IMG/VR virus record: IMGVR_UViG_3300006162_000001
Direction: 5' to 3' (one strand)
From: a virus
Length of the DNA: 57,026 bases
Shown here: piece after piece, positions 1 to 57,026 of the stretch
Position numbering within the stretch: the stretch's first letter is position 1
Layout: each line of letters begins with the position of its first letter
Notes under the pieces: generated by a model
What the model was told of the DNA's origin: nothing
The model's input: the letters and a program-made list of their open reading frames with translations, nothing else
Database searches by the model: none
Position numbers and translations under genes: made by a program

Positions 1-84
1 ATGTTCGAAAATGAACTGGAAAGGAAAGCCTACCTGGACGCCTTCACGAAATTCGCCACGACACAAATTGACCTGATTTATTAA
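1..84 (+). CDS. 3' fragment (27 codons + stop) of gene 56680..57000, duplicated by the terminal overlap
   Basis: MFENELERKAYLDAFTKFATTQIDLIY* is identical to the C-terminus of the 106-aa ORF at the right end. Confidence 0.85.
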   Translation: MFENELERKAYLDAFTKFATTQIDLIY

Positions 85-110
85 AAAGGAAAGCCCCGGA
101 TGGAAATTCG
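1..110. repeat. Terminal direct repeat (1-110 = 56917-57026). Assembly overlap of a circular or circularly permuted genome with unique length 56,916 bp
   Basis: Read directly: both copies run atgttcgaaaatgaactgg...ccccggatggaaattcg. The left boundary falls inside ORF 56680..57000. Confidence 0.9.
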
Positions 111-120
111 GGGCTTTTTA
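90..120. terminator. Bidirectional intrinsic terminator between convergent genes
   Basis: Stem AGCCCCG (92-98) / CGGGGCT (109-115), 10-nt loop, A-run before and T-run after. Lies between the plus-strand stop at 84 and the minus-strand stop at 142. Confidence 0.75.
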
Positions 121-141
121 ATTTGAAACGAATGCTGTGCC

Positions 142-447
142 TTAAGGCAACAAGTTAAAATAATTATTTGAAACATTCACCCTTAAGCTTACGGTCCCAT
201 TATTCGCGGACTGGGTGACATAAAGAATCCCGCCAGCCTGGAAGTATTTATTCACGGTGACCTGGTTAAATCCACTGATCACGGTGTCCCCCATAATATC
301 GGTTCCGTTCGCTGTCGTTCCTATCCTGATCGTAGGGGTTCCGGTGACCGGAAGAAGGGCCAGCGAATCCACGTAAGTGTCCGTATTTATGGCAATTTGT
401 TGGGATGGCATATTGATAGCGGCGTTTAAAATTTCTTTGTATTGCAT
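142..447 (-). CDS. Hypothetical virion-module protein, paralog of 45697..46071
   Basis: ATG start. Shares GTPTIRIGTTANGTDIMGDTVISG / GTPLVRIGTYPNGNDLMDDTIIGN and the C-terminal SNNYF / SYNYY with the baseplate-module ORF. Confidence 0.65.
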   Translation of the reverse strand: MQYKEILNAAINMPSQQIAINTDTYVDSLALLPVTGTPTIRIGTTANGTDIMGDTVISGFNQVTVNKYFQAGGILYVTQSANNGTVSLRVNVSNNYFNLLP

Positions 448-448
448 A

Positions 449-1012
449 TTATTCGTTTACGACTTCCACGCCGCCCACCTGGATGACCTGTTCCAGACCA
501 GAACTGGACGGAACCACGAAATTAGTAGTATTATCGATGGCCATGGATTCAAAGTGTAAGCGCCATCCCATAACCACCCCATCCCCTTCCAGGGCGTCCG
601 CCCTATTAATCCCCCCGAAAGTAAACCGGAAACCATAATTGTCCACGATACCGATCATCTGTTCAGTAAGCCACTGGCCGAAGGAAAAGTGCTGACGGAT
701 CCTGTCTATCACATCCAGAAGGTCAGCGGAATAACCTTCCAGGTTCACATCCCCGGCGTAAGCGTCCGGGGCTATATTGTAGGAATTGAAGGCGAAGTTC
801 CATTCCAGGGCGGATCCGCCACCGATAAACTGGCGGCTGTCGGATCCGTCAATCATATCCAGAAGGATTAACGGCATGGAATAAGTCCGTTCATGATCGT
901 TCCTGAAGTCCGTCTTCAGGATGACAGTCCCCCCGCCGGATGGGTTCCCCGTGGAATCCGAAAGGAATGCCTGGCATTCGGCCAATATTGCGTTTAAGAT
1001 ATCACCGATCAT
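449..1012 (-). CDS. Hypothetical structural protein (head-tail joining or tail terminator candidate, by position only)
   Basis: 187-aa ORF, ATG start overlapping the upstream stop (ATGA), inside the connector gene string. Confidence 0.6.
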   Translation of the reverse strand: MIGDILNAILAECQAFLSDSTGNPSGGGTVILKTDFRNDHERTYSMPLILLDMIDGSDSRQFIGGGSALEWNFAFNSYNIAPDAYAGDVNLEGYSADLLDVIDRIRQHFSFGQWLTEQMIGIVDNYGFRFTFGGINRADALEGDGVVMGWRLHFESMAIDNTTNFVVPSSSGLEQVIQVGGVEVVNE

Positions 1013-1269
1013 AAAAGGGTTTTTCCTGGTCTTAAAGGTGGCGGCGATCCGCCACGGTATTTTGATATCAATTTACGAAGTACGTCATAAAGCTGGACAT
1101 TCCCCAGTCCGGACATATATCGGCCGTAAGCGATGAATAGTTCTGAATATTCCATGTCTTCCAGGTAGTTCTTCAGCTGTTTTTTTATTTCTGTCGCCTG
1201 GGCCATCTGGCGGATATCACCTGTCTTCTGTCTGAACTTTTCCAGTAATTCCACCACTTCGACATTCAT
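1009..1269 (-). CDS. Hypothetical protein
   Basis: 86-aa ORF, translationally coupled on both sides (4-nt overlaps). Confidence 0.6.
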   Translation of the reverse strand: MNVEVVELLEKFRQKTGDIRQMAQATEIKKQLKNYLEDMEYSELFIAYGRYMSGLGNVQLYDVLRKLISKYRGGSPPPLRPGKTLL

Positions 1270-1784
1270 AGGTTGAACCGTTTTAGGATCTGATCCCGTT
1301 CGTAGATTATTTTGGACCTGACGGCGGTGTAAATCTTAGCGTTAGGCGGTTCTCCGGGAAGCGGCATGAACTGGCGTTTCGGCATGGTGAAAGCATATTT
1401 CCCGAAAGCCATCCCCTGGCCGCCTTCATTATGGATCTTACCATAGGGGACCAGGGCCAGATCCACGCCGATCAGGACACCCTTCGGATCCGGATAATAT
1501 TTGATTGAATTGTAAAGATTCAAAGTCTGTTTAAGGATGGGACTGGCGGAATTATAGACGGTTCCTTTCACGCCGTATCGCTTATTATACCTGACATTGG
1601 TCTTTGGCGACCTGGGGGCCCAGGCTTTGACACCTGTCCCGTCATCATATCCCTGGATCCTGAAGTTATCCTTCACGATCTTAACGGCTTCGTGGCCGAT
1701 AATCCGGGGAAGTTTGGTGGTAAGGGCTTCGATTTCTGTGGAAGCCCTTCGCCAGTCCGCCAAAAGTTCTGTCATGGAATTCAT
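1266..1784 (-). CDS. Phage virion morphogenesis protein (Mu G-like / HK97 gp10-like)
   Basis: Translation ...KIVKDNFRIQGYDDGTGVKAWAPRSP...PYGKIHNEGG... resembles the virion-morphogenesis family. Context is a Mu-like head module. Confidence 0.55.
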   Translation of the reverse strand: MNSMTELLADWRRASTEIEALTTKLPRIIGHEAVKIVKDNFRIQGYDDGTGVKAWAPRSPKTNVRYNKRYGVKGTVYNSASPILKQTLNLYNSIKYYPDPKGVLIGVDLALVPYGKIHNEGGQGMAFGKYAFTMPKRQFMPLPGEPPNAKIYTAVRSKIIYERDQILKRFNL

Positions 1785-2134
1785 AAATCAATCGATTCTA
1801 TAATAGGCCGTTTAAATACGGTGCAGGGCTTTAAAACATAAATTTCCTGAACATCCTTCTTTTCGGCGAAGGTTTCCATGACCATGGCTTCGATATCGCC
1901 TTCGTCCACTTCCTGGGTCATGTCTTCGCCATCCAGGTTATAATGAAGCATCCGGATGGACGATTTTTCCGCCAGAATAGGGGATTTCTTTTTCTTGGCG
2001 GCCTTCTTTTTGGCATTTCTTTTGTAGGGGCCACGCTTACTTCCTTTTTTGGGGCCGGGTTTTTTCTTCTTTGGTTCACGTTTCTTTTTTTCAGGAATGG
2101 CTGGCGTTTCGGTGGGGATTAATTCTTCTGGCAT
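1781..2134 (-). CDS. Hypothetical protein with a highly basic Lys-rich N-terminus
   Basis: EKKKREPKKKKPGPKKGSKRGPYKRNAKKKAAKKKK followed by an acidic C-terminal half. Confidence 0.6.
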   Translation of the reverse strand: MPEELIPTETPAIPEKKKREPKKKKPGPKKGSKRGPYKRNAKKKAAKKKKSPILAEKSSIRMLHYNLDGEDMTQEVDEGDIEAMVMETFAEKKDVQEIYVLKPCTVFKRPIIESIDL

Positions 2135-2145
2135 AGGTTTGTTTT

Positions 2146-2343
2146 TTATGTTAATAATTGAAGAAGCGACCGGACGAATTCCTTTTCCACCATGAACATC
2201 CCCCCTTTAAAATAGAACTGAACATTCTTCCCGGAAATATAAACGGGGACCCGTTCTTCAATCACCTTCACACTTCCGGCCTGTTTAGTGTCCGCCGGGA
2301 AGTCTTTCACAGCCCTACAAAATATTTCGATTTTAGTGTTCAC
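2146..2343 (-). CDS. Hypothetical protein (GTG start)
   Basis: 65-aa ORF. The start GTG overlaps the upstream stop as GTGA, and there is no upstream ATG. Confidence 0.45.
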   Translation of the reverse strand: MNTKIEIFCRAVKDFPADTKQAGSVKVIEERVPVYISGKNVQFYFKGGMFMVEKEFVRSLLQLLT

Positions 2344-2738
2344 GATTTTAAAATTACACCTTTTCGATATCGGCCGGAAGAACTTTTTGTCACAACCATG
2401 GCATCAGTAATTAATCCATCCCTGGTCAGGACCACATGGACCCCATCTTTACTGAACCGTAAATAAGAGCGAAGGACCACCTTCTGGTCGTGGGGATCTT
2501 CCCATTTAGACCAGCATTCTGATGGTGAAATTACGGTTTCCGGGATTTCAGAAAACCCGCGAAGATGGGTTCTGACATTATTGAAAGATTGATTTGTGAA
2601 CCTGATATTAGTCAGAAGCTTATGGTTCTGGAAAACGATATCGTGATTTTTAGGATCCACATGGTATTTTTCACGCCATTCCGAAATCACCTGAAGGGCG
2701 TTGTGCATTCTGATATTTTCCTTATTTATTTTAGGCAT
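2340..2738 (-). CDS. Hypothetical protein
   Basis: 132-aa ORF, ATG start overlapping the GIY-YIG gene end by 8 nt. Confidence 0.55.
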   Translation of the reverse strand: MPKINKENIRMHNALQVISEWREKYHVDPKNHDIVFQNHKLLTNIRFTNQSFNNVRTHLRGFSEIPETVISPSECWSKWEDPHDQKVVLRSYLRFSKDGVHVVLTRDGLITDAMVVTKSSSGRYRKGVILKS

Positions 2739-3339
2739 AAATAAATGATGTTCTGTTTCTTTTTATGCCAGAAAGCATATTAGTTAAATACCCTCTTGAA
2801 AATCTGGTGGTTTTTGACGCCGATAAAATAGATGGATAAAATATCCCTGTTTCAATATTTAACACTGGTCTCTGACAATTCCCAGAACCGCATGGTGGTA
2901 TCCGACCCTTCTTCTTCTTACTCATTTTCTGTCTGGTCGCATCGGTGTGTTTTCGTCCGATATTAATATCCCGCATCCACTGAAGATATTCTGGGGTGTT
3001 TAATTTAATTCGGTTTTTGCATAACTTATCCCTTGTCGCTTCGCTTTTGGATTGATAAAAATCACCATTTTTGGGCAAACCAAGATTTAGACCATTGTGG
3101 CCCAAAACATCATACATGTGACCGTAAACGGATTCCACTTTGAACATTTCAGATTCGGCACACTCTGTAATGATTTCAAACTTATGATTTTCAGGCCCAT
3201 ATTTCAATAATGAAGCGTAAAGCTTAACCTGTCTTTTGCATTTTTTAAGCCGATAAACCCTAAATCTATATTCTACATTGGTAGAACTCCCCACATAAAC
3301 CTTACCGGTCGGGGATGTTATTTTATAGATATGGGCCAT
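2731..3339 (-). CDS. GIY-YIG homing endonuclease (I-TevI-like, with NUMOD-type DNA-binding repeats)
   Basis: MAHIYKITSPTGKVYVGSS..NVEYRF.. GIY-YIG core, then SEATRDKL / TDATRQKMSKKKKG repeats. The track start 3345 is TTG, and the first ATG is at 3339. Confidence 0.85.
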   Translation of the reverse strand: MAHIYKITSPTGKVYVGSSTNVEYRFRVYRLKKCKRQVKLYASLLKYGPENHKFEIITECAESEMFKVESVYGHMYDVLGHNGLNLGLPKNGDFYQSKSEATRDKLCKNRIKLNTPEYLQWMRDINIGRKHTDATRQKMSKKKKGRIPPCGSGNCQRPVLNIETGIFYPSILSASKTTRFSRGYLTNMLSGIKRNRTSFIYA

Positions 3340-3344
3340 TTTCA

Positions 3345-3375
3345 AAAATACTTTAAAAAAACTGTAAAATACTTT
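3345..3375. promoter_or_regulatory. Direct repeat AAAATACTTT x2 (21 bp apart) in a divergent intergenic region
   Basis: Copies at 3345-3354 and 3366-3375, between the minus-strand GIY-YIG start and the plus-strand island. Confidence 0.35.
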
Positions 3376-3456
3376 GAATAATGTTTTGCAGAATCAAATA
3401 AAGTTTGTACCTTAGTCCTGTCATCGGTTCTTATTCATTCACGAAAAACTTATCAC
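3376..3456 (+). promoter_or_regulatory. Conserved upstream element, copy A (probable promoter/leader of the plus-strand island)
   Basis: GAATAATGTTTTGCAGAATCAAATAAAGTTTGTAC ... AAAAACTTATCAC-ATG. Near-identical blocks recur at 4321-4384. Confidence 0.4.
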
Positions 3457-3786
3457 ATGTCTAACGAAAACGCCTTCTTCCAGTCCAAAGAAATCCTTCC
3501 AGGTCAGATCCTGGAATCTTCATGGGGGTACGATCAAACTAACTACAATTTTTATGCTGTCCTGGCTGTTAAAAATGGCTGGGCCATCCTTCAGAAGATG
3601 ACTAATGTTTCTGAACCCATTGAAGAATTTAAGTGGATGACCACCAGGGAAGTTCCCGGAAAGATCATCGAATCTGAAAAGCCATTCAGACGGAAAATAA
3701 AGAACTGTGGCTGGGTAAATATTAATTCTTTTGCTGGTGCCAGACCCTGGAATGGCCAGCCGAAAACAGCTACACATTACGCCTAA
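3457..3786 (+). CDS. Hypothetical protein
   Basis: 109-aa ORF, ATG start directly after the AAAAACTTATCAC motif. Confidence 0.65.
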   Translation: MSNENAFFQSKEILPGQILESSWGYDQTNYNFYAVLAVKNGWAILQKMTNVSEPIEEFKWMTTREVPGKIIESEKPFRRKIKNCGWVNINSFAGARPWNGQPKTATHYA

Positions 3787-3796
3787 AATCATCATC

Positions 3797-4129
3797 ATGT
3801 TAGAAAAAATCACAAATTTCATAGTTGAAACGCCCAGGGGAACCCTGGAAATCCTTCAGATCCGTGGCGATCACAAAAAGCATGACCAATGTAACGCCGA
3901 TCATGACAGCCAGATCGGGGATGAAATCTTCTGGCATGGTACGGATATGAATCACACCAGGAAGGAAGGGAAGATCATCGAATGGCAGAAACACGGATGG
4001 GATTGGTCTAAAAATCCTGGCTTCAGGGCCACAAACATCCTGGAAAGTAAATTTTATTTTTTAGCCCTTCAGGAATATCGCCTGGAAAACAAGATCACCA
4101 GATTGAATGGACAAATAACAAAACCATGA
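3797..4129 (+). CDS. Hypothetical protein (start moved to the first ATG after the upstream stop)
   Basis: The track ORF 3731..4129 overlaps the previous gene. The in-frame ATG at 3797 (MLEKITNF...) lies 10 nt after the stop at 3786. Confidence 0.55.
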   Translation: MLEKITNFIVETPRGTLEILQIRGDHKKHDQCNADHDSQIGDEIFWHGTDMNHTRKEGKIIEWQKHGWDWSKNPGFRATNILESKFYFLALQEYRLENKITRLNGQITKP

Positions 4130-4326
4130 AACTATCTATTCACGAAAAGCCTGGCATGATCCAGGTCCTTAACGACCGGAAATCGGTCGTCTGCGAATAT
4201 TTCTTTAACGATCCGGAATATGCCTCTAACGCCGTCATCAGGATCCAGCAAATGGTCCAGGCGTTTAACCAGCTGCCGGAAGACCAGAAGAAGAAATCGC
4301 CCTTTTTGAAGAAGAATATTGAATAA
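4126..4326 (+). CDS. Hypothetical protein
   Basis: 66-aa ORF. The ATG overlaps the upstream stop (ATGA). Confidence 0.55.
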   Translation: MKLSIHEKPGMIQVLNDRKSVVCEYFFNDPEYASNAVIRIQQMVQAFNQLPEDQKKKSPFLKKNIE

Positions 4327-4384
4327 AGTTTTGCAGTTTCAAAAAGTTTTACTATATTGCATTGTCACTAAAAACTTATCACAA
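4321..4384 (+). promoter_or_regulatory. Conserved upstream element, copy B
   Basis: GAATAAAGTTTTGCAGTTTCAAAAAGTTTTAC ... AAAAACTTATCACAA-ATG. Matches copy A at 3376-3456. Confidence 0.4.
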
Positions 4385-5170
4385 ATGAAAAGTAACTATT
4401 TCGAAAAGAAAGAAGCCCAGCTGGAAGCTTACCAAAGGTTAGCGGCGAAGAATGCCAGCGAATCAGAAAGACTTTGCAATTATTCTTCCAGCATGCTGTC
4501 CGTCATACCGATGGGCCAGCCGATCCTGGTAGGTCACCATTCAGAACGTGGCCACCGTGCCCTTCTGGCCAAAGCTGATAACGCCATGTGGAAATCTGTG
4601 GAAGCCGATAAGAAGGCGGAATATTACGCCAACAAAGCGGAAAACATCGAAAGCGGATCCGCCATCAGTTCCGATAATCCGGACGCCATCCAGCTGTTAA
4701 AAGACAAGCTGGCCGGACTGGAAAAAAATCAGGAATTAATGAAAGCCTGTAATAAGATCACCGGGAACAAAAAACTTTCGGATCCGGAAAAGGTGGAAAA
4801 ACTTATGGCGCTGGGCCTGAAGGAATCCACAGCCAATGAAATCCTGATCCCCCATTATGGAAGGGCTGGAATTCCTTCTTACAAACTGACAAATAATTCA
4901 GCCGTGATCAGGTCCACAAAAGAAAGAATCGCCCAGCTGGAAAAAATCGCTGCCGTTCCGGAATCAAGCGAAGAAATAAACGGCGTAACTTTGAAGATCG
5001 TCCCAGATGATAACCGGGTGAAGATCCTGTTCCCTGCCATCCCATCGGAAGAAATGCGGAAAAACTTGAAAATGCGGGGATTTCACTGGTCACCCACAGA
5101 AAAAGCCTGGATGCGTCAGATCTCCAATGGCGCTATATATTGGGCCAAAGAAATACTTAAAGCCGGATAA
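4385..5170 (+). CDS. DUF3560-like protein
   Basis: GQPILVGHHSERGHRALLAKADNAMWKS...EYYANKAENIES and C-terminal RGFHWSPTEKAWMRQ resemble the DUF3560 family. The track start 4319 is TTG, and the ATG at 4385 follows the conserved leader. Confidence 0.5.
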   Translation: MKSNYFEKKEAQLEAYQRLAAKNASESERLCNYSSSMLSVIPMGQPILVGHHSERGHRALLAKADNAMWKSVEADKKAEYYANKAENIESGSAISSDNPDAIQLLKDKLAGLEKNQELMKACNKITGNKKLSDPEKVEKLMALGLKESTANEILIPHYGRAGIPSYKLTNNSAVIRSTKERIAQLEKIAAVPESSEEINGVTLKIVPDDNRVKILFPAIPSEEMRKNLKMRGFHWSPTEKAWMRQISNGAIYWAKEILKAG

Positions 5171-5210
5171 AACGACTTGACGGTTTCCGTGATAAGTTCC
5201 GTCCGGATAT

Positions 5211-5238
5211 GGACCCCCTTAAAAAAGGGGTCCTTTTT
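5211..5238 (+). terminator. Intrinsic terminator
   Basis: GGACCCC (5211-5217) / GGGGTCC (5227-5233), 9-nt loop, then TTTTT. Confidence 0.75.
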
Positions 5239-5259
5239 GCACACGATAAATTTTAATAT

Positions 5260-5499
5260 ATGCCTAAGCAACACGAAATCCAGGAACTAAATCGTTATGG
5301 ACGATGGCTAAAAAAAGAAAGGGCCAGAAATAAACGGCACGCCCAAAAAAAGAAGGGTATAAAACCGAAGCCGCCGGCAAAAAAGAAGACCAAATTTCAG
5401 CCCTATGACGGGCCTAAGACGGATCCAAAACCTAAAACACCAGAACAACTTACCGCCAGGCGGATTGAACTTCTGGGAAGATCCCCCCCCATCGGATAA
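5260..5499 (+). CDS. Hypothetical Lys/Pro-rich basic protein
   Basis: 79-aa ORF with ATG start: KKERARNKRHAQKKKGIKPKPPAKKKTKF... Confidence 0.5.
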   Translation: MPKQHEIQELNRYGRWLKKERARNKRHAQKKKGIKPKPPAKKKTKFQPYDGPKTDPKPKTPEQLTARRIELLGRSPPIG

Positions 5500-5536
5500 A
5501 TGCCTATAACGCCAATCACGGTAAAAACGAACAAAT

Positions 5537-5803
5537 ATGTCAAAAAAAGAAGTCAAAACATTAACCAGGGATATTCATGATTATGGGAATGGTATAACCG
5601 GTAAAGGTCCATGGGTTGAACCTGAAAAAAAATCAATCCGTGGCGGATCCCGCGAAGGCGCTGGCCGGCCGCCAGCAAATGGTGAAACGAAGACTATATC
5701 CTTTCGGATCTCCAAAAAGCTTTATAAAAGTGTTAAGAAAAAACATCCCAGCGACCTGAACCATTTAGTGGTCACATTCTTCCAGTCCCTGGTGGGGGAA
5801 TAA
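5537..5803 (+). CDS. Hypothetical protein, possible ribbon-helix-helix DNA-binding protein
   Basis: GGSREGAGRPPANGETKTISFRISKKLYKSVKKK resembles the GRP-x-beta-strand start of RHH (CopG/Arc-type) proteins. Confidence 0.4.
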   Translation: MSKKEVKTLTRDIHDYGNGITGKGPWVEPEKKSIRGGSREGAGRPPANGETKTISFRISKKLYKSVKKKHPSDLNHLVVTFFQSLVGE

Positions 5804-5821
5804 TTTTGTAAATTTGATATT

Positions 5822-5998
5822 ATGGCAAAGACTTTACTGGAAAGGTTCCGGGAAACCCCGGACGACCTTTTCCCGGATGACGATCATCCAAACCGGCCGA
5901 ACCCGTTCACCGAAAAGGAAATGGAAGAAATCGGCAAAGCGATCGTGGAATCTCATAAGAACGATCCACCCGTACAGCCCAAAAAGAAGAAGGACTGA
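5822..5998 (+). CDS. Small acidic hypothetical protein (58 aa, below the ORF-track cutoff)
   Basis: ATG at 5822: MAKTLLERFRETPDDLFPDDDHPNRPNPFTEKEMEEIGKAIVESHKNDPPVQPKKKKD*. More protein-like than the listed overlapping frame 5814..6053. Confidence 0.5.
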   Translation: MAKTLLERFRETPDDLFPDDDHPNRPNPFTEKEMEEIGKAIVESHKNDPPVQPKKKKD

Positions 5999-6001
5999 TC
6001 C

Positions 6002-7312
6002 TTACTTCAGTAGTGCGGTATATTGTTCCAGGGTAATTTCCCCACGGTCATAGTACCCCTTCGTTATAGCCTTACACTTTTCTTCCAGGTTTTTAGGGAA
6101 TGTAATACTATTGAATTTCGCCCTGGACATAATCTGGGCTTTACCGGATCCCAGGGAATTGTCCATAATACTCACCTTCACGTTCTGAAGCTTGTCGTAT
6201 CCAGCCCGGTAAAGACTTTTGATGGTGTTGTAAGATCCTTCCGTATTCTTCAGGAAGGTGGACATGGGCACCAGACGGCCCATTTCCTTTTCATTGTGAA
6301 GCATGCGGTGAATTACGCCGTTCCAGGCGTCTTCAGGTCCCCGGTAAACATAAACCACGTCCACAGATTTACCGTCTGTTAAAAGCTGATCAATCTGCTT
6401 TTGCGCCTTTTCGTAGTTCGATAAGTTACCGTCCATTATGGCATCTGACTTCTTCCCCAGATCGGGGAATATTTTATCGATCGTGGAAGTCTTCCCAGCA
6501 CCGGATCCGCCGGCATAGAAAGAAACGTGATTATTTTCCCCTTCTTCCAGAAGTTCCTTATAAGCCCCTTTGGCCACCACGGAACTGGCTTCGTGGACAG
6601 CGGCGGCGTTCGACCCGTTATATCCCAGATCTTTGAATAATGGTCTGGCGGCGTCCGTATTGACGACATTCCCGTTTTCAGCCAGATATTCAGAAACCAG
6701 CCTGTCTTTTTCCAGAACCACCTTCAGGATGGAAGCTTCCTGAAGGGCGGCGTCAGCACCGGTCAATTCCTTATCCCTTTCGAAATTTTTGAATTCCTTC
6801 TTCTGGGCGTCAGTCATATCTTCTACTTCGTCATCAGTGATCGCCGGATGGATCTTCGGTTCCGGAAGGTCGAAGTCTTCAGCGTCCAGGGCGTTAGCGC
6901 TGGAAACTGCGTCAAAATAAGCCCCCGTGGATGGCATCATCCCGTCTTTGGCGGCGTTATATGCGAACTGTTCCCCCACGTTCGTTTCCAGGTACTTCTT
7001 AGCGTCTTCCGATGACGTGACATTCAGGTTATTTTCATCCAGGTATCTTCCGTCCACGGATTCACCGGTACAGCGGCAATTCCAGTCTATTGGCGGAAAG
7101 ATGGAATCCCCGTAATCGTCACCGATCAGGAAGACCAGCCCTTCCAGTTCAACGTGTTCCGGCCGTTCCCGGTCGTCCATCATCCCCTTATAAACCCAGT
7201 AGGGATATATATCCTTATCGGCTTGCATGTCTGTAAATTGCTGGGCGCTGACGGCCTGGCGGCGACAAGCTTCATATTCCACCCGAAGCCAGGTCTGGTT
7301 CTGCACGTCCAC
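6002..7312 (-). CDS. Head morphogenesis protein (Mu F / SPP1 gp7 family core) fused to a C-terminal zeta-toxin-like P-loop NTPase/kinase domain. This is the minimal ORF, from a GTG start
   Basis: YWVYKGMMDDRERPEHVELEGLVF...FPPIDWNCRCTG is the MuF signature. C-terminal FYAGGSGAGKTS (Walker A, 6488-6520) ...AIMDGN...GRLVP. The frame stays open upstream to 7852. Confidence 0.8.
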   Translation of the reverse strand: MDVQNQTWLRVEYEACRRQAVSAQQFTDMQADKDIYPYWVYKGMMDDRERPEHVELEGLVFLIGDDYGDSIFPPIDWNCRCTGESVDGRYLDENNLNVTSSEDAKKYLETNVGEQFAYNAAKDGMMPSTGAYFDAVSSANALDAEDFDLPEPKIHPAITDDEVEDMTDAQKKEFKNFERDKELTGADAALQEASILKVVLEKDRLVSEYLAENGNVVNTDAARPLFKDLGYNGSNAAAVHEASSVVAKGAYKELLEEGENNHVSFYAGGSGAGKTSTIDKIFPDLGKKSDAIMDGNLSNYEKAQKQIDQLLTDGKSVDVVYVYRGPEDAWNGVIHRMLHNEKEMGRLVPMSTFLKNTEGSYNTIKSLYRAGYDKLQNVKVSIMDNSLGSGKAQIMSRAKFNSITFPKNLEEKCKAITKGYYDRGEITLEQYTALLK

Positions 7313-7723
7313 ATAGGCGTTCGCGTCTTTGGAAAACTGGCTGTAAGACTTGACGTGGTTATTGTCATCGAATACTATGCTTTGAAGATCCCTGGCCTGG
7401 GCCCCGGTCTTCGCGGCGCTGAACTGGGCGGCGTTCAGTATGTACTTTTCGTAAATAGACGTGTCTTCGAAATCCTTAAAGGCGTGTTCGATCTTAGTAT
7501 TATCGATTATTTGCTGGAAAAACAGGTCGTTATACCGTTCGTAAAGGGGCGTGAAGATGACTTTGCCTTCCGGATTTTTGTAGATGAATTTCTTTTCTTC
7601 TTCCGTCAGCCCTTTGGGGATCAGTTCCTTTCGTCCGGATCCTTTCCCGGGGTCACCAGCCAGACGATCATGATTATGAACATGATGATCAGTCCCATGG
7701 GGATTTACCAGGATTTTTTTTTT
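7313..7723 (-). CDS. Start-codon-less in-frame upstream extension of the MuF ORF (137 codons down from the A10 tract), probably translated as part of the MuF protein
   Basis: My translation: KKKILVNPHGTDHHVHNHDRLAGDPGKGSGRKELIPKGLTEEEKKFIYKNPEGKVIFTPLYERYNDLFFQQIIDNTKIEHAFKDFEDTSIYEKYILNAAQFSAAKTGAQARDLQSIVFDDNNHVKSYSQFSKDANAY, continuous with VDVQNQTW. No ATG, GTG or TTG. Confidence 0.6.
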
Positions 7724-9258
7724 GCCCTGGCCATGGTCGGGATGGGCCTGGAAGATTGAACGTCCGGATCTGGATCCGGCTTTGGGGTCCCTTTGGGCGG
7801 TGCCGCCGGCGTGGGGGCGTCTTCCAGGAAGTCTTTGGATAATCCATTCGCTTCAAAGAAATCGTCCGTAAATCGCTTCCCATTGGCCACCACGACACTG
7901 GACAGGGCCGCCATTTCTTCAATGGTCAGCTGCTTTGCCCGGTTAATCTCAAAGCGCCACCCGTCAGGTAAACCCTTATACCATTTCCCGATCTTAGGCT
8001 GGAAGTCCGTGTTCATGAAGGAAACGACAAATTCCAGCTTTGACTTGACGACTTGCTGGAACATCCTTTCATGGACTTCACCCAGGGACCGGGATCCGGA
8101 TCCTGACTTCGATCCACTGGATGACAGCGTTCCCCCCAGGATCAGTTCGCGGATTTCATTCTTCTGGTCTTCATTGAATTCCGCATAAATCTTATACATG
8201 TTATTCCCCGCCTTCGTTTCCTGGAAGTCCACATCGATGGCTTTCACGATTTCACCCTTCGGATCTATCGTATAGGGGAAGACCAAAGCCTGGGAAGGGT
8301 CTATATTGGCGGCGATCGTTTCCGCCTGGGTCTTATAAAGATTTTGCTGGTTCCCGGATCCATCCACAGATCCGTCATTCTGGGGATAACCGATCGTCAT
8401 CAGGGGGAAAGCCAGACGGCGGCCGGCGGAAAGCCAGTTGTTATTCGAAAGGTTCATCTGGATAAACGACCTGGTGATGGGTTGCATCCACCCCAGGAAG
8501 CTTTCGTAAGACGTGGACGGCTGGACAAAAAGAAGGTTATCGTGTTCGGAAAAGTCGAAGCCGTCATAAAAGGAATAGGTGGAATTCTTCAGAAACCGGT
8601 TTATTGGATCGATTTCCTGCATGGGGTACTTATAAATCTTTCCTTTAACAGGATCGAAGTTAAGCCCGGAAAAACCCCAGAAGAAGGAAAAAAGGATTTC
8701 CCGGCGAAGCTGGATCTGCCAGGGCTTATTGCACATTTCTTCCGTCATTTCATCTATCCGGTTCCCATTGCGGTCCGTGATATAGAATTCCGTTTCATCG
8801 ATGGCGGTGGCAAGTTTCTGGAAAAGCATCTGCACAAAGGGGGACGATTCGAAAGCCCAGTTCACCATGGTCGCATAAGACATGGTGTATCCCATCTGGA
8901 TGGCCTGGTCACAAGCCTGTCGCCAGGTGGTAAGGTTCCAGTCCACATAATAGTTCGAAGGGAACGTCTGGCTGACGATGTTCAGACCCGTGGACTTCGG
9001 GATGATGAACGGGTTCTGGGAAGGACCGGTTCCGGTCGCTGGGACGATATGTGGCCCCGAAGGAACACCGTATCCGCCGCCATCCTGGCCCTGGCCGCCG
9101 ATATTATTCCCGTATCCGCCGGAAGGCGTGGGGGCCTGGGGGACGCTATTAAATGGGGCGCTGATATTGCCGCCCGTTATCGCCATCTTTTCAGTGGCCA
9201 GCTGTTCGCGCCTTTTCAGCACTTCTGGGTCTTTGTTTCGTCTATCTCTCCGTGACAT
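7705..9258 (-). CDS. Portal protein (Mu gp29-like, DUF935 family)
   Basis: 517 aa. ...GGTLSSSGSKSGSGSRSLGEVHERMF... and the overall layout resemble DUF935 portals. It sits immediately upstream of the MuF gene and has a Gly/Pro-rich low-complexity N-terminal region. Confidence 0.75.
   Translation of the reverse strand: MSRRDRRNKDPEVLKRREQLATEKMAITGGNISAPFNSVPQAPTPSGGYGNNIGGQGQDGGGYGVPSGPHIVPATGTGPSQNPFIIPKSTGLNIVSQTFPSNYYVDWNLTTWRQACDQAIQMGYTMSYATMVNWAFESSPFVQMLFQKLATAIDETEFYITDRNGNRIDEMTEEMCNKPWQIQLRREILFSFFWGFSGLNFDPVKGKIYKYPMQEIDPINRFLKNSTYSFYDGFDFSEHDNLLFVQPSTSYESFLGWMQPITRSFIQMNLSNNNWLSAGRRLAFPLMTIGYPQNDGSVDGSGNQQNLYKTQAETIAANIDPSQALVFPYTIDPKGEIVKAIDVDFQETKAGNNMYKIYAEFNEDQKNEIRELILGGTLSSSGSKSGSGSRSLGEVHERMFQQVVKSKLEFVVSFMNTDFQPKIGKWYKGLPDGWRFEINRAKQLTIEEMAALSSVVVANGKRFTDDFFEANGLSKDFLEDAPTPAAPPKGTPKPDPDPDVQSSRPIPTMARAKKKSW
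7714..7723 (-). promoter_or_regulatory. A10 homopolymer (T10 on plus strand): candidate -1 frameshift or transcriptional-slippage site linking the portal and MuF frames
   Basis: Portal frame reads GCA AAA AAA AAA TCC TGG TAA. The MuF frame reads GGC AAA AAA AAA ATC CTG and is -1 relative to the portal frame. Confidence 0.5.
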
Positions 9259-9303
9259 GTATTACCATTTTTCAGGTTGTGATCCCGTCTTTCAGGGAAT
9301 TAT

Positions 9304-9786
9304 TTAGCCAAGTGTCGAAAAGGACGAAGCCACCAGTTCACTGACGGCCTGGGTGGTTATCGTTATCGGGTTCCCGTTATCATCCACCCCGGCCACTGTC
9401 GCCGGGATCTGAAGCGGGATATTCAGCTGTCCGTTGCGGATATCCATCAGGTCCTTTTTTGCCCCTTTGAAGATATCCATCATGAATTCCGAAACATTCT
9501 GCATGTTCCCCAGGACATTCCTGATCGTTAAGACGGCGGTCAGCTTCACACATAAAAGGGCCCTGGAAGGATCATCATTCTGCTTTGCAAGTTCCGCGGC
9601 GATGTTATACCGGTTTACCAGGGCGCTGGTTACTTCAGCATAGGCGAACCGGGCACCACTCACCAGGCTGTTATTATCTATTTCGTATTGTTTAATTAAT
9701 AATTGGGATGGGCACCACTGAAGAAGGTCAGCCCCGGAAAGGTATCCCAGGTCCTGGGCTTTTAATTGATCGACTGTAAGCGCCAT
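9304..9786 (-). CDS. Hypothetical protein (possibly DUF1320 / Mu gp36-like head-tail connector)
   Basis: 160 aa. The pattern LSGADLLQW...ARFAYAEVTSALVNRYNI weakly resembles DUF1320. Confidence 0.3.
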   Translation of the reverse strand: MALTVDQLKAQDLGYLSGADLLQWCPSQLLIKQYEIDNNSLVSGARFAYAEVTSALVNRYNIAAELAKQNDDPSRALLCVKLTAVLTIRNVLGNMQNVSEFMMDIFKGAKKDLMDIRNGQLNIPLQIPATVAGVDDNGNPITITTQAVSELVASSFSTLG

Positions 9787-9796
9787 AACTTAAGTT

Positions 9797-10570
9797 TTAA
9801 CGGCCTACCTTCTTCACCAGGGTGACGTGAAGGTCAGCGATGATGTTCCATTCGTGCTGCATGGGATACACTTTGGCTTCCGGGCTTTTATTCTCAAAAG
9901 TGGGATCATGCCAGGCATATCCGATAAAAAAGTCAAAATCACATTTCATATTGTAGAATCCATGGGTCAGCTTGTTATCCACCCGCCACTTCTTCCAGAA
10001 ATAGAAATAAGAATCTTCGATGATGGGCGGGAACTTATGTGTCGGATCCTGGAAGAACCGGGTGGACTTACCATAAGGATGGATAAGCCGCATTTTCGCT
10101 TCGGGCTTCATAATCCGGTAACATTCGTCCATGAACTTGATACGCTGTAATCCGTCCAGGTGTTCGAAGAAATGGCTGGCGAAGACCACATCGATGGAAT
10201 CATCGGCGAAAGGATAGGGGAACTGGGTCAGGTCGTGCACCACATCCACGCTGGGCGTCTTCACGAAATCCACGCCTATCACTTTGGTCACGCCAGTGAC
10301 TTGCATGTTCGGCTCAAAGAAATCCAGACCGATCTTATTGTCACCACATCCCAGATCCAGGGCCACCAGGTCGTGGGGGATGACAGCTGTCGCCGCCGGG
10401 GGAACGGGTAAGCCGTCCAGTTCGGCCAGCATAGCCTGAAGCCGCTGGCGTTCCCTTTCTTTTGCAGAAAGGCCGCCTTCGATGACAGGGGCTATCGCCG
10501 GGGTGTTCATGGGAACTACTTTCGACTTAGCGATGACTTTTTTTTGATTTTTCACTTTTTTCTTTATCAT
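9797..10570 (-). CDS. Class I SAM-dependent methyltransferase
   Basis: Motif I VALDLGCGDNK, then VIGVDF, DVVFASHFFEHL and YRIMKPEAKM. No DPPY/NPPY DNA-MTase motif seen. Basic Lys-rich N-terminal extension. Confidence 0.8.
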   Translation of the reverse strand: MIKKKVKNQKKVIAKSKVVPMNTPAIAPVIEGGLSAKERERQRLQAMLAELDGLPVPPAATAVIPHDLVALDLGCGDNKIGLDFFEPNMQVTGVTKVIGVDFVKTPSVDVVHDLTQFPYPFADDSIDVVFASHFFEHLDGLQRIKFMDECYRIMKPEAKMRLIHPYGKSTRFFQDPTHKFPPIIEDSYFYFWKKWRVDNKLTHGFYNMKCDFDFFIGYAWHDPTFENKSPEAKVYPMQHEWNIIADLHVTLVKKVGR

Positions 10571-10582
10571 GATGTTTGTTTT

Positions 10583-11290
10583 TTACCAGATTCTTCCCGT
10601 GGCCAGATCCATGTGACCGGTCAGGGTCTTTGTCGTGCACCCAAATTTATATCCTAATTTCCCAGCATTCTCAAAAAATTTAAGATCCTGGGTGTAAGCT
10701 TCCGCACCGATCCCCGGGGTGTACTTCTGGACCGTCTGGAAGAAGGGTCTTTTCAGGTTCGGATTCTTAAACATTCCGATCCTGAAGACGTTCGCACCCA
10801 TCCCCAGACCATTGCATTCTGTCACGGCGTTCGGAACCGGCGTAAAGGGGATGAAATTCAGCGGGAAATGTTTGGGGTTGCCATAACACATCGGCTTACC
10901 CAGTTCACCCTTAGTATGGTATAATGACCCGATCACGTCATAATCGTTCATATCGGGGTATATCTTCAGAAGCCAGTCCGGCTGGACAATATTGTCGTGT
11001 TCCAGGGTGGCCATAAACTTCCACTTCGAAAGTTCGGGATGGGCCAATATCTGATCCACAGCCCAGCTGTAAGCGGCACCCACTTCCATATCCGTGACAA
11101 AGATCCGGGTGAACTTCTGGTTCATAGGGGCCATGATGTTCATCCAGTTCTGGACCACCAGGGGATGGACGCCAGTGGAATAACAGGGCATGACCAGGAT
11201 GGTGGATAAGTCTTGCCAGGATTCGTCATGGGCCACGCCATCAGGATTCTGGTACTGATAATCTTCGATGATTAATTGTGGTTTCTTCAT
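10583..11290 (-). CDS. Putative GT-A fold glycosyltransferase-like protein
   Basis: 235 aa. ATLEHDN (DxD-like position) and TQDLKFFENAGKLGY resemble GT2-type motifs. This is an eye-level similarity only. Confidence 0.4.
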   Translation of the reverse strand: MKKPQLIIEDYQYQNPDGVAHDESWQDLSTILVMPCYSTGVHPLVVQNWMNIMAPMNQKFTRIFVTDMEVGAAYSWAVDQILAHPELSKWKFMATLEHDNIVQPDWLLKIYPDMNDYDVIGSLYHTKGELGKPMCYGNPKHFPLNFIPFTPVPNAVTECNGLGMGANVFRIGMFKNPNLKRPFFQTVQKYTPGIGAEAYTQDLKFFENAGKLGYKFGCTTKTLTGHMDLATGRIW

Positions 11291-11296
11291 GTTTGT

Positions 11297-11983
11297 TTAT
11301 TTATAAGTTGCAATTATAGCATTCCATACGCCCACGGTGGACAGTACGTTCTGAAATTTCCAGGTGGTCGTAAAAGTCCCGGTGCTGCTGGCCTTGTACA
11401 AAGCTACGCCAATCCCCTGACTGAATGGTGGCCCGGATCCACTGGGCGTCACAGCACCCTGGGCGGTCAGCTGGACGAAACTATTGGACCAGCTGATCGT
11501 GGGCCTGAAGTCTGAAAAAGGCGTGGATAGATTCATCGTTCCCACGGCGATAATAATTTCGTTCGCGGCGGTGGTGGTCGGCGTGGTGCCGAAGTTCATG
11601 ACATTGCCATTCACGGAAGAATTCGTGGTAAGATTGACATTTTTATCCGCCGTGGTGTATCCGGAAAATTCGATGGCGATTAAATTCCATGGCGTATTCC
11701 CGCTGGTCGTATTTATGGTGATGGACGTTTCTGTCCCGTTCGATATTTTACTGTAAATAGACGTTTCAAGGTCCTGGACCAGCGTGGCGTCCCTGGACCA
11801 GCCGGTGGGTATCGTTAAGGTTTGTCCGGCGTTAGCGATCAGGATTAATAAGTTCCCGCTTTGGGGTGCATTGGCAAAGGTCACGGTCTGGGAAGAAGCA
11901 TCAGCCGTAGAATTTTTAATTGCGTACTGGACGAATAAACTGGGTCCAATAGACGGCCATAATATGGGTGCTGTTCCCGGCAT
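11297..11983 (-). CDS. Hypothetical protein (beta-rich, N/S/T-rich) downstream of the giant repeat protein
   Basis: 228-aa ORF with ATG start, 5 nt after the upstream stop. Confidence 0.6.
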   Translation of the reverse strand: MPGTAPILWPSIGPSLFVQYAIKNSTADASSQTVTFANAPQSGNLLILIANAGQTLTIPTGWSRDATLVQDLETSIYSKISNGTETSITINTTSGNTPWNLIAIEFSGYTTADKNVNLTTNSSVNGNVMNFGTTPTTTAANEIIIAVGTMNLSTPFSDFRPTISWSNSFVQLTAQGAVTPSGSGPPFSQGIGVALYKASSTGTFTTTWKFQNVLSTVGVWNAIIATYK

Positions 11984-11987
11984 TTAA

Positions 11988-14900
11988 TTAAAAGGTATTA
12001 CTATAAAATTGGACATGCAAATTAGCCCTTTGTGCATTGGAAGCGGAAGTCATATTGATATTTCCATTACTCATGGACGCCGGTCCCGCTGACGTGGCGG
12101 CGGTATAGATACCCTGGAATAAATAAGCCCCACCCATGTTCACGCTGGTCGCACTTCCGATCGGTGCAAAGAAACCACCGGAAGCGGCTGAATTGATCGC
12201 ATTGTTACCGAAAACGGTATAGGCCGCCCCGGTATAGGTGGAAGCGCTGGAAATCACCACGCCGATATAATAGACGCCGGGCGTGATATTCACGTTCATC
12301 GGAAGTGTCAGGGCTCTCATTCCCTGGATGACGGTATTGTTCGAAGTGGATCCGGTATGTTGTACCGTGAAGGCATTAAGTGCTGATCCTGAAGATGCCA
12401 GGGACAGTGTGGATCCGTTCAGGGTATATACGCCCATCCACAAAGAAAGATTGATCGATCCCGTAGTGGCTGACGTGTTCGTCTGGGCGGACAGGGATCC
12501 GGCGATCAGGGCCGCTGTGGCGGTGACATTATAGGGGATATAGACTTGCTGAATGCTTAAAGATCCCTGGCCTATCGTATTAAGGGACACGAAGGCGTCT
12601 TCCATGCCATCCCACCGGCTTAAAGTCGCCGGGGCGGGGAAGCCCATGGAAAGGGTGGATCCGTTCTGGACCACAGAAAGTCCCCCAGTGGCGCTTATGC
12701 TGGAAGTATTGGGCGCTGAAATCTGGATGGATCCGTTAGAATAGCCACCCGTCATCGCCCCCAGGAAGTTATAAGACAGCGTTCTGGCGTCAAAAGTGGA
12801 TGAACTGTTCTGGGTGGTGTTCCCCAGGGCGTACATTCCCACGGTCTGGTTAGACTGGGCCGGGATGGATCCTGTTATCGTGGACCCGTTAAGTCCGAAA
12901 CTGACGTTGTTACTGTTCGAAAAGACGACCGTCTGAAGGTTATTCGAAGTCGTACCGGCGGAAACATTTATGGCACCACCACCACCAGGGGCGGCGACAC
13001 TCAAAGACATGCCATTACTGTAAACCGTCCCGGATATGTTTGTCCCGCCGATTGTGGCGCTGGAATTACCCATGATCCACAGCTGGGACTGGCTTCCGGA
13101 CTGCATGGCGGTCGTCAAAGCATTGGGGGCGGAAAACTGGATAGACCCGTTAGAATAACCGATTGTCAGGGATCCGATCGCATTCAGCGAAAGGACACTG
13201 TTCGCCAGGTTAGTCGAACTGTTCTGGGTGGTATTGCCCAGGGCGTAAAGACTTACACTTTGGTTTACGGATCCGGAAATCGTCTGGCCATTGATCGTAA
13301 AGGACACGCCGTTCGCATTCGTAAACCTGGCCGTACCAGTGGATATACTATTCGCCCCATCGTAAAGGACCACGCCGCCGCCACCACCAGTCTGGGATAT
13401 CTGGATGGATCCATTACTGAATCCGACCGTGATATTCCCCACCCCATTGAATGACAGATTCGAAGCATTTAAGACGGTACTGGAATTCTGGGTGGTATTG
13501 CCCAGGGCGTAAAGCGATATGTTCTGATTGGACTGGGCCGCCACAGAAGCCGAAACGGTCTGTCCGTTTATGCTGAATGACACCCCATTAGCATTCGTGA
13601 AGCGAATGGTCCCGGTTGAAATGCTGTTCGCCCCATCATAAACGGCCTGGATATTACTTTGGGTCTGGGCCGATTGTGCCGGGTAAGAGACAGTTGCCGT
13701 CACTGTTCCCCCGTTCAGGCCGAAGGATATACTGTTCGAATTACTGAAGACGAAAGCGGACAGGTTGCTGGAAGTTGTCCCCGCTGAAAGATTGATATTA
13801 CTCAAAGTCACAGCATTGGACAGCATGGCTGTCGTCAGGGCGTTCGGGGCGCTGAACTGGATCGATCCATTGGAATAGCCTATCGTCAGGGATCCGATGG
13901 CATTTAACGATACAGCGGCGGCACCGATCACAGATGAACTGTTTTGGGTCGTATTACCCAAAGCATAGAACGAAATATTTTGATTGGACTGGGTGGGGAC
14001 AGTGTAGGATCCCGTGAGCACGGAATTCCCGGAAAGTCCGAAAGCCAGTCCATTGGAATTGGCGAAGGTGAAGGCGGAAGCATTCAGCGAAGTGGTGCCA
14101 GCTGACAGGTTAATATTGGAAATCGTCACGGCGTTCGACTGCATGGCCGTAGTCAGATAATTGGTCTGGACGGTCGCTGTCACGGTGGATCCGTTAAGAC
14201 CGAAGCTGACGCCGTTAGAATTACTGAAGACGACCTGGCCCAGCGCCATCGTAGTCGTGCCGGCCGATAAGCTTCCCGCCGCCGCCCCACCTACTGAAGC
14301 GGTGACGGTGGAACCATTCAGGCCAAAAGACACCCCATTGGAATTCGAAAAGACAAAAGCGCTCAAATTATTCGAAGTGGTCCCGGCGGACAGATTTACA
14401 GCTGTCAGGGATGTGGCGATCGATCCGGTGACAGTTGACCCGTTAAGACCGAAGGACACGTTATTCGAATTACTGAAGACAATATTCGAAAGGTTCTGGC
14501 TGGTGGTACCAGCGGAAAAATTGATATTAGTCAGACTGGTGGCGATGGAAGCCGATATCGTATTCCCGTTTATGCTGAAGGATACGTTATTGGCGTTCGT
14601 AAAGCGGATCGTCCCGGTGGATATGCTATTGGCCCCGTCATAGATCGCCTGGATATTGCTTTGGGTTTGTGCTGACTGGACAGGGACAGAAACCTGGATG
14701 GATCCATTTGAGAATCCCAGGGTCGCCGCCCCCAGTCCGTTATAAGACAGGTTGCTGGCGTTCAATACGGTGCTGCTATTTTGCGTAGTGTTCCCCAGGG
14801 CGTAAAGACTGATATTCTGGTTAGACTGGGAAAAGCTGGCTGTGACAGTGGAAATATTCAGCCCGAAACTGATACTATTGGAATTACTGAATACCACCTG

Positions 14901-16175
14901 GCCCAAAGCCATGCTGGTGGTCCCAGCTGACAGGCTACCAGCGGCGGCACCACCCACGGAAGCCGTGACAGTAGATCCGTTCAATCCGAAAGAAACGCCA
15001 TTCGAATTACTGAAGATGATGTTCGAAAGATTCTGGCTGGTAGTTCCGGCGCTGAAGTTTATGTTCGTCAGTGACGTGGCTATGCTGGCGGTGATCGTAG
15101 ATCCGTTTAATCCAAAGCTTACGCCATTGGAATTCGAATAAACCCATTTAGAAAGATTCTGGGAAGTTGTTCCCGCTGACAGGTTAATATTCGAAAGGGT
15201 GACAGCATTGGAAGCCATCGCTGTCGTCAGGTAGTTCCCGGCACTTTGAAGGGCTGTGGTGATATTTGACGCCAGCCCCCAGGTGATCGTGGATCCATTG
15301 GATGATGATGACAGGCTGGATCCGGTGGCGAAACTCATAGCCCCGGTACTTCCATTTATGCTATTGACGACCTGGTTACTTTGCGCCGCTGTGGTCAGGT
15401 AATTCGTCTGGACAGAAGCCGTCATCGTCTGGCCGTTCATCCCGAAGGACACGCCATTGGAATTGGACCAGACTACTGTCCCGGAAGTGGCCTGGGCGGC
15501 ACCAGCGCTGATCCCGCTGATCCCCGTCTGGGCGGCACCGGCATTGACGGAAGCATAAATACTTCCATTGGAATTACTGAAGGAAACGCCGTTCGTATTG
15601 ACAAAATTCAACGTCTGGAAGGCGGATGATCCACCCTGGGCGCTGAATGCCTGGTTACTTTGTGAACTAAGGAACGCCGGGAAGTTCAGGGACAGTCCGC
15701 TGGAATTGGCGGTGACGGATACGCCGTTCGCCGTCAGGGCGGTATTGGTCCCCATGAAATTACTTCCGGCATTGGAAGCCATGGCGGTCGTTAGATAGTT
15801 AGTCTGCACGGAAGCGGTCATCGTGGATCCATTCATCCCGAAGCTGACCCCATTGGAATTACTGAAGACGATCGCCGATAAATTCTGGCTGGTCGTCCCA
15901 CCGGAAACATTGATATTGGAAAGGGTGACAGCATTGGAAAGCATCGCTGTCGTTAGATAGTTCCCCTGGCTTTGGTAGTTTGTGAAGACGCTGGCGGTGA
16001 CGGTGGATCCGACATTCCCGAAGGTCACGCCGTTCGCATTGGAAAAATACCAGTTAGATCCGGCCGGACCTTGCTGTCCAATACCATTGGACACATAAAT
16101 GTTATACGCCATCGCCGGGATCAGGATATCCGTGGTCAGGTTATTATAGACTATTTCGATATTGACTTCCCCCAT
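11988..16175 (-). CDS. Giant tandem-repeat fibre-like protein (1395 aa), N/S/T/G-rich and nearly uncharged, with a non-repetitive C-terminal domain
   Basis: Dozens of about 25-30-aa units of the form AGTTSQNLSxxVFSNSNGVSFGLNGSTVTAS. A distinct C-terminal domain of about 230 aa starts near ...LSRWDGMEDAF. Confidence 0.8.
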   Translation of the reverse strand: MGEVNIEIVYNNLTTDILIPAMAYNIYVSNGIGQQGPAGSNWYFSNANGVTFGNVGSTVTASVFTNYQSQGNYLTTAMLSNAVTLSNINVSGGTTSQNLSAIVFSNSNGVSFGMNGSTMTASVQTNYLTTAMASNAGSNFMGTNTALTANGVSVTANSSGLSLNFPAFLSSQSNQAFSAQGGSSAFQTLNFVNTNGVSFSNSNGSIYASVNAGAAQTGISGISAGAAQATSGTVVWSNSNGVSFGMNGQTMTASVQTNYLTTAAQSNQVVNSINGSTGAMSFATGSSLSSSSNGSTITWGLASNITTALQSAGNYLTTAMASNAVTLSNINLSAGTTSQNLSKWVYSNSNGVSFGLNGSTITASIATSLTNINFSAGTTSQNLSNIIFSNSNGVSFGLNGSTVTASVGGAAAGSLSAGTTSMALGQVVFSNSNSISFGLNISTVTASFSQSNQNISLYALGNTTQNSSTVLNASNLSYNGLGAATLGFSNGSIQVSVPVQSAQTQSNIQAIYDGANSISTGTIRFTNANNVSFSINGNTISASIATSLTNINFSAGTTSQNLSNIVFSNSNNVSFGLNGSTVTGSIATSLTAVNLSAGTTSNNLSAFVFSNSNGVSFGLNGSTVTASVGGAAAGSLSAGTTTMALGQVVFSNSNGVSFGLNGSTVTATVQTNYLTTAMQSNAVTISNINLSAGTTSLNASAFTFANSNGLAFGLSGNSVLTGSYTVPTQSNQNISFYALGNTTQNSSSVIGAAAVSLNAIGSLTIGYSNGSIQFSAPNALTTAMLSNAVTLSNINLSAGTTSSNLSAFVFSNSNSISFGLNGGTVTATVSYPAQSAQTQSNIQAVYDGANSISTGTIRFTNANGVSFSINGQTVSASVAAQSNQNISLYALGNTTQNSSTVLNASNLSFNGVGNITVGFSNGSIQISQTGGGGGVVLYDGANSISTGTARFTNANGVSFTINGQTISGSVNQSVSLYALGNTTQNSSTNLANSVLSLNAIGSLTIGYSNGSIQFSAPNALTTAMQSGSQSQLWIMGNSSATIGGTNISGTVYSNGMSLSVAAPGGGGAINVSAGTTSNNLQTVVFSNSNNVSFGLNGSTITGSIPAQSNQTVGMYALGNTTQNSSSTFDARTLSYNFLGAMTGGYSNGSIQISAPNTSSISATGGLSVVQNGSTLSMGFPAPATLSRWDGMEDAFVSLNTIGQGSLSIQQVYIPYNVTATAALIAGSLSAQTNTSATTGSINLSLWMGVYTLNGSTLSLASSGSALNAFTVQHTGSTSNNTVIQGMRALTLPMNVNITPGVYYIGVVISSASTYTGAAYTVFGNNAINSAASGGFFAPIGSATSVNMGGAYLFQGIYTAATSAGPASMSNGNINMTSASNAQRANLHVQFYSNTF
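12700..16060 (-). repeat. Intragenic tandem and higher-order coding repeats of the 1395-aa protein (approximate bounds)
   Basis: Long segments recur nearly verbatim, e.g. SIATSLTNINFSAGTTSQNLSNI, VGGAAAGSLSAGTT.MALGQVVFSNSN, QSNQNISLYALGNTTQNSSTVLNASNLS, SAQTQSNIQA.YDGANSISTGTIRFTNAN and LNAIGSLTIGYSNGSIQFSAPNALTTAM, each at least twice. Confidence 0.8.
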
Positions 16176-16176
16176 C

Positions 16177-16557
16177 TTATGGCGTTGTGACTGATTTAGT
16201 TACAAACATTTTCCCGTAAATCGGCGTGATGATCGTTCCATTTGCATCCGTTTCCTGAAGTTCGTAGTAATAATTCCCCCCGGGAATGGTCAGTTCTTTG
16301 GAAACATTCACGACATTATGCCCGGTGCCGGTGACGGTGATGGATCCGTCCCCAGTCGAAGCTGTCCAGTCTGGGGATGTGGGTGGGGTAGTTTCAACAA
16401 GTGATTTTCGGACAGTAAGAAGGAAGGTGGAAGTGTTTTTCGCTATGGGGTTTCCAGTCCCATCTGTGAAGGTTAATTGAAGCGCAAAGGTATTATCACT
16501 GTAAGCCAAGATATCATAATTCGCACCGGCTATCGTGTTTAACTGGGGAACTGGCAT
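16177..16557 (-). CDS. Hypothetical protein (beta-sandwich-like)
   Basis: 126-aa ORF with ATG start, directly upstream of the giant repeat gene. Confidence 0.55.
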   Translation of the reverse strand: MPVPQLNTIAGANYDILAYSDNTFALQLTFTDGTGNPIAKNTSTFLLTVRKSLVETTPPTSPDWTASTGDGSITVTGTGHNVVNVSKELTIPGGNYYYELQETDANGTIITPIYGKMFVTKSVTTP

Positions 16558-16594
16558 AAAGGATGGAAATTCCTACGAAATTAGATCGCATAAA

Positions 16595-18118
16595 TCACAA
16601 AGTGACTTTCGGCAACCTACTAACCGTGGACAGCCCACCCGGGGCCAGGCGGTTGTGGCGGTTCACAAAAAGGGAATATTCATCCGGGAAAGCCTGGTAA
16701 ATGAAGTCTTTCAGCGTATCGGTTAAGTGACCGTTATGTTCATAAGACGGGCCGCCTTCATAATCCGCCTTACGGATCTTCAGGATCCCGCCATCTTTAT
16801 CGGTCTTCGCTTCCAGGTAGTCGTTAATCGACTGCTTACAGGACCGGCTGATATGGATCCTGGCGAAAGTCAATTCCTGGGTGAAGATGGCATTACAGAA
16901 TTCACCCATCGACCGGACTGGCGGGGCGTAGGGATGGATCCTGTCCACCGTCCTGAAGCCGGCCAGGATCAGCGTTTCATCGATGATCTGGAAAAAGCTT
17001 CTTTTCGCGTCATCGATATTGTTCCGGGACTTCGTGGACCGGTCGCCATACCAGAAGACGGTTCCGACATATCCGATCGACTTCAGCCAGTTGACGATCT
17101 TCCTTCCGGCCGCTGAAGCGGTATTTTCCGGATCCGAAGCGGGAAGTTCATGGATCTGGTTCACGTCCCAGATCGTCTGGTTATTTTCGAATTTCTTTTC
17201 CAGCTGCCAGCATGTTATGGCGATATGTGGATAAACATTCGAATCCATGGAAATATGGATCGTGGTGGCCGGATTATAGGGAAGGATCCGGGAAGCATGT
17301 GTCTTTTCATTGAAGCCGCGAAGGAATTCCCCGCCTGTCTTCCTTCGGGCCCACAGTCCCAGGCAATAAACCCGGTAAGAATATTCCGACACTTTGGCCA
17401 GTCCTTCGTAGTAGGCTTTCCGTTCCGGTGGACAGTATCGGTTATCGTAAAAAGTGCTGTGGGTGGCCCGGTATGTCAGTTCGGCGATCGTGCCATCGTT
17501 TAAGACTTCGGTGATCTTCCTGGTGAAATTTAGATCCTGGATGGGGTTTCCGTTTTCTTCACAGAAATAGCGCTTATAAAGCCAGAAGTCTTCGTAAGCC
17601 TGGCCGCCGGGGATATCAGGATTGAAGGAATAATCGATCTGGACTTTTTGCCGGTTAGACCGAAGGGATGTGGTGATGATCGTCCAGTCTTCTTCTTCAA
17701 TGTCGGATCCTTCTTCGATCCAGGCATCCGTGGGATCCGTCAGTGACTTGATCTTTTTGGGGTCATCCAGACCACGGCCCAGGAAGACGCCGCCAGATAT
17801 ACACCTTATTTCCAGGGGATGGGTGGTGAAGATGAAAAGCCCGGAAATCTTCCATTCTTCCACGATCGACCTAATAAGCGCCCACTGCGAATCTTTCACT
17901 GTATTCGCAACCTTCCTGATCAGGGCACATTTGAAGTGCCTGTTCGATAAACACTTCAGTATCTTCCGCTGTGCTATATCCCGGCTCTTTCCGCTGTCCC
18001 TGGACCCATAAAGAAATTCTATATCGTAAGTATGATCCAATAGGTGGCGGTAAACGGGAAGGGAAGCTTCCGGGTCGTAGTCCACCGATATTTTTTTCCG
18101 GTAAACCCTGGTTTCCAT
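16595..18118 (-). CDS. terL: Terminase large subunit
   Basis: 507 aa. Walker A FLYGSRDSGKSRD, C-terminal nuclease-like half, preceded by a small-terminase-like ORF. Confidence 0.9.
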   Translation of the reverse strand: METRVYRKKISVDYDPEASLPVYRHLLDHTYDIEFLYGSRDSGKSRDIAQRKILKCLSNRHFKCALIRKVANTVKDSQWALIRSIVEEWKISGLFIFTTHPLEIRCISGGVFLGRGLDDPKKIKSLTDPTDAWIEEGSDIEEEDWTIITTSLRSNRQKVQIDYSFNPDIPGGQAYEDFWLYKRYFCEENGNPIQDLNFTRKITEVLNDGTIAELTYRATHSTFYDNRYCPPERKAYYEGLAKVSEYSYRVYCLGLWARRKTGGEFLRGFNEKTHASRILPYNPATTIHISMDSNVYPHIAITCWQLEKKFENNQTIWDVNQIHELPASDPENTASAAGRKIVNWLKSIGYVGTVFWYGDRSTKSRNNIDDAKRSFFQIIDETLILAGFRTVDRIHPYAPPVRSMGEFCNAIFTQELTFARIHISRSCKQSINDYLEAKTDKDGGILKIRKADYEGGPSYEHNGHLTDTLKDFIYQAFPDEYSLFVNRHNRLAPGGLSTVSRLPKVTL

Positions 18119-18120
18119 AT

Positions 18121-18462
18121 TTATTCTGATTTTCCAATCCTTACGGTTATTTCAGCGGCCCCTTCTTCGAAGCCTATTTGTTGTGGCTGTACTGCTTTTC
18201 CTTCCCACCGGTCCAGGACGGCGTTGAACGCCTGGGTGGACCTTTCTTCGATGGCCAGATCGATCTGACCCTGGAACATCAGGGCCAGCTTTGGCATTCG
18301 CCAGACTTTGCCCCGTGGATCCGTGTATGTCCCCTTATTCTTCAAAAGCCTGGCCAGGATCGTCTTACTGTTCAATGTTCCCGGCGGTTTGCCTGTCTTA
18401 TTCCGTACTTCCCCTGGCTTCGCTGGGATCAGGTTCGCCATGGATCTTTCTTTCGGGGTCAT
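18121..18462 (-). CDS. Putative terminase small subunit / DNA-binding protein
   Basis: 113 aa, 2 nt upstream of terL. The N-terminal PGEVRNKTGKPPGTLNSKT resembles the NPxGRPKG motif of small terminases. Confidence 0.5.
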   Translation of the reverse strand: MTPKERSMANLIPAKPGEVRNKTGKPPGTLNSKTILARLLKNKGTYTDPRGKVWRMPKLALMFQGQIDLAIEERSTQAFNAVLDRWEGKAVQPQQIGFEEGAAEITVRIGKSE

Positions 18463-18511
18463 TTCACCTATATTTTTTCAATTCATTTTTTGCCCTAAAA
18501 CTCTAATAAAT

Positions 18512-18546
18512 GTACGTTTTATTCTAATAAACGTACCAAAATTAAG
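18512..18546. promoter_or_regulatory. Repeat cluster upstream of the terminase operon: TCTAATAAA x2 (21 bp apart) and the inverted repeat GTACGTTT / AAACGTAC
   Basis: TCTAATAAA at 18512-18520 and 18533-18541. Inverted repeat arms at 18522-18529 and 18539-18546. Confidence 0.4.
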
Positions 18547-18560
18547 CGATTTCGTACAAA

Positions 18561-18588
18561 AAAGCCATCCGGCAAAAGATGGCTTTTT
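18561..18588 (-). terminator. Intrinsic terminator (symmetric A/T flanks)
   Basis: GCCATC (18564-18569) / GATGGC (18578-18583), flanked by A-run and T-run. Confidence 0.6.
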
Positions 18589-18632
18589 ACTCTAACAGGT
18601 GACCGCGGGTTCCCTTCGCGGAATAAAGATAC

Positions 18633-18658
18633 AAAAGGCCCGGATAGAAATCCAGGCC
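18633..18658 (-). terminator. Intrinsic terminator after the 87-aa gene
   Basis: Minus strand GGCCTGGA-tttcta-TCCGGGCC (one mismatch) followed by TTTTGTATCTTTATT, about 33 nt after the stop at 18692. Confidence 0.6.
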
Positions 18659-18691
18659 GATAATTGATTAAATATTGACTACATGAAAGAC

Positions 18692-18955
18692 TTATGGCGT
18701 TCCTGGACGTGGAACTTTGGTGAACACCAGATAGTATTCTTCGCCGGGAACGAATTCCGTGAAGGCGGTCGTGGCTTCATCCACGGTAATTTCCAGTGTT
18801 CCAGCCGGGGTCAACTTTGCATAGTCGGCATTTTCACCGTCTTTTCCGTAAATGGCGGTGAAGTTGAACCTTTTGCTTTTCGACATTTGGCTGTGGGAAG
18901 CCGGGAATTCCATTACTGTCGCATAATTGCACTTGAATTTTGCACGTACTGACAT
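18692..18955 (-). CDS. Conserved-looking small hypothetical protein, its own transcription unit
   Basis: 87-aa ORF with ATG start, bracketed by hairpin terminators on both sides (19011-19033 upstream, 18633-18658 downstream). Confidence 0.65.
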   Translation of the reverse strand: MSVRAKFKCNYATVMEFPASHSQMSKSKRFNFTAIYGKDGENADYAKLTPAGTLEITVDEATTAFTEFVPGEEYYLVFTKVPRPGTP

Positions 18956-19010
18956 TTTAATGAATTGATCGGGTTAATTATTTAGCCACTTTTCTTTGTA
19001 AAGGTAAGAA

Positions 19011-19033
19011 AGCCGGGGAAATAGGCCCCGGCT
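19011..19033 (-). terminator. Intrinsic terminator after the peptidase gene
   Basis: AGCCGGGG / CCCCGGCT 8-bp stem with 7-nt loop. The minus strand is followed by TTTCTTACCTTT. Confidence 0.6.
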
Positions 19034-19072
19034 GGGTTCGTAAGTAAAAGGTCTGCCTGTTTTTTACTTCGT

Positions 19073-19852
19073 TTATAATAGGGCCAGATCAGCCTGAAGT
19101 TGCGCCATATCGAAGCCGCTGGGGGCCACGATCGGGTTTGTCTTGCGGTTGCCATTGGAAGCGAACCATTCCGGATCCAGGATCACGTAAGCTTCTTCCA
19201 CGTAGGCGTCCCAGAACCTGTTCGTCATCTTCATCTTTTCCCCCCAGGTGATGGCGAAGGTCACGTCCTGACCGTAAGCGGTAAGGATCACGCAATGGCC
19301 ACCCCAGGAAGCGGGTGTTGAATCCCCCGTCAGGGATGGATCCACCACGTCCCACATTTCGGTCTGGTTCTGGGCTGTCAGCGGCATGTTTATCCCCAGG
19401 TAAATGGATCCGAAAAGATAGATGGCGATCTTCATCTGGACCAGGTTCTTCACGTTCAGGGCCATAAAGGGGCCTATTTTTCGGCCGGCGATACCCACCT
19501 TCTGAAGATAGTTCAGCACATCCAGACAGGCGGCACCGTTATCGTTCGCCCCCGTGACGGGATCATATCCGGATACGGCACGATAAGCCACCAGGATATC
19601 AGCGTCAGAAGGGATGAACAGTTCCCCGTTCATATTGGTCCAGTTGACGATCTGGTGACCGGCGGCGGCACATGTACAGTCGCCGATCTTATCATTTAGC
19701 ATCATCCCCCAGTTTTTGAAAAACCAGGAATAAGAATGGTCTTTCGGGATGGGTGGCAATTCACCCGTTTTCAGGTACTTAGCGAACATCAGCGTTTTAT
19801 CGCTTACGATGGCTGGCTTACGGCCCAGCTTCACACTTTTGGGATCGAACAT
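19073..19852 (-). CDS. Putative papain-like cysteine peptidase
   Basis: Candidate catalytic Cys in NDKIGDCTCAAAGHQIV and His in SWGGHCVILTAY. Eye-level similarity only. Confidence 0.45.
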   Translation of the reverse strand: MFDPKSVKLGRKPAIVSDKTLMFAKYLKTGELPPIPKDHSYSWFFKNWGMMLNDKIGDCTCAAAGHQIVNWTNMNGELFIPSDADILVAYRAVSGYDPVTGANDNGAACLDVLNYLQKVGIAGRKIGPFMALNVKNLVQMKIAIYLFGSIYLGINMPLTAQNQTEMWDVVDPSLTGDSTPASWGGHCVILTAYGQDVTFAITWGEKMKMTNRFWDAYVEEAYVILDPEWFASNGNRKTNPIVAPSGFDMAQLQADLALL

Positions 19853-19885
19853 ATTAATAGTTTTTAGTTTGTGATATCAATTTAG

Positions 19886-20959
19886 TTACATGCTTAAATC
19901 GTCTTCGTTCCTGACGTGGAAATATTGGCGGCACTGGTCACGCAAAAGCCGCATTCTTTCCGATCCGTCATCGTGAAGGATGATGACCCCCTGGGTGGAA
20001 TATTTCACGTCCGTCAGGGGATTATACCAGTTATCCTTCAGGATCACTTCCCGCTTCCCGTACCGGCGGTCTTTGAAGCTTCCATGGAAATAATGGACGG
20101 CCGTCTGTTCCATGACGCCCATATTCTTCCGCCACGCCTTCAGGGCTATATCTTGCCAGTTAAGAAGCTGGCGGCGGAATTCAGCCCCGTATTCCGGCGG
20201 GATGGCCTGTTCCATGAATCCGATGATCCCGGCCGCCTGATACCAGTCAGCGCTTCCCAGGATACAGAAATCGATGTTCCCACCCACTTCTTCCAGTTCC
20301 TTACGCCGGTAAGCCCAGGCCCCGCCGGGTGGTCCCCAGTCATCGCTGGCTTTACCCCCTTCGTTCTGGTATTGCTGGTCACGGTAAGCCAGATCCACAG
20401 CTGGAAGGAAAGCCCGGGGCTTTTCAAATATTTTGTTGCTGATCTTTTTGCCATGGGAACTGAAATCCAGGCCGTGAAGCCACCGGGACGCGAAAGACAT
20501 TCTGGTGTTTATCACCTGGCCGTAGGGGCCCAGATAGGTCACCTGGTTAAACATTTGAATGACCGGATAGTGCTGAAGCTTATGAAGACAGTTATCCACC
20601 CAGTTCGGATCCAGGAAGTGGAAGTCAGCGTCAGAAAAACAAACATATTCCCAGTCTGGCGGAAGGTATTGCATCCCCAGGTTCATGGCGTTTTCCTTTG
20701 TCCAGATTTCTGAACTGGTCCGGCGCTGGACGATGATGTGATTTTCATTATAGGGTTCTTTGATCACGAATTCCCGTTCCCCGAAGGCGTATTCCACCGT
20801 CACCAGGACAGCCCCGGAATCGATCACATGCTTTTCGAAGGCGAAGTAAGTGTTCCACCTGGACAAAAAGCGGACCTGGTTTATGATGGCGGTGATGACG
20901 TAAAGCTTTTTGTTTATTTTGTCAGGCTTCTGAAAGGGAATCCGGGTCTGAATGGACAT
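19886..20959 (-). CDS. Putative glycosyltransferase (GT-A / GT2-like)
   Basis: 357 aa. N-terminal Rossmann-like YVITAIINQ..., DxD-like CFSDADFHF. Confidence 0.5.
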   Translation of the reverse strand: MSIQTRIPFQKPDKINKKLYVITAIINQVRFLSRWNTYFAFEKHVIDSGAVLVTVEYAFGEREFVIKEPYNENHIIVQRRTSSEIWTKENAMNLGMQYLPPDWEYVCFSDADFHFLDPNWVDNCLHKLQHYPVIQMFNQVTYLGPYGQVINTRMSFASRWLHGLDFSSHGKKISNKIFEKPRAFLPAVDLAYRDQQYQNEGGKASDDWGPPGGAWAYRRKELEEVGGNIDFCILGSADWYQAAGIIGFMEQAIPPEYGAEFRRQLLNWQDIALKAWRKNMGVMEQTAVHYFHGSFKDRRYGKREVILKDNWYNPLTDVKYSTQGVIILHDDGSERMRLLRDQCRQYFHVRNEDDLSM

Positions 20960-21028
20960 AAGAAATATTGAAAAATGGTGGGAATTAGGTTAAAATTAGA
21001 AGTTTTATTTGAACAGATTTCGAATTGA

Positions 21029-21439
21029 TTAGATTATTTTTTTGTGATGGCGTGGCTTTTTATGCTTTCCATCATCGAAAGTCGGATGGGCTTCGATATA
21101 GTCATTACATGGCGGACAGCACCCTTCCATCTTTTCCACGTCCAGGACCACATCCAGACCCCTTCCTTCCGTGTGATTGACGACCGTAGATATCCTGGTA
21201 CAGACCGGCGACTGGATCTTACAGAAGGGATCCCGCTTCAGGACAAAGGGATAACAGACTTTTTTCAGCTGTTTATTGATTTCCTTCCGCTTTTCGCCGC
21301 GAATATTGATCTTTTTCTTCTTTTTTGCCGCTTTTTTTGATTTTTTATCCTTTTCCCGCTTCAGGTCTTCCGGGGGCTTCCCGCCGATCGGTGCCAGACC
21401 TTTGATGGCCCGGATCCGGTTTACTGCATTAATGTCCAT
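21029..21439 (-). CDS. Basic protein with a C-terminal Cys-rich HNH/NinG-like zinc-finger region (tentative)
   Basis: KDKKSKKAAKKKKKINIRGEKRK..., then CKIQSPVC...VVNHTEGRG...GCCPPCNDYI. Confidence 0.35.
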   Translation of the reverse strand: MDINAVNRIRAIKGLAPIGGKPPEDLKREKDKKSKKAAKKKKKINIRGEKRKEINKQLKKVCYPFVLKRDPFCKIQSPVCTRISTVVNHTEGRGLDVVLDVEKMEGCCPPCNDYIEAHPTFDDGKHKKPRHHKKII

Positions 21440-21698
21440 TTTTAAGGATTTTGGTGATCGTTAGGGTGGAATCGCTGTCGTTATAAATAACCATGTATTC
21501 CGGATCCAGGGGCGTGAAGGTGATCGAATCGCCATGCTGGATAAGCTTCAGGACGATCCCTGGTGGCTTCCCGGTATCCAAAAAGTGCATATCACCAAAG
21601 TCACCGTATCCCCGGGCGGGTTTCTTTTTATATTGACAGTATAGATCGGTGGTTAATCCGATGGTCAGGATGATGAAAAAAAATAGCGCTAATCTCAT
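21429..21698 (-). CDS. Small secreted or membrane-anchored hypothetical protein
   Basis: N-terminal MRLALFFFIILTIGLTTDLYC is a hydrophobic signal-like segment. Confidence 0.5.
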   Translation of the reverse strand: MRLALFFFIILTIGLTTDLYCQYKKKPARGYGDFGDMHFLDTGKPPGIVLKLIQHGDSITFTPLDPEYMVIYNDSDSTLTITKILKNGH

Positions 21699-21789
21699 AA
21701 ATTTAAGTTTAAGGTTCTGGTGATTAAAATAGCTGTATTCCCCTGAATAAGAACGGCAATGATCATTTCTGTTGAACCGGTGGCGTTTA

Positions 21790-22257
21790 TCATCGTGGAA
21801 CTGATTTAGGTTTTAGCTTTATTCGCCAAAGGGCGACTATTTGATTATAATTTCTTTCCCTGAAAGTATCCGGGATATTATAAAAAAGCGGTGTCCCGTG
21901 AAGGTTAATCTGTAAGACTATCGGGAAACCATAATATCTTCCAGGTTCTATCCGCATGATCGCTTTTTTAAGTGCTTTATCCCAAGCATCTAAATCTCCC
22001 CAAGTTTCAAAATCGTTATTATCTTCTGCGGCAATTAGTTCCTCTAACGCTTTCCTCAATTCCCCTTCTCCTGTCTGGGGTTGTTGGCTTTGCCATTGGA
22101 TGCCATACTTTACGCCACCTACAAAATCATTTACAACAACGCGGGCTTTTCTGCCACGTTTCTTTTCTGATTCAGCATGTGCTTCAAGTGCATCATTGAT
22201 TTCGCTGATAGGAGGTAACGCTTCCCTTGCTTCCGGGGATGAATGTTTGTCTGTCAT
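21790..22257 (-). CDS. Hypothetical protein
   Basis: 155-aa ORF with ATG start, 3 nt after the GT2 gene stop. Confidence 0.6.
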   Translation of the reverse strand: MTDKHSSPEAREALPPISEINDALEAHAESEKKRGRKARVVVNDFVGGVKYGIQWQSQQPQTGEGELRKALEELIAAEDNNDFETWGDLDAWDKALKKAIMRIEPGRYYGFPIVLQINLHGTPLFYNIPDTFRERNYNQIVALWRIKLKPKSVPR

Positions 22258-22260
22258 GGG

Positions 22261-22857
22261 TTAATCGATATTTCCCGGATCGATCCGGCTTGTTGGTGAA
22301 GTCATGATATGATAAGTCGGGAAATTTTTGCTTTTTTTATATTTCGCCCCACATAACATCATGTTATGGATCAATTCGAAATCGTGGCCATATTCCGGAA
22401 GTCTTTCTGGCATCTGCTTTAAGAATTCCGTCCGGATGATCACGGCATTATCCCCGATATATCCCCACTTCAGCTTGTAATTCTTCCTTTCCCCCAGGAC
22501 AAAGGAATCGAAGTACACAAAGTCCAGATCCGTCCCTTCGATCGCTGACAGGTAGTTTTCGATGTGGTGTAGTTCGACCAGGTCATCATTAGCCAGGAAC
22601 ATGAAATAAGTGCCGGTGGCGGCCTGGATGGACAGGTTCGTGATCTGGTATCCCCAGAATCCGCCATTCTTCCGCTGGTTCCAGGCTAAGATCCGGGGAT
22701 CCTTCAGAAGTTCGGCATGGCGGTCGAAGTAGGGACAGTTATCCCCCACGATGAAAGCTTCCCAGTCCTTTTCCGTCTGGTTCAGAAGACAGCGGATCAT
22801 TCGCTGGGTCCGTTCCGGGCGAAGGTAAACAGGCATTGAAAGGGTGACTTTTGGCAT
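22261..22857 (-). CDS. Family 2 glycosyltransferase (short, soluble)
   Basis: VTLSMPVYLRPERTQRMIRCLLNQTEKDWEAFIVGDNCP and FMFLANDD are typical GT2 N-terminal and DxD motifs. Confidence 0.75.
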   Translation of the reverse strand: MPKVTLSMPVYLRPERTQRMIRCLLNQTEKDWEAFIVGDNCPYFDRHAELLKDPRILAWNQRKNGGFWGYQITNLSIQAATGTYFMFLANDDLVELHHIENYLSAIEGTDLDFVYFDSFVLGERKNYKLKWGYIGDNAVIIRTEFLKQMPERLPEYGHDFELIHNMMLCGAKYKKSKNFPTYHIMTSPTSRIDPGNID

Positions 22858-23106
22858 TTATTCGTCTTTGGTAAACTGAATGTAAGCGATGGAAATAAGT
22901 ACCAGGAACAGGCCGCCGATCATCAGCACATAAACCCACCAGGGATAAGCGACCGCGGCCCCGCCATCCGGATAGACTTCGAAGTCACCCACCCCCAGCG
23001 CCATGGCGATCTGGCCCGTGATGATCATCAGGACCCCGGCGATTCCAGCCCACTGGAACGCCTTAAAAACAATATACTTTTCGGCAAGGGATTCATCTAT
23101 TTTCAT
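22858..23106 (-). CDS. Small membrane protein (2 TM)
   Basis: Hydrophobic segments WAGIAGVLMIITGQIAMALGV and WWVYVLMIGGLFLVLISIAYI. Abuts the GT2 start. Confidence 0.6.
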   Translation of the reverse strand: MKIDESLAEKYIVFKAFQWAGIAGVLMIITGQIAMALGVGDFEVYPDGGAAVAYPWWVYVLMIGGLFLVLISIAYIQFTKDE

Positions 23107-23660
23107 AAGCTTTCCCGCATGTTTATGGTGTAAGTTTCGTAATTCGGGTGCTTCTTATTGGCACCCAGTTCCCTGGCCGGATTCCCCACGTAAACCTTAT
23201 AAGGTTCGGTGACCAGCTTTTTGGTGACGATGGCACCCATCCCGATCATGACGCCGGTGGCGACCCTTTGCTTTTGGTGGATGATGGCCCCCAGGCCGAT
23301 GTTCGCGTCACCTTCCACGACCGTGTGGCCGCCGATGATAGCATGACAGGAAAGGGTCACCAGGTCCCCGATCCGGGCATCATGGCCGATATGGACACCC
23401 TTCATGATATAGCATTCATTTTCGATCCAGGTCATCCCGTCAGCGCCGGAATCGATCGTGACGTGGCCGGTGATCACATTATTCCAGCCGATCTTTACAT
23501 TCCCGAACTGGCGATCCCTTCCACGCCATTCGGCCGGTGCCCCGATAATACAGAAGGGCCCGATCCGGTTGCCTTCGCCGATCACCACGCCTGGATAGAT
23601 CACGGCCGTTTCATGAATGTCGTTTCCCGGATACCGGTCATTATTGCTTAATGTCGTCAT
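23103..23660 (-). CDS. LpxA-like left-handed beta-helix (hexapeptide) acyltransferase lacking the LpxA C-terminal helical domain
   Basis: IHETAVIYPGVVIGEGNRIGPFCIIGAPAE and VHIGHDARIGDLVTLSCHAIIGGHTVVEGDANIGLGAIIHQ parallel E. coli LpxA [26 protein letters not shown] and AHIAHDCTVGN. 185 aa, compared with about 260 for LpxA. Confidence 0.7.
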   Translation of the reverse strand: MTTLSNNDRYPGNDIHETAVIYPGVVIGEGNRIGPFCIIGAPAEWRGRDRQFGNVKIGWNNVITGHVTIDSGADGMTWIENECYIMKGVHIGHDARIGDLVTLSCHAIIGGHTVVEGDANIGLGAIIHQKQRVATGVMIGMGAIVTKKLVTEPYKVYVGNPARELGANKKHPNYETYTINMRESL

Positions 23661-23835
23661 GTCTTTGGTATTTTAGTCGAATTAAAGTGTCCTGTCTGTC
23701 TTGTTTCTCATTTTCATCATCATTCACGAAATATCCGGCGATCACCACGGCGGACAGAATGATGGGGGATAGGGCGATCGCGATCATCCCCAGAAGGGTG
23801 TAAAAGATCCAGTATTTAACAGTCTTCTTTTTCAT
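23641..23835 (-). CDS. Small membrane protein (1-2 TM)
   Basis: YWIFYTLLGMIAIALSPIILSAVVIAGYF. Overlaps the acyltransferase start by 20 nt. Confidence 0.55.
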   Translation of the reverse strand: MKKKTVKYWIFYTLLGMIAIALSPIILSAVVIAGYFVNDDENEKQDRQDTLIRLKYQRHDDIKQ

Positions 23836-23959
23836 TGGGATGATCTTTTAAAAATTTCCTACATTTTTTTGCCGTGGCGTTGTCCCGGTGGAATTCTTTA
23901 ATCACAAAGCGGATACCCATCAGGATTAAAAAAGCCCATATCGTGATGGCGATTTCCAT
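23816..23959 (-). CDS. Small membrane protein (47 aa, below the ORF-track cutoff)
   Basis: MEIAITIWAFLILMGIRFVIKEFHRDNATAKKCRKFLKDHPNEKEDC*. The ATG overlaps the upstream stop (TGATG). Confidence 0.45.
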   Translation of the reverse strand: MEIAITIWAFLILMGIRFVIKEFHRDNATAKKCRKFLKDHPNEKEDC

Positions 23960-24381
23960 CAGTGGGTGGCCCAGATCAGATATCGGAAGGGCTTCTTTTT
24001 TTCATCCAGGATACACACATCCCCGATCATGTAAGATTTATATCCCTTCGGCCATGACCTGACCTGGTATCCATGGACCCAGTAAGCATGTTCGTCCCGG
24101 GCCCAGGAAAACTTATCGAAAGTCACCGATGTGGTATCGGAACAAAGGATCAGGATCGGGACGGTATCGAATTCGATCTGTTCCGTGGAAAGAAAGCCTA
24201 TCGTGTCCAGGGTGGCCACAGATCTACTGGTTTTTATATGCTTTTTCGGGTGCCAGTTAGGGCCGTTCCCATTGATCCCCGTCAGCTGGGCGTGGACCGT
24301 ATTGACGTAGATCAGGCATCCGGCGACCATGACCAGCCAAAGGAAGATCATCAGGAAAATGTGAGTTTTTGATATTTTCAT
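23959..24381 (-). CDS. N-terminally anchored hypothetical protein
   Basis: 140 aa. TM/signal segment THIFLMIFLWLVMVAGCLIYV. Confidence 0.6.
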   Translation of the reverse strand: MKISKTHIFLMIFLWLVMVAGCLIYVNTVHAQLTGINGNGPNWHPKKHIKTSRSVATLDTIGFLSTEQIEFDTVPILILCSDTTSVTFDKFSWARDEHAYWVHGYQVRSWPKGYKSYMIGDVCILDEKKKPFRYLIWATH

Positions 24382-24602
24382 TCTGTTTGTTTTTTACATA
24401 AGTTTTTCCAGTATTCTTCGGCCTGGTGTTCAGTACCAAAGCCATAAGTGGCACATCCTTCCTGAAAAGCGCCGATAATTTCAGGCTTCAATCCTTCCAT
24501 GATTTCACCGGCCATAATCAGGCCGCTTTCTGTATTGAACGCCCATTTGATGACGATCTTCTGGATCCATTCGGGAATTTCATCCCAGGCCGGTGTCTTC
24601 AT
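24378..24602 (-). CDS. Hypothetical protein
   Basis: 74-aa ORF with 4-nt overlap downstream. Confidence 0.55.
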   Translation of the reverse strand: MKTPAWDEIPEWIQKIVIKWAFNTESGLIMAGEIMEGLKPEIIGAFQEGCATYGFGTEHQAEEYWKNLCKKQTE

Positions 24603-24603
24603 G

Positions 24604-24738
24604 TCAATAGCTTTGTCTGGCTGGCCCCTTCACGATTTTCCACTTCTGTGGATAACAGACCGAAGTCGTTTTATTGGGAAGGGTCATACAGGATGATAAA
24701 AAAAGGATGATGGCGCAAATTGTGTATATCTTTTTCAT
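24604..24738 (-). CDS. Small putative lipoprotein (44 aa, internal start of track ORF 24604..24816)
   Basis: MKKIYTICAIILFLSSC has a lipobox-like LSSC. The ATG at 24738 lies 2 nt after the upstream stop (24741). Confidence 0.5.
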   Translation of the reverse strand: MKKIYTICAIILFLSSCMTLPNKTTSVCYPQKWKIVKGPARQSY

Positions 24739-24740
24739 AT

Positions 24741-24974
24741 TCAAGTTTTTACAAGGTATCCCGTTCGTTCTTCTTCGTTCGGGCGAAGGTTGTGCTGGGA
24801 AGCCCGTCCTTCCCACCAGGCAAATTTGAAGATTTCCTGGATCGTGAAGCTGGGATTCACTGTCCCCGCTTTGATCTTAGCGTAAGCCCGGCGATAAACC
24901 GGCGTATTGGCGAATTCTTTAAAGCTGTCATCCATCAGGTTTTCTGGATAAATCCGCTTCGTCCGTTCACACAT
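24741..24974 (-). CDS. Hypothetical protein
   Basis: 77-aa ORF with ATG start overlapping the upstream gene by 8 nt. Confidence 0.55.
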   Translation of the reverse strand: MCERTKRIYPENLMDDSFKEFANTPVYRRAYAKIKAGTVNPSFTIQEIFKFAWWEGRASQHNLRPNEEERTGYLVKT

Positions 24975-25203
24975 GTTTGTTTATTTTAGATTCGTGAATA
25001 ATGACGTATTCGATTTTCGTGGTCCCTTCATAGTCCTGGATTATTGGCTGGATCTGTTCCTGGACTGTTTTCAGGCAATTCTGGACTTCCAGGTCCCGGG
25101 CCTTGGCTTTGTCTTCCCACCAGGTAAATCGCTTCGTGTCGGCCTTAAGGGCCACCTTCCAGATGAATTTCAGTTCATTGTCCACCCAGCATTCGATTCT
25201 CAT
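24967..25203 (-). CDS. Hypothetical protein
   Basis: 78-aa ORF with ATGA-type coupling to the upstream gene. Confidence 0.55.
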   Translation of the reverse strand: MRIECWVDNELKFIWKVALKADTKRFTWWEDKAKARDLEVQNCLKTVQEQIQPIIQDYEGTTKIEYVIIHESKINKHV

Positions 25204-25604
25204 TTTTCCAGGGGTTTATTTGTTTTAGACCATTCTTCGAATCCTATCAGTCTGGCCATGCCGTTATGGTCCTGATAGCAGACCCAGGCTTCCCCGCCAC
25301 AGTCATGACAGTCCTGAAGGCGGTCCCACTGGGCCCGTTTCATCCGGTCGCCCTTCTTCTTCACTTCGCAAAGGACTGGAAGACAATAGGATTCCACCGA
25401 ACGGATATTGCAAGTGTATCCCTGAATATCCGGCCATCCCGGCTGGACCTGTCCCCGGTGGCCCTTCCTGGCGGGGATATTGTTCACCCGGCGGACACGC
25501 CACTTCCAGATCCGGAACATTTCCAGGGCGTAGGCGGTAAGATCCGAAGCCGTCAGATCCGGCTTCTTCCATTCGCTTTCCAGAAGGTTAGGCTGATAAG
25601 TCAT
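25200..25604 (-). CDS. VRR-NUC domain nuclease (putative)
   Basis: GWPDIQGY...LCEVKKKGDRMKRAQWDRLQDCHDCGGEAWV fits the PD-(D/E)xK VRR-NUC pattern (G.PD ... E.K ... Q). Confidence 0.55.
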   Translation of the reverse strand: MTYQPNLLESEWKKPDLTASDLTAYALEMFRIWKWRVRRVNNIPARKGHRGQVQPGWPDIQGYTCNIRSVESYCLPVLCEVKKKGDRMKRAQWDRLQDCHDCGGEAWVCYQDHNGMARLIGFEEWSKTNKPLEK

Positions 25605-25873
25605 GGTTCAAAAAGTTTTTCATCGTTTATCAATTTGCCTTCGGGTGTGAACATTCTGGCATTAACCACAGCCAATCCACGGGTGTTCAGCTGTCTGTCA
25701 GCTTCGGCGTGCATGGCTTTGTCAATAACCTTCCACCTTTCCCCATCCAGAATTCGGTCACTCAACAAAAGAACTGTGGTAGGATTGTCATAGTTATCCC
25801 TTATCTGGATAATCGCCATTTTAAGGTTATGAATGGCGTGATGAAGACTTTCCACTAATTCATCGTGGGTCAT
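25601..25873 (-). CDS. Hypothetical protein (start moved to first ATG)
   Basis: The track start 25894 is TTG and overlaps the upstream gene. The ATG at 25873 (MTHDELVESL...) lies 10 nt after the upstream stop. Confidence 0.5.
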   Translation of the reverse strand: MTHDELVESLHHAIHNLKMAIIQIRDNYDNPTTVLLLSDRILDGERWKVIDKAMHAEADRQLNTRGLAVVNARMFTPEGKLINDEKLFEP

Positions 25874-25883
25874 ATTTTTGTTT

Positions 25884-26654
25884 TTATGGTTCAACTTTTT
25901 CGTTTATACACTTGTCGAAATAGACAGAAACGGCATATTTCCGCCTTAAATTCCGGGCCAGGATGTTCACCTGGTCGTCAGTCATGTTTTTGATCATCCG
26001 GTAGTGTTCCGGATCCCCGGCTGACCGGGCCCGAAGGATGTGGTAAACATGTTCCTTTATCGTCACCTGGTCGGCGTCCGTCAGGACGATCTTCTGTTCC
26101 CGGGTCAGGTATTCGAAGACTTCCACCGGGATCAGGTCTATCTTCTTCATGTTCTGGTAAACAAAAAAGGCGATCTGGACCATTTCTTGGTCCGTGATGG
26201 GTTTAGCTGGCTTCGCTGGAAGTTTTGGCTGGTTTATCCTGGCTTCCAGATTAGATACTTCCATCCGGCGTTCCAGGTAGGGGATCATAATTTTATCGAT
26301 TAATCCCAGGTTCAAATTCGTCCCGTAAGCTTCCACGCTGGACGGCTGTTCCCGAAAGACGTATTCAATTTCTTCCACTGTGGTGTTCCCGTATGATTCC
26401 ACCATTTTCTTCTGGAACTGGTCCAGAAGAAGGATTAAATCATCCCCCGAAGGAAGACGCCATCCGGTGACCACATGGATAAGCTTTAAAAGCCGTGGCC
26501 CCCATTTAGAAATTTCCTTATCGTCCATCATGCCGATCTGCTTACTGGCATATTTCCGGTTTACGATCGCCATTTCTTCAATGGTCAGACTGGGCTGCAA
26601 TAATTTTAGATAATTCGCCTGATCCGGTGATTTTAACTGAAGTTGACTGTCCAT
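25884..26654 (-). CDS. Hypothetical protein (replication-module position), start uncertain
   Basis: The track start 26723 is TTG. The ATGs at 26654 (MDSQLQL) and 26573 (MAIVNRKY) are alternatives. It overlaps the 3' end of 26578..27324. Confidence 0.5.
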   Translation of the reverse strand: MDSQLQLKSPDQANYLKLLQPSLTIEEMAIVNRKYASKQIGMMDDKEISKWGPRLLKLIHVVTGWRLPSGDDLILLLDQFQKKMVESYGNTTVEEIEYVFREQPSSVEAYGTNLNLGLIDKIMIPYLERRMEVSNLEARINQPKLPAKPAKPITDQEMVQIAFFVYQNMKKIDLIPVEVFEYLTREQKIVLTDADQVTIKEHVYHILRARSAGDPEHYRMIKNMTDDQVNILARNLRRKYAVSVYFDKCINEKVEP

Positions 26655-27324
26655 TTTTAGAAAATTTTTCTTTGTTTCGTTTCCACCTTTCCAGGCGAAG
26701 ATTCGTTTCCCATGTTTTTTCAAGCTGGAATTTCATTTTCCCAGATGGCGTCTTTTCCCGCCAATAATCAAAAAATTCGCGCAAAAGAAGTTTTTCAAAA
26801 TTGCTTTGGAAGGTGACCAGTTCATTAAAAAATTCATCTTCAGACCAAAGCTTAAAGGATTTTTTTTCTGGGAATAATTCGGCGAACGCCGCTTCCTTCC
26901 CTTCCATTCCCTTCCTTTCCCTTCCCTTCCCTTCCCTTCCTGTCGTCCTTGGTGTTTCCGAAGTGTTTCCAGGTTGTTTCCGAAGTGTTTCCTTAGAAAC
27001 ACCAGGGAATTCGCTTTTTGTATCCGCTTCGCTTCCAGTGATTCTTTGGTGTTTCTCAAAGGTTGTTATCTGAATGATTTCCACGCCATTAACTTCATAC
27101 CTGGTAATAAATTCAGATTCATGAAGTGCCCATAAAAGCTGATCCACATCCACATTATCGTAAGGAAGAACTTGAACCTTTATCCTTTTTGGACGATCTT
27201 CCAGCCGTCCGTCACGATCCGCCAATGTCCAAAGACCAATAAAAAGAAGCCGGCAAAAAGGATCTAATTCTGCTAAATCTTCATTTTTAAAAAAATCCGG
27301 CTTGATTGTTCGTATCCTGGCCAT
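26578..27324 (-). CDS. Putative DNA-binding / replication-associated protein with an internal low-complexity linker
   Basis: The N-terminal MARIRTIKPDFFKNEDLAELDPFCRLLFIGLWTLADRDGRLEDRP is a conserved-looking prophage motif. The linker GREGKGRERKGMEGKE is encoded by a pentanucleotide repeat. Confidence 0.45.
   Translation of the reverse strand: MARIRTIKPDFFKNEDLAELDPFCRLLFIGLWTLADRDGRLEDRPKRIKVQVLPYDNVDVDQLLWALHESEFITRYEVNGVEIIQITTFEKHQRITGSEADTKSEFPGVSKETLRKQPGNTSETPRTTGREGKGRERKGMEGKEAAFAELFPEKKSFKLWSEDEFFNELVTFQSNFEKLLLREFFDYWREKTPSGKMKFQLEKTWETNLRLERWKRNKEKFSKNGQSTSVKITGSGELSKIIAAQSDH
26897..26941 (-). repeat. Pentanucleotide microsatellite (TTCCC)n on plus strand = (GGGAA)n on the coding strand, about 9 units with 4 perfect (26917-26936)
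   Basis: Read directly: ttccc ttcca ttccc ttcct ttccc ttccc ttccc ttccc ttcct. Confidence 0.85.
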
Positions 27325-27540
27325 CGATTATATGCAAATAAAAACCCGGCAGGTTCCTGTTCCTAATGGTGCTTTCGTACCACAACCGGATTTCCACCGA
27401 TTTACAGGCCCTTGCCGGGCATTTAAAAAAAGTTTTTTCATTGCGAAAGCTTTTAGGAACCACGAAAGTCAGAAATGTTTTCCAAAAAACGTGTGAATTA
27501 TATATTTTTTTTAAGAATTGTGTAACTGTCAGGCTGTTTT

Positions 27541-27798
27541 TTACTTTATCGCCTTTTCGAATCTTCCGCATGCCACCCAGTTAGCACGCCAGTCTGAAGC
27601 TTCAGAATGGCTTTGTCTGGCCAGGTTGCACTTGAAATATTTGCCGCCATACTTCCGGATGAAATGGACGCAATCCTTACACTTCTGGCCGCCCTTGGCA
27701 CCATATAAAGCGACCAGCGTCTTATGCTGGGCTTCCGCCAGTCTCATGTCCGGCCGCTTATTTTCCGGAAGGCTTTCTTCTCCAAATAAATCCGTCAT
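27541..27798 (-). CDS. Hypothetical Cys-rich (zinc-ribbon-like) protein
   Basis: 85 aa: KCKDCVHF...FKCNL...WVACGRF. Confidence 0.55.
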   Translation of the reverse strand: MTDLFGEESLPENKRPDMRLAEAQHKTLVALYGAKGGQKCKDCVHFIRKYGGKYFKCNLARQSHSEASDWRANWVACGRFEKAIK

Positions 27799-27929
27799 AA
27801 ACGATCATTATTCCACGTTTTAAAAAATGAATTACCAGGAAGCTTTTGAAGGGGTTCGGATAGCGGTAAACCTTTATCAAAAACTGTTTCCTTCGATATC
27901 TACTGAAATATATTTCCATGGTGCAGGGT

Positions 27930-28235
27930 TTACATAATAGTTGAAAGACCGTACAGCCCCAGTCCGCCTATCCAGCCGATCTGGTAGTAAAAAAAGTCTT
28001 CTGGGCTGGACTGTCTGATTTCTGGAATTTCATGCTTTATATCCCAAATGAATTCCTTCCAGGCGGTGACCAGGATATAAGCCGGGATCGCTATCCACAG
28101 CCAGCTGGGCCGGTGGAAGGTTACGAATAATAGGGTATAGAAGCCACCCGTCAGCATGTGGGCGTTCTGGCTTATCGAATTCAGGGATGCCATCAGGGTC
28201 TTTTCCAGGTTTGTATTAAAGTTGAATCGTTTCAT
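27930..28235 (-). CDS. Membrane protein (3 TM)
   Basis: Hydrophobic segments GGFYTLLFVTF, WLWIAIPAYILVTAW and IGWIGGLGLYGL. Confidence 0.55.
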   Translation of the reverse strand: MKRFNFNTNLEKTLMASLNSISQNAHMLTGGFYTLLFVTFHRPSWLWIAIPAYILVTAWKEFIWDIKHEIPEIRQSSPEDFFYYQIGWIGGLGLYGLSTIM

Positions 28236-28618
28236 AATTCCATTTTTGACTGGCCGTTATTCTTAAGCTGGTACAGGTAGGCTTCCGCCCTTTTCCGGAT
28301 CATCCGGATCTTCGTTTCCCGCCCTTCCAGGGACATGATCCACCGGTATATTTCAGACGGATCCTTCGAAACATAATAACCCTTTGAAGACGCCACCAGG
28401 CCCAGAACCAGCCCTTCGTCCCGGATATAGGAAATGATCTTCCTGACCCGGGCCCCCGTCATCTTTATCTCCCGGTCGTGGAACCTGGCGATGATCTGTT
28501 CTGAAGTCACGGCATTTTCAGGGCCGGTGTACTTCAAAAAAGCTTTCACGAATCCCGGGACCAGCGCCTTTTCTTCCTGGGTCAGATCGTGGGTCTGTGG
28601 CTCAAATCTTGGCAGCAT
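28232..28618 (-). CDS. Putative winged-helix DNA-binding protein
   Basis: TSEQIIARF...ARVRKIISYIRDEGLVLGLVASSKGYYVSKDPSE resembles a wHTH recognition helix plus wing. Confidence 0.4.
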   Translation of the reverse strand: MLPRFEPQTHDLTQEEKALVPGFVKAFLKYTGPENAVTSEQIIARFHDREIKMTGARVRKIISYIRDEGLVLGLVASSKGYYVSKDPSEIYRWIMSLEGRETKIRMIRKRAEAYLYQLKNNGQSKMEL

Positions 28619-29229
28619 TATTTTTTCTTTTTCTTTTCACTATTCGCCTGGTGGATAGCTGGTCCTATAATTCCCTTCTGATCAAAAGCGGATCCTGGTT
28701 CCGGTTCCAGTACGGCCACCGCGGTCTTCGACTTGTCGCCGTTTTCTGACGGTTCCGGAAAATCCATGGCCAGCTGGGGATCCGGCGCTTTCTTCCCCCC
28801 ACGGCAAAGGATGGCTTCCTTCATAATCGCTTCCACCTGGAATTCCAGATCCGTGATGTGATGGTAAGCCGTTTCGGAATCGTCAGTGAATCCGGCGAAA
28901 AGAGTGTTCACCAGGACAGACTTCCCGCTGGGGGTCGTCTTCAGGCCCGTGATCACCACCCCGGGGGCGTCATCATCGCCGCCGATCGATATCCCGGTGA
29001 CGGTGAAGTCTGTCACCGGGTCTTCGTCATACTGAAGGATGTTCGGGACCTGTTTAATCTTCACGTAATCGGACAGGACAGCGAAGTGGATCCGTAGTCC
29101 AGCCATGGCGTCCTTCAGGTCCTTATGGACTTCGGTGGTATGGTCTTCCTTTACCGTGGTGCCGTCATCTTCCACGAATTCGATGGACATGGTTTTCCCT
29201 TTGACGATCTTAACTTTTTTTACTTCCAT
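28618..29229 (-). CDS. Hypothetical protein
   Basis: 203-aa ORF. The ATG start and stop are coupled to neighbouring genes. Confidence 0.6.
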   Translation of the reverse strand: MEVKKVKIVKGKTMSIEFVEDDGTTVKEDHTTEVHKDLKDAMAGLRIHFAVLSDYVKIKQVPNILQYDEDPVTDFTVTGISIGGDDDAPGVVITGLKTTPSGKSVLVNTLFAGFTDDSETAYHHITDLEFQVEAIMKEAILCRGGKKAPDPQLAMDFPEPSENGDKSKTAVAVLEPEPGSAFDQKGIIGPAIHQANSEKKKKK

Positions 29230-29240
29230 GGGTTTGTTTT

Positions 29241-29780
29241 TTATTGATTTGATTGTATTCTATTTCTGTATGAAAGAACACTTGCGCATTTTCTGGAACA
29301 AGTCGCATTTACATTTCTTGGTGGAATAAATTCAGCACCACAAACAACACACTTCCTGATTTCGCCCGTTTTGCAGAATTTCCTGGTTTTAAAATTATGA
29401 TTTTCCTTACCACTTCCGCTTGTTGGTTTTGCGTTCCCGTGCTTATATCCGTGAAGGATGTTTTCAGACTGGGTACACCATTCCAGATTTGAAATCGAAT
29501 TATCAGAAGGAATTGAATTTTTGTGATTAACAACGTTTTTACCCTTTATCATAGGGATAAAAGCTTCAGCGATCAATCTATGAATAAACACACTTTTCCC
29601 TTGAATTAATACAAAATAATACCCCTTATTGCTGACACAAATAGACAAAAACCGACTTCTTTGACGTAAAACCCTACCATTTTTTTGGGTAATATACCTA
29701 TCGATACTTCTTACCCCTCCCTGGTCAGATATTTCATAAAATCCACTAAAACCATTAATTTTTCTCCATTCTTCATTCAT
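29241..29780 (-). CDS. HNH homing endonuclease with N-terminal NUMOD4 motif
   Basis: WRKINGFSGFYEISDQGGVRS (NUMOD4) and VVNHKNSIPSDNSISNLEWCTQSENILH (HNH_3). Confidence 0.85.
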   Translation of the reverse strand: MNEEWRKINGFSGFYEISDQGGVRSIDRYITQKNGRVLRQRSRFLSICVSNKGYYFVLIQGKSVFIHRLIAEAFIPMIKGKNVVNHKNSIPSDNSISNLEWCTQSENILHGYKHGNAKPTSGSGKENHNFKTRKFCKTGEIRKCVVCGAEFIPPRNVNATCSRKCASVLSYRNRIQSNQ

Positions 29781-29790
29781 ACTAAATGAT

Positions 29791-30054
29791 TTATTCGTTT
29801 CCCGGTAATGTAAGTGGGAATCCCAGGTATTCAGAACAAAATTTCGCCACCTGTTCGATTCCCAGATCCTTCAGACCATTCTTCACCTGGGGAATAATGT
29901 AGGCCCAATAAAGGGCGTTCTGTCCCTGGGATCGCTTCTTCCCCTTCGCTGACCGAAGGGTCCAGCTTCCGTCCGTGTGATTCTCAAAGAACTTCCTAAC
30001 AGCCCCTTTATTCGTGATCTGGCCCTTTTCGATATGGATGATCATAACCGGCAT
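29791..30054 (-). CDS. NinB/Orf-like recombination mediator (N-terminal similarity only, short)
   Basis: KKRSQGQNALYWAYIIPQV parallels lambda NinB NRSLDQNRKLWACLGDV. 87 aa, compared with 146 for NinB. Confidence 0.4.
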   Translation of the reverse strand: MPVMIIHIEKGQITNKGAVRKFFENHTDGSWTLRSAKGKKRSQGQNALYWAYIIPQVKNGLKDLGIEQVAKFCSEYLGFPLTLPGNE

Positions 30055-30215
30055 TACTTTCGGGTATTGATTTCGATCTTACCCAAAGAAATTATAATAA
30101 TGGCCGAAACAATACACCAGCCCATTCTGGTCCCGTCACGGGTGGCGAACCATATCCCAATGGTCAATAAGATCACAAAAAGGGTAGTAAAAATCCAGTT
30201 AATTATAAATTTCAT
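30054..30215 (-). CDS. Small membrane protein (53 aa, 2 TM, below the ORF-track cutoff)
   Basis: MKFIINWIFTTLFVILLTIGIWFATRDGTRMGWCIVSAIIIISLGKIEINTRK*. The stop overlaps the next ATG (TAATG). Confidence 0.5.
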   Translation of the reverse strand: MKFIINWIFTTLFVILLTIGIWFATRDGTRMGWCIVSAIIIISLGKIEINTRK

Positions 30216-30226
30216 TTCACGCTGTT

Positions 30227-30862
30227 TTATCCGCCGTATGGTAAGTCAGACGGTTCAAATTTTTCGCCTTTTGCCGCTTTCGCAGCCGCCAGAAGCTTTT
30301 CTTCCGTGGCTTTGGAAACCTTCATGGCCATCTTTATCTTTTCCAGTGTCGTGGTCCCGGCGACCAGCTTCTTCACGGCCCCATCGAATTCTTTGGTCCC
30401 TGCATTCATCCATGGGATTTCGGCTTTTTGTGCCGCCGCCGGTCTGGGTGTCGGGGCCGCCTTCGTCACCGGCTGGGAAGCCGTTTCGGCGTCATCATCT
30501 TCGATGTTCAGTCCCAGGATGGCCGCCAAAGCATAGCGCCGCATGTACGTCAGGGCGCTTCCAGCCCCTTGCGGATCGTTTCTGGCCGGCGTCATGTTAT
30601 ATGTCGCCTGGATGAATTCGCCGCTGGTGTGCATCAGGATAGTCGTCAGGGCGTTTTCCCCGTCAGGGAACTGGACGAAAGACAGATCGCTTTCCCCCAG
30701 GGCGTCCGTGATGGCTTCCAGGATGGCGGACAGGGAAGCGTAGTTGTTCTTAAAATGGGGATTCTGGGAATCCTTTTTGATCACGTCCACCTTCACATGG
30801 AAGACCATAAGGGCCCGGCTGATATTGCCGATCGTGGGGGACTTTGTTAGATTAGGTTGCAT
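30227..30862 (-). CDS. erf: ERF-family single-strand annealing recombinase
   Basis: VIKKDSQNPHFKNNYASLSAILEAITDAL...DPQGAGSALTYMRRYALAAILGL are typical ERF motifs. Confidence 0.8.
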   Translation of the reverse strand: MQPNLTKSPTIGNISRALMVFHVKVDVIKKDSQNPHFKNNYASLSAILEAITDALGESDLSFVQFPDGENALTTILMHTSGEFIQATYNMTPARNDPQGAGSALTYMRRYALAAILGLNIEDDDAETASQPVTKAAPTPRPAAAQKAEIPWMNAGTKEFDGAVKKLVAGTTTLEKIKMAMKVSKATEEKLLAAAKAAKGEKFEPSDLPYGG

Positions 30863-30873
30863 TCGTATCGTTT

Positions 30874-31125
30874 TTAAAGTTTTTCGTAATTCTTATTGAC
30901 CCACCAGTCCGCAAAGCGGACAATGTGCTGGCGGGTCTGTTCGGAAAAATATTTGTAGGTGATGACACTTTTGGGGATCCAGAACTTGTAATCGTGGCGC
31001 TTCTTCTTCGGGATAAAACAAAAGGCGTCCTTACTGAAGTCGTGACAGATCAGGACTGAATTCGAATTCAGGTCGAAGACTTCCTGATTATACGTGATGG
31101 ATCCGATTCCCGGCTGTAAATTCAC
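30874..31125 (-). CDS. Hypothetical protein (GTG start)
   Basis: 83-aa ORF with no in-frame ATG. GTG at 31125. Confidence 0.45.
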   Translation of the reverse strand: MNLQPGIGSITYNQEVFDLNSNSVLICHDFSKDAFCFIPKKKRHDYKFWIPKSVITYKYFSEQTRQHIVRFADWWVNKNYEKL

Positions 31126-31178
31126 GGTATGTTTGTTTTTTATGCGGCCATAGGCGGTTCGTCCGCCATAGGCCCTTT

Positions 31179-31679
31179 TTAATAATCTGGGTGCATGTGC
31201 ATAAGAAGGTATCGGGTAGCATGTTCACTAAGATTATAGTCACGACCGATTTTCTTAAGCTTTTCTGATTTCGATCTTTTAAAAATCACATTAAGATCGT
31301 TCATTGATATTTTAATAAAATTTCTGACAGGCAAAGATTTATTTTCATTCTGTTCTTTTATAGTCGCCCATCTAAGATTTAAAATATTGTTATTCAATGG
31401 GTTTCTATCGATATGATCTATTGATATCCCGGGAATTTCTGGCTTGTCTTTACCGAAATGAGACATAACGATTTGATGGATCGGGAAATCCTTTTTACCA
31501 TGTACGTTTATTAATACAATATTACCAGCCGTCACAACCTTTTCGCCATTTTTTCTTTTCCGGGTTTTTATGTGAACGGCTAAAATTCTTCTGGTATGAT
31601 AATTCCGGATTCTTCCCGAATTGCTTATCTGATATTTTGGGAAGCCCTTAATGTTTAGCCAGATTTCCTTGTTTTTCAT
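31179..31679 (-). CDS. HNH homing endonuclease with N-terminal NUMOD4 motif
   Basis: WLNIKGFPKYQISNSGRIRN (NUMOD4) and IDHIDRNPLNNNILNLRWATIKEQNEN (HNH). Confidence 0.85.
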   Translation of the reverse strand: MKNKEIWLNIKGFPKYQISNSGRIRNYHTRRILAVHIKTRKRKNGEKVVTAGNIVLINVHGKKDFPIHQIVMSHFGKDKPEIPGISIDHIDRNPLNNNILNLRWATIKEQNENKSLPVRNFIKISMNDLNVIFKRSKSEKLKKIGRDYNLSEHATRYLLMHMHPDY

Positions 31680-31686
31680 GTATTCA

Positions 31687-31815
31687 TTATTTTCTGAAGG
31701 ATCCGTTCTTCTTATCCCTTCGCTTTTCGTGGTAGCGGACCACGAAAACGTAAAGCAGAAAGCAAAAGATCCATCCGGTGGCCAGAATAAAAATGGCCTG
31801 GTTTTCTGGGATCAT
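31687..31815 (-). CDS. Small membrane protein (42 aa, below the ORF-track cutoff)
   Basis: MIPENQAIFILATGWIFCFLLYVFVVRYHEKRRDKKNGSFRK*. The ATG overlaps the upstream stop (ATGA). Confidence 0.5.
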   Translation of the reverse strand: MIPENQAIFILATGWIFCFLLYVFVVRYHEKRRDKKNGSFRK

Positions 31816-32069
31816 AAAACTTCGAATTCATTGATCCTATCGTAAAGGTCGTCCCCCAGGATCCGGTTCATCAGGGCTGGATTATCCTGGATGGATTCTT
31901 TGATCTGGGTGACGATCTGGTTCATCGGCGCTTTGTGCTGGATGGCATAGATCACAGACTGACCCACGGCGGACTGGTCATCCCGGAAATGGGATTCCAG
32001 ATCCAGCATAAGCTTAAGCTTTTGGAAGGATCCCGCCAGATCACGGGATTTACAGATGATCACGTTCAT
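31812..32069 (-). CDS. Hypothetical protein
   Basis: 85-aa ORF with 4-nt overlaps on both sides. Confidence 0.55.
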   Translation of the reverse strand: MNVIICKSRDLAGSFQKLKLMLDLESHFRDDQSAVGQSVIYAIQHKAPMNQIVTQIKESIQDNPALMNRILGDDLYDRINEFEVL

Positions 32070-32344
32070 TTTTTATTTGTTAGGGTGAAAAAATGCTGAA
32101 GGGCGGCGGTCTGGATTTCATTGAATAATTCCCAGCACCCCTTATAAGTCAGGACGGGAAGGATATCGGTCCCATCAAATTTCGCCGATGTGATCTTCAC
32201 CTTACTGGTCTGGTCTTTTTTATCCACATAGCCAGACGCCTGAATATCAATATTGTTATCAGGCTGAAGTGTGAATATCTTCCCGCTTTGATGGAAAGAA
32301 TTAATGGTGAAGGGGAAACTAAAAAAAATAACTTTGTTCCGCAT
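32066..32344 (-). CDS. Hypothetical protein
   Basis: 92-aa ORF with ATG start. Confidence 0.55.
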   Translation of the reverse strand: MRNKVIFFSFPFTINSFHQSGKIFTLQPDNNIDIQASGYVDKKDQTSKVKITSAKFDGTDILPVLTYKGCWELFNEIQTAALQHFFTLTNKK

Positions 32345-32375
32345 GATGTTATAATTGAATGGTTAGTTAATTAGG

Positions 32376-32399
32376 GCCGGAAGGGTAGGATCTTCCGGC
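32376..32399 (-). other. Stable hairpin (8-bp GC-rich stem) without a clear T-tract
   Basis: GCCGGAAG (32376-32383) / CTTCCGGC (32392-32399), 8-nt loop. Lies between the small-ORF stop (32404) and the next start (32344). Confidence 0.5.
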
Positions 32400-32403
32400 T
32401 CTA

Positions 32404-32508
32404 CTATTTTCCGAAAAAGAAGACCATGGCCATCGCAAAAAGCAGAATGCAAAGCACGAACCAGCCGATGATCTTAAAAAGGGTGAATAAAATATTTAGC
32501 ATTCTCAT
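32404..32508 (-). CDS. Small hydrophobic peptide (34 aa, below the ORF-track cutoff)
   Basis: MRMLNILFTLFKIIGWFVLCILLFAMAMVFFFGK*. The ATG overlaps the upstream stop (ATGA). Confidence 0.45.
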   Translation of the reverse strand: MRMLNILFTLFKIIGWFVLCILLFAMAMVFFFGK

Positions 32509-32687
32509 GGTGATATTTTTTCATCTTGAACTTGCTTCTGACGGATCACTTCATTTTTAAGAACTTCGTCACACCACGCCCCCACATTTAATTTTTTCCC
32601 GCAAAAATCCTTAATCATCCCGTGGGTTTCCGGCGTAATCTTTATGGATCCGGAAGCTGTTTTTTTCTTTTTTGCCATAACGATCAT
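32505..32687 (-). CDS. Small basic protein, possible RHH-type regulator (start moved to first ATG)
   Basis: The track start 32723 is TTG. The ATGs at 32687 and 32678 give M(IVM)AKKKKTASGSIKITPETHGMIKDF... Confidence 0.4.
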   Translation of the reverse strand: MIVMAKKKKTASGSIKITPETHGMIKDFCGKKLNVGAWCDEVLKNEVIRQKQVQDEKISP

Positions 32688-32781
32688 TTCAATGCAATTT
32701 AAACAATTTCCAAACAATTCCAAATATTTCTAAAAATATTTTTATTACCGATATCGCTTTTTCTTCATAGGGGACGGAAAT

Positions 32782-32808
32782 AAAAACCCCCATCCTTTCG
32801 GACAGGGG
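32782..32808 (-). terminator. Intrinsic terminator after the endolysin gene
   Basis: Minus strand CCCCTGTCC-GAAA-GGATGGGG followed by TTTTTATTT. Confidence 0.6.
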
Positions 32809-32841
32809 TCCCCCTTAAAACAACCTAACATGAAAAAAAAA

Positions 32842-33330
32842 TTACAGGGAAGCGGGTATCGTCCCGTCAGGGGAAAAGTAGATATCAGCTTCCTTCATCC
32901 GGCGGTCGTAAAGACCCTGGCTGAAGACCAGGCGGCCATCGATGTGTTCCTTATCCCACAGACAGAAGGCGGCCCTGATCGCCGGATCCGCCGGGTTTTC
33001 CTGGGCCAGCTTCAGAACAGTGCTGGTCTGGAAGTTCCCGGCCCCTATATTGTACATCAGGGACAGCAAAGCGTCATTCTGGCTTTGCGTCAGTTTTCCA
33101 TCAGGAAAGAAGGTATTTAAAAGTCTTTGATTATCCAGGGTATCGTGAAGCAAAAGATCGATGGCCCTATAATGGTCGATCGTAGGATCGGCCATCGTCA
33201 CATGAGCCCCGTTTTCGTACCTGGTGGATCCGATCCCTATCGTGGCGATCCCGGCACTGTCCAGGTAGGGATGATGAACTTCCCCTTCAAAATTGATCAT
33301 CATATCGATGTAATTCGTTCCCGGGCTCAT
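32842..33330 (-). CDS. Endolysin, glycoside hydrolase family 24 (phage lysozyme)
   Basis: MINFEGEVHHPYLDSAGIATIGIGSTRY...LTQSQNDALLSLMYNIGAGNF matches the T4/lambda-type lysozyme catalytic region (E...D...T). Confidence 0.85.
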   Translation of the reverse strand: MSPGTNYIDMMINFEGEVHHPYLDSAGIATIGIGSTRYENGAHVTMADPTIDHYRAIDLLLHDTLDNQRLLNTFFPDGKLTQSQNDALLSLMYNIGAGNFQTSTVLKLAQENPADPAIRAAFCLWDKEHIDGRLVFSQGLYDRRMKEADIYFSPDGTIPASL

Positions 33331-33707
33331 AGTTCAACGATGTTTAAGTAAATTAAAAGGATCCCACAGATGACCCATAAAAGGGGATAAAAGATCCCGA
33401 TCTTTTCCAGGACGGTATCGAACCAGCTTCCATCCCTGCTTTCCCCGTGGATATAGAACCATTTTTCGCCCCTGATTTCATTTAGGATCTGATTATAGGC
33501 GAAAGCCCTAAGAAGCAAAAAACAGGCCGCCAGTGGCCAGCTGGGGGCAAAAAACCACAGAATCCCACAGAATCCCACATAGATCCCGAACCAGGTGGCG
33601 TGAAAAGTCGCCGTGATCGGGATATTATGGGCGAACCTGGCCGCATGAATGACACACGTCACCGTGATCAGGCATAGGGCCAGGAATTCGGAAAGGTATG
33701 GCGTCAT
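33327..33707 (-). CDS. Membrane protein (about 4 TM), lysis-cassette member
   Basis: 126 aa, largely hydrophobic, overlaps the endolysin start by 4 nt. Confidence 0.55.
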   Translation of the reverse strand: MTPYLSEFLALCLITVTCVIHAARFAHNIPITATFHATWFGIYVGFCGILWFFAPSWPLAACFLLLRAFAYNQILNEIRGEKWFYIHGESRDGSWFDTVLEKIGIFYPLLWVICGILLIYLNIVEL

Positions 33708-34348
33708 ACGGCGGAACTGAATTCAGCCGTGGATCCTATCCCCAGCATGATAAAGATTGCCGCCAGGGCGATCGCCACCAGCGCCCAGAACTTCCCGTTA
33801 CTGATATACGGACTTGACATGGTGGCTATCCAGGCACCGGCACCCACGGCCACAGCCGAAAGGATTCCCCTTAATTCCAGGCTTTCGTATTTAGCGAAGC
33901 GGAAGAAGGCGAACGCCGTCAGGCCCAGGATGGCTAAAAAGACGATGATGGATCCGGTATTATTAAACCCGTTATTCGCCGATCCCATTTCAGCGCCCAT
34001 CTTCAAAGGTGGAACGGGGGTGGGACTGGGGATGATCTGTCCGGGATTAATGATGGCCAGGATGGCGATGACGGTACTTCCGATCAGCTGGGTCCAGCCT
34101 ATCGGCTGACCTTCGAAAAGTGATGGGACAATACTGGCCAGTGTGGTCCCCACGATCCCGATGATCGAAGCGACATTGCCCTGGGCGTTCTTCTCAAAGG
34201 ATACCACAGCACCCAGCGCCGCCATGATCACGGCGTAAGAAATGACTTTAATATCGGGATTCGGGGTGTTTAATTGCTGGATCGTCACGGCAAGGGACGC
34301 CAGGAAGGAAAGGATCAATACTTTGTACTTTGTCCAGAAGGTTGACAT
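33704..34348 (-). CDS. Polytopic membrane protein
   Basis: 214 aa with multiple hydrophobic segments rich in small residues (G/A/S/I). Confidence 0.55.
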   Translation of the reverse strand: MSTFWTKYKVLILSFLASLAVTIQQLNTPNPDIKVISYAVIMAALGAVVSFEKNAQGNVASIIGIVGTTLASIVPSLFEGQPIGWTQLIGSTVIAILAIINPGQIIPSPTPVPPLKMGAEMGSANNGFNNTGSIIVFLAILGLTAFAFFRFAKYESLELRGILSAVAVGAGAWIATMSSPYISNGKFWALVAIALAAIFIMLGIGSTAEFSSAV

Positions 34349-34367
34349 AAAATTTGTTTTTTAGTGA

Positions 34368-35087
34368 TTAAAAACGAATGAAGGTCCGGGTCACCCCCAG
34401 CCCTACGATCGGCGTGGCTTTAGTCTGTGAAGTTCCGAAAGAATATCCATATCCGACAAAAAGCCCTATCCCCCACTTTTTGGGTTCCGGGGCCGGGACA
34501 CGATAAGCATGCAGACCGGTAATCTTATTGTAAGGATTGGCGGAATGGATATCCAGCTGAAGGAATTCCTTCTGGTTAAACCCCAGGAATCCGCCTTCCT
34601 TCACCGTCTTAAAGACGGAAGTCAGGGTGTCAAAGCTTTCTATGATAATCTTACTGTTATGACCCAGCCTGGTGATCGTCACGTCAGCGGTATAGTAAGG
34701 ATCCCGGAAGGTCTTCGAAAGGGCGATCACCTGGTCCGGACATTTCGGATTCAGCGTGTCGTGGACGGTGATGACACCCGGTTCCGTCTGTTCCCAGATC
34801 GTATCGATCCCGTGGGACTTATAGCTGATCACTTCTTTGATCAGGTTCGCCTGGGTATTGTTCAGGGCTGCAATACTGTCCAGATAGGTCTGTTCTTCGA
34901 TCCCGAAGTCTATTTCCTTCTTCTGAAGGCTGGCGTAGGCGTCCCCGTACTTATTGCGCCAGTAAAGGGTGGAATCCGGGGTTTGCTGTCCCGTGGGGGA
35001 CGGGTTCCCACAGTGCATCTTCACGTCAATAAAAAGGATCAGCGCCAGGGCGGCGATGATCAGCCAGGGGATAAATTTACTATTCAT
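34368..35087 (-). CDS. N-terminally anchored beta-rich envelope protein ending in an OMP-like C-terminal Phe
   Basis: N-terminal FIPWLIIAALALILFI. C-terminus ...GIGLFVGYGYSFGTS...VGLGVTRTFIRF. Confidence 0.5.
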   Translation of the reverse strand: MNSKFIPWLIIAALALILFIDVKMHCGNPSPTGQQTPDSTLYWRNKYGDAYASLQKKEIDFGIEEQTYLDSIAALNNTQANLIKEVISYKSHGIDTIWEQTEPGVITVHDTLNPKCPDQVIALSKTFRDPYYTADVTITRLGHNSKIIIESFDTLTSVFKTVKEGGFLGFNQKEFLQLDIHSANPYNKITGLHAYRVPAPEPKKWGIGLFVGYGYSFGTSQTKATPIVGLGVTRTFIRF

Positions 35088-35392
35088 TGGGTTTGTTTTT
35101 TATCGGCCGCCTGATCTTGCTGGACCACGGCCTGGTTATCGGCTTTGGTCGGATCGCTGGTGTAATAAGTCCCGTTCCCCATAAAGGTTCCCAGCCCTTT
35201 GATGGCGGATCCTATAAAGGTCAGGGTCAAAAGGACATGGTTCACGGTACTGACACTGAATCCCCATCCGGACACCAGGGCACCTATTCCGGGAAGGATA
35301 AAAATGATCATGGCATTCGCAAAATTGCGGTAAGCCGCCGGGGCCGGCTTATTAATCTGGCTGGCCCCCAGTTTAACATTCCCGATCTGCAT
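35084..35392 (-). CDS. Holin candidate (2 TM plus a charged C-terminal tail)
   Basis: AMIIFILPGIGALVSGWGF and HVLLTLTFIGSAIKGLGTF, then a polar tail ...QQDQAADKKQTQ. Confidence 0.4.
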   Translation of the reverse strand: MQIGNVKLGASQINKPAPAAYRNFANAMIIFILPGIGALVSGWGFSVSTVNHVLLTLTFIGSAIKGLGTFMGNGTYYTSDPTKADNQAVVQQDQAADKKQTQ

Positions 35393-35397
35393 GGTTA

Positions 35398-35643
35398 TTA
35401 TTTTTTATGTTTTGACTTAAACCACTTACTTATATCCGATGACCAGGTCGTCCCCAGCCAGCCCAGCCCACCGAAGATCAGCGCCTTCGCACAAGCTACC
35501 ATAAACAAAAGAACGTCTGAAAGACTGGGCGAAAACGGACCGATGTGCATAAGTGTAATCGTTCCCCCTAATAATCCCAGTAATACTGAAATTAAAAGCT
35601 TAACAGGATGGTTTTCCATTTGCCAAATAAATATTTTTTTCAT
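35398..35643 (-). CDS. Small membrane protein (2-3 TM)
   Basis: 81 aa with hydrophobic segments LLISVLLGLLGGTITLM and VLLFMVACAKALIFGGLGWLG. Confidence 0.5.
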   Translation of the reverse strand: MKKIFIWQMENHPVKLLISVLLGLLGGTITLMHIGPFSPSLSDVLLFMVACAKALIFGGLGWLGTTWSSDISKWFKSKHKK

Positions 35644-35706
35644 CGTGTCCGATTTATAAAATTACTGGATTTATATACTTCGACATATAAGTGTTTACCC
35701 TTAGTA

Positions 35707-36246
35707 TCATTGAATTACGATCGGACTTTTTGTGTTCCCATTGGTCGAATCCCCGTTATTATAATAAGTCGTCACCACGTTTCCCCGGATCACCGTCCCC
35801 GTGGCCACCCGCTGGGGGATCACCGGACAGACCGGACATATCACCGGCGGCGGACAGGATGGACATACCCTGGGGATCGTATCGTGAATCGTCACTGTGG
35901 TGGTCACGTACACCGTATCGTGGACAGCTATCCCCACCGTAAATCCCACGGTATCGGAAGCCTGGACACCGGCGGAATTGGCCACTACCACCTTAAAAAT
36001 ATAAAAGCCCAGCTGAAGACCGGAAACGGTCGCCTGACTGGTGGAAGGATTCGTGATTGTCTGAAGCCCCGGGCCGGAAACTTTCGTCCAGGAATAAGTG
36101 ATCGGAAGACAGGTGGAATCGCACGCCACAGCCACCAAAGTGTCGGAAGTCTTTGTCGTGACCACACTGGAAGCCACAGCCCGGACCACGGGGCCCGGAC
36201 TGGATAAAGTCATCAGGGAAAGTAATATCGTGATCAGCTTCGTCAC
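35707..36246 (-). CDS. Secreted PKD-like domain protein with a Cys/Pro-rich segment (GTG start)
   Basis: Signal-like TKLITILLSLMTLSS. ITYSWTKVSGPGLQTITNPSTSQATVSGLQLGFYIFKVVVANSAG (PKD-like). CPSCPPPVICPVCPVIP. Confidence 0.6.
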   Translation of the reverse strand: MTKLITILLSLMTLSSPGPVVRAVASSVVTTKTSDTLVAVACDSTCLPITYSWTKVSGPGLQTITNPSTSQATVSGLQLGFYIFKVVVANSAGVQASDTVGFTVGIAVHDTVYVTTTVTIHDTIPRVCPSCPPPVICPVCPVIPQRVATGTVIRGNVVTTYYNNGDSTNGNTKSPIVIQ

Positions 36247-39200
36247 GGGACCTTTTTGGTGTATTTGATGAACGGTGAACAGATACAGGGCGGCGGATAG
36301 TTCGGAAGCTGGATGGGCCCGATATCCGGCGGCGTCCTGATTATAGCGTTCAGAATGTCTTTGGTGGCGTAAGGATTGGTCACCCCGGCATTAAGCAGAT
36401 AGACACTTTTTACCGTGGGGGCGTAGGTGGAAAAAGACCCTTGCGTGTTCTGGACCATGGCCGAAGCGCTGTCCAGCGCCAGGCTGGTGGCGTAGGCGGC
36501 GGCGACATTCTTTGACGTATCGTGGTTCCAGGATCCGCCAGACGTATCGTAGGCGATCTGTGGCTTCCCGTTCGTCTGGTTATTCACGGCGAAATTGTTC
36601 TTTATCTCCACGTCAAAGCTGTTCGTGTAGTTTATTTTCACCAGCGGCGACCAGTATCCACAGCATTCCTTCGCGTTTATCAGCGAATTGTTCCAGATAT
36701 GGATGGCGTTCCCGGTACTGATCCCGGTTTTTATATAATTCGTGTCGATGTGGGTATCCACCAGGCCGAAGCCGGTACTGTTCACCTTTTCGCAGAAAGT
36801 GATATAAGTATCCCTGGCGTTCCCCGCTTCGGAATTGTTCCATATTTTAAGCAGATAGCCCGGTCCACCATTTTTATAGATCCTGGTGAAGACACCGTTC
36901 CCGCCATTGATTGTAAACAGGCCGATATCCCCGGAAGGCGGCCGCTGGGAATTCAGGGTCACCTTAATGTCGTGGAAGTTGTTCCGGAAGGATATCCCTG
37001 TAAATTCATTCCCTTCGAAGGTATTGGTCCCGCTGGAATAGGTGGAATCCACCAGCCAGTTATAAAATACCAGGCTGTCATCCACGTCAGGCGGGTGACC
37101 GGCACCCTGGCCCAGCGTTCCGGTGGATCCTTTGATCAGCCCCCGGGAATTGTGTTCTATAATATCGTGAATCGTCACCTGTTCCCAGTGGTAGGTATTC
37201 AGGACGCCATGGTTCCAGGCCATCCCCCCACTTTGGTCGATCGATTTCGTGGCCGTGTCGTTCGTGAATTTCAGATATTGAAGGGTCACCTGATACCAGC
37301 CCTGGCCAGCTGTACCGGTATTATTATTGATCATGGAAGTGTTCACCCCGTTCCCGTTGAACGTGATCCAGTTGCCGCCAGCTGTACCGGTGAAGGTCAT
37401 CCCGGAATCGGCGAACATGCTGACCTGGCCGGTGAAGGTCACCACGCCGTTCGTCTTATTGCGGACATAGATCCCTTTCAGGTTCGAAAAGCTTCCACAG
37501 TTGTAAGTCCCGGCCAGAATATTGGCGGTGTCCAGCGGATTATGTCCTGTCATGGACGTGATCGTGGGACAGCCGGAAACCAGGGGAACGTCAAAGTTCT
37601 GTGGTGCCCCGGGATTGGTAGTGGAAAAGATCACATCCACCCAGTAGTTCGAAGCCTGGTAATAAGCCGTAGGGAAGGCGGTCGTAGCGGTGTAAATATA
37701 AACGCCGTTCGGGGTCGTGGGTGAAGCATCAGCCAGGCCCGTCAGGTTCCCGTTTACGATGGCGGTGGCGAATCCGTTATTCGTAGCGACATAGTATCCG
37801 GCGGCGCTGTAATAAGTCGCCACGTAGGTCGTATTGGCCAGGATGGCCACAGGGGTGGTAAAGGTCAGGCTTTGCCATCCGGTCGCCGTTTCCCCGGAAT
37901 AGACGCCGGTGGCCAGTAAAGTCCCTGTATTGGTATAGAGTTCACCCACATGGGTTCCCGTGTTCCCGGAAGTCTTATAAAAGCGGACACCCGTTATCCA
38001 TCCGGCGATCGATGACTGGAAGCGGACACCTGTTTCAAGTCCCTGTCCATCGTTCAGGGTTCCCCCAGCTGGCGTCTGGGTGGTGAAGATATTGGCGAAG
38101 ACAGGGGGTGCCGGGTTGACGGTGATCTGGACGGTGGCGGTACTTACCCCGGCATTTACGGCCAGCTGGAAGACATAGATCCCCTGGATAAGTCCATTAA
38201 CGACCGTAGTCACCCCCGTGGGTGTGACGATCGTGGGGGTATTGGGACCACTGACCTGGGTCCACAGATAGCTGGTGATCGTCCCGGAAGATCCGGATCC
38301 GTTCAGCGTGACGGAATTCGTGGGAAGGGTGATCGTCTGGTTAGATCCCGCATTGGCGACCGGGCCGCTGTTCGGGGCCACGACCACACTACTGGCCAGA
38401 AGATAAGATCCATCGGCGTTCCTTCCTGAAATAGCCAGGGGAACCGGGGATTCATATCCCAGCGAATCGGTGACGACCATATAAAGCCCATAGATTCCGG
38501 CGCTGACGCCGGTCAATAGTTTGGTATCGGTGACGGTGGAATCCACCCCGCCGTTAAGGAATCCCTTCAGGTTGAAATAGGATGAATCTTGCCAGACGAC
38601 TGTCCCGCCGCCGGTCCGAAGCTGGAAGTTTATGTAATAGCGCCCATAAATGGGGGCCACGCCGCTGTTCTTCCAGTTCAGTGATGTGGTGAAGGATCCA
38701 CCGGCGATCGGTGATGTGGTATAATAACCGGTATCCACCGTCAGCCGGTATCCCATCTGCTTTGAAGCGGCGGTCAGGTTTGCGATCGTGGTCGGATCCG
38801 TGACATAACTTCCGTAGTTGTAATTCCTGAAGAAAGAATATCCGTAAAGACTGATTTCCCGGGACATGTCGCCATAAGGCTGACTTCCATTCAGCGGTTC
38901 ACCCCCGATCGGGGCGTATAAATACCGGGCCATGATCAGGTACTTAAAATTATGTACACTGTCGCCTGGATTATATGACCAGCTGTTATTCACCAGCATG
39001 TAATCGCTTCCGGAATTACCCATGTCATCCCTGTTCCATCCCAGTAATCCCCAGGCATTCTTATAGGTCAGGGCGTAATAAGTTGCGGACGCCGGCATAA
39101 AGGTCGCCCCATCCCCATCGAAGGCGGCGATCCCGATCAGGCATGGCCATTTATAAAAGGTATTCCCGGCGATATTGATCAGGGTGTCCAGTGTGGCCGC

Positions 39201-39878
39201 CGTAGGCTTCCGGGAAGCGTATCCCGTTTCATTGTAGTAAGGATAGTCATGCCATTCGCCAAAATCGCCATATCCACGAACGTCCACCTTTGAAATGACC
39301 TTGTAATAAGGCACCCCATTATAGCTTGTGGTCATAATGTGGTTCATGACGGCGGCGTAAAGGTTCCGCCAGGCGGTGATATAGGATGGGCTGTTCCAGT
39401 TTATGACCCAGAAGTTTTCGTTATCCAGGTAATCCGTGGGGCTTTCCCCTTGCATCTGGGTATGAAGATAAATCGGGTAAGTCAGTAAGCCAGGCTGTCC
39501 ACCGGTCCCGGTCCAGCCGGGATTCTGGGCGCATGCTGAACATTCAGGCATGATCCCGAAGGCGAACTTCTGGCCGTTATTGATGGCGTTTTGAATTTGT
39601 TGGTCGAATAAAGTCCATGTGTAGGATCCGGCGGTATTGCCTTCCACTTGTTGCCATAGGAATCTATATTCATAGTCTATCCCATGGGATGTCCCGTTAG
39701 GTATCTCAATATTGTGGACGTTATCCCACCACCCCAGGGCACAGCATTCCTGTGCACCCCTATTATGACCCCTGATATCCGTGGCGCTGTAAGGGATCTG
39801 GGAAAAGGACAGGGGCGTATTCTGGCCGAAAGTGGCCAGAAGCGCAAAAAGTAAGGGTATGACCAGAAGTTTTTTCAT
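36243..39878 (-). CDS. Secreted multidomain protein: GH-like (DUF4874/DUF4832-type) N-terminal region, PKD-like domain, DUF4082, and a C-terminal region of about 450 aa likely forming a beta-helix
   Basis: Signal MKKLLVIPLLFALLATFGQ. YRFLWQQVEGNTAGSYTW...RGYGDFGEWH...MGYRLTV...WKNSGVAPIY. ANAGSNQTITLPTNSVTLNGSGSSGTITSYLWTQVSGP. GVRFQSSIAGWITGVRFYKTSGNTGTHVGELY...TGWQSLTF...NYWVDVIF. Confidence 0.7.
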   Translation of the reverse strand: MKKLLVIPLLFALLATFGQNTPLSFSQIPYSATDIRGHNRGAQECCALGWWDNVHNIEIPNGTSHGIDYEYRFLWQQVEGNTAGSYTWTLFDQQIQNAINNGQKFAFGIMPECSACAQNPGWTGTGGQPGLLTYPIYLHTQMQGESPTDYLDNENFWVINWNSPSYITAWRNLYAAVMNHIMTTSYNGVPYYKVISKVDVRGYGDFGEWHDYPYYNETGYASRKPTAATLDTLINIAGNTFYKWPCLIGIAAFDGDGATFMPASATYYALTYKNAWGLLGWNRDDMGNSGSDYMLVNNSWSYNPGDSVHNFKYLIMARYLYAPIGGEPLNGSQPYGDMSREISLYGYSFFRNYNYGSYVTDPTTIANLTAASKQMGYRLTVDTGYYTTSPIAGGSFTTSLNWKNSGVAPIYGRYYINFQLRTGGGTVVWQDSSYFNLKGFLNGGVDSTVTDTKLLTGVSAGIYGLYMVVTDSLGYESPVPLAISGRNADGSYLLASSVVVAPNSGPVANAGSNQTITLPTNSVTLNGSGSSGTITSYLWTQVSGPNTPTIVTPTGVTTVVNGLIQGIYVFQLAVNAGVSTATVQITVNPAPPVFANIFTTQTPAGGTLNDGQGLETGVRFQSSIAGWITGVRFYKTSGNTGTHVGELYTNTGTLLATGVYSGETATGWQSLTFTTPVAILANTTYVATYYSAAGYYVATNNGFATAIVNGNLTGLADASPTTPNGVYIYTATTAFPTAYYQASNYWVDVIFSTTNPGAPQNFDVPLVSGCPTITSMTGHNPLDTANILAGTYNCGSFSNLKGIYVRNKTNGVVTFTGQVSMFADSGMTFTGTAGGNWITFNGNGVNTSMINNNTGTAGQGWYQVTLQYLKFTNDTATKSIDQSGGMAWNHGVLNTYHWEQVTIHDIIEHNSRGLIKGSTGTLGQGAGHPPDVDDSLVFYNWLVDSTYSSGTNTFEGNEFTGISFRNNFHDIKVTLNSQRPPSGDIGLFTINGGNGVFTRIYKNGGPGYLLKIWNNSEAGNARDTYITFCEKVNSTGFGLVDTHIDTNYIKTGISTGNAIHIWNNSLINAKECCGYWSPLVKINYTNSFDVEIKNNFAVNNQTNGKPQIAYDTSGGSWNHDTSKNVAAAYATSLALDSASAMVQNTQGSFSTYAPTVKSVYLLNAGVTNPYATKDILNAIIRTPPDIGPIQLPNYPPPCICSPFIKYTKKVP

Positions 39879-39887
39879 AAATGATGT

Positions 39888-40196
39888 TTATCGTGGGATC
39901 ACTTGGAAGACCGGCTTCGTAAATAATTTCTTCTTTTCATCCATATAGATCACTGACTTCAGCCTGTTTTTATTGGCGTCCGCTGAATTGGTTTCCACTT
40001 CCCGGATCATAAATCCCGTGGTCACCTTCAGATATCCGCCGTCTTCATAGTATAGTTTCACCTTCGCCGTGTCGAAAATTGTGATCACATAGATCGTCTT
40101 TGTCACTGTCACCGTATCCTTTTTCACTGTCTGGCTGAAGGCGGAAAGGCTCAAAAAAATAAGTAGAATTGTTAATCCTGTTAATGTTTGTTTCAT
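39888..40196 (-). CDS. Small secreted hypothetical protein
   Basis: Signal MKQTLTGLTILLIFLSLSAFSQ. Confidence 0.55.
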   Translation of the reverse strand: MKQTLTGLTILLIFLSLSAFSQTVKKDTVTVTKTIYVITIFDTAKVKLYYEDGGYLKVTTGFMIREVETNSADANKNRLKSVIYMDEKKKLFTKPVFQVIPR

Positions 40197-40211
40197 ATCG
40201 ATGTTTGTTTT

Positions 40212-42803
40212 TTAGTTCAGCTTGTAATCGAACTGGATATTTGTAGCCTGGCCGTTCGTACTTCCGGGATACATTAAGACGGTCGCCGTGGTCGTGGAAT
40301 TCACGGTCACGATTCCGGACTTCATTAGGATGTTCGGTGGTTCCCCAAAAGAAGCCAGCCCCACATAAGTCTGGGTTCCTGTCGTGGCCGTGATCGGAAG
40401 GGAAACCGTCAGGGTCGTAGCGGTTCCGGACGCCGTGGGGGTATATAAGACCCCGATATTCACATGGACGATATTCCCGTTTCTGGAATAGGAAGCGGTT
40501 TGCAGGGTACTACTGGCGATGTTCAGCGTATTGGTAAGGGTCGGCGTATAGGTAGCGGAAATATTGAAGGGCCAGTTCATTTCATAGGCGGTACTGTCGC
40601 CGGGCTTACGGACCAGAAGCTTATAATTCGCCGTGTCATTAGACACCGGGGTCGTGTAAAGGGGGCCGGTGAACTTCACCTTCATGGAATCGAAAAACAG
40701 GTTGTAATTATTGGATCCACCCAGGTGGATATCCTTCAGGAAGGGCTGGGTTCCCAGTTCCACGGTATCGCCGCCCCGGATGTTTATCCCGCTGGTCCAG
40801 TAAGTCGTATCGCTGACCCAGGTAGGGACGCCGGAAACGGCCTTCAGGACGGCATTGGCCCCGCCGATCGGAAGCCTGGCGGCGGTGGATCCGGAAGAAG
40901 CATAAAGAAGGTCACCGGTGGAAGTGAACAGGTTTGTCATCAGGGTCCCGGCGGCCGCTGGAAGATAATAGGTGTTCACCGTGGCGGTCGGAATATTGGA
41001 CAGGTTGAAAATAGCCTGTTTTGTTCCGTCAGCCAGGTTCTTTAAAAGGGATACGTTGTCCGTGATGGGAAGACTGGTTCCGGATCCGCCACCACCCCAC
41101 TTCACCCAGTAGGTCCCGTTATAAACACAATATCCACCGGATCCTGTTCCGGAAGCGCTGTCCGTATTGAAGAACACGTCACCGGCCTGGGGGGTGAAGG
41201 AATTCATGGCCGCCGTATTGCCCCCGCCGTTTCCTAAGTTCACCAGCTGGTTTTCCCGTCCAAAAATGGCGGCGTTGTTCCGCATGTTCGCATTTTTCAG
41301 ACCGTGGCCGATAAAGGTGAAGTTATTGACGACTGTCAGCGTGCTGGTACTATCCGTCCCGACCACTATATCGTTCGTTGATGTGGTATTGAAATATCTT
41401 CCGGCGAAGGTTCCCAGCATGGCGAAATTTGATCCCGTGGTAATATTACCCAAAGCGTAGTCCCCCACGGCGGCGATCCTGGACGCCGATGTGGCCGCCT
41501 GTAAACCGGCGGATCCGACAAAAGCCACGTTATTACCGTTCGTCATGACCGGCCCATTATTGGATCCGAAAATGGACACATGGGTTCCGGTGCCCCCGGT
41601 ATTGTAGTTCGTAGGTCCGAAAAGGGTGAAATAGGTTCCCGGCGCTGTGGGGATGGATCCGGTGGTGTTCCAGATCATCTGAAGCCCGGCGGTCCCTGAT
41701 AGGCTGATCCCGTTAAAATTCAGTTGTGTCGCCCCGGAATTGACAGAAAACCCGGAATTGCTTTGAATGCTGGTTCCCGTTCCGAAGGGGATAAGAAGGT
41801 TCGGGACGGCGATCGTCACGTTCGCCACATCCGTCTTTGTCGCCAGCTTCCCGGCTGACGTGTCCGCACGCATGGCCCCCGTGCTATTGTTATAAGACAG
41901 ATATCCGCCAGCCAGGGCGGAAATATTCGTCAGATTGATATAGGCTGAAGGGTTCGTCAAAGGATAAAAGGTGGCGCTGTTATACGTTGAATCCCGGGCC
42001 ACATCGTACCTGGTGGCCAGAAGACTGGTATCCCCTTTCAGGATGATGTTCGTCCCCACCAGCGTCTTCAGGATCCCGCTATATCCCTGGACGGAACTGT
42101 CAGCCCCGCCGGATCCACCGGCGATCTTCCCCCAGGATGACCCGTTATCGTAAAAAAGCTGTAAGCTGTCCGTGGCGATATATTCCGCCCCGGCATTCCC
42201 CGCCGCCGGCCGGGAAGCAAAAGTCCCTGATCCGTAGGAATAACCACCACCGGCATTCACCACCCCGTTCAGGATCCCATATCCCCCCAGTGTGCTGGGC
42301 GTGGATGAAATCTTCGAAAAAGGGATGGAAGTGATCCAGGTGGGGTTCGCATAGGATCCGGAAAGGGAAACATAGTAAGCTGAATAATCGGATCCTGAAG
42401 GCGTAATATATCCCGTCCGCCCATTGAACGCCCAGACGCCCCCACGGATCTTCATACTGGTGGGCACCCCGTTTATCTTTATGGTGATCGTGGTATCGTT
42501 CGGGATATAGGTGGAATCCTGTTTCCGGTAATTTGCCGTATCCAGGTTGACCTGGGCGACCCCCGTAACCTTAATATAGGTTCCGTTCGTAGGGGTGGAT
42601 CCGGATCCACCGTGGGATCTGGCGTAAGCCTGGGTGGCCAGGGTATCGTTAGGATTCTGGTAGTATTCTGACGCCCGGACACTATCCCTGACTTTTATAT
42701 ACCGGTTGAAATACTGGGGCTGGGAAACGACCTGGACCTGGCTTTCTGCTTTAAAGAAAGCCGTCAGCATTAAAAGGGCGAAAAGTATTTTTTTCATCTT
42801 CAT
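40212..42803 (-). CDS. Large fibre-like protein with an N-terminal signal-peptide-like segment
   Basis: MKMKKILFALLMLTAFFKAESQ. FNGRTGYITPSGSDYSAYY is a tail-fibre-type motif. 863 aa, G/S/T/N-rich. Confidence 0.6.
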   Translation of the reverse strand: MKMKKILFALLMLTAFFKAESQVQVVSQPQYFNRYIKVRDSVRASEYYQNPNDTLATQAYARSHGGSGSTPTNGTYIKVTGVAQVNLDTANYRKQDSTYIPNDTTITIKINGVPTSMKIRGGVWAFNGRTGYITPSGSDYSAYYVSLSGSYANPTWITSIPFSKISSTPSTLGGYGILNGVVNAGGGYSYGSGTFASRPAAGNAGAEYIATDSLQLFYDNGSSWGKIAGGSGGADSSVQGYSGILKTLVGTNIILKGDTSLLATRYDVARDSTYNSATFYPLTNPSAYINLTNISALAGGYLSYNNSTGAMRADTSAGKLATKTDVANVTIAVPNLLIPFGTGTSIQSNSGFSVNSGATQLNFNGISLSGTAGLQMIWNTTGSIPTAPGTYFTLFGPTNYNTGGTGTHVSIFGSNNGPVMTNGNNVAFVGSAGLQAATSASRIAAVGDYALGNITTGSNFAMLGTFAGRYFNTTSTNDIVVGTDSTSTLTVVNNFTFIGHGLKNANMRNNAAIFGRENQLVNLGNGGGNTAAMNSFTPQAGDVFFNTDSASGTGSGGYCVYNGTYWVKWGGGGSGTSLPITDNVSLLKNLADGTKQAIFNLSNIPTATVNTYYLPAAAGTLMTNLFTSTGDLLYASSGSTAARLPIGGANAVLKAVSGVPTWVSDTTYWTSGINIRGGDTVELGTQPFLKDIHLGGSNNYNLFFDSMKVKFTGPLYTTPVSNDTANYKLLVRKPGDSTAYEMNWPFNISATYTPTLTNTLNIASSTLQTASYSRNGNIVHVNIGVLYTPTASGTATTLTVSLPITATTGTQTYVGLASFGEPPNILMKSGIVTVNSTTTATVLMYPGSTNGQATNIQFDYKLN

Positions 42804-42807
42804 GATT

Positions 42808-43743
42808 TTATTGCGCTACGATTATCCATTCCAGGGTAACATTCTGAACGCCGGAAACCACTTCCCGCCAGTAGGTATCGAAGCTGGTTTGTGTCTTATT
42901 CCTTACCGTCACCTGGTGGAAGATATCCACCCCGGCATTGGCATTAAGTGAAAGGACAGAAAACAGGACCGTGTAAGGGACCGTGATAGTCGTCCCCAGG
43001 GAAATGGTATGTATCGTCCCGGCACCGGTATCGGCGTCCCCCAGGTTCGTGGATCCACTGGCCAGCCGCTTTCCACTGGTGGCGTCAGCATAGGCTTTGT
43101 TTACCGGGTCCAGGGGATTCTGGGGCGTATAGGCATTCGTGTCCCCTTTGACGATCACATTACTGATCTGGGCGAAAAGGGCCAAAAGCTGGGCCTGATT
43201 ATAAACCAGGCGGGGGTCATTCCCCTGGGCCACGGTTCCGGCCACGGATCCGAAATTTGCATAGGCACCCTGACCCAGCGAAGCCTGAAGGGCGTAGAAA
43301 GCCACGGCGGCGGCACCCAGGTACTTCAATCCCATCCGGTAGGCGTTCATATTGCCCATCATCTGGGGGCTGGAAGTAGGCGTGGAAGTCAGCGATGTGG
43401 CTGCAAAATTCGTATTGTAAATATTTCGGCTGTTCCCGTCATCAAAGCCCTTCGTAAGAACGCCCTGGACGTTAGGGATCAGGTATTGGCCTTCCGTGAC
43501 CGTAGTGGGGATATAGTAAAAGACCCCGTTCAGGTAGAAATATCCCGGCGTAAAGGTGTTCGGAACGCCGGGGACATAGGTCAATCCGGAAATGATGGCG
43601 AAATCAGTGGGGCCCAATCCGCTTAAAATAGCCGCCATGGTCTGGATCCCCTGGTCAGCGGCCAGGATATCGTCAATGAAAGCCGGATTGTCTATCCCCG
43701 GATAGGTCTGACGCAAAAAGGGCGATTGTATTAAGTCGGACAT
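42808..43743 (-). CDS. Tail fibre protein (putative)
   Basis: 311 aa. GTVAQGNDPRL motif common in phage fibres. Position after the baseplate genes. Confidence 0.55.
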   Translation of the reverse strand: MSDLIQSPFLRQTYPGIDNPAFIDDILAADQGIQTMAAILSGLGPTDFAIISGLTYVPGVPNTFTPGYFYLNGVFYYIPTTVTEGQYLIPNVQGVLTKGFDDGNSRNIYNTNFAATSLTSTPTSSPQMMGNMNAYRMGLKYLGAAAVAFYALQASLGQGAYANFGSVAGTVAQGNDPRLVYNQAQLLALFAQISNVIVKGDTNAYTPQNPLDPVNKAYADATSGKRLASGSTNLGDADTGAGTIHTISLGTTITVPYTVLFSVLSLNANAGVDIFHQVTVRNKTQTSFDTYWREVVSGVQNVTLEWIIVAQ

Positions 43744-43754
43744 GATGAATGAAT

Positions 43755-43937
43755 TTATCTTTTCGTTTTAGGTCCTATCCAGATGGGCTTCCTTCCCCCG
43801 GTGGTATCGTTCACATTGGTCTTCGGGACCACCTTGGTGGTAAGGATCTTCTGGGTCTTAAAAAAAGGGGTCGTCCCGCCAGTGGCATCATGCGGACTGG
43901 GAAGGGTGACGTTCTTCTTTTTTGTTACTGTGGCCAT
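43755..43937 (-). CDS. Small hypothetical protein
   Basis: 60-aa ORF with ATG start, tightly packed between neighbours. Confidence 0.4.
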   Translation of the reverse strand: MATVTKKKNVTLPSPHDATGGTTPFFKTQKILTTKVVPKTNVNDTTGGRKPIWIGPKTKR

Positions 43938-43939
43938 GG

Positions 43940-44434
43940 TTAAAAAGTTAAAATTTGATAAGGGATCCCCTGGATCCGGATCTGTTCGATGACAGCCGTG
44001 ATCCCGGGAATATCGCTATTGACAGGAACATGAATCGATACGTCTGACGTGTTCGCCTGGTCGAAAAATTCCCTTAACTGGATAGCCACATTGTCGGCGA
44101 AAGTCTGGGTCTGCAATAAGGCGTTATAATTGAACGTGTCCAGGGCCTTCACCTGGATGGCCGCCTGGGTGATAAAAATCCGCATTAAGACGGGATCGTA
44201 CAGGTAGTTTAATAGGTTCGTCAGCTGGCCTATTTGCCACTTACATCCGGCGACCAAAGCTTCCGTATTCCGGAAGGCGACATAATTGGCGAAAGGGGTC
44301 ACCAGCGGACCCATAAAACAGGAACAATATTTATATAAAAGGGACAGGTTGCCGGAAGCATTCACGGCGAAATAGCTTCGAAGGGATTCATAAAGTGATT
44401 TAAAAAAGTCGATATTTCTAAAAGAATTACCCAT
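43940..44434 (-). CDS. Baseplate/tail protein (possibly Mu gp48 / P2 gpI-like, by position only)
   Basis: 164-aa ORF downstream of the J-like gene, separated from it by the GIY-YIG insertion. Confidence 0.4.
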   Translation of the reverse strand: MGNSFRNIDFFKSLYESLRSYFAVNASGNLSLLYKYCSCFMGPLVTPFANYVAFRNTEALVAGCKWQIGQLTNLLNYLYDPVLMRIFITQAAIQVKALDTFNYNALLQTQTFADNVAIQLREFFDQANTSDVSIHVPVNSDIPGITAVIEQIRIQGIPYQILTF

Positions 44435-44915
44435 TTTTACGTGGTCTTTTTAAGCCTTTTCTTGATTCCGACATTTTTCTACGATGTTCTAAAGAAAGAA
44501 CCTTTCCGGTATTAAATATTTTAAGCTTAAGCTTTGTTTCTTCAGATATGGGATGACCCTTTATTGATACCCCCCTTTTGCTTTCACTTATTTTTCTTCT
44601 GGTTTCTTCAGATTTTTTAACACCTAATTGATTGTGGGCGATCATTCTGATATTAAAAACAGGCTTTAAAGTGTCAATATAAAATTGTTCTCTTATTATT
44701 AAATCTTCAGAATTGAAAATTTCTTCTAAAATATTGAATTCCAGGTCTTCTATGCCATATTTATTGAAATGGTTTTGAAGTATTTTACTGTGATGTAGTC
44801 CTTTTTTTAATCGGCATAAATGAACCGATATTCTATAAACATACTTCATAGCGCTACCTACATAAATTTTCCCTGTGGCTTTTGATCTGATCTGATATAT
44901 GGCCATTATGTTCAT
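44427..44915 (-). CDS. GIY-YIG homing endonuclease with NUMOD3-type repeats
   Basis: IYQIRSKATGKIYVGSA...YRISVH...REQFYIDTLKP, then SEETRRKISESKRG / SEETKLKLK / SLEHRRKMSESRKG repeats. Confidence 0.85.
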   Translation of the reverse strand: MNIMAIYQIRSKATGKIYVGSAMKYVYRISVHLCRLKKGLHHSKILQNHFNKYGIEDLEFNILEEIFNSEDLIIREQFYIDTLKPVFNIRMIAHNQLGVKKSEETRRKISESKRGVSIKGHPISEETKLKLKIFNTGKVLSLEHRRKMSESRKGLKRPRKNG

Positions 44916-45694
44916 ATAGGTGAATAGGTAATATTTAAAAGGTAGTCGGCGGCGTAATTAAAATATCCCGAAGTCAAAGCAGATGACCCGGTAAAGAAAA
45001 CGCCGTCTATTGTCGTATTCGAAAGCGAAAAGTCCCGCATTCCGGGAACATTCTGCTTAATATAGTCCTGAAGATCCCCCACATAAAAAGTCCCATTGAA
45101 GGCGAAGGAATTCCGGAAAGCGATCAGCGCCGCCTGAAGATTCGTCTGAAGAAGACTGAAGTCGTAGGTGGCGTAGTAAGTGGCCGTGGCTTTGAAATCC
45201 AGAATATTCGGATTGGCGGAAATGATCGTCACCGGCACCCCTGGAATTTCGAAATTCACGAAATAATTTTCGAAGGCGGACAGCTGTAAAGGGGTAAGCG
45301 CCTGAAGGGAATTCGTGATCGTGTTCAGGGTCGCTATCTTCAGATAAAGCTGTGATGACTGGCCGGATATAATTTCTTCGAAAGCCGCCTGGCTGATAAT
45401 CTGGGCGGTCGGATCAATCACGGCATAATAAGGATCCAGCGTGGTCGGATTAATAGACAGGTTATATCCGAACTGGAAAGCCAGCGCCACCGATGTGTAA
45501 TAACCGGATTTCCCATAACGCTGGGTCGTGATGATGTTCAGGATATTATTTTCAGAATTCTGCATTTCGGTAATCGTATTGTCGATGACAATTCCGACCC
45601 CCTGGGCGATCTTATTGTAAATGCCCAGCTGGCTGGGATTATTAAATCCCAGGGCGATTAAATTGGCGTTTATCTGGTCAGTCGTAGCCCCCAT
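44912..45694 (-). CDS. Baseplate J-like wedge protein (putative)
   Basis: 260 aa. Assigned by position after the W/V/hub genes, with only loose similarity to baseplate J C-terminal regions. Confidence 0.4.
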   Translation of the reverse strand: MGATTDQINANLIALGFNNPSQLGIYNKIAQGVGIVIDNTITEMQNSENNILNIITTQRYGKSGYYTSVALAFQFGYNLSINPTTLDPYYAVIDPTAQIISQAAFEEIISGQSSQLYLKIATLNTITNSLQALTPLQLSAFENYFVNFEIPGVPVTIISANPNILDFKATATYYATYDFSLLQTNLQAALIAFRNSFAFNGTFYVGDLQDYIKQNVPGMRDFSLSNTTIDGVFFTGSSALTSGYFNYAADYLLNITYSPI

Positions 45695-45696
45695 GA

Positions 45697-46071
45697 TTAA
45701 TAGTAATTATATGACACATCGAACCGGGCGGAAATTACAGCCCCGGGTCCTGAAATAGTAATATAAATCGGCGTCACCGTTCCGCAATAAAGCCCCGGAT
45801 TAACGATCTGTGAATTTCCGATGATCGTGTCATCCATCAGGTCGTTTCCGTTCGGATAAGTTCCTATCCTGACCAGCGGCGTCCCCCCGGTGGCGGTAAG
45901 GGAAATCTTACTGATATAAGTATTGGCCGGGATGGACTGGGTATAATTGGCATTAATACCTGGAATTTTAAGCGGCACGATCAGGGCCCCGTAAAGTTCC
46001 GTGAACATGCTGTTCAGGTTATTTCGGACCGTCAATCCACTGTCACCATTGTTTATAATAATTTGGCTCAT
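45697..46071 (-). CDS. Hypothetical baseplate-module protein, paralog of 142..447
   Basis: Shares the GTPLVRIGTYPNGNDLMDDTIIGN block and the C-terminal SYNYY with the 101-aa ORF. Confidence 0.6.
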   Translation of the reverse strand: MSQIIINNGDSGLTVRNNLNSMFTELYGALIVPLKIPGINANYTQSIPANTYISKISLTATGGTPLVRIGTYPNGNDLMDDTIIGNSQIVNPGLYCGTVTPIYITISGPGAVISARFDVSYNYY

Positions 46072-46082
46072 GAATTTTAAAT

Positions 46083-46442
46083 TTAATCAGTCCAAAATTG
46101 CGTGTCTATCCAGGTTGCCAGGTCATTCCAGTATGTGGTCGTAAGGATCCACAGTGAATTCAGCTGATCAAAAATACCTATTATTTGGTTCTGAATCCCT
46201 GTCGATAAGTTGTTCACAGCTGGGTATAACTGAAGCTGACGTAAAGCATTCAGGTCCATGATCACGGTATCGGGAATGGTAATTTGTTGCCCCGCGAAAA
46301 GCTGGGGCGTCCAGTCCGCTAAATTGTTCGCCGAAAGGATAAGATCCAGATTATTCACAGTGGCGCTTCCCAGCGTCCCTGTACTGTTCAGGACCACATC
46401 CCACAGCGTTTCCCCCTGCTTTACCGTATAGACGCTGCTCAT
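46083..46442 (-). CDS. LysM-like domain tail protein (P2 gpX-like role, putative)
   Basis: YTVKQGETLWDVVLN...QQITIPD fits the LysM pattern. Confidence 0.5.
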   Translation of the reverse strand: MSSVYTVKQGETLWDVVLNSTGTLGSATVNNLDLILSANNLADWTPQLFAGQQITIPDTVIMDLNALRQLQLYPAVNNLSTGIQNQIIGIFDQLNSLWILTTTYWNDLATWIDTQFWTD

Positions 46443-46747
46443 AAATAGCTTTGTTCAGTGCTGATCTCAATATTGTTCCCCGGTTCATTTGTCGCCGTCC
46501 AGACTGCAAGTGTAGCCCCGTCAGTGATCATCTGGGCTTGCCAGCGGTTCATTTCATAGGCCGCCTTACTTCCGTTCCCGCCGATGATCTCCAGGATCCC
46601 GATCCCCACCATGGGGGCCAGCGGATTGGCAGCCCTGGAATATAAGACATTCCCCCCGTTCTGGACGGACGGGTTTGTCGTCAATTCGAAATCATTATTC
46701 TGAAGAACGATTTCCCTGGCCACGATATCGAACCATATATCTTGCAT
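46439..46747 (-). CDS. Small baseplate protein (gp25/W-like or DUF2634-like, by position)
   Basis: 102-aa ORF between the spike and LysM genes with overlapping start and stop codons. Confidence 0.35.
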   Translation of the reverse strand: MQDIWFDIVAREIVLQNNDFELTTNPSVQNGGNVLYSRAANPLAPMVGIGILEIIGGNGSKAAYEMNRWQAQMITDGATLAVWTATNEPGNNIEISTEQSYL

Positions 46748-47286
46748 CAGTGAATAATTGTAGTGTCTTCAATATTTGCCCTTTGTGTCGGCGTCAGCGT
46801 CCCGCTTTCTTGTAAAATACTGGGCCCTGTCGGCGATCCCACAGCTGTCACGTTGTGGGTATGGGTATTGAACAGGGTGATCAGGTTATTTAACAGGTTT
46901 TCGATATTGTTAAGCTTTGTCGTCAGGGCGATCACATCCACCAGTCCGCCCAGCTGGCCCTGGTTAAACTGGACCAGGGTGGACATGGTAATCAAAAGCT
47001 TATCCGACTTGTCGATCGATATGATCTGGGGTCGCTGGATATTCCCGTCCCGGAAGGACAGAAGGACATTCGCCCCCACGGAAGGAATTTCCACGAAAGA
47101 AGCCTGGGATCCGGTTACCACCTTCAGCGGTACGGCGTAAAAGGTGACGCCGTTAATATTACAGTCAGCCGTGAAATTCACTGAATCCACATCGATCACA
47201 GTTCCTTCGTAGATGACATGGCCCCTGACCATGTGCTTCACAAAGTTTATCAGTGATTCCCCCAGTTCGTTCGATTCTTCCGCCAT
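46747..47286 (-). CDS. Baseplate spike / assembly protein V-like
   Basis: GTVIDVDSVNFTADCNINGVTFYAVPL...PSVGANVLLSFRDGNIQRPQII (OB-fold pattern) and C-terminal HTHNVTAVGSPTGP. Confidence 0.65.
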   Translation of the reverse strand: MAEESNELGESLINFVKHMVRGHVIYEGTVIDVDSVNFTADCNINGVTFYAVPLKVVTGSQASFVEIPSVGANVLLSFRDGNIQRPQIISIDKSDKLLITMSTLVQFNQGQLGGLVDVIALTTKLNNIENLLNNLITLFNTHTHNVTAVGSPTGPSILQESGTLTPTQRANIEDTTIIH

Positions 47287-48269
47287 CAGTTATCGCTTAA
47301 ATATGAAAGTCTTAGTTTACGGTGGAATCCTTCAGCCCCCAGTTCCGTGTGGATCCCTACACACACATAATTCCCGTTTTTGTCCGGATATCTTACATCA
47401 TTATAATTCACTTTGTCGTAAAGGTTTACATCGGGATAAAGCAAAGCATCGATGGACCCCTGATATCGAAACTGCTTATATTTCGCCAGTGCATCATTCG
47501 CCATCTGGGTATAAAGTGACAGATTATAGGGAACCTTATAGAAATAGACTTCCCTTAACTGGCCGTTAGGATCCCCCACTTCCAGGCTGTCTTTGGTCCC
47601 GTTTTCCCGGATGAACCAGGCTTTCAGCTTTAGCTTCAAAAAGACGGCGTTAGGCTTTTGCAGATCGCTTCTTAATACATTGATATCAGTGGAAAACTTC
47701 ACCACATTAAGGGTATTGGAAGCAATATTCACATAAAGATCCGTCCCCGAAAGGGTGATCACAAGTCCCAGTTCCCTTTTCAGCCATTCCAGGATGGCCG
47801 CCGGGCTCATGTCTTTGAAGGATATATTCACCAGGTTCAGTTGTAAAATGGGCTGGATAAGTCTGATCCCAGTCCCCTGGATGACATTCGCAATTAGTTG
47901 CTGAAGGGTGACGGACTGGTAAGCCACACTGATCGAAGTCTGGTCCAGAAGGAAGATATTATCCTGGCATTTTATTTTTATAGGCATGCCTTCGATGAAG
48001 TCCACGACATAACCGTGGAAGACTGTTAAAAGGGGATAGCCATCATATTGGGCCTGGATGACCACTTCATCCCCGGTATTGAACGGATTATTGGCGATCT
48101 GGTTCAGGAAGTCATGGGTCCCGTCAGCATATTCCAGGCGGCAATTTATAGGGACCACGATATCACAGTCGGATCCGATATCCTTGCTGTCGTTATTTAT
48201 GGAAACGGCGGAAACCGTCTTCAAAAGAACGCCATCGATCGTCACTGTCAATTTACAATTCAGGTACAT
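47286..48269 (-). CDS. Baseplate hub protein (P2 gpD / Mu gp44-like, putative)
   Basis: 327 aa, in the position between the post-TMP gene and the spike. Confidence 0.45.
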   Translation of the reverse strand: MYLNCKLTVTIDGVLLKTVSAVSINNDSKDIGSDCDIVVPINCRLEYADGTHDFLNQIANNPFNTGDEVVIQAQYDGYPLLTVFHGYVVDFIEGMPIKIKCQDNIFLLDQTSISVAYQSVTLQQLIANVIQGTGIRLIQPILQLNLVNISFKDMSPAAILEWLKRELGLVITLSGTDLYVNIASNTLNVVKFSTDINVLRSDLQKPNAVFLKLKLKAWFIRENGTKDSLEVGDPNGQLREVYFYKVPYNLSLYTQMANDALAKYKQFRYQGSIDALLYPDVNLYDKVNYNDVRYPDKNGNYVCVGIHTELGAEGFHRKLRLSYLSDN

Positions 48270-48796
48270 CAGGAATTGATTATTATAGAAAGTCCTTCAG
48301 TATTTTCATATCCGCTTATCGTCACCGGCAAATTTTTGGATCCACGGACAGTCACCGGCCGGATCCGGTGGATGACCATCTGACGGATCCCCAGCTTATT
48401 CAGGTAGGTGTTTTCCACCGTCACCACGCTGTCAGGAAGCCAGACATTATTCCAGATATTGGCCATGTCGTCCTGGGGAAAAACATAGTTCCCGGGATTA
48501 TAGATATCCTGGGTCCTTAAGACGAATTCGAATTCCAGTTCATAGGGTTTGCGAAGGATCCGTTCATAAACGACCACCCCGTCCAATATCTGGTTCATGA
48601 CGATAAGCTTTTCCCCGTTCAGGAAGATCATGGTATCCAAGGGAAGCTGGATCCCGTTTATCAGCGTCCGGGATGGATTATTGGTCTGATCTACCACGGG
48701 CGGATTATAGGGCACCTTCTGGGCGGGAAGATTCCGTCCGTTATAGGAAACATTGGGATTCGGTCCCGGGGTCGATATGTTCTTTATTACGATCAT
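48269..48796 (-). CDS. Tail/baseplate protein following the tape measure (by position)
   Basis: 175-aa ORF with 4-nt overlap with the TMP stop. Confidence 0.35.
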   Translation of the reverse strand: MIVIKNISTPGPNPNVSYNGRNLPAQKVPYNPPVVDQTNNPSRTLINGIQLPLDTMIFLNGEKLIVMNQILDGVVVYERILRKPYELEFEFVLRTQDIYNPGNYVFPQDDMANIWNNVWLPDSVVTVENTYLNKLGIRQMVIHRIRPVTVRGSKNLPVTISGYENTEGLSIIINS

Positions 48797-50460
48797 TGGC
48801 TTCCTGATTGTGAATAAGCGATATTGTTAAGGGTCCGGACCATGACTTCCACGGCGTTCTGGCCCTTTTCAGCCAGTTCCCGGCCACCATTAACGTGTTC
48901 GATATTTTGCATCTTATCAATCTTGATATTGATCACCTTCGCCTGTCCCAGCCCCCCGGCCGCCCCTGACAGCATAGAAGTATTGATCGCCGACTGGCCA
49001 GCGGCGGTGCCGGTTCCGGTTCCGGTCCCGGTGGCTTCATCTTTACCACGATTTTTTAAGACGGACTGGTAATCCCGAAGCGTCTGGATCTGGGCGTTCA
49101 TAAGCCCGAACTGCTTTATCCTGGTGTCAATATTTAATTTACTAAGGTCGCCATACTGATCCTTAACAAGCTCAATCTGCTTTTTAATGTCTTCGGCGAT
49201 ATGCTGTTGCTGTTCTTTTTTGGTGTAAGGAATAATTCCACCCTGCTTATTGAAGCCCTTTATCCCTTGCTGATAGCGGTCAGCGATGGCATAGATTTCC
49301 TTTTTAGTTTCTTCATTGGCTTCGGTGTAATACTGACCCAGGGACTTCTTCAGCTTTTCATTGGCGTTCTTAGCGTCTTCGATGTTTTCCGTCAGGTGAT
49401 GGAAAGCCCCCGCCAGGGCACCGATACCCACCACGATCAGGCCGATCGGATTGGCTTCCAGCGCCCCATCCAGAAGAAGCTGGGCGTTCTTCCAGGCTTC
49501 TGTCGCCAGGGTGATCCCTTCCACCAGAAGCTTATAGCTGGTGAAGGCGATCAGCGCCCCGCCCAGGACCCTGACGATAAACATGATCATATCCTTATTG
49601 CGTTCCAGCCATTGAAGGGCTGTCTGCACCATATTCACGACCTTTTCCACATAGGGGATCATCTTAATCTTTATCTCATTCACGATACGGCCCACCGTTT
49701 CATAAACCCCGTCCCACTGCTTTTTTGCCATTTCCAGCTTTCCTTCATCGGTAGCTGCAAAAGCGGCCGCCTGGCCACCAGTTTCCCGGGCGATCTCCCT
49801 TAAGATAATTTGCTGGGCCGCCATCAGGTGACCGGCTTTCTGAAGGTTTTTAATCTGGGTCCTTTGTTCTTCCGTGAAGCTGACCCCCGTCCGGTGAAGT
49901 CTCATCATACCCCTGATTGGATCGTCCAGGGCTATCCCCAGCGATTTGGAAGCTTCCACCATGTCGCCATGGAAGAACTTCGCGGCGTAGTCAGCTGAAG
50001 CCTGAAGGGCCTGTTTAAACTGGTCCCCTTTAATATTCCCGAAGGTCGCCAGCATTCCCTGGGCGGCGATGATGGCTGGCTTCGCCGTAGTGGTCACATG
50101 ATCCAGTTCTTCGGCCATCCCGGCCAGTTCCTTTTCGGATATCCCGGCGGCATTATTCATGGAAAGCATCGTCTGGTGAAGATCCGCCGTGGCTTTCTGA
50201 AGGCTGTTATAATGTTCCACGGACTTCATAATCAATTCGCCACCGGCAAAAATAGCCCCCAGTCCGGCGGAAGTCATGAAGAAGGATTTTATCCCGTTTA
50301 AGGATTCCCCTACCCGGGTACTCATGCGGGAAAAAGCCGATTCCACCTTTTCCGTTTCGATCTGGGCGTCAATTCCCAGCTTATCCAGGGCGGTGGTTAT
50401 TTCGGCGATCTTAGCCTTCGCGTTCCCTTCGACATTAATCCTGAATCCGTAGTTTGCCAT
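48793..50460 (-). CDS. Tail tape measure protein
   Basis: 555 aa, helical. ...MRLHRTGVSFTEEQRTQIKNLQKAGHLMAAQQIILREI... is a typical TMP core. Hydrophobic mid-section. Follows the chaperone pair. Confidence 0.85.
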   Translation of the reverse strand: MANYGFRINVEGNAKAKIAEITTALDKLGIDAQIETEKVESAFSRMSTRVGESLNGIKSFFMTSAGLGAIFAGGELIMKSVEHYNSLQKATADLHQTMLSMNNAAGISEKELAGMAEELDHVTTTAKPAIIAAQGMLATFGNIKGDQFKQALQASADYAAKFFHGDMVEASKSLGIALDDPIRGMMRLHRTGVSFTEEQRTQIKNLQKAGHLMAAQQIILREIARETGGQAAAFAATDEGKLEMAKKQWDGVYETVGRIVNEIKIKMIPYVEKVVNMVQTALQWLERNKDMIMFIVRVLGGALIAFTSYKLLVEGITLATEAWKNAQLLLDGALEANPIGLIVVGIGALAGAFHHLTENIEDAKNANEKLKKSLGQYYTEANEETKKEIYAIADRYQQGIKGFNKQGGIIPYTKKEQQQHIAEDIKKQIELVKDQYGDLSKLNIDTRIKQFGLMNAQIQTLRDYQSVLKNRGKDEATGTGTGTGTAAGQSAINTSMLSGAAGGLGQAKVINIKIDKMQNIEHVNGGRELAEKGQNAVEVMVRTLNNIAYSQSGSQ

Positions 50461-51044
50461 TTATTCTTCTTTTTGGAAAGGTGCATGCCATAACTTTAAA
50501 ACTTCCTTCAGCATGATCGTATAGTCTGAATATTCCTGAAGGGTCATCGTTTCGACTTCTTCCCGGCTTAAATTAAGAAAGGCACGGAAACAAGTTTTTT
50601 GATAAAAAACCGGATCGCGTGCCAGCAATTCTTTTTTAGCGTTGTCGGGTCTGTCGTTTATTCTTTCTTGGTCCCGGTCAAATTCAAAAAAAAAGGGCCT
50701 AATTTTTCCTTCATCAGCCACATCCCCAATTCGAAAAGCGCCCCGCTATCTTGTAACAATTCATTTTTGTTGGTCGCCGTGAACTGGTCTGTCGGGATCA
50801 GCATAAGCTTAACGAACTGACTGGTGATATCGTAAAGACGATCCGAACTTATTTCCGCTTCCCCGTCTTCAGCTGATATATTAAACAGACTGACCAGTTT
50901 AAAGTGAAGCTTGTGCTGTTCTTTGTCCCTTCTGTCCAGGTCCTTAAAAGTGGCCACCAGGGTCACTTCCTTTTCATCCCACTTGTTGGTTTCTCCATTA
51001 AATTCCAGGGACAGGAACTTAACTTCCTTTTCGAACTTCTCCAT
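50461..51044 (-). CDS. Tail assembly chaperone, -1 frameshift-extended product (GT-like). Shift within 50686-50694
   Basis: The -1 frame continues ...GPFFFEFDRDQERINDRPDNAKK... to the stop at 50461, directly abutting the TMP start. Confidence 0.6.
50658..51044 (-). CDS. Tail assembly chaperone (G-like, zero-frame product)
   Basis: 128-aa ORF between tube and TMP, ending ...LGPFFLNLTGTKKE* just after a T9 slippery run. Confidence 0.7.
   Translation of the reverse strand: MEKFEKEVKFLSLEFNGETNKWDEKEVTLVATFKDLDRRDKEQHKLHFKLVSLFNISAEDGEAEISSDRLYDITSQFVKLMLIPTDQFTATNKNELLQDSGALFELGMWLMKEKLGPFFLNLTGTKKE
50686..50694 (-). promoter_or_regulatory. Slippery sequence (T9 on the coding strand) for the chaperone -1 frameshift
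   Basis: GGC CCT TTT TTT TTG (zero frame) versus CCC TTT TTT TTT GAA (-1 frame). Confidence 0.65.
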
Positions 51045-51049
51045 GTTTG

Positions 51050-51466
51050 TTAGTTAATCGCCAGCGCCTTCCAGGACAGGTTCGCCAGGGAATGTTTGTC
51101 TTTTGCCTTTATATCTACCCCTTCGGAATTGATATTGAATCCAGTGTAAGTCCGGTTAAATCCACCCTGAACGGCGGTGATGGAAAAGGTTGCCCCCACG
51201 ATCTGGGATCCTTCCACCAGGCCAATACTTTGAAGGATGGCGTTCAGTTCCCCCACCTGAAGGGAAAGCTTTCCGGAATATTTCGCCGCATTCCTTTTTT
51301 CCCCGATCGGATCTTCTGTCCCTATTGCGTAAATCGTTTCGTCTTCCCTGGCATTGTCCCAGCTGAAGGTTTCGCAAGTCTGCAAAGGGAAAGTTCCGTT
51401 CCCGGGGATGTTCAGGATGACCTTGTAATCGGCGGCGGTTAATATAAGTTGATTTAGTTGCGGCAT
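51050..51466 (-). CDS. Contractile tail tube protein
   Basis: 138 aa. ...CETFSWDNAREDETIYAIGTEDPIGEKRNAAKYSGKLSLQVGE... is a tube-like pattern. Sits between the sheath and the chaperones. Confidence 0.65.
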   Translation of the reverse strand: MPQLNQLILTAADYKVILNIPGNGTFPLQTCETFSWDNAREDETIYAIGTEDPIGEKRNAAKYSGKLSLQVGELNAILQSIGLVEGSQIVGATFSITAVQGGFNRTYTGFNINSEGVDIKAKDKHSLANLSWKALAIN

Positions 51467-51469
51467 GGC

Positions 51470-52831
51470 TTATAAGGTTGCGGTGAATTGAACTGTACCT
51501 GTCACAGATCCCAGTATCGGGGTCGGAACGATCAAAAGCGTGAAAAGCATTGTCTTCGTACTATTGAAATTCGGACCACTTAAGATCAGCGCCCCGTCAG
51601 TGATATCGCCGGATCCATTGGCAACCGTAAGCGGTGCAATATATGTGGCGTAAAATTCCGCCTGCTTTGCGTTCAGATAACCCTGGTCCACATTCCCCGT
51701 CTGTGGGTTCAGCGGGATATTGGATCCCATCTGGCCGATAAAGAACGCCAGGGCTGAAGCGGAAAGGGAATTCGCCACACGGTTATATTCCTGGGTGGAC
51801 AGCTGTAAGACTGAACTTTCGGCGGTGGCACCGTCATTCCAGAAGAAGCCGGAATGGCCATACCATGTCCTTAAGAACATGAAATTCGATAATCCCAGGG
51901 CGTCCACATCGGCTGGCTGAAGATTCTGGACATAGGTGACATTTACACCCACATATCCACCCGCTGAAGTCGTAAAGGTCAGGTGACCGGAAACGACTGT
52001 GAAGGTCTGGCCCACATTATAGACCACGGAATTATAGGTCACAGCACCCCCGAAGACGGTACATACATCCCCGATCACCAGCGTTCCCCCGGCGGCCACC
52101 TGGATCCCATTGGTCAGGTAGGCTGTCGGCGTATTGACAGGACCGTCAGCTACGGCACCAAAGCCGTGACCTACGGTGATCCGGGCAAAGCGACCCAGGG
52201 CCAGACCCACGGCGCTGACGCCATTGGGTTGCGTCCCTGTTATGCAAAGGGAAACGGAAAAAGCAGTGTAAGTGGTCAGCGGGGCCAGTGAAGCCGGCGC
52301 TGTCGCTGAATTCATGTTATATCCATCGATGATGGCGCTGAACTGATATCCGATGGCAAAAAGACTTTGCTGGGCTGTCTGTAAAGCGGTAAGACAGGAT
52401 TCCACATCAGAAGGGAAGTCGGTGCTGGTATTCAAAGCCTGGGGCGGTGCATAACAAAGACCGATCATCTTGGCCCTGTTATTGGGGTTCGCCTGGGCTG
52501 TGGTCCTGATCATCAGGCTGAAGGTGGAACTTGCCACGTAAGTGGTGTAAGCTGTCGCCATCGGCACGATCACGATCCACAGAAGGGCACCTGTTCCCGC
52601 CTGGGTATAGAAGTCATTTATTTGCTGGAAGACGGCCGTGGAATTCGTCACGTCATAGGCCGCATTGATCCCCAGGGCGGCGGCGTCACTGACCTGGGTA
52701 AGAAGATATGGGGTATTATAAGACAGGCCGGTCCCGGAAACCCCCTGCATAAATAACATCATGACGCCATCGGTGGATGGGGCGATCCCCACGGCATTAT
52801 TCAGGACGGTAATCGATATCGGGTGTTTCAT
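51470..52831 (-). CDS. Contractile tail sheath protein (putative)
   Basis: 453-aa ORF immediately upstream of the tube gene. Size and order are typical of a sheath. Confidence 0.6.
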   Translation of the reverse strand: MKHPISITVLNNAVGIAPSTDGVMMLFMQGVSGTGLSYNTPYLLTQVSDAAALGINAAYDVTNSTAVFQQINDFYTQAGTGALLWIVIVPMATAYTTYVASSTFSLMIRTTAQANPNNRAKMIGLCYAPPQALNTSTDFPSDVESCLTALQTAQQSLFAIGYQFSAIIDGYNMNSATAPASLAPLTTYTAFSVSLCITGTQPNGVSAVGLALGRFARITVGHGFGAVADGPVNTPTAYLTNGIQVAAGGTLVIGDVCTVFGGAVTYNSVVYNVGQTFTVVSGHLTFTTSAGGYVGVNVTYVQNLQPADVDALGLSNFMFLRTWYGHSGFFWNDGATAESSVLQLSTQEYNRVANSLSASALAFFIGQMGSNIPLNPQTGNVDQGYLNAKQAEFYATYIAPLTVANGSGDITDGALILSGPNFNSTKTMLFTLLIVPTPILGSVTGTVQFTATL

Positions 52832-52861
52832 GCCTTACTTTTTTTTGAGACTTCTGGCTTT

Positions 52862-53248
52862 TTAAGCTTCCGTCTGGTCTTTTTCGGGTTCCACTTTTAT
52901 GGATTTCCCCTTTACTTTGACTTCAGGCTTCGCCGGTTCTTCATCATCCAGGCTGAAGGATTCTGTGGTCCTTACGTCTTCCGGAATGCTGGCTTTCGCC
53001 TGTTCCGCCTGACGTGATTGCATCAGTAATTCTTCCATCCCTTTCACCGTATCCGGGATCTTTTCACCCTTCACCAGCTTCACCCTGTACTTCGATTCTT
53101 CCTGGGCGGGGTTGCTGAAATCACGGCGGAATTCACTGTCCGAATCTTTGGTGTACATGTTAGCGTCACCATGAAGCCAGATGGATCCGAACTTATTGAC
53201 GGCGGCTTTCGCCTGACGTATCACTACGTCATTGATTTTAAAGAGCAT
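52862..53248 (-). CDS. Hypothetical protein (head or neck accessory by position)
   Basis: 128-aa ORF with ATG start. Confidence 0.55.
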   Translation of the reverse strand: MLFKINDVVIRQAKAAVNKFGSIWLHGDANMYTKDSDSEFRRDFSNPAQEESKYRVKLVKGEKIPDTVKGMEELLMQSRQAEQAKASIPEDVRTTESFSLDDEEPAKPEVKVKGKSIKVEPEKDQTEA

Positions 53249-53273
53249 AGCTGTTTGTTTTTTATAGTGAACC

Positions 53274-53786
53274 TTACCAGATATTGGTCTTCATCCGGTT
53301 GAATATCTTTCCTTTGACGGACGCCGTGGCGCTGGTGATAAAGTATATTTTCAGCCATCGTCCATCCACCAGGGCAGTATCCCTTCGGAAGTTTATTTCG
53401 TTCCAGGTATTGGCCGAAAGCGTCCAGGTCTTTGAATATGTCGTCTGGGCCACCCCTTTAAGGACTGGAAACCAGTTCACCCCGTCATTAGACTGAAGGA
53501 AGGTTTCTGTCACCGTAGCGGTTCCCGCCCCGATCTGGTTCCAATACCAGGTAATATACGGGGTAAATAGATTCAAGTGGCTGATCTGGATCAGATAAGC
53601 GATGGAATCCGATACCTGTAAACTGTCCTGGGGGGTCACCGTTCCGCCTTGCGGATAGATACCACCGAAGTCCAGAAAGTTACCCTGGTTAATCACGGGG
53701 GAAGTCGTCACCACACGGGTCTGGGCCTGACCGGCAAAGAAGCCCAGGCAAAGGGCCAAAATCGCTAAAAACTTGATTTTTTTCAT
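53274..53786 (-). CDS. Secreted hypothetical protein just downstream of the capsid gene
   Basis: Signal MKKIKFLAILALCLGFFAGQAQ, then a beta-rich 150-aa domain. Confidence 0.6.
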   Translation of the reverse strand: MKKIKFLAILALCLGFFAGQAQTRVVTTSPVINQGNFLDFGGIYPQGGTVTPQDSLQVSDSIAYLIQISHLNLFTPYITWYWNQIGAGTATVTETFLQSNDGVNWFPVLKGVAQTTYSKTWTLSANTWNEINFRRDTALVDGRWLKIYFITSATASVKGKIFNRMKTNIW

Positions 53787-53801
53787 CTTGTGAATTATTG
53801 A

Positions 53802-53822
53802 AGGGACCCTTTTGGGATCCCT
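53802..53822 (-). other. Hairpin after the capsid gene (possible attenuator or terminator, weak T-tract)
   Basis: AGGGACCC-TTTT-GGGATCCCT, 8 bp with one bulge. Confidence 0.35.
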
Positions 53823-53832
53823 GGATTAATTA

Positions 53833-56373
53833 TTAAACGTTAGGCGTTCCGTAAGTGTAAAGAAGTACCCCGTTATAGTTCGCACGTAAGGGGACAATTC
53901 CGATACGGATATCCGCTGACATCCTGTATCCGTAAGATCCCGGAACCTGAACCATGAACACGTCCAGAAGACCCAGACCGATGGCCACCTGGCTGGGAAG
54001 CATTGCCAGACCAGCACTGACGGCGGTGTTAGGAATAGATCCCAGGGGATCCTTTACAGCTGAACTGGCGGGATCGTACAGGGCCACACGGCTTCTTTGG
54101 TGAAGGACGGTGTGTTTGATCTTCAGAAGATCAGCCTGGTCAGATTCTATCCAGCGGGTCAGTAAGGACTTGGTATCATTGTCCTGGCTGATATAGCTGT
54201 ACATGGTCGGATCCAGTACCAGGACGGACTTTTCTTTTTCCATCTGGAAGTTCTGGCGGTTGTATATCTGTTCCAGCTTGATAATGTCGGCGTAAGCTGG
54301 GGTGGCCAGGTTGCCGGCAAAAGCTGTATTCCAGTAGAAAGCATTGGGATCGTTCGTGTTCGCAATATTGAAGGAAGGATTCGCTGGCTGGCCTACTGTC
54401 TTCACGATGGAAGAAGCGGGAACGGTGGAAGCCAGGGTGTACAGAAGTTCATCATCCATGATGGATCCCCACAAAGCGAAAGCCTGGGCCCATCCTGTCG
54501 CCATCTGATCATACCTGTACTGGTGCATCGTCAGCGGTGTCCATAAGATCGGCTGCAACCAGTAAGGGGTCAGACTTAACGCTACGGCCGTGTCGGTGTA
54601 AGTATAGTCCGCCGGTGAAGGTTGCGTTCCTTTATAGATCGTAGGGGCGGCGGCGATGTTTGCCCATATCAATCCCGTATTTTTTGAAGTAATCTGGGCC
54701 CCGAACATCGGAACATCATTTTTCCAGGATGTGGTGGGGAACAGGTTGAAAATAGCCAGCGGCAACCATTCGATCGTGTTCAGCGCTGGTGAAGCCAGGG
54801 CGTTGTCTGTACTGGTCAGGGTCGTCATCTGGCGGCGGATATTATCCCGGCCCATAACTTCCACGGAACCAGTCATCAGTTCCCGCATAATATCTTTCAC
54901 ACCCAGACCCACACGGTTCTTCGGGTTCGTCCCGTCAGTGCTTCTTTGGAAGCTGGAAAGCTGTCCTTCACTGATATTGGGGATGACGCGAAGCTTTTCG
55001 GTGATGGCGGCATATTTGCCATCCCGCATGATGGAATCCAGGACAGTGGCGTAATCGGATATCGTCTTATCCCCGCCATCGATCGTCATAACACGACCCA
55101 GGATCCTTTGACCTTCTTCATTTTTTGGGGAAGACAGTTTGCTGAAGGTATCGCCTTTTAGGCCGATCACCCTGGCATCCAGGGACTTCCTTAAGTCTGG
55201 ATCGGGGGCCAGTTTCAGCTTTTCGGCACCGGCGCGAAGTTCTTCCATAGACTTGATTTTTGCTGGTTCAGGTTTTTTTGCCGCCAGCTTAGAACCATTT
55301 TTGCTGGAAGATTCTTTGGATTTTTCCTTTTCCTTTTTGGCCATATCTTCAGCTTCTTCACATGCCTTCATGGCGGCTTCCATTTCATGGCATGCCATTT
55401 TATAGGCGGCCTTATCTTCTTCAGTGGCGTCAGACTTTTCAGCCTTTTCCTTTGCTTTTTCAGCCTTTTCCTGGGCTTCCTGGGCTTTTTTCTTCGCTTC
55501 TTCAGCGGCAAGTCCGATCGGCGTAGGTTGTGCATCTTCCACGGGATCCCTTAATTCAGAAATCCACTGGTCGGAAGCTTCGTCCTGGGGTGGGGTGGAA
55601 GCCTTTACAGGCGTTCCGTTCTTCACCTTCTGGGTGTCCACTTTCAGATGGGTTTCGTTCTGTTTACCGTTAAACATATCGGAAATGGTGGACGTGAAAT
55701 TCTTTACAATGTCTTTGATCACACCAGGCAGCTGGGAAGCGCTGGGATCAGTTTCGGAAATCTTCCCGGACAAAAGCGCCTTTTCGGCTTCTTCTTTTTC
55801 AGCCTGGGCGGCGGCCAGTTTTTCATTGGCGGCTTTCAGCTTCAGCTGTTCCGGGGTTTCTTTTTCTTTGGTTTCCATTGATGGAATTTTATAGCGTGAT
55901 GAAAGATTGGTGATCGTATCGGAAATATTTGACAGTTCGTTCTGTTCGTAAATCTTAGCTTCCAGCGTAGTCACAGCGTCCGGGTTCGATGGAAGACTGA
56001 CCATGGAAATTTCATATAACATGAACTTTTCACACTGACGGAAGCCATCCTTTGACAGATCGGGCTGACCGGCGGAATTCTTCTTCCAGGAAGCTTCACC
56101 CCCGATCGAACAGGCCCTAAGATGGCCGGCTTCGTACATATCCCGGTATTCCTGGGATTCTTTGGTTATGCCGTGAAAAACCGGGATCCCGGAATATTTT
56201 CCGCCTTCCAGCTTGATATCGGTCATAATTCCCAGGGGTGGCTGTTCCCATTGGTGCTGACAAAGAACTACGGGGTTTGCTTTATATCGGGAAAAATCAA
56301 TGGTTTCGTTCGGGATGATTCCACCCTGATCATTGGGTGTACCGGTTGAAAAAACTATTCTTTTCCCTTCCAT
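53833..56373 (-). CDS. Fusion protein: HK97-family prohead serine protease (S78), coiled-coil scaffold-like region and HK97-fold major capsid protein
   Basis: N-terminus NPVVLCQHQWEQPPLGIMT...LRACSIGGEASW...YEISMVSLPSNPDAV (S78 motifs). E/K/A-rich stretch of about 230 aa. C-terminal capsid-like domain of about 450 aa. The track start 56379 is TTG, and the first ATG is at 56373. Confidence 0.75.
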   Translation of the reverse strand: MEGKRIVFSTGTPNDQGGIIPNETIDFSRYKANPVVLCQHQWEQPPLGIMTDIKLEGGKYSGIPVFHGITKESQEYRDMYEAGHLRACSIGGEASWKKNSAGQPDLSKDGFRQCEKFMLYEISMVSLPSNPDAVTTLEAKIYEQNELSNISDTITNLSSRYKIPSMETKEKETPEQLKLKAANEKLAAAQAEKEEAEKALLSGKISETDPSASQLPGVIKDIVKNFTSTISDMFNGKQNETHLKVDTQKVKNGTPVKASTPPQDEASDQWISELRDPVEDAQPTPIGLAAEEAKKKAQEAQEKAEKAKEKAEKSDATEEDKAAYKMACHEMEAAMKACEEAEDMAKKEKEKSKESSSKNGSKLAAKKPEPAKIKSMEELRAGAEKLKLAPDPDLRKSLDARVIGLKGDTFSKLSSPKNEEGQRILGRVMTIDGGDKTISDYATVLDSIMRDGKYAAITEKLRVIPNISEGQLSSFQRSTDGTNPKNRVGLGVKDIMRELMTGSVEVMGRDNIRRQMTTLTSTDNALASPALNTIEWLPLAIFNLFPTTSWKNDVPMFGAQITSKNTGLIWANIAAAPTIYKGTQPSPADYTYTDTAVALSLTPYWLQPILWTPLTMHQYRYDQMATGWAQAFALWGSIMDDELLYTLASTVPASSIVKTVGQPANPSFNIANTNDPNAFYWNTAFAGNLATPAYADIIKLEQIYNRQNFQMEKEKSVLVLDPTMYSYISQDNDTKSLLTRWIESDQADLLKIKHTVLHQRSRVALYDPASSAVKDPLGSIPNTAVSAGLAMLPSQVAIGLGLLDVFMVQVPGSYGYRMSADIRIGIVPLRANYNGVLLYTYGTPNV

Positions 56374-56473
56374 GATCAAGTAAAATTATATTGGATTATC
56401 TGGATTTTTGCCAGACTGTTCACGGATAGTCAGTGTATTGTCATAAATGGTATATTCGCATAACCTTTTTTGA

Positions 56474-56683
56474 ATGACACCGAAAGAACTTTCAGCCGCC
56501 AGGAAAGACCGATGTGAGAATTTAAGGAAATTGCGGATCCACCACAATATCACGATCTGGCAGCTGCATAAAATTTCGGGGCTAAGTTTCAGCACGGTCC
56601 GAAGGATAGAAAGCGGGGATTATAATATTTCGATCAATACGGAAATTATTTATTTAGACGCAATAAAAAAACAAACATCATGA
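56474..56683 (+). CDS. XRE-family helix-turn-helix transcriptional regulator
   Basis: LRKLRIHHNITIWQLHKISGLSFSTVRRIESGDYN is a Cro/CI-type HTH. Confidence 0.75.
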   Translation: MTPKELSAARKDRCENLRKLRIHHNITIWQLHKISGLSFSTVRRIESGDYNISINTEIIYLDAIKKQTS

Positions 56684-57000
56684 TTATCACCTACGGCGAA
56701 CTGCACGCCCTTTTAAGCGATATCGAAGTCCAACAAAACAGATCCCCGGCTTTCACCCTGTTCCACCGGGGGAACATTAAAAGACTTTTTGAACAGAACA
56801 GGATCCGGATCCAGACCCTTCAGGAAACCCTGAAGAAGCTGGTCCAGGAACACGCTGCAAAAGATGAAAACGGGAATCCTGTCCTTACCACGGCGGAAAA
56901 TGGCACCCAGCAACTAATGTTCGAAAATGAACTGGAAAGGAAAGCCTACCTGGACGCCTTCACGAAATTCGCCACGACACAAATTGACCTGATTTATTAA
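56680..57000 (+). CDS. Hypothetical protein
   Basis: 106-aa ORF. The ATG overlaps the upstream stop (ATGA). Followed by the bidirectional terminator (copy at 90-120). Confidence 0.6.
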   Translation: MIITYGELHALLSDIEVQQNRSPAFTLFHRGNIKRLFEQNRIRIQTLQETLKKLVQEHAAKDENGNPVLTTAENGTQQLMFENELERKAYLDAFTKFATTQIDLIY

Positions 57001-57026
57001 AAAGGAAAGCCCCGGATGGAAATTCG
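56917..57026. repeat. Right copy of the 110-bp terminal overlap
   Basis: Identical to bases 1-110. Confidence 0.9.

Follow-up and report, generated by a model that had tools for sequence, protein, structure and literature searches.

A conserved A-run at the 3′ end of a phage portal gene as a putative recoding site that links the portal to a MuF segment with a zeta-type kinase

Results

A MuF-kinase frame without a start codon downstream of the portal gene

The window, by which we mean the whole 57,026-nt stretch of IMG/VR record IMGVR_UViG_3300006162_000001, showed no nucleotide similarity to any of 50,697 GenBank phages. On its minus strand, a portal gene lies directly upstream of an ORF that a sequence-only reading had taken for a free-standing MuF head protein ending in a zeta-toxin-like kinase, a candidate effector packaged in the capsid and delivered with the DNA. 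The features of this region are:

7705..9258, minus strand: portal gene, 517 aa, Pfam Portal_Mu, ending in the zero frame with ...ARAKKKSW and the stop codon
7714..7723, minus strand: A10 slippery run (T10 on the plus strand), the proposed site of recoding into the MuF frame, which is -1 relative to the portal
6002..7723, minus strand: -1 frame extension with linker, MuF and zeta-type kinase, 1085 aa together with the portal
7313..7713, minus strand: conserved N-terminal MuF segment KKK-ILV...IPKGLTEEEKKFIYKNPEGKVIFTPLY...YILNAAQFSAAK, free of in-frame ATG, GTG and TTG
6002..7312, minus strand: the ORF as listed, 436 aa, GTG start
7067..7348, minus strand: MuF core (Pfam Phage_Mu_F), ending in a DWNCRC motif
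6803..6895, minus strand: acidic linker between MuF and kinase, at which the homology of the MuF-PBECR relatives stops in the alignment
6005..6802, minus strand: zeta kinase domain of the ng_zeta1 type, 266 aa, residues 820-1085 of the predicted fusion, as predicted by PF06414, a profile match to 6EPH, AF2 and Foldseek

The portal gene matched Portal_Mu with E 4.6e-26 over residues 140-469, and exactly this 517-aa product is encoded by 4 contigs, which stem from JGI, Logan and ENA. For the MuF core, Pfam Phage_Mu_F gave 49.2 bits (E 1.1e-12, cut-off 29.6) and the PHROG family 'minor head protein and DNA pilot' gave E 2.8e-27, while TIGR01641 (phageSPP1_gp7) stayed slightly below its cut-off with 37.4 bits. 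The residues FPPIDWNCRCTG, described earlier as the end of the MuF core, and the acidic linker behind them are both found in ORF 6002..7312. The start assigned to this ORF did not hold. The frame continues upstream without a stop into the portal gene, MuF homology begins ~19-50 codons past the portal stop (PHROG matches from residue 50), and we rejected GTG 7312 because conserved MuF sequence would be truncated, with ~130 conserved residues lost and the Pfam MuF domain clipped. Behind the A-run and the portal stop, the MuF frame contains no ATG, GTG or TTG for 137 codons.

The portal gene ends in GCA-AAA-AAA-AAA-TCC-TGG-TAA, and the MuF segment is encoded in the -1 frame relative to it. The A10 run, the longest homopolymer in the window, is situated 2 codons 5′ of the portal stop. 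From the run, the -1 frame is open for 574 codons (it is open from beyond 7801 to 6002), and a simulated A11 run yielded a 1085-aa portal-MuF-kinase protein with the predicted junction ...ARAKKK-ILVNPHG... (junction peptide ...TMARAKKKILVNPHGTDHH...). Having no start codon of its own, the supposed free-standing head protein appears to extend the portal through recoding.

The C-terminal domain resembles the ng_zeta1 kinase

The claim that the MuF ORF ends in a zeta-type P-loop kinase was borne out by HMM, profile and fold alike. Zeta_toxin PF06414 matched the window protein in Pfam with 59.5 bits (E 4e-16, cut-off 22.3) and also matched 55/55 sampled relatives; the AAA_33 profile, which had been named along with it, did not match the window protein. 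A profile of the kinase family reached PDB entry 6EPH with E 3.2e-16 over residues 20-265, and ng_zeta1 was the sole solved structure found by sequence profile. The AF2 model of the domain (pLDDT 96.3, pTM 0.90) adopts the zeta kinase fold and was matched by Foldseek to 6EPI, also ng_zeta1, with a TM score of 0.79, an rmsd of 3.2 Å and E 8.8e-12, compared with TM scores of 0.43-0.50 for classical zeta (1GVN, 0.48), PezT and AvrRxo1. Judged by profile and model, the domain is a zeta-family P-loop kinase of the ng_zeta1 subclass. We did not file it with the UNAG-3′-kinases because classical zeta and PezT were missed by the sequence profile and were weak by fold. The following residues are predicted to form the active site:

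6653..6655, minus strand: Asp of VVNTD, 5′ of the P-loop, aligned with the catalytic Asp56 of ng_zeta1
6485..6520, minus strand: Walker A motif (P-loop) FYAGGSGAGKTS, containing GGSGAGKTS, with the Lys codon at 6491..6493 corresponding to K115 of ng_zeta1
6275..6307, minus strand: two Arg codons, 6305..6307 and 6275..6277, aligned with Arg175 and Arg181 of ng_zeta1

The Walker A motif had been recognised correctly but placed at 6488-6520, three nucleotides short of its exact extent, and the kinase region, located correctly, had been given an upstream limit of 6700, ~100 nt short of where the domain begins. The stretches AIMDGN, VYVYRGPEDAW and GRLVP were all found in ORF 6002..7312 as reported. 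The P-loop Lys is invariant in the closer members of the kinase family (16/16), and the Asp of VVNTD and both Arg are invariant in all 46 aligned members (46/46). The family consensus opens with F.RD..L.G.DA..QE, and the family has an invariant motif of its own, G-Y-x-G-x-N. Hundreds of large phage proteins end directly in this kinase domain, and one of them is encoded in a structural module.

The zeta1 toxin of the Neisseria gonorrhoeae epsilon1/zeta1 system (PDB 6EPG, 6EPH and 6EPI; Rocker et al. 2018, PMC5923241) shares its fold with the window kinase at ~20% identity, as well as the unusual layout of a catalytic Asp before the P-loop, the P-loop Lys and two phosphate-binding Arg. In ng_zeta1, Asp56 is catalytic and deprotonates the substrate hydroxyl, Arg175 and Arg181 bind substrate phosphates, and the exchange K115A abolishes toxicity (PMC5923241). 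The C-terminal domain of ng_zeta1 (residues ~270-401) is missing from the window kinase. A further difference is the genetic setting: ng_zeta1 belongs to a plasmid-borne toxin-antitoxin operon with epsilon1, whereas the window kinase is fused to a phage structural protein and an epsilon1 gene is absent.

By analogy with ng_zeta1, the substrate would be a UDP-sugar cell-wall precursor, although specificity is uncertain. An enzyme of the same fold might instead phosphorylate NAD+ in the manner of AvrRxo1, a nucleotide immune signal or an RNA or DNA 5′-OH, and serve in counter-defence. AvrRxo1 and polynucleotide kinases were indeed among the Foldseek matches, the UNAM contact Asn75 of ng_zeta1 has no clear equivalent in the window kinase, Lys59 is replaced by Arg, and the G-Y-x-G-x-N motif is specific to the family. 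The domain company fits such a role as well, with the polyvalent-protein domains DUF3560, LPD29 and PBECR2 as neighbours and one BFVD match in which a P-loop kinase is paired with Acb1. We nevertheless regard a non-cell-wall substrate as rather unlikely, given that the likeness to ng_zeta1 is far stronger (TM 0.79 versus at most 0.5, and the sole profile match) and that it is ng_zeta1 in particular that has the same catalytic Asp ahead of the P-loop and the same pair of phosphate-binding Arg.

The A-run is conserved across lineages of related phages

An A9-A11 run was found at the equivalent place in 19 lineages, of which 16 need a -1 shift to enter the MuF frame, one needs +1 and two are in frame. 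All 17 out-of-frame lineages, at 40-70% amino-acid identity, retain the run (17/17). The two in-frame lineages have A11, and a slip by one nucleotide in either direction would terminate the portal there. L010 also has A11 yet still needs -1, and L011 is the sole lineage that needs +1; therefore, no single run length restores the frame throughout, with the reservation that the L011 case could be an assembly error. The run has been kept in spite of codon usage in the window phage, in which AAG accounts for 58% of the Lys codons and AAA for 42%. In the 19-lineage alignment, conservation at the amino-acid level begins within the A-run, at KKK-IL, and the predicted junction is collinear with the single-ORF portal-MuF fusions P0161, P0174, P0175 and P0188, including a His-rich stretch. 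Among the portal-only homologues, 106/116 end in KKK followed by 0-6 residues. The site is also present in the cultured Winogradskyella phage Peternella_1. Relatives that lack the run have other arrangements: in Flavobacterium phages, the MuF gene has an ATG directly past the portal stop, and in Porphyromonas phages, portal and MuF form a hard in-frame fusion. The A10 state of the window phage was identical in the independent JGI, Logan and ENA assemblies, and no in-frame 1085-aa variant was found among the 15 billion sequences of a collection. Downstream of the run, RNAalifold found no consensus pairs, and the single-sequence z-score was -0.9.

Exchange of the C-terminal cargo and neighbouring genes

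The suggestion that MuF proteins carry polymorphic C-terminal domains applies to this family. The MuF segment is followed by the kinase in two lineages, the window phage and L008, by a PBECR nuclease in most relatives and by another domain in Peternella_1, and it carries no cargo in L034. A virion-delivered effector would fit because the C-terminal cargo differs among MuF relatives. Several genes outside the MuF-kinase frame bear on its origin and function:

2340..2738, minus strand: stand-alone PBECR2 ORF, Pfam PBECR2 28.4 bits
3457..5998, plus strand: opposite-strand cassette that breaks the late operon just past the kinase and includes the DUF3560 gene
4319..5170, plus strand: DUF3560 gene, E 2.8e-38
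5822..5998, plus strand: convergent 58-aa acidic ORF, a conserved gene and weak candidate inhibitor
53833..56379, minus strand: 848-aa head protein with a prohead-protease-like N-terminus, PHROG 'major head and protease protein' and 'major head protein'

The PBECR2 ORF aligned at 48% identity (E 3e-39) with the C-terminal end of MuF from L005 and, judging from this alignment, is the detached ancestral cargo of MuF. For the 848-aa head protein, Peptidase_S78 remained below threshold (20.3 bits, cut-off 21); it is at best a tentative candidate for the protease that might free the cargo from the portal.

The gene next to the kinase is, as had been described, a convergent acidic ORF whose end lies 3 nt from the MuF stop, and a co-directional immunity-like gene downstream of MuF is absent. 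The 58-aa ORF matched no entry in Pfam, PHROG, NCBIfam, PADLOC or PDB but is 33% identical (E 9e-8) to an equivalently placed 62-aa ORF of L008; no homologue was found beside stand-alone kinases. We found no upstream or co-directional small antitoxin gene of the epsilon, PezA or ng_epsilon1 type at the kinase locus, nor any other recognisable immunity gene, which speaks against the toxin/immunity framing, and no PADLOC defence-system model matched the window. In L001 and L017, the kinases are followed by small Lys-rich ORFs that weakly resembled each other (E 1e-5 when composition was left uncorrected), and this match was set aside as unreliable. The neighbourhood of kinase and DUF3560 gene recurs in L008, L002 and L017.

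Regarding the phage itself, its host is probably a member of the Bacteroidota, as indicated by cultured phages of 27-38% identity. No tRNA genes were detected in the window, and the ORFs scanned, a part of all ORFs, included HTH_3 and ERF but no integrase or transposase. A scan of a genome collection yielded no clear prophage; its two hits, both weak, were loci of an uncultured MAG.

Discussion

On balance, we favour the reading that the MuF-kinase continues the portal protein in the -1 frame after slippage at the A10 run, and that its cargo is delivered with the DNA. As in known cases of recoding in phage structural genes, a slippery homopolymer near the end of a short ORF would lead to a minor, C-terminally extended form of a structural protein, with a ratio set by the slip efficiency. 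One locus would accordingly give two proteins, the 517-aa portal and a minority 1085-aa portal-MuF-kinase. For a wider group, we consider with somewhat greater confidence that a large clade of Mu-like phages, most likely infecting Bacteroidota, exploits the terminal A9-A11 run of the portal gene for programmed slippage, by which a fixed minority of portal subunits would gain MuF and an exchangeable enzyme (RNase, kinase or other). As delimited here, this clade takes in the window phage and Peternella_1 as well as >100 portal clusters.

The mechanism that we favour is slippage of the RNA polymerase, which would add one A at the A10 run; the alternative is a -1 ribosomal slip on A-AAA-AAA. Transcriptional slippage is probably the likelier of the two because the run is 9-11 nt long, the shift varies by lineage and downstream RNA structure is unconserved. 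A conserved RNA stimulator downstream is a trait of ribosomal -1 frameshifting and is not required for transcriptional slippage. Shared ancestry may account for the -1 relation in 16/17 out-of-frame lineages, a relation that is compatible with ribosomal frameshifting and with transcriptional slippage alike.

Recoding in phage structural genes is familiar from the -1 frameshifts of the tail chaperone G/GT, T7 10A/10B and the phage A2 major head protein, and A-run transcriptional slippage from Thermus dnaX and IS elements, with examples cited in PMC10885494. The known phage sites consist of a heptamer and a stimulator, whereas the window has a run from a family of 9-11 A's, located in the portal gene and leading into a MuF and enzyme extension; unlike at the known sites, the frame relation varies by lineage (-1, +1, 0). 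In the literature searched, with most subscription journals outside its scope, we found no earlier description of portal-MuF recoding.

A few long portal-MuF-kinase subunits would then be built into the portal ring. Because portal subunits point their C-termini towards the inside of the capsid, the attached MuF and kinase domains would come to lie within the head, next to the portal, at a low copy number given by the slip efficiency. SPP1 gp7 and Mu gpF share the Phage_Mu_F domain, the position past the portal and low copy at the portal, with 1-2 copies per capsid for SPP1 gp7 as cited in PMC5576092; they are separately translated and bind the portal non-covalently, whereas the window product would be linked to it covalently at synthesis. 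The covalent tie means that ejection would be possible only after proteolytic release, and the portal tether therefore argues against ejection unless cleavage occurs. Cut free, perhaps by a prohead protease, the cargo could exit with the DNA into the host, where the kinase might, like ng_zeta1, use ATP to phosphorylate a hydroxyl on a UDP-sugar precursor of the cell wall or on some comparable nucleotide-linked metabolite.

The kinase might alternatively act late in the producing cell by draining peptidoglycan precursors and so promoting host shut-off or lysis; its occurrence in capsids would then be incidental, or the enzyme would stay portal-bound. The gene sits in the late structural operon, expression of ng_zeta1 leads to lysis ~60 min post-induction (PMC5923241), a covalent link to the portal leaves the enzyme no obvious way out, and an immunity gene would be unnecessary in a cell that soon lyses. 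Nevertheless, attachment to MuF and the portal recurs for many unrelated effectors that are sensible only upon delivery (PMC5512222), the same kinase domain terminates other large virion-module proteins, and relatives carry an RNase domain in place of this cargo. Action in the producing cell thus appears improbable, to about the same degree as a substrate outside the cell wall.

Still less likely in our view is a free-standing MuF-kinase that starts at GTG 7312, giving 436 aa, or at ATC, CTG or ATT just past the A-run, the A-tract then being an unstructured leader for Shine-Dalgarno-independent initiation in the host. Gene callers did pick GTG 7312 and, at the corresponding positions of relatives, TTG or ATG, many lineages have ATC, ATT or ATA right after the run, and the closest cultured relatives infect Bacteroidota. 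Translation initiation in Bacteroidota relies on A-rich leaders. A leader, however, does not require an exact A9-A11 kept against AAG-favouring codon usage, a start at GTG 7312 costs the ~130 residues and clips the MuF domain, and none of the lineages conserves a canonical start. The onset of amino-acid conservation inside the run, the collinearity of the in-frame A11 fusions over the junction and the ordinary ATG of the run-less relatives likewise speak against a separate start.

Another reading dispenses with programmed recoding altogether and takes the A10 run for a homopolymer sequencing or assembly error, or for DNA phase variation, the functional genome having A11 and an obligatory fusion. 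Long homopolymers are prone to both errors and replication slippage, two sequenced relatives have in-frame A11, and the Porphyromonas phages have hard fusions. Against this stand the identical A10 state in three sources, the absence of the 1085-aa protein from the 15 billion sequences, the 17 out-of-frame lineages and the portal clusters stopping just past KKK (106/116); we rejected an assembly error in view of the identical independent assemblies and phase variation in view of the missing in-frame variant, and consider this reading very unlikely. Least credible is a toxin-antitoxin or polymorphic-toxin module with the 58-aa ORF as cognate antitoxin or immunity protein: the ORF abuts the kinase stop, is kept in the sole other MuF-kinase lineage and recalls the small downstream ORF that accompanies most MuF toxins (Jamet et al. 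2017, PMC5576092), but it is convergent rather than co-directional, belongs to the larger opposite-strand cassette, resembles neither epsilon, PezA, ng_epsilon1 nor any Pfam, PHROG, PADLOC or PDB entry and is missing beside stand-alone kinase homologues, for which reasons we rejected it as an antitoxin.

The architecture of MuF plus zeta kinase is already known, and the window protein adds one member to it. Iyer et al. (2017, PMC5512222) listed MuF-zeta and portal-MuF-PBECR fusions as injected effectors in a computational catalogue; the window shares with these the MuF anchor, the zeta-like kinase cargo and the polyvalent context, with PBECR2 and DUF3560 nearby and LPD29 in relatives. The missing MuF start and the slippery portal link were not reported there. 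Compared with the polyvalent proteins of the same catalogue, the window product is minimal, with only two or three domains (portal, MuF and kinase) and a late-gene context. The single-ORF portal-MuF(-PBECR) fusions (Iyer et al. 2017; Porphyromonas gingivalis phages, e.g. BK068094) have the domain order of the predicted 1085-aa product, but in one frame and with PBECR cargo, whereas the window has two frames, a putative slip and kinase cargo. In the polymorphic MuF toxins that Jamet et al. (2017, PMC5576092) described from temperate phages, MuF likewise lies directly past the portal and carries a variable C-terminal enzyme; a zeta kinase is not among the toxin domains mentioned there, and the co-directional small immunity ORF of those systems has no counterpart at the window locus.

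As a MuF-zeta cargo, the window protein is one further well-supported example of a class catalogued in 2017, tied to the ng_zeta1 subclass of known chemistry, and through this tie a specific substrate can be proposed for a family that numbers >2,800 phage protein clusters. The larger point is the mode of synthesis. If true, portal-MuF slippage would be a new, previously undescribed conserved recoding site in phage structural genes and a simple way to load a few effector copies at the portal, which would explain how copy number is set. It would also mean that 'MuF' genes are systematically mis-annotated as truncated or mis-started ORFs in many metagenomic and cultured phage genomes. The route of MuF-anchored effectors into the capsid, and the release and ejection of a portal-tethered enzyme, thereby become testable questions.

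The C-terminal kinase domain

The MuF-kinase ORF contains all motifs from which the sequence-only reading had proposed a MuF head protein with a C-terminal zeta-toxin-like kinase as candidate ejected effector, namely FPPIDWNCRCTG, an acidic linker, the Walker A motif, AIMDGN, VYVYRGPEDAW and GRLVP.

6002..7312, minus: MuF-kinase ORF as listed, 436 aa, GTG start
6485..6520, minus: Walker A motif FYAGGSGAGKTS, read in the ORF translation

A Pfam search of the product returned Phage_Mu_F (E 1.1e-12, 49.2 bits against a cut-off of 29.6) and Zeta_toxin (PF06414, E 4e-16, 59.5 bits against a cut-off of 22.3), and AAA_33, also put forward, was without a match. The AlphaFold model of the C-terminal region (266 aa, 6005..6802; alignment of 46 sequences; pLDDT 96.3, pTM 0.90) superposed on ng_zeta1, the zeta toxin of the Neisseria gonorrhoeae epsilon1/zeta1 system (Foldseek TM 0.79, rmsd 3.2 Å, E 8.8e-12), whereas the classical zeta toxin (1GVN), PezT (2P5T) and AvrRxo1 reached a TM of 0.43-0.50 at most. 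The domain call was correct, and the observation of motifs and family lies far above chance.

Ng_zeta1 (6EPH) was the only solved structure reached by sequence, with E 1.9e-5 in a single-sequence search and E 3.2e-16 with a 16-sequence family profile covering residues 20-265. In this toxin, the P-loop lysine is K115, and K115A is inactive; the base is Asp56, located before the P-loop, instead of the Asp67 of classical zeta, and phosphate is bound by Arg175/Arg181 (Rocker et al. 2018, PMC5923241). K115 aligns with the Lys codon 6491..6493 of the window, Asp56 with the Asp of VVNTD (codon 6653..6655), and Arg175 and Arg181 with the Arg codons 6305..6307 and 6275..6277. The aspartate and both arginines are invariant in 46/46 family members, and the P-loop lysine in the 16 closer ones. 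We are nearly certain that 6005..6802 is an ng_zeta1-type kinase domain, and because of the sequence match, the predicted fold and the active-site residues it is very probably active and a member of the ng_zeta1 subclass. By analogy, a UDP-sugar may tentatively be proposed as substrate; however, the UNAM-specific contacts of ng_zeta1 are not clearly retained (Lys59 is replaced by Arg, and the Asn75 position adjoins a family-specific G-Y-x-G-x-N motif), and a different substrate is the rival possibility.

HMMER, run exhaustively against 1.84 billion representative sequences, yielded 2,895 proteins with the kinase domain at E≤1e-3, of which 784 reached E≤1e-30, the top matches being nearly all 700-1,000+ aa long with the domain at the extreme C-terminus. 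PF06414 was found in all 55 proteins sampled and the Pfam MuF domain in three of them; the rest possessed transglycosylase or ART-PolyVal domains, or none recognisable. Among the carriers, P0005 (784 aa) follows an SU10-type adaptor within a structural module that resembles those of podoviruses; the matches in BFVD were large proteins of Caudovirales that are uncharacterised. PBECR domains, the RNase-type cargo of most relatives, have been described as fused "to MuF and portal domains" (Iyer et al. 2017, PMC5512222), and zeta kinases are not mentioned by Jamet et al. 2017 (PMC5576092). The MuF-zeta architecture is not new as a class, since it was reported by Iyer et al. 2017 (PMC5512222), and the window is a further example. 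The effector idea is reasonable, though already in print for the class; the unexpected part is how the MuF-kinase protein gets made.

An adenine run at the portal 3' end

Upstream of the GTG at 7312, the MuF frame is open to beyond 7801. Counted from the portal stop, PHROG MuF families align from residue 50 onwards and tblastn similarity to relatives begins at residue 19, while the stretch from that stop (TAA 7705..7707) to 7312 has no ATG, GTG or TTG in this frame.

7705..9258, minus: portal gene, Portal_Mu E 4.6e-26
7714..7723, minus: A10 run, longest homopolymer in the window

The portal 3' end reads GCA-AAA-AAA-AAA-TCC-TGG-TAA, and MuF is read in the -1 frame with respect to the portal. 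In simulation, one extra A or a -1 slip gives ...ARAKKK-ILVNPHGTDHH..., a portal-MuF-kinase of 1085 aa, next to a short zero-frame portal product of 517 aa. A His-rich stretch, HGTDHHVHNHD (7661..7701, minus), directly follows the slip site; it is common to the window and in-frame portal-MuF fusions (HTHGNHSHGVFEH), is missing in three related lineages (L005, L007, L008) and may be a metal-binding linker. A 24-codon hydrophobic ORF, MGLIIMFIIMIVWLVTPGKDPDERN (7625..7699, minus, +1 frame after the run), overlaps the MuF-frame start and is probably spurious.

We gathered DNA for 19 distinct lineages (~40-70% amino-acid identity), and the position of the A-run is identical in all of them.

Frame relation of portal and MuF and length of the A-run
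Out of frame, -1 needed: 16 lineages, A9-A11
Out of frame, +1 needed: 1 lineage (L011), A10
In frame, single ORF: 2 lineages (L015, L016), A11

In the two in-frame lineages, any +/-1 slip leads to a stop within 1-24 codons and a portal-only protein. In the out-of-frame lineages, amino-acid conservation of the MuF frame starts at the run (KKK-IL[IV]-G.EY ... IP..L[ST]EEE..YIY.N..GK.IFTP.Y), and the in-frame fusions P0161, P0174, P0175 and P0188 align with the window product through the junction, His-rich stretch included. Of 116 portal-only homologues (49-72% identity), 106 have KKK plus 0-6 residues as their C-terminus. As AAA makes up only 42% of the Lys codons of this phage, three in a row are unlikely by chance (~7%), and their recurrence in every lineage is far more unlikely still. 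Natural controls are without the run: the Flavobacterium phages lotta8-2 and FPSV-S27 have a MuF ATG directly after the portal stop, and in Porphyromonas phages portal and MuF form a hard in-frame fusion (854 aa). The A10 run and -1 arrangement also occur in the cultured Winogradskyella phage Peternella_1 (MT732475.1, Winoviridae; L020:2247-2256, about 16959-16968 of the record), at the portal 3' end; its MuF frame is open from within the run, and the GenBank MuF start lies ~120 nt downstream.

L011 (TBL_comb47_HYPODRAFT_10001622, L011:3948-3972) is the only lineage with MuF at +1 to the portal; one base is absent just after its A10 run, reflecting either a genuine alternative frame or an assembly error. 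In another lineage (L007:3340-4560, IMGVR_UViG_3300045049_000327), MuF is split within the conserved DWN|CRC motif by a ~350-aa insert that begins with Cys (CLEPESLVLT...) and ends ...VHN before a Cys; these ends bear intein hallmarks, and Pfam Intein_splicing, Hint_2 and PT-HINT all scored below threshold.

Slippage and its alternatives

We consider it likely, from comparison of these sequences, that the MuF-kinase is made as a slippage-dependent fusion to the portal. Initiation independent of the portal is a rival; the Flavobacterium phages have an ATG for it, and among the out-of-frame lineages no canonical start after the run is conserved. A -1 ribosomal slip on A-AAA-AAA is less favoured than slippage of RNA polymerase, because no conserved downstream RNA structure was found, the run exceeds what a ribosomal heptamer requires and the portal/MuF frame relation varies among lineages. 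RNA-polymerase slippage on A-runs operates in Thermus dnaX and in IS elements. A sequencing or assembly error, or DNA phase variation, is contradicted by a second assembly of the phage (L004), identical across the slip site, by four contigs (JGI, Logan, ENA) that carry the 517-aa portal, by the absence of the in-frame 1085-aa protein from a 15-billion-sequence collection and by the fact that no one run length restores the frame everywhere, as L010 with A11 still needs -1 and L011 needs +1.

Origin of the cargo and neighbouring genes

In most relatives MuF ends in a PBECR-type RNase domain, and the window has the following genes downstream of the kinase:

2340..2738, minus: stand-alone PBECR2 ORF, sharing 48% identity with the L005 MuF C-terminus
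2731..3345, minus: GIY-YIG/NUMOD3 homing endonuclease gene, overlapping the start of the PBECR2 ORF
3457..5998, plus: opposite-strand cassette including DUF3560, between the kinase and GIY-YIG/PBECR2 genes

The PBECR2 ORF appears to be the ancestral C-terminal domain of MuF, now detached from it. In the simplest history, the kinase domain and convergent cassette would have entered the MuF-PBECR linker (at about 6803..6895) as one module, swapping the cargo and leaving PBECR behind as its own gene; L008, another MuF-kinase lineage, has the same arrangement. The stand-alone kinase homologues P0002-P0004 adjoin DUF3560 or LPD29 genes. DUF3560 and zeta-type kinase genes are neighbours, at most a few kb apart, in four distinct contexts (window 4319..5170, plus; L008 6778-7572; L002 1568-2239; L017 11481-11945), with kinases fused or stand-alone and phages myo-like and podo-like, which suggests a functional link.

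The convergent 58-aa ORF (5822..5998) does end 3 nt from the MuF-kinase stop. This ORF and an 88-aa convergent one are kept in L008, had no match in Pfam, PHROG, NCBIfam, PADLOC or PDB and are missing beside stand-alone kinases; nothing found here points to a toxin-immunity pair.

The window begins and ends with an exact 110-bp direct repeat (1..110 and 56917..57026), showing that the phage genome is complete and was assembled as a circle, with a length of about 56,916 bp; L004 spans the junction. A 1395-aa ORF without Pfam or PHROG match (11988..16175, minus) lies between the terminase and portal genes, an unusual position for such size. Another homing endonuclease, of the HNH_3/NUMOD4 type, and a recombinase of the ERF family are encoded at 29241..29780 and 30227..30862 (minus). 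A family-2 glycosyltransferase and a hexapeptide-repeat acyltransferase (22261..22857 and 23103..23660, minus), which use sugar nucleotides, might be connected with modification of the surface or of DNA; a tie to a UDP-sugar kinase is speculative.

Proposed mechanism

A minority of portal subunits would bear MuF and the kinase. In portal structures the C-terminus points to the capsid interior, which would place the cargo within the head. Its release would require cleavage, and an 848-aa head protein (53833..56379, minus) has a weak prohead-protease signature. SPP1 gp7 is present in 1-2 copies per capsid (as cited in Jamet et al. 2017, PMC5576092), which fits the low-efficiency slip proposed here. 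We give ejection into the host an even chance, the rival being that the kinase acts late within the producing cell; once ejected, it would phosphorylate a UDP-sugar precursor like ng_zeta1.

The searchable literature yielded no account of recoding between portal and MuF. What seems new is the probable linkage of portal, MuF and effector by recoding, for which Peternella_1 offers an experimental system.

Follow-up and report, generated by a model that had tools for sequence, protein, structure and literature searches.

The question raised by this locus is how a MuF protein is made when the beginning of its reading frame lacks a start codon. The window, by which we mean the whole stretch of 57,026 nucleotides of viral DNA that was analyzed (IMG/VR record IMGVR_UViG_3300006162_000001), encodes on its minus strand a portal gene (7705..9258) and, directly adjoining it downstream, a gene for a MuF-type protein. 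An earlier note on this DNA had claimed that the MuF ORF (6002..7312) is callable only from a GTG, and that its frame nevertheless stays open far upstream. The ORF list and the translation agree on both points: the GTG at 7310..7312 is the sole mechanical start, and the frame is open to a TGA at 7853-7855. In a codon scan, 0 of the 180 codons from 7313 to 7852 were ATG, GTG, or TTG, again as claimed.

Decoded in the standard way (0 frame), the portal gene gives a protein of 517 aa with the C-terminus ...ARAKKKSW*, of which residues 140-469 match the Mu gp29-type portal family Portal_Mu (PF06074; 92.4 bits, cut-off 23.9). The longest homopolymer of the 57-kb window, an A10 run (7714..7723; T10 on the plus strand), lies close to the end of this gene, two codons before the portal-frame stop TAA (7705..7707). 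At the junction, the portal frame reads GCA AAA AAA AAA TCC TGG TAA, and the −1 frame reads GGC AAA AAA AAA ATC CTG GTA. The MuF codons begin 1 base 5′ of the portal codons, which agrees with the earlier reading that the MuF frame is −1 relative to the portal frame and shares the run with it. The same codons hold, close before the portal stop, the in-phase slippery heptamer X_XXY_YYZ that the note had pointed out, GC[A AAA AAA] AAA TCC, i.e., A_AAA_AAA. Among the Lys codons of the window, AAG is preferred (29 versus 12 AAA); at the junction, 3 of 3 are AAA.

We propose that, with high probability, the portal gene carries at its 3′ end, in the A10 run, a programmed −1 recoding site from which the portal and a minority portal-MuF-toxin fusion would be made. 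Standard decoding would yield the 517-aa portal, stopping two codons beyond the run, and in a minority of expression events a shift to the −1 frame on the run would yield a portal-MuF-Zeta-toxin fusion of ~1085 aa; the fusion assembled in silico has 1085 aa, the length that the earlier note had estimated. The junction would read ...ARAKKK-ILVNPHG..., with the predicted spanning peptide ...PTMARAKKKILVNPHGTDHH. The MuF moiety, having no initiation codon of its own, would be made only through the slip. The slip could occur at either of two levels, with RNA polymerase adding one A so that the mRNA would carry A11 in place of A10, or with the ribosome slipping on A_AAA_AAA, and both would yield the same protein.

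Two further loci in the window involve homopolymers. One is the tail-chaperone pair with its G/GT-type −1 frameshift, whose two ORFs share a T9 run at 50686-50694. The other, an A8 run on the coding strand of the replication initiator (26860-26867; ORFs 26578..27324 and 25884..26723), was considered as a second frameshift site and rejected: the downstream frame opens only at 26732, so that the run does not mediate a shift.

After the shift, the −1 frame (6002..7723, minus strand) comprises 573 codons, KKK-ILVNPHGTDHH...MuF...Zeta toxin...LLK*, and is open up to 7852. Its start-codon-free N-terminal part (7313..7713) is conserved with relatives and includes, on the same strand, the His-rich linker HGTDHHVHNH (7670-7699) and a conserved LTEEEKKFIYKNP block (from 7609). 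The Phage_Mu_F domain (SPP1 gp7-type, PF04233; 49.1 bits, cut-off 29.6) occupies 7067..7348, which corresponds to residues 126-219 of the 573-aa stretch, and PHROG alignments begin already at residue 56. The GTG at 7312 corresponds to residue 138, within the region of MuF homology and 82 residues past the start of the PHROG alignments. These matches, which begin before the GTG, bear out the suggestion that the stretch upstream of the GTG is genuine MuF sequence; judged by this homology, the GTG at 7312 is not the real N-terminus of MuF. One family, phrog_35074, matches both the portal half and the MuF half of the pair. At its C-terminus, the MuF frame encodes a P-loop kinase domain (6161..6511, minus strand) with the Walker A motif GGSGAGKT at 6488-6511 and a Pfam match at 6161-6454 to Zeta_toxin (PF06414; 55.2 bits versus a cut-off of 22.3); the Zeta_1 toxin of PDB entry 6EPH matches the same domain with E = 2e-5. 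By profile and Walker A motif, this domain is Zeta-toxin-like, and its kinase activity on UDP-sugars and its toxicity are putative. A PADLOC scan of the MuF-toxin protein gave no match. Small ORFs are located downstream of the MuF-toxin frame, at 5537-5998 on the plus strand.

Based on the in-frame frequency of ATG, GTG, and TTG in the window (4.7%), the probability of finding no start in the 134 codons past the run is 0.0016. As a conserved, selected trait, this start-free stretch was rejected, since the first canonical start in the MuF frame of relatives lies 17-395 nt beyond the portal stop.

Using an alignment-based search, we identified the clade of the window as 24 IMG/VR contigs with 39-63% protein identity and a GC content of 31-50%; an IMG/VR locus search with a single protein found none, and blastn of the 3.3-kb region against GenBank phages gave no match. 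MuF is in the −1 frame relative to the portal in 24/24 of these contigs and in the +1 frame in none. In all 24, the junction run is A10, A11, or A9G, none being shorter than 9, and the portal frame ends within 1-5 codons of it. Among the non-redundant relatives, 17/17 have the 0-frame stop 1-5 codons past the run; the combined chance of this conserved stop is ~10^-14 and that of junction Lys codons being all AAA is ~10^-10.6, both computed as if the relatives were independent, which they are not. Because the run is all-A despite a GC content of 31-50% and the AAG preference of the window, its conservation indicates that the A-run is under selection at the nucleotide level. Directly after KKK, an I[LV]xGxEY plus His-rich motif is conserved both in the −1 frame and in in-frame fusions, so that the conserved MuF-frame peptide begins at the run itself, with no canonical start available. 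Moreover, the −1 frame is closed by a TAA that overlaps the first A's of the run in L008, L011, L128, and the cultured phage Peternella_1, and there the frame change must therefore occur within the run.

The same comparison bears on whether the −1 layout could be an artifact. If the true genome had A11 and the assembly had lost one A, portal and MuF would be a plain in-frame fusion, as the earlier note had pointed out; natural cases of exactly this state are the relatives L001 and L002, which carry A11, and the homologs P0001-P0007 are in-frame fusions as well. However, three other assemblies of this phage (JGI, ENA, and Logan) are identical to the window over 7.5 kb and all have A10, the identical 517-aa portal protein is present on 9 contigs from other assemblies, and the 1085-aa fusion, which an A11 variant of this phage would encode, had no exact match among ~15 billion proteins. 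The samples in which the phage is present include JGI 3300027898, ERZ28007521, and SRR5457675. A random length error also does not account for the exclusive −1 direction in the 24 contigs or for the conservation of the portal-frame stop directly past the run, and the relatives with slippery heptamers described below cannot arise from homopolymer errors. We therefore regard the length error that the note had raised as exceedingly improbable.

We consider it only slightly less improbable that the difference lies in the DNA of the population, either as phase variation by replication slippage between A10 and A11 or as a MuF pseudogene generated by a frameshift. Long A-runs are hypermutable, and the A10 (split) and A11 (fused) states both occur among relatives. 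However, assemblies of one phage, or of near-identical phages, always agree in run length (the three loci of the window, L111-113, and L114-122), and the −1 direction is universal. Nor is the MuF frame decaying: in the window, as in all relatives, its 573 codons are intact and conserved.

MuF could alternatively be a separate protein, initiated either at the ATC or CTG just past the run or at the GTG at 7312. Portal and MuF genes are separate in most phages, and an A-rich leader, which Bacteroidota favor, could help an ATC or CTG start. Within the wider family, the two genes are also separate in FPSV-S1 and lotta8-1, where MuF begins with an ATG after a gap of 4 nt, and in Flavobacterium phage fF4 (MN850656) the annotated GTG 8 codons past the run aligns with these ATG starts, and on this basis MuF may also be initiated independently in some lineages. 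Arguing against separate initiation in the window, relatives differ in the codon that follows the run (ATC, ATA, AAG, ACA, AAT, and GTT), and the conserved peptide begins at the run, with the same linker being covalently joined to the portal in the in-frame relatives. In addition, the −1 frame of four relatives opens inside the run and offers no start before the conserved motif, and the GTG at 7312 lies too deep in the MuF homology, as described above. Separate initiation is accordingly very unlikely, including the non-canonical start just past the tract that the earlier note had listed.

The earlier note had called for a comparison of related phages to see whether portal and MuF are fused or separate, and the relatives include the split −1 clade, A11 in-frame fusions, prophages with heptamers, and the phages with separate genes described above. 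The closest protein homologs of the window, P0001-P0007, are single-ORF portal-MuF fusions in which the KKK junction aligns. Past the MuF domain, relatives have a common C-terminal region that does not align with the Zeta domain of the window; the sole Pfam evidence among them for another type of toxin, of the nuclease kind, is PBECR2 (weak) on P0001 and PBECR2 together with PBECR3 (the latter weak) on P0007, recorded per fusion protein rather than by position. L001 and L002, with portal and MuF in frame on A11, are nested separately within the A-run clade. Their −1 frames stop after 3 and 0 codons, respectively, and the same slip would therefore yield the portal alone.

A search by genome-contig alignment returned distant Bacteroidota prophages only. 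These split the same two genes at in-phase heptamers, namely, A_AAT_TTC/T, T_TTT_TTC, and G_GGA_AAG, with ORF overlaps as short as 13 nt. In 5/6, a stem-loop is located 5-6 nt 3′ of the heptamer, and in L062 the predicted helix starts inside the heptamer. The folding z scores of the heptamer relatives range from −1.8 to −4.3, and in four prophages with A_AAT_TTY, compensatory changes are found in 6/9 stem pairs. Judged from these signals, the distant relatives clearly use ribosomal −1 frameshifting with a heptamer and a stem-loop.

For the A-run clade, we considered which machinery would slip. In the window, the region 3′ of the run has folding z scores of −0.16 (90 nt) and −0.67 (56 nt), i.e., no convincing stimulatory structure, and in 17 clade members the 90 nt after the run gave z scores from −2.0 to +0.5 and no common fold. 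Among the features of −1 PRF, the window has the overlapping −1 ORF without a start, the in-phase heptamer, and the conserved arrangement; because no stimulatory structure was found downstream, where one is expected 5-9 nt past the slippery site, we have not classified it as a canonical PRF cassette. By a published criterion (Baranov et al. 2005, PMC1088944), purposeful transcriptional slippage is indicated when both the ORF organization and a run of 9 or more A are conserved, with Thermus dnaX and IS elements as precedents (PMC1088944). The window and its clade have a run of at least 9 A at the junction, and both run and ORF layout are conserved. Given that runs in this clade never fall below 9-10 and lack a downstream structure, we lean slightly toward RNA polymerase, rather than the ribosome, as what would slip here.

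A possible though less favored reading is that the ribosome by itself produces the fusion, through −1 frameshifting or sliding on A_AAA_AAA, with no polymerase slippage. The non-homopolymeric heptamers and covarying hairpin of the distant relatives are usable by ribosomes alone. In several close relatives, the run ends in G, giving A_AAA_AAG, sometimes with the stop directly after it (L108 and L029), and the G/GT-type frameshift, which is ribosomal where studied, uses the T9 run in this genome. However, ribosomes would need no more than a heptamer, whereas every run in the clade is at least 9 long, and a consistent 3′ structure is absent. Moreover, A10 and A11 interconvert between the split and fused layouts, a pattern described for transcriptional slippage sites (PMC1088944). 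Whichever machinery is involved, the comparative evidence strongly supports the slip on A10, by ribosome or RNA polymerase, that the earlier note had proposed as the source of a fusion of ~1085 aa.

The possible function of such a slip follows from the location of the two proteins. The C-terminus of the portal is turned toward the inside of the capsid, and the MuF/gp7 proteins are portal-bound, sit on the portal in few copies, and often carry toxins; we know of no account of how their copy number is set. Because of this location and low copy number, the slippage rate would, we infer, determine the number of portal subunits, out of 12, that carry covalently tethered MuF-toxin cargo, with roughly 1-3 expected. 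A portal to portal-MuF ratio set by recoding would answer the copy-number question directly and would offer a means of positioning effector domains in defined number at the DNA-exit vertex.

In the literature on portal or MuF in combination with frameshift or transcriptional slippage, including Atkins 2016, GeneTack 2013, PRFect 2024, and Jamet 2017, we found no portal-MuF recoding, and we found no prior description of this pairing for programmed frameshifting. Combining the clade, the in-frame fusions, and the heptamer prophages, we moderately favor the reading that these phages represent an unrecognized, conserved class of frameshift in Bacteroidota phages with a G/GT-like logic, served by two interchangeable signals (heptamer plus hairpin and bare A10). 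With similar confidence, evolution would have switched repeatedly between a split state in which a slip gives the fusion and a fused state in which a slip gives the short form. To the same degree, we think that the system probably meters portal subunits with a tethered, ejectable MuF-toxin, here with a Zeta-type kinase, in the A-run clade perhaps by polymerase. If true, this would add a new conserved class of phage frameshift beside G/GT and provide a natural system in which heptamer plus hairpin and bare A-run solve one problem, as in dnaX. For annotation, gene callers start MuF at a false GTG inside its frame, which shortens the protein and leaves a spurious gap. The same mis-annotation is present in the GenBank record of Winogradskyella phage Peternella_1 (MT732475) and possibly in that of fF4, whose GTG may be the true start. 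Due to such false GTG starts, the core head module of a whole group of Bacteroidota phages is mis-described.

Among known systems, the tail assembly chaperone pair G/GT, whose −1 frameshift was reportedly described by Xu, Hendrix, and Duda in 2004, is similar to the window in several respects. Both have overlapping ORFs of a structural module with a downstream −1 ORF lacking its own start, as in lambda and most tailed phages, and a slippery site shortly before the upstream ORF ends. In both, short and long products share their N-terminal part at a fixed ratio, which for the window is predicted, and the arrangement is conserved over very divergent phages with differing slippery sequences. Unlike G and GT, which are tail proteins absent from virions, the pair in the window consists of the head proteins portal and MuF, its extension comprises ~570 aa with a toxin domain, and its long product would be expected in virions. 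The G/GT frameshift of lambda and most tailed phages has been reviewed (PMC5009743).

The tau/gamma products of dnaX are generated in Escherichia coli by −1 PRF at A_AAA_AAG with a stem-loop and in Thermus thermophilus by transcriptional slippage on A9 (PMC1088944 and PMC5009743), so that, as for portal-MuF, one family has two interchangeable signals, either a heptamer with hairpin or a bare A-run of 9 or more. As with gamma, slippage in L001 and L002 would lead directly to a stop and hence to a shortened product. Unlike in dnaX, the default product of the window is short and its slip product long, and the window concerns a phage structural gene, known from sequence alone, rather than a replication gene. 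In IS elements, OrfA and OrfB are fused by −1 PRF or by transcriptional slippage on an A-run (PMC1088944). They resemble the window in having a −1 ORF pair on a conserved A8-A10 run with no need for a stimulatory structure, and in the conservation of run length among homologs of the same ORF organization; their genes and role are unrelated, and in the window's clade the run is conserved over deeper divergence (39-63% protein identity).

Concerning the proteins themselves, the polymorphic MuF toxins of temperate phages (Jamet et al. 2017, PMC5576092) also have an N-terminal MuF domain and a variable C-terminal toxin domain and are encoded right after the portal gene, but they are stand-alone genes with their own start; the words frameshift and zeta are absent from that paper. 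In SPP1, gp6 and gp7 form a non-covalent portal-MuF complex (as cited in PMC5576092), in which the same head proteins are physically coupled as two separate proteins, unlike in the window. In-frame portal-MuF fusion genes have been reported in Microbacterium phages of clusters EA3/EA5/EA8 and EB (PMC7302621); these fusions and phrog_35074 resemble the window in coupling portal and MuF with MuF at the C-terminus of the portal. In the Microbacterium fusions, every portal subunit carries MuF, whereas in the window the coupling is conditional on recoding and would give mixed rings.

The portal gene (PF06074; 517 aa) lies on the minus strand at 9258..7705, and ORF calling placed the downstream MuF-type ORF on the same strand at 6002..7312, with the GTG at 7312 as its sole callable start. 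In agreement with the earlier note, translation showed that the MuF frame stays open upstream as far as a TGA at 7853-7855, and a codon scan identified no ATG, GTG, or TTG among the 180 MuF-frame codons between this TGA and the GTG. Relative to the portal frame, MuF is read in −1, and the two frames meet, as had been claimed, on an A10 run in the mRNA sense (T10 on the plus strand at 7714-7723); no other homopolymer in the 57-kb window is as long. At this junction, the portal frame reads GCA AAA AAA AAA TCC TGG TAA, while the −1 frame reads GGC AAA AAA AAA ATC CTG GTA AAT. At the window's own in-frame ATG/GTG/TTG frequency, 134 start-free codons have P = 0.0016; all-AAA codons for the KKK at the junction have P = 0.025 (Lys codons in the window, AAG 29:12 AAA).

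The stretch upstream of the GTG had been read as MuF-type sequence, and profile searches bear this out. In the 573-aa stretch starting at the run, alignments to PHROG MuF-type profiles begin at residue 56 and that to Pfam Phage_Mu_F at residue 126, both ahead of residue 138, which is encoded by the GTG at 7312. These matches argue that the upstream stretch is genuine coding sequence. The first half of phrog_35074 (890 positions) matches the portal and its second half matches the MuF stretch; because this profile spans both, fused portal-MuF proteins exist as a family.

The earlier note had also raised the possibility of a homopolymer length error in the assembly. Nine contigs in JGI, ENA, and Logan assemblies encode the exact 517-aa portal, whose C-terminus depends on the A10 frame; three other loci that we fetched are identical to the window across 7.5 kb with A10 in each, and near-identical relatives from several samples (L111-113 and L114-122) have A10 throughout. 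A collection of about 15 billion proteins lacked the 1,085-aa fusion that an A11 genome would produce. The A10 in independent assemblies and the absence of this fusion rule out an assembly error.

Using the in-silico portal-MuF fusion (1,085 aa) as a query, we recovered just seven proteins, each a single-ORF portal-MuF fusion of 837-925 aa, of which four have 40-45% identity to the query. In their alignment, homology is continuous across the junction, and one Lys of the KKK is invariant. DNA was fetched for two of the seven (L001 and L002), and both have an A11 run (AAA AAA AAA AAT) exactly at the junction position, i.e., the plain in-frame fusion anticipated for A11. Alignment-based scans of IMG/VR identified 24 contigs of the window's clade with 39-63% protein identity. 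Based on tblastn frames and junction analysis, MuF is in the −1 frame relative to the portal in all 24 and in the +1 frame in none, with a run at the junction that is A10 in most, A11 in two (L007 and L119), and A9G in one (L029), which supports the proposed −1 slip joining the two ORFs. The portal-frame stop lies 1-5 codons 3' of the run in every contig, and the first canonical start of the −1 ORF lies 17-395 nt past this stop. In three contigs (L008, L011, and L128), the −1 frame is shut by a TAA that shares the run's first A's; thus, the ORFs can be joined by a frame change solely within the run. Two segments follow immediately after the KKK in the −1 frame, a conserved I[LV]xGxEY and a His-rich one; three in-frame fusions (P0002-P0004) have both, supporting that translation continues from the portal into this sequence. 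The run is kept across a GC range of 31-50%. The product of probabilities for all-AAA junction Lys codons over 17 sequences is 10^-10.6, and that for the nearness of the portal-frame stop, judged against this frame within MuF, is 10^-14; relatedness among the sequences inflates the significance of both, with saturation of synonymous sites at 40-60% protein identity as a counterweight.

The His-rich segment right after the shift site resembles a metal-binding motif (HGTDHHVHNH at 7670-7699, minus strand, in the window; also YYHTHGNHSHG in its clade), and CxxCGG[YF]H or CCGH occupies the equivalent position in L094, L098, L099, L174, and the cultured phage Peternella_1 (L184). Four distant in-frame portal-MuF fusions (L170-L173; IMG/VR 3300025771_002233 and others) have an A9 run in the linker.

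Six distant relatives have the −1 arrangement without an A-run: the Bacteroidales prophages L093, L094, L098, and L099 and the viral contigs L174 and L062. Each contains a slippery heptamer in phase with the 0 frame, i.e., A_AAT_TTC (L093, L098, and L099), A_AAT_TTT (L094), T_TTT_TTC (L174), or G_GGA_AAG (L062), the last of which is the lambda G/GT heptamer. The portal and MuF ORFs overlap by as little as 13 nt, and a conserved CxxCGG[YF]H is encoded in the −1 frame ahead of any start codon. A GC-rich stem-loop is predicted 5-6 nt 3' of the heptamer in five of the six, while the predicted helix of L062 starts within the heptamer; folding z-scores are −1.8 to −4.3. In the four A_AAT_TTY sequences, a 9-bp helix is 94% paired with compensatory changes in six of nine pairs, and none of its slid registers is comparable in pairing. 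From these sequence features, we infer that this group uses textbook −1 ribosomal frameshifting at the portal/MuF boundary, independent evidence that selection in this phage group favors making MuF as a trans-frame extension of the portal. In a neighbor-joining tree of portal and MuF segments, the window belongs to a monophyletic A-run clade, inside which the two in-frame A11 members are nested at separate places; the heptamer group branches separately among in-frame fusions. Wherever a prophage relative has a named host, that host belongs to Bacteroidota. Together, these comparisons support that a conserved, programmed −1 recoding site in the window couples the portal to a MuF-toxin.

The extension in the window comprises the Phage_Mu_F domain and a C-terminal Zeta-toxin-like P-loop kinase (6161-6511, minus strand; Walker A GGSGAGKT; PDB 6EPH match, E = 2e-5). 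Relatives, including L007-L012, share a C-terminal region after MuF that is not alignable with this Zeta domain, and two fusion proteins have PBECR2/PBECR3 nuclease-type Pfam hits (P0007 and, weakly, P0001). MuF polymorphic toxins combine a conserved MuF domain with a variable toxin end (PMC5576092), and the C-terminal differences look like such a variable end; zeta is not mentioned in that paper. A slip in the in-frame A11 relatives ends the portal after 0-3 codons; therefore, the A10 and A11 layouts would each give both products, in opposite ratios. Because the C-terminal crown of the portal faces the capsid interior, a slippage-set fraction of portal-MuF subunits would give mixed dodecamers in which a few MuF-toxin domains are tethered within the head where the DNA exits.

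An island at 2731-5998 interrupts the head module between MuF and a Mu-G-like virion morphogenesis gene (Phage_tail_S, 1266..1784); it includes a GIY-YIG/NUMOD3 homing-endonuclease-like ORF (2731..3345) and plus-strand genes such as a DUF3560 gene (4319..5170). In several relatives with fetched gene tables, a gene with weak or faint Phage_tail_S matches lies directly 3' of portal-MuF. Between the terminase (16595..18118) and the portal, a 1,395-aa ORF (11988-16175, minus strand) has zero Pfam or PHROG matches. An 848-aa ORF (53833-56379, minus strand; mechanical TTG start) has weak matches to major head and head-protease PHROGs, and the head module seems to continue across the window ends. In other assemblies, this phage measures 57,057 and 57,214 bp, pointing to a complete, circularly permuted genome of about 57 kb.

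Microbacterium phages are known to have in-frame portal-MuF fusions (PMC7302621), and both programmed frameshifting and transcriptional slippage are well-established mechanisms. A keyword search, the GeneTack survey, the PRFect paper, and the MuF toxin paper yielded no description of portal-to-MuF recoding, nor did the available portion of the 2016 recoding review. The novelty is in the gene context and module architecture, and the mechanism is of a known kind. The window has no close cultured relative among GenBank phages; two cultured Winoviridae share the portal/A-run/−1 MuF architecture, namely Winogradskyella phage Peternella_1 (MT732475; 1630-1770), with A10 and a −1 frame that opens within the run, and Flavobacterium phage fF4 (L183, MN850656; 1634-1680), with A9. 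In GenBank, both are annotated with two ordinary genes and GTG starts downstream of conserved sequence. The MuF annotation of Peternella_1 is probably truncated. The annotated GTG of fF4 aligns with the ATG starts of relatives having truly separate genes and may, therefore, be a genuine start for independent MuF initiation. Peternella_1 is the clearer experimental system of the two.

With one extra A in the mRNA, GCA AAA AAA AAA TCC becomes GCA AAA AAA AAA ATC CTG, and the resulting AKKKI junction is identical for A addition by RNA polymerase and a −1 slip by the ribosome. For the window's clade, we lean slightly toward RNA polymerase. That the ribosome slips instead is a serious contender with somewhat less than even chances: heptamer relatives provide a precedent in the family, some clade runs end in A_AAA_AAG, and ribosomes slide on poly(A) Lys tracts. 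Also on the side of the ribosome is a tail-chaperone-type pair in the window itself, which follows a tube-like gene and lies directly upstream of the tape measure gene (48793..50460). Its ORFs of 128 aa (50658..51044) and, in the −1 frame, 86 aa (50461..50721), both on the minus strand, overlap by 64 nt around CCC TTT TTT TTT GAA (T9 run, 50686-50694), consistent with a G/GT-type −1 frameshift on a homopolymer, which would be the genome's second recoding site based on a run. Of the three homopolymers of at least 9 nt in the window, two are at −1 junctions of functionally linked ORFs; the third (T9 in the minus-strand sense, 32833-32841), right after the stop of the ORF at 32842..33330, is apparently intergenic and not at a frame junction. 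Against a ribosomal slip, the 90 nt 3' of the run in the window and 16 relatives have no consistent structure (z-scores of −2.0 to +0.5; window, −0.16), and the run is always at least nine, although seven would suffice for a heptamer. Moreover, the split (A10) and fused (A11) layouts interconvert; all three traits are hallmarks of transcriptional slippage sites. A conserved run of at least nine A together with conserved ORF organization, the published criterion for transcriptional slippage (PMC1088944), describes the window's clade. In its structure-free long run and its switching between A10 and A11 layouts, the clade is like Thermus dnaX and IS elements (PMC1088944).

What the first reader, a model, noticed from the sequence alone, without database searches (positions are those of the whole stretch)
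11988..16175. A 1395-aa, almost charge-free N/S/T/G tandem-repeat protein lies between terminase and portal
- About 1100 residues consist of 25-30-aa units such as AGTTSQNLSxxVFSNSNGVSFGLNGSTVTAS.
- These units are organised into higher-order duplications. Blocks of 30-60 aa recur nearly verbatim, for example SIATSLTNINFSAGTTSQNLSNI..., VGGAAAGSLSAGTT.MALGQVVFSNSN... and SAQTQSNIQA.YDGANSISTGTIRFTNAN....
- Across the repeat region D, E, K and R are nearly absent. I saw only scattered D in YDGAN, R in IRFTNAN and one K.
- N-x-S/T tripeptides (NLS, NGS, NSS, NIS, NVS, NTT...) occur dozens of times.
- A distinct C-terminal domain of about 230 aa follows, starting near LSRWDGMEDAF.
- The position is unusual for a fibre. 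It sits right after terL and a 126-aa beta-sandwich-like ORF and before the portal, away from the baseplate and fibre block at 40-46 kb.
- It could be a head fibre, a beta-solenoid adhesin or a heavily modified glycoprotein.
- The near-identical DNA repeats also make the gene prone to recombinational length variation and to assembly collapse.
Basis: partly seen in the sequence, partly recalled or inferred. Interest (0 to 1): 0.7.

Follow-up and report, generated by a model that had tools for sequence, protein, structure and literature searches.

The report
Uncharged phage fibre with dedicated glycosylation enzymes
The 1395-residue, almost charge-free repeat protein is real, and it is the variable part of a widespread, undescribed three-gene cassette (fibre, glycosyltransferase, methyltransferase) found in many uncultured phages and in Patescibacteria chromosomes, most likely a virion fibre that the phage glycosylates itself.

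Summary
**Observation.** Confirmed, with two corrections.
- The ORF 11988-16175 (-) encodes 1395 aa, only 18 of them D/E/K/R.
- The repeats are a 35-aa core on a 42-aa period (16-17 copies), a 46-aa unit (5 copies) and a linker (7 copies), not 25-30-aa units.
- A conserved 211-aa C-terminal beta-sandwich follows.
- The DNA repeats are not near-identical: 60-77% identity, longest exact repeat 29 nt. The CDS is base-for-base identical in four other contigs. The assembly-collapse concern fails.

**New finding.** Two ORFs downstream always travel with this protein family: a GT-A glycosyltransferase (10583-11290) and a SAM methyltransferase (9797-10570).
- Both enzymes are present in 63 of 72 fibre-anchored loci; 8 of the other 9 are cut off.
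- The methyltransferase is present in 79 of 80 enzyme-anchored loci, with an uncharged N/S/T-rich ORF beside it wherever upstream DNA exists.
- No other gene is conserved.
- In phages the cassette sits among head genes.
- The same three-gene core occurs in Patescibacteria chromosomes beside cell-surface genes.

**Best reading** (confidence about 0.45). This is an accessory virion fibre, probably trimeric and nucleated by a jelly-roll C-terminal domain. It is probably glycosylated in the cytoplasm, with the sugar then methylated. Glycosylation, trimer state and virion location are inferred, not shown.

The parts
11988..16175 (-). Gene for the 1395-aa, 1.3%-charged repeat protein, the proposed virion fibre and glycosylation substrate
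   Evidence: ORF and composition. More than 1400 homologues, all of them low in charge. The CDS is identical in 4 other contigs.
16095..16175 (-). N-terminal 27 residues before the repeats, followed by a GIGQQGPAG stretch; proposed virion-attachment end
   Evidence: N-termini of homologues fall into several unrelated classes. Some are collagen-like and some match tail-fibre PHROGs. The attachment role is inferred.
12696..16094 (-). Repeat shaft, residues 28-1160: 16-17 copies of the core INLSAGTTSQNLSxxVFSNSNGVSFGLNGSTVTAS, 5 copies of a 46-aa unit, and 7 YLTTAM linkers
   Evidence: HMM mapping of the units and 126-nt spacing. AlphaFold2 places a hairpin VSFGLN-gs-TVTASV in each core, at low confidence.
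11991..12623 (-). Conserved C-terminal domain, residues 1185-1395: a beta-sandwich (jelly-roll-like); proposed trimerisation or ligand-binding knob
   Evidence: Block-mean pLDDT mostly 70-96. Weak Foldseek matches to cyanophage A4 capsid chain 9jwb_Z, Pgp3, phage central-fibre tips and TNF-family proteins. Conserved motifs GIYTLNGSTLSL, MRxLTVPM, TPGxYW and GQGxYTA. Matches 508 clusters at 50% identity (E<=1e-3); C-terminal in nearly all of the 150 best hits.
10583..11290 (-). 235-aa GT-A fold glycosyltransferase, always linked to the fibre family
   Evidence: AlphaFold2 pLDDT 90. Foldseek best hit is STIV A197 (E 1e-9), followed by COLGALT1, LH3, ppGalNAc-T2/T7, SpsA and mimivirus R699. E97, D99, D202 and H226 are invariant. 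Weak Pfam Glycos_transf_2 hit. Linkage shown.
9797..10570 (-). 257-aa class I SAM-dependent methyltransferase, next to the glycosyltransferase in nearly all loci
   Evidence: Pfam Methyltransf_11 at 39 bits against a cut-off of 21.2. Present in 79 of 80 glycosyltransferase-anchored phage loci and in 63 of 72 fibre-anchored loci.
11297..11983 (-). 228-aa low-charge ORF (7.5% D/E/K/R) between the fibre and the glycosyltransferase; role unknown, not part of the conserved core
   Evidence: No family hit. Unrelated to the C-terminal domain. Matches part of a 1962-aa low-charge protein in L162. Not conserved in related loci.
16177..16557 (-). 126-aa Ig-like ORF (phrog_1084) ending 1 nt before the fibre start codon; possible accessory or decoration protein
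   Evidence: phrog_1084 at E 6.5e-10 and weak Big_1/PKD hits. The same PHROG flanks the cassette in 5 other phage loci.
9304..9786 (-). 160-aa ORF of unknown function between the methyltransferase and the portal; same operon, not conserved with the cassette
   Evidence: ORF. No hits. Absent from related loci.

Best explanation
**What it is.** The gene encodes a long accessory virion fibre. It forms a functional cassette with the glycosyltransferase and methyltransferase two and three ORFs downstream.

**Proposed steps**
1. The whole terS-terL-126-fibre-228-GT-MT-160-portal block is packed with gaps of 1-45 nt on one strand. It is therefore probably co-expressed late with the head genes. The spacing is shown; the expression timing is inferred.
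2. The conserved C-terminal jelly-roll domain folds and nucleates oligomerisation, probably as a trimer. The N/S/T/G-rich beta-hairpin repeats then assemble into a shaft. This step is inferred.
3. The soluble GT-A enzyme adds sugar to exposed Ser/Thr (or Asn) of the fibre in the cytoplasm, and the methyltransferase then methylates the sugar. None of the three proteins shows an obvious N-terminal signal sequence or membrane anchor by eye; no predictor was run. The enzyme folds and the genetic linkage are shown. The substrate and the chemistry are inferred.
4. The short, lineage-specific N-terminus anchors the fibre to the particle, probably at the head or neck. This step is inferred from synteny.
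5. The result would be an electrically neutral, glycan-coated filament. It could serve reversible adhesion to polysaccharide surfaces or shield the particle. The function is a guess.
For: **The fibre family is real and uniformly low in charge**
- More than 1400 homologues were found, and all 120 best contain 1.2-7.3% D/E/K/R.
- In related loci the background median for ORFs is 22%.

**Fibre-like architecture**
- Each repeat core is predicted as a beta-hairpin, with poor confidence as a monomer (pLDDT about 50). The C-terminal domain is confident.
- That domain weakly resembles trimeric jelly-rolls: cyanophage A4 capsid chain 9jwb_Z, probably the trimeric CBM cement protein gp25 of PMC12002296; chlamydial Pgp3; phage central-fibre tips; and TNF-family proteins.
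- N-termini are modular. Some are collagen-like and some match tail-fibre PHROGs.

**Linkage of the three genes**
- Homologues of both enzymes lie on the same strand within about 0-8 kb of the C-terminal-domain ORF in 63 of 72 loci. Eight of the nine exceptions end within 170 nt of that ORF.
- In the reverse direction, the methyltransferase is present in 79 of 80 glycosyltransferase-anchored loci. A low-charge N/S/T/G/A-rich ORF is present in 71 of 80. The remaining nine are truncated upstream or have a C-terminal-domain hit.
- terL, portal and the 126-, 228- and 160-aa ORFs are not conserved with the cassette.

**Enzyme identities**
- The 235-aa protein has a GT-A fold with an invariant ExD...H pattern. 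Several of its best structural matches glycosylate proteins: COLGALT1, LH3 and ppGalNAc-transferases.
- The 257-aa protein matches Methyltransf_11 above the Pfam cut-off.

**Position in phage genomes**
- Neighbours of the cassette in about 40 phage loci include P22-type coat (5), Mu gpT (2), portals (7), SU10 adaptor (3), head closure (2) and scaffold (2). No sheath, tube, tape-measure or baseplate family is among the top families listed.
- An uncultured podovirus in GenBank has the cassette beside its capsid gene and three further glycosyltransferases.
Against: - There is no direct evidence that the fibre is glycosylated, that it is in the virion, or that it is a trimer.
- The fold matches of the C-terminal domain are weak: E 3e-4 to 0.1, and TM-scores normalised to the target of 0.2-0.43.
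- The shaft fold is not resolved.
- Some relatives carry N-terminal modules shared with proteins annotated as tail fibres, so a head location is not secure.
- The same three-gene core sits in Patescibacteria chromosomes among cellular and cell-surface genes, with no phage hallmark genes among the top families listed. The family is therefore not intrinsically a virion component.
- The methyltransferase could act on the protein rather than on a sugar. Its closest solved relative (3dli) is uncharacterised.
- No cultured phage carries the cassette, so there are no proteomic data.
Confidence: 0.45

Rival explanations
1. It is a cell-surface module rather than a virion part. The phage expresses the fibre-like protein and its two enzymes to remodel or decorate the infected cell's surface, for example for adhesion, superinfection exclusion or symbiosis. 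This would mirror the chromosomal version in Patescibacteria.
For: - The same three-gene core lies in closed Patescibacteria chromosomes (OY970358, OY970354, OY969928 and others). It is flanked there by housekeeping genes and by surface proteins: WxLIP_PGBD, Big_13, cohesin/dockerin and Fn3.
- One chromosomal homologue (in L171) has an N-terminal membrane anchor.
- Papers on Patescibacteria phages report cell-surface-modification genes as auxiliary genes (PMC12911398).
Against: - The window protein and most phage or Saccharibacteria versions show no obvious signal peptide by eye.
- In phages the cassette sits inside the late head and packaging block.
- N-terminal modules of relatives match virion-fibre families.
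- Only the three-gene core is shared with the chromosomal islands, not their surface-anchoring partners.
Confidence: 0.2
2. It is an ordinary, unmodified tail fibre or receptor-binding protein. The neighbouring glycosyltransferase and methyltransferase serve another purpose, such as modifying host surface polysaccharide or phage DNA, and are linked only by co-inheritance.
For: - N-terminal modules of some relatives match PHROGs annotated 'tail fiber protein'.
- Foldseek matches of the C-terminal domain include the tips of lambda gpJ and of mycobacteriophage central fibres.
- The window also encodes other glycan enzymes that are not adjacent to the fibre.
Against: - The linkage holds in both directions across more than 100 non-redundant loci that otherwise share no genes, including bacterial chromosomes. 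That is hard to explain without a shared function.
- The C-terminal domain is conserved rather than hypervariable, unlike typical receptor-binding tips.
- This phage has a separate baseplate and fibre block at 36-46 kb.
Confidence: 0.2
3. It is a monomeric beta-solenoid adhesin. The repeats would stack as coils of a single-chain beta-helix rather than forming an oligomeric fibre.
For: - The repeats are regular and rich in N, S, T and G, with Asn/Gly turns.
- One BFVD match is named 'Parallel beta-helix repeat'.
Against: - AlphaFold2, which usually models single-chain solenoids well, gave isolated hairpins at pLDDT about 50.
- The C-terminal domain resembles trimeric jelly-rolls.
- Some relatives have collagen-like, and therefore trimeric, N-terminal stretches.
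Confidence: 0.1
4. The repeat array is an assembly artefact, or an unstable and collapsed repeat.
For: None beyond the repetitiveness at the protein level.
Against: - The DNA repeats are mostly 60-77% identical and the longest exact repeat is 29 nt.
- The CDS shows 0 of 4188 mismatches in contigs from three pipelines.
- The 90%-identity cluster has a single member sequence, so no length variants are known.
Confidence: 0.01

Closest known systems
BclA-type exosporium glycoproteins of Bacillus (recalled from my own knowledge, not checked here)
   Same: - A long low-complexity shaft ends in a C-terminal C1q/TNF-like jelly-roll that nucleates a trimer.
- The shaft is O-glycosylated with methylated sugars by enzymes encoded nearby.
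- Some relatives of the window protein even begin with collagen-like GXY runs.
   Different: - The shaft here is made of beta-hairpin N/S/T/G repeats, not a collagen triple helix.
- The resemblance of the C-terminal domain is at fold level only, and weak.
- The protein is encoded by phages and has no obvious secretion signal by eye.
- No sequence homology was detected.
Virion glycosylation in mycobacteriophages (Freeman et al. 2023, as cited in PMC12619734)
   Same: Phage-encoded glycosyltransferases modify the phage's own structural proteins in the cytoplasm.
   Different: - There the substrates are C-terminal extensions of the capsid and tail-tube subunits, not a dedicated fibre.
- I could not read that paper, so I cannot say whether a methyltransferase is involved.
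- No cultured phage carries the present cassette.
Viral GT-A glycosyltransferases: STIV A197, mimivirus R699, and chlorovirus A064R with its methyltransferase domain (A064R recalled from my own knowledge)
   Same: - The 235-aa enzyme's best structural match is STIV A197 (E 1e-9, TM 0.69), and R699 is also matched.
- A064R is a precedent for a virus pairing glycosyltransferase and sugar-methyltransferase activities to decorate a structural protein.
   Different: - Sequence identity is only 9-18%.
- Acceptor and donor substrates are unknown here.
- The methyltransferase is a separate gene.
Glycosylated repeat adhesins with a dedicated cytoplasmic glycosyltransferase: AIDA-I/Aah, TibA/TibC, HMW1/HMW1C (recalled from my own knowledge)
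   Same: A long repetitive beta-rich adhesin is encoded next to an enzyme that glycosylates it in the cytoplasm.
   Different: - Those enzymes belong to other families (heptosyltransferases, GT41).
- Those adhesins have signal peptides and outer-membrane translocators. Here no signal peptide is evident by eye, and the C-terminal domain is a beta-sandwich rather than a barrel.
Capsid-attached trimeric proteins: cyanophage A4 gp25, and phi29 head fibres (the latter recalled from my own knowledge)
   Same: - The best PDB match of the C-terminal domain is chain Z of the cyanophage A4 capsid entry (9jwb). By its length this is probably gp25, a trimeric carbohydrate-binding-module protein on the capsid threefold axes (PMC12002296).
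- The gene lies in the head module.
   Different: - gp25 is a short cement protein with no shaft.
- The match is weak (E 2.6e-4, TM 0.43).
- The chain-to-gp25 assignment rests on length and context only.

Membership tests
GT-A fold glycosyltransferases (for the 235-aa ORF 10583-11290) | Single Rossmann-like alpha/beta/alpha domain of the GT-A type | tested here: met
   The AlphaFold2 model has pLDDT 90.3. Foldseek finds 207 PDB matches at E<=1e-3, and the top 50 listed are essentially all glycosyltransferases, led by STIV A197 at E 1.1e-9 and TM 0.69.
GT-A fold glycosyltransferases (for the 235-aa ORF 10583-11290) | Acidic DxD-type metal and nucleotide-sugar binding motif, with a C-terminal metal ligand | tested here: inconclusive
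   E97-x-D99 (LEHDN), D202 and H226 are invariant in 39 family members. Their placement in the active site was not checked by superposition.
GT-A fold glycosyltransferases (for the 235-aa ORF 10583-11290) | Significant match to a curated glycosyltransferase sequence family | tested here: not met
   Pfam Glycos_transf_2 scores only E 0.072 and 13.5 bits against a cut-off of 23.3. NCBIfam gives no hit. One UniRef name, 'Glyco_tranf_GTA_type', is attached to a homologue.
Class I SAM-dependent methyltransferases (for the 257-aa ORF 9797-10570) | Match to the Methyltransf_11 domain above the curated cut-off | tested here: met
   39 bits against a cut-off of 21.2, E 1.3e-9. Also phrog_6636 'methyltransferase' at E 1.7e-10.
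TNF/C1q-like trimeric jelly-roll domains (for residues 1185-1395) | Jelly-roll beta-sandwich fold similar to TNF/C1q family members | tested here: inconclusive
   The beta-sandwich is confident. Matches to Pgp3 have E 3.5e-4, while TNF, FasL, 4-1BBL and the BC2L-C lectin score only E 0.03-0.1 with target-normalised TM 0.24-0.30.
TNF/C1q-like trimeric jelly-roll domains (for residues 1185-1395) | Assembly as a homotrimer | not testable with these tools
   Only monomer prediction was available.
Type V autotransporter adhesins | N-terminal signal peptide and a C-terminal outer-membrane beta-barrel | tested here: not met
   The N-terminus MGEVNIEIVYNNLTTD... has no hydrophobic leader by eye. The C-terminal domain is modelled as a beta-sandwich whose matches are jelly-rolls, not barrels. 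No Pfam autotransporter hit.
Collagen-like phage or spore fibres | Runs of Gly-X-Y triplets | tested here: not met
   The window protein contains only GIGQQGPAG. GXY runs do occur at the N-termini of relatives P0023 and P0026.
Described phage tail-fibre or head-fibre families (Pfam, PHROGs, PDB) | Sequence match of the window protein to a described family | tested here: not met
   No significant hit in Pfam, PHROGs, NCBIfam, PADLOC or PDB sequences, and no tblastn match in 50,697 phage records. Only the N-terminal modules of some relatives match 'tail fiber protein' PHROGs.

The most novel reading that the evidence does not exclude
The fibre, glycosyltransferase and methyltransferase form an ancient, horizontally mobile 'self-glycosylating neutral filament' cassette. 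It is shared between the cell surfaces of Patescibacteria (ultrasmall episymbiotic bacteria) and the virions of phages infecting several phyla. Its defining near-absence of charge, combined with a methyl-capped glycan coat, would make a new class of non-ionic adhesive or stealth filament. Phages carrying it would display a copy of a bacterial surface structure.
Probability: 0.2. Interest if true: 0.85.

Novelty: new variant of a known kind. Interest (0 to 1): 0.68.

Why it matters
- **Scale.** If the reading is right, hundreds of uncultured phages build a long, uncharged, sugar-coated filament with their own enzymes. IMG/VR alone holds 358 loci with the enzyme. Known self-glycosylation of bacteriophage virions is, to my knowledge, essentially limited to mycobacteriophage capsid and tail-tube proteins.
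- **Annotation.** The obligatory three-gene linkage gives a functional lead for more than a thousand 'hypothetical' proteins in each of three families.
- **Testability.** Co-expressing the three genes in E. coli and measuring the fibre's mass would test the idea directly.
- **Link to Patescibacteria.** The same core sits in Patescibacteria chromosomes next to peptidoglycan-binding surface proteins. This ties phage fibres to the poorly understood surfaces of these episymbionts. It may also supply a marker of gene exchange between them and phages.
- **Protein chemistry.** A natural 1395-residue protein with 1.3% charged residues, in a family that is uniformly low in charge, is an unusual case for studies of folding and solubility.

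Tried and rejected
- **Family and sequence searches on the 1395-aa protein.** Pfam, PHROGs, NCBIfam and PADLOC gave nothing significant. PDB sequence search gave nothing. tblastn against 50,697 phage records gave nothing, probably because of low-complexity filtering, since a 599-aa homologue does exist in MW202524.
- **Single-sequence locus search.** A search with the C-terminal domain alone found no related loci. An alignment was needed.
- **Shaft structure.** AlphaFold2 on residues 396-1395 did not resolve the shaft. The BFVD fold search returned only generic elongated models.
- **228-aa ORF.** I tested whether it is a second copy of the C-terminal domain. It is not (hhalign probability 0.1).
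- **Glycosyltransferase profile against PDB sequences.** This gave only a non-significant hit to STIV A197 (E 1.8). The fold search then confirmed that lead.
- **Autotransporter idea.** The protein ends in ...NTF, which suggested an outer-membrane beta-signal. I rejected this: there is no obvious signal peptide and the C-terminal fold is a sandwich.
- **N-glycosylation sequon idea.** Downgraded: 68 observed against 51 +/- 5.5 expected, with the NGS of the repeat core on the predicted hairpin turn.
- **Literature.** Searches for charge-free phage proteins, glycosylated head fibres and Patescibacteria surface modules found no description of this cassette. Freeman et al. 2023 could not be read.
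- **Self-BLAST.** My first self-BLAST script returned no off-diagonal hits. I replaced it with a diagonal scan.

Full report
**1. The observation**

Composition:
- D7, E3, K1, R7, H2 and no Cys, which is 1.3% D/E/K/R.
- Only 12 charged residues lie in residues 1-1184.
- S 17.5%, N 12.6%, T 11.7%, G 11.3% and A 10.7%.

Repeat units:
It is a 35-aa core, INLSAGTTSQNLSxxVFSNSNGVSFGLNGSTVTAS, on a 42-aa (126-nt) period. There are 16-17 strong copies.
- A second 46-aa unit, SNQNISLYALGNTTQNSS...GFSNGSIQxS, occurs five times.
- A linker, VQTNYLTTAMxSNAVTLSN, occurs seven times.
- Higher-order duplication is real. Residues 308-448 and 529-669 are 75% identical over 141 aa.

N-x-S/T occurs 68 times against 51 +/- 5.5 in shuffles, a modest excess. 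The NGS of the repeat core sits on the turn of the predicted hairpin VSFGLN-gs-TVTASV.

The C-terminal domain starts at residue 1185 and is 211 aa long.

**2. The DNA repeats are old and diverged**

- Tandem Repeats Finder reports nothing relevant.
- Direct-repeat families are mostly 60-77% identical.
- The 141-aa duplicate is only 61% identical in DNA. Identical residues use the same codon only 27% of the time. The longest exact repeat in the gene is 29 nt.
- The repeats are therefore maintained at the protein level and are poor substrates for recombination or assembly collapse.
- The CDS has 0 of 4188 mismatches in contigs produced by JGI, by two ENA assemblies and by Logan. These may derive from overlapping read sets, but they come from different assemblers.
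- The 90%-identity cluster has one member sequence, so no length variants are on record.

**3. The family**

- The protein has more than 1400 relatives in metagenomes, at 30-48% identity and 770-2280 aa. None is named.
- All 120 best hits are low in charge, 1.2-7.3% D/E/K/R.
- The C-terminal domain is conserved and terminal in most of them. Its motifs are GIYTLNGSTLSL, MRxLTVPM, TPGxYW and GQGxYTA.
- On its own this domain finds 508 clusters at 50% identity. It sits at the C-terminus in nearly all of the 150 best hits, in proteins of 91-2127 aa.
- N-termini fall into several unrelated classes. Two are collagen-like (P0023, P0026). Three of ten tested match PHROGs annotated 'tail fiber protein'.
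- A variable N-terminus, a repeat shaft of variable length and a constant C-terminal domain make up the modular plan of a fibre.

**4. Structure**

- AlphaFold2 on residues 396-1395 with 70 homologues gave a mean pLDDT of 58.
- Each repeat core is a beta-hairpin at low confidence (about 50). This is what one expects if the shaft exists only as an oligomer, but it proves nothing.
- The C-terminal domain is a beta-sandwich with block-mean pLDDT mostly 70-96.
- Its PDB matches are weak, E 3e-4 to 0.1, but consistent in kind:
  - cyanophage A4 capsid chain 9jwb_Z, which by length is probably gp25, a trimeric carbohydrate-binding cement protein on the capsid threefold axes (PMC12002296);
  - chlamydial Pgp3;
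  - the tips of the Bxb1, Douge and lambda central fibres;
  - TNF-family ligands and the BC2L-C lectin.
- I read it as a jelly-roll, probably trimeric. The trimer state is untested.

**5. The key finding: a three-gene cassette**

I anchored on the C-terminal domain and examined 69 IMG/VR loci, two metagenome loci and one GenBank record.
- Homologues of both the 235-aa ORF (10583-11290) and the methyltransferase (9797-10570) lie on the same strand in 63 of 72 loci.
- They are usually 0-8 kb downstream and next to each other, in that order.
- Eight of the nine exceptions end within 170 nt of the fibre gene.
- terL, portal and the 126-, 228- and 160-aa ORFs are not conserved with them.

I then anchored on the 235-aa protein, which has 358 IMG/VR loci, and analysed 80 of them.
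- The methyltransferase is present in 79 of 80.
- A low-charge (<8% D/E/K/R) N/S/T/G/A-rich ORF lies on the same strand in 71 of 80, mostly directly upstream.
- The other nine are truncated upstream or have a C-terminal-domain hit.
- The background median charge of ORFs in these loci is 22%.
- Some partners are only 200-340 aa, essentially the C-terminal domain alone. That domain, rather than the shaft, is therefore the constant partner of the enzymes.

**6. The enzymes**

- The 235-aa family is tightly conserved: more than 1000 members, 50-70% identical, about 240 aa.
- Its model is confident, with pLDDT 90, and has a GT-A glycosyltransferase fold.
- The best PDB match is the archaeal-virus enzyme STIV A197 (E 1e-9, TM 0.69).
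- Next come collagen galactosyltransferase COLGALT1, the LH3 glycosyltransferase domain, polypeptide GalNAc-transferases, RmlT, SpsA and mimivirus R699.
- E97, D99, D202 and H226 are invariant, as expected for an ExD...H metal site.
- Sequence-family evidence alone is sub-threshold (Pfam E 0.07).
- The 257-aa protein is a Methyltransf_11 class I SAM enzyme. Its nearest solved relative is uncharacterised.
- By eye, none of the three proteins has a signal peptide or membrane segment, so any modification would be cytoplasmic.

**7. Where the cassette sits**

- In the window, everything from terS to portal is on one strand with gaps of 1-45 nt. Pseudanabaena phage Pan5, which has the closest cultured terL (43%), goes straight from terL to portal.
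- Among 150 genes flanking the cassette in about 40 non-redundant phage loci, the recurrent families are head genes: P22 coat (5), Mu gpT (2), portals (7), SU10 adaptor (3), head closure (2) and scaffold (2).
- phrog_1084, the family of the window's 126-aa Ig-like ORF, also recurs (5).
- Sheath, tube, tape-measure and baseplate families do not appear among the top families listed.
- In a 399-kb contig and a 70-kb contig the fibre follows the capsid gene.
- In the GenBank podovirus MW202524 a 599-aa homologue lies between the capsid gene and the tail genes, with three further glycosyltransferases.
- The window phage has a separate contractile-tail and fibre block.
- This favours a head or neck accessory fibre, but only by synteny.

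**8. An unexpected second home**

- Scanning one genome per species with the glycosyltransferase profile gave 118 hits. The best 80 are mostly Patescibacteria (Saccharimonadia, Paceibacteria and others). They include closed chromosomes of 0.8-1.3 Mb.
- The C-terminal-domain protein, the glycosyltransferase and the methyltransferase are together there too.
- In seven chromosomal loci the surroundings are of two kinds:
  - cellular genes, including phosphoglycerate kinase, pyruvate kinase, RF-1, peptidyl-tRNA hydrolase and FtsX;
  - surface proteins, including Big_13, WxLIP_PGBD, cohesin/dockerin and Fn3.
- No capsid, portal or terminase family appears among the top families listed. Those lists are truncated, so rare hits cannot be excluded.
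- Only the three-gene core is shared with phage loci. Glycosyltransferase identity between the two settings reaches 78%.
- The cassette is therefore mobile between Patescibacteria and phages. It is not intrinsically a virion component.
- The window phage itself looks more like a Bacteroidota phage:
  - only 4 of 77 genes have a Shine-Dalgarno-like motif;
  - the leaders are 42% A;
  - its closest glycosyltransferase and methyltransferase (67% and 61%) are on a short contig binned as Bacteroidia.

**9. Interpretation**

What is shown:
- a real, strongly conserved, nearly uncharged repeat protein with a conserved C-terminal beta-sandwich;
- a GT-A enzyme and a SAM methyltransferase linked to it essentially without exception;
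- a position in the head-gene region of phages.

What is inferred:
- the fibre is the enzymes' substrate (my estimate 0.55);
- it is part of the virion (0.7);
- it is a trimer;
- it is attached to the head or neck.

The main rivals are a cell-surface module expressed in the infected cell, and an unmodified tail fibre with unrelated neighbouring enzymes. Neither explains the bidirectional linkage and the late-operon position as well as the main reading does. Neither is excluded.

**10. Comparison and novelty**

The closest analogues work alike but are not relatives:
- BclA-type spore filaments, which combine a low-complexity shaft, a C1q-like C-terminal trimer and methylated O-glycans;
- mycobacteriophage virion glycosylation;
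- chlorovirus and mimivirus self-glycosylation;
- glycosylated autotransporter adhesins.

No described family matches the fibre. No cultured phage carries the cassette. The literature searches found no description of it. I rate it a new variant of a known kind, namely viral self-glycosylation of a structural protein. It has an unusual uncharged substrate family and an unexpected link to Patescibacteria.

Noticed in passing
window 6002-7312 (-): A 436-aa protein combines an N-terminal Phage_Mu_F head-morphogenesis domain with a C-terminal Zeta_toxin kinase-like domain. It lies just after the Mu-type portal (also called in L002).
   Followed up: no
window 53833-56379 (-): An 848-aa ORF has a weak N-terminal Peptidase_S78 prohead-protease match, and Pfam recognises no separate major capsid gene. 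It may be a protease-scaffold-capsid fusion.
   Followed up: no
window 19886-20959, 22261-22857, 23103-23660 (all -): The phage encodes further glycan-related genes away from the cassette. These are a GT2 glycosyltransferase (198 aa), a hexapeptide-repeat acyltransferase (185 aa), and a 357-aa ORF with a DAD-type motif but no family hit.
   Followed up: partly
whole window (77 called genes): Only 4 of 77 genes have a Shine-Dalgarno-like motif, and the 20 nt before start codons are 42% A. This pattern is typical of Bacteroidota. The closest glycosyltransferase and methyltransferase are on a contig binned as Bacteroidia (L158).
   Followed up: partly
L169, L171, L180, L193, L196, L230, L236 (Patescibacteria chromosomes or large contigs): Conserved islands of 10-14 kb hold the three-gene core together with several other low-charge proteins (up to 1588 aa), a WxLIP_PGBD peptidoglycan-binding protein and Ig-like proteins. 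They may encode an uncharacterised cell-surface structure of these bacteria.
   Followed up: partly
L160-L163, L165, L166, L207 (contigs binned as Gammaproteobacteria, Pseudomonadales or Daviesbacteria): Two or three tandem paralogues of about 370 aa carrying the C-terminal domain sit directly upstream of the glycosyltransferase. In some of these loci a low-charge protein of 1300-1960 aa follows the methyltransferase.
   Followed up: no
window 11297-11983 (-): The 228-aa ORF between the fibre and the glycosyltransferase is itself low in charge (7.5%). It matches part of a 1962-aa low-charge protein in L162 and is unrelated to the fibre's C-terminal domain.
   Followed up: partly
window 36243-39878 (-): A 1211-aa protein in the tail region carries DUF4832, a PKD-like Ig domain and DUF4082. 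It is probably the real tail fibre or receptor-binding protein of this phage.
   Followed up: no
window 9797-10570 (-): The methyltransferase ORF is 257 aa, against 170-200 aa in most relatives. Its first ~65 residues, which open with a Lys-rich stretch, precede the Pfam methyltransferase domain (from about residue 66), so the true start may lie further downstream.
   Followed up: no
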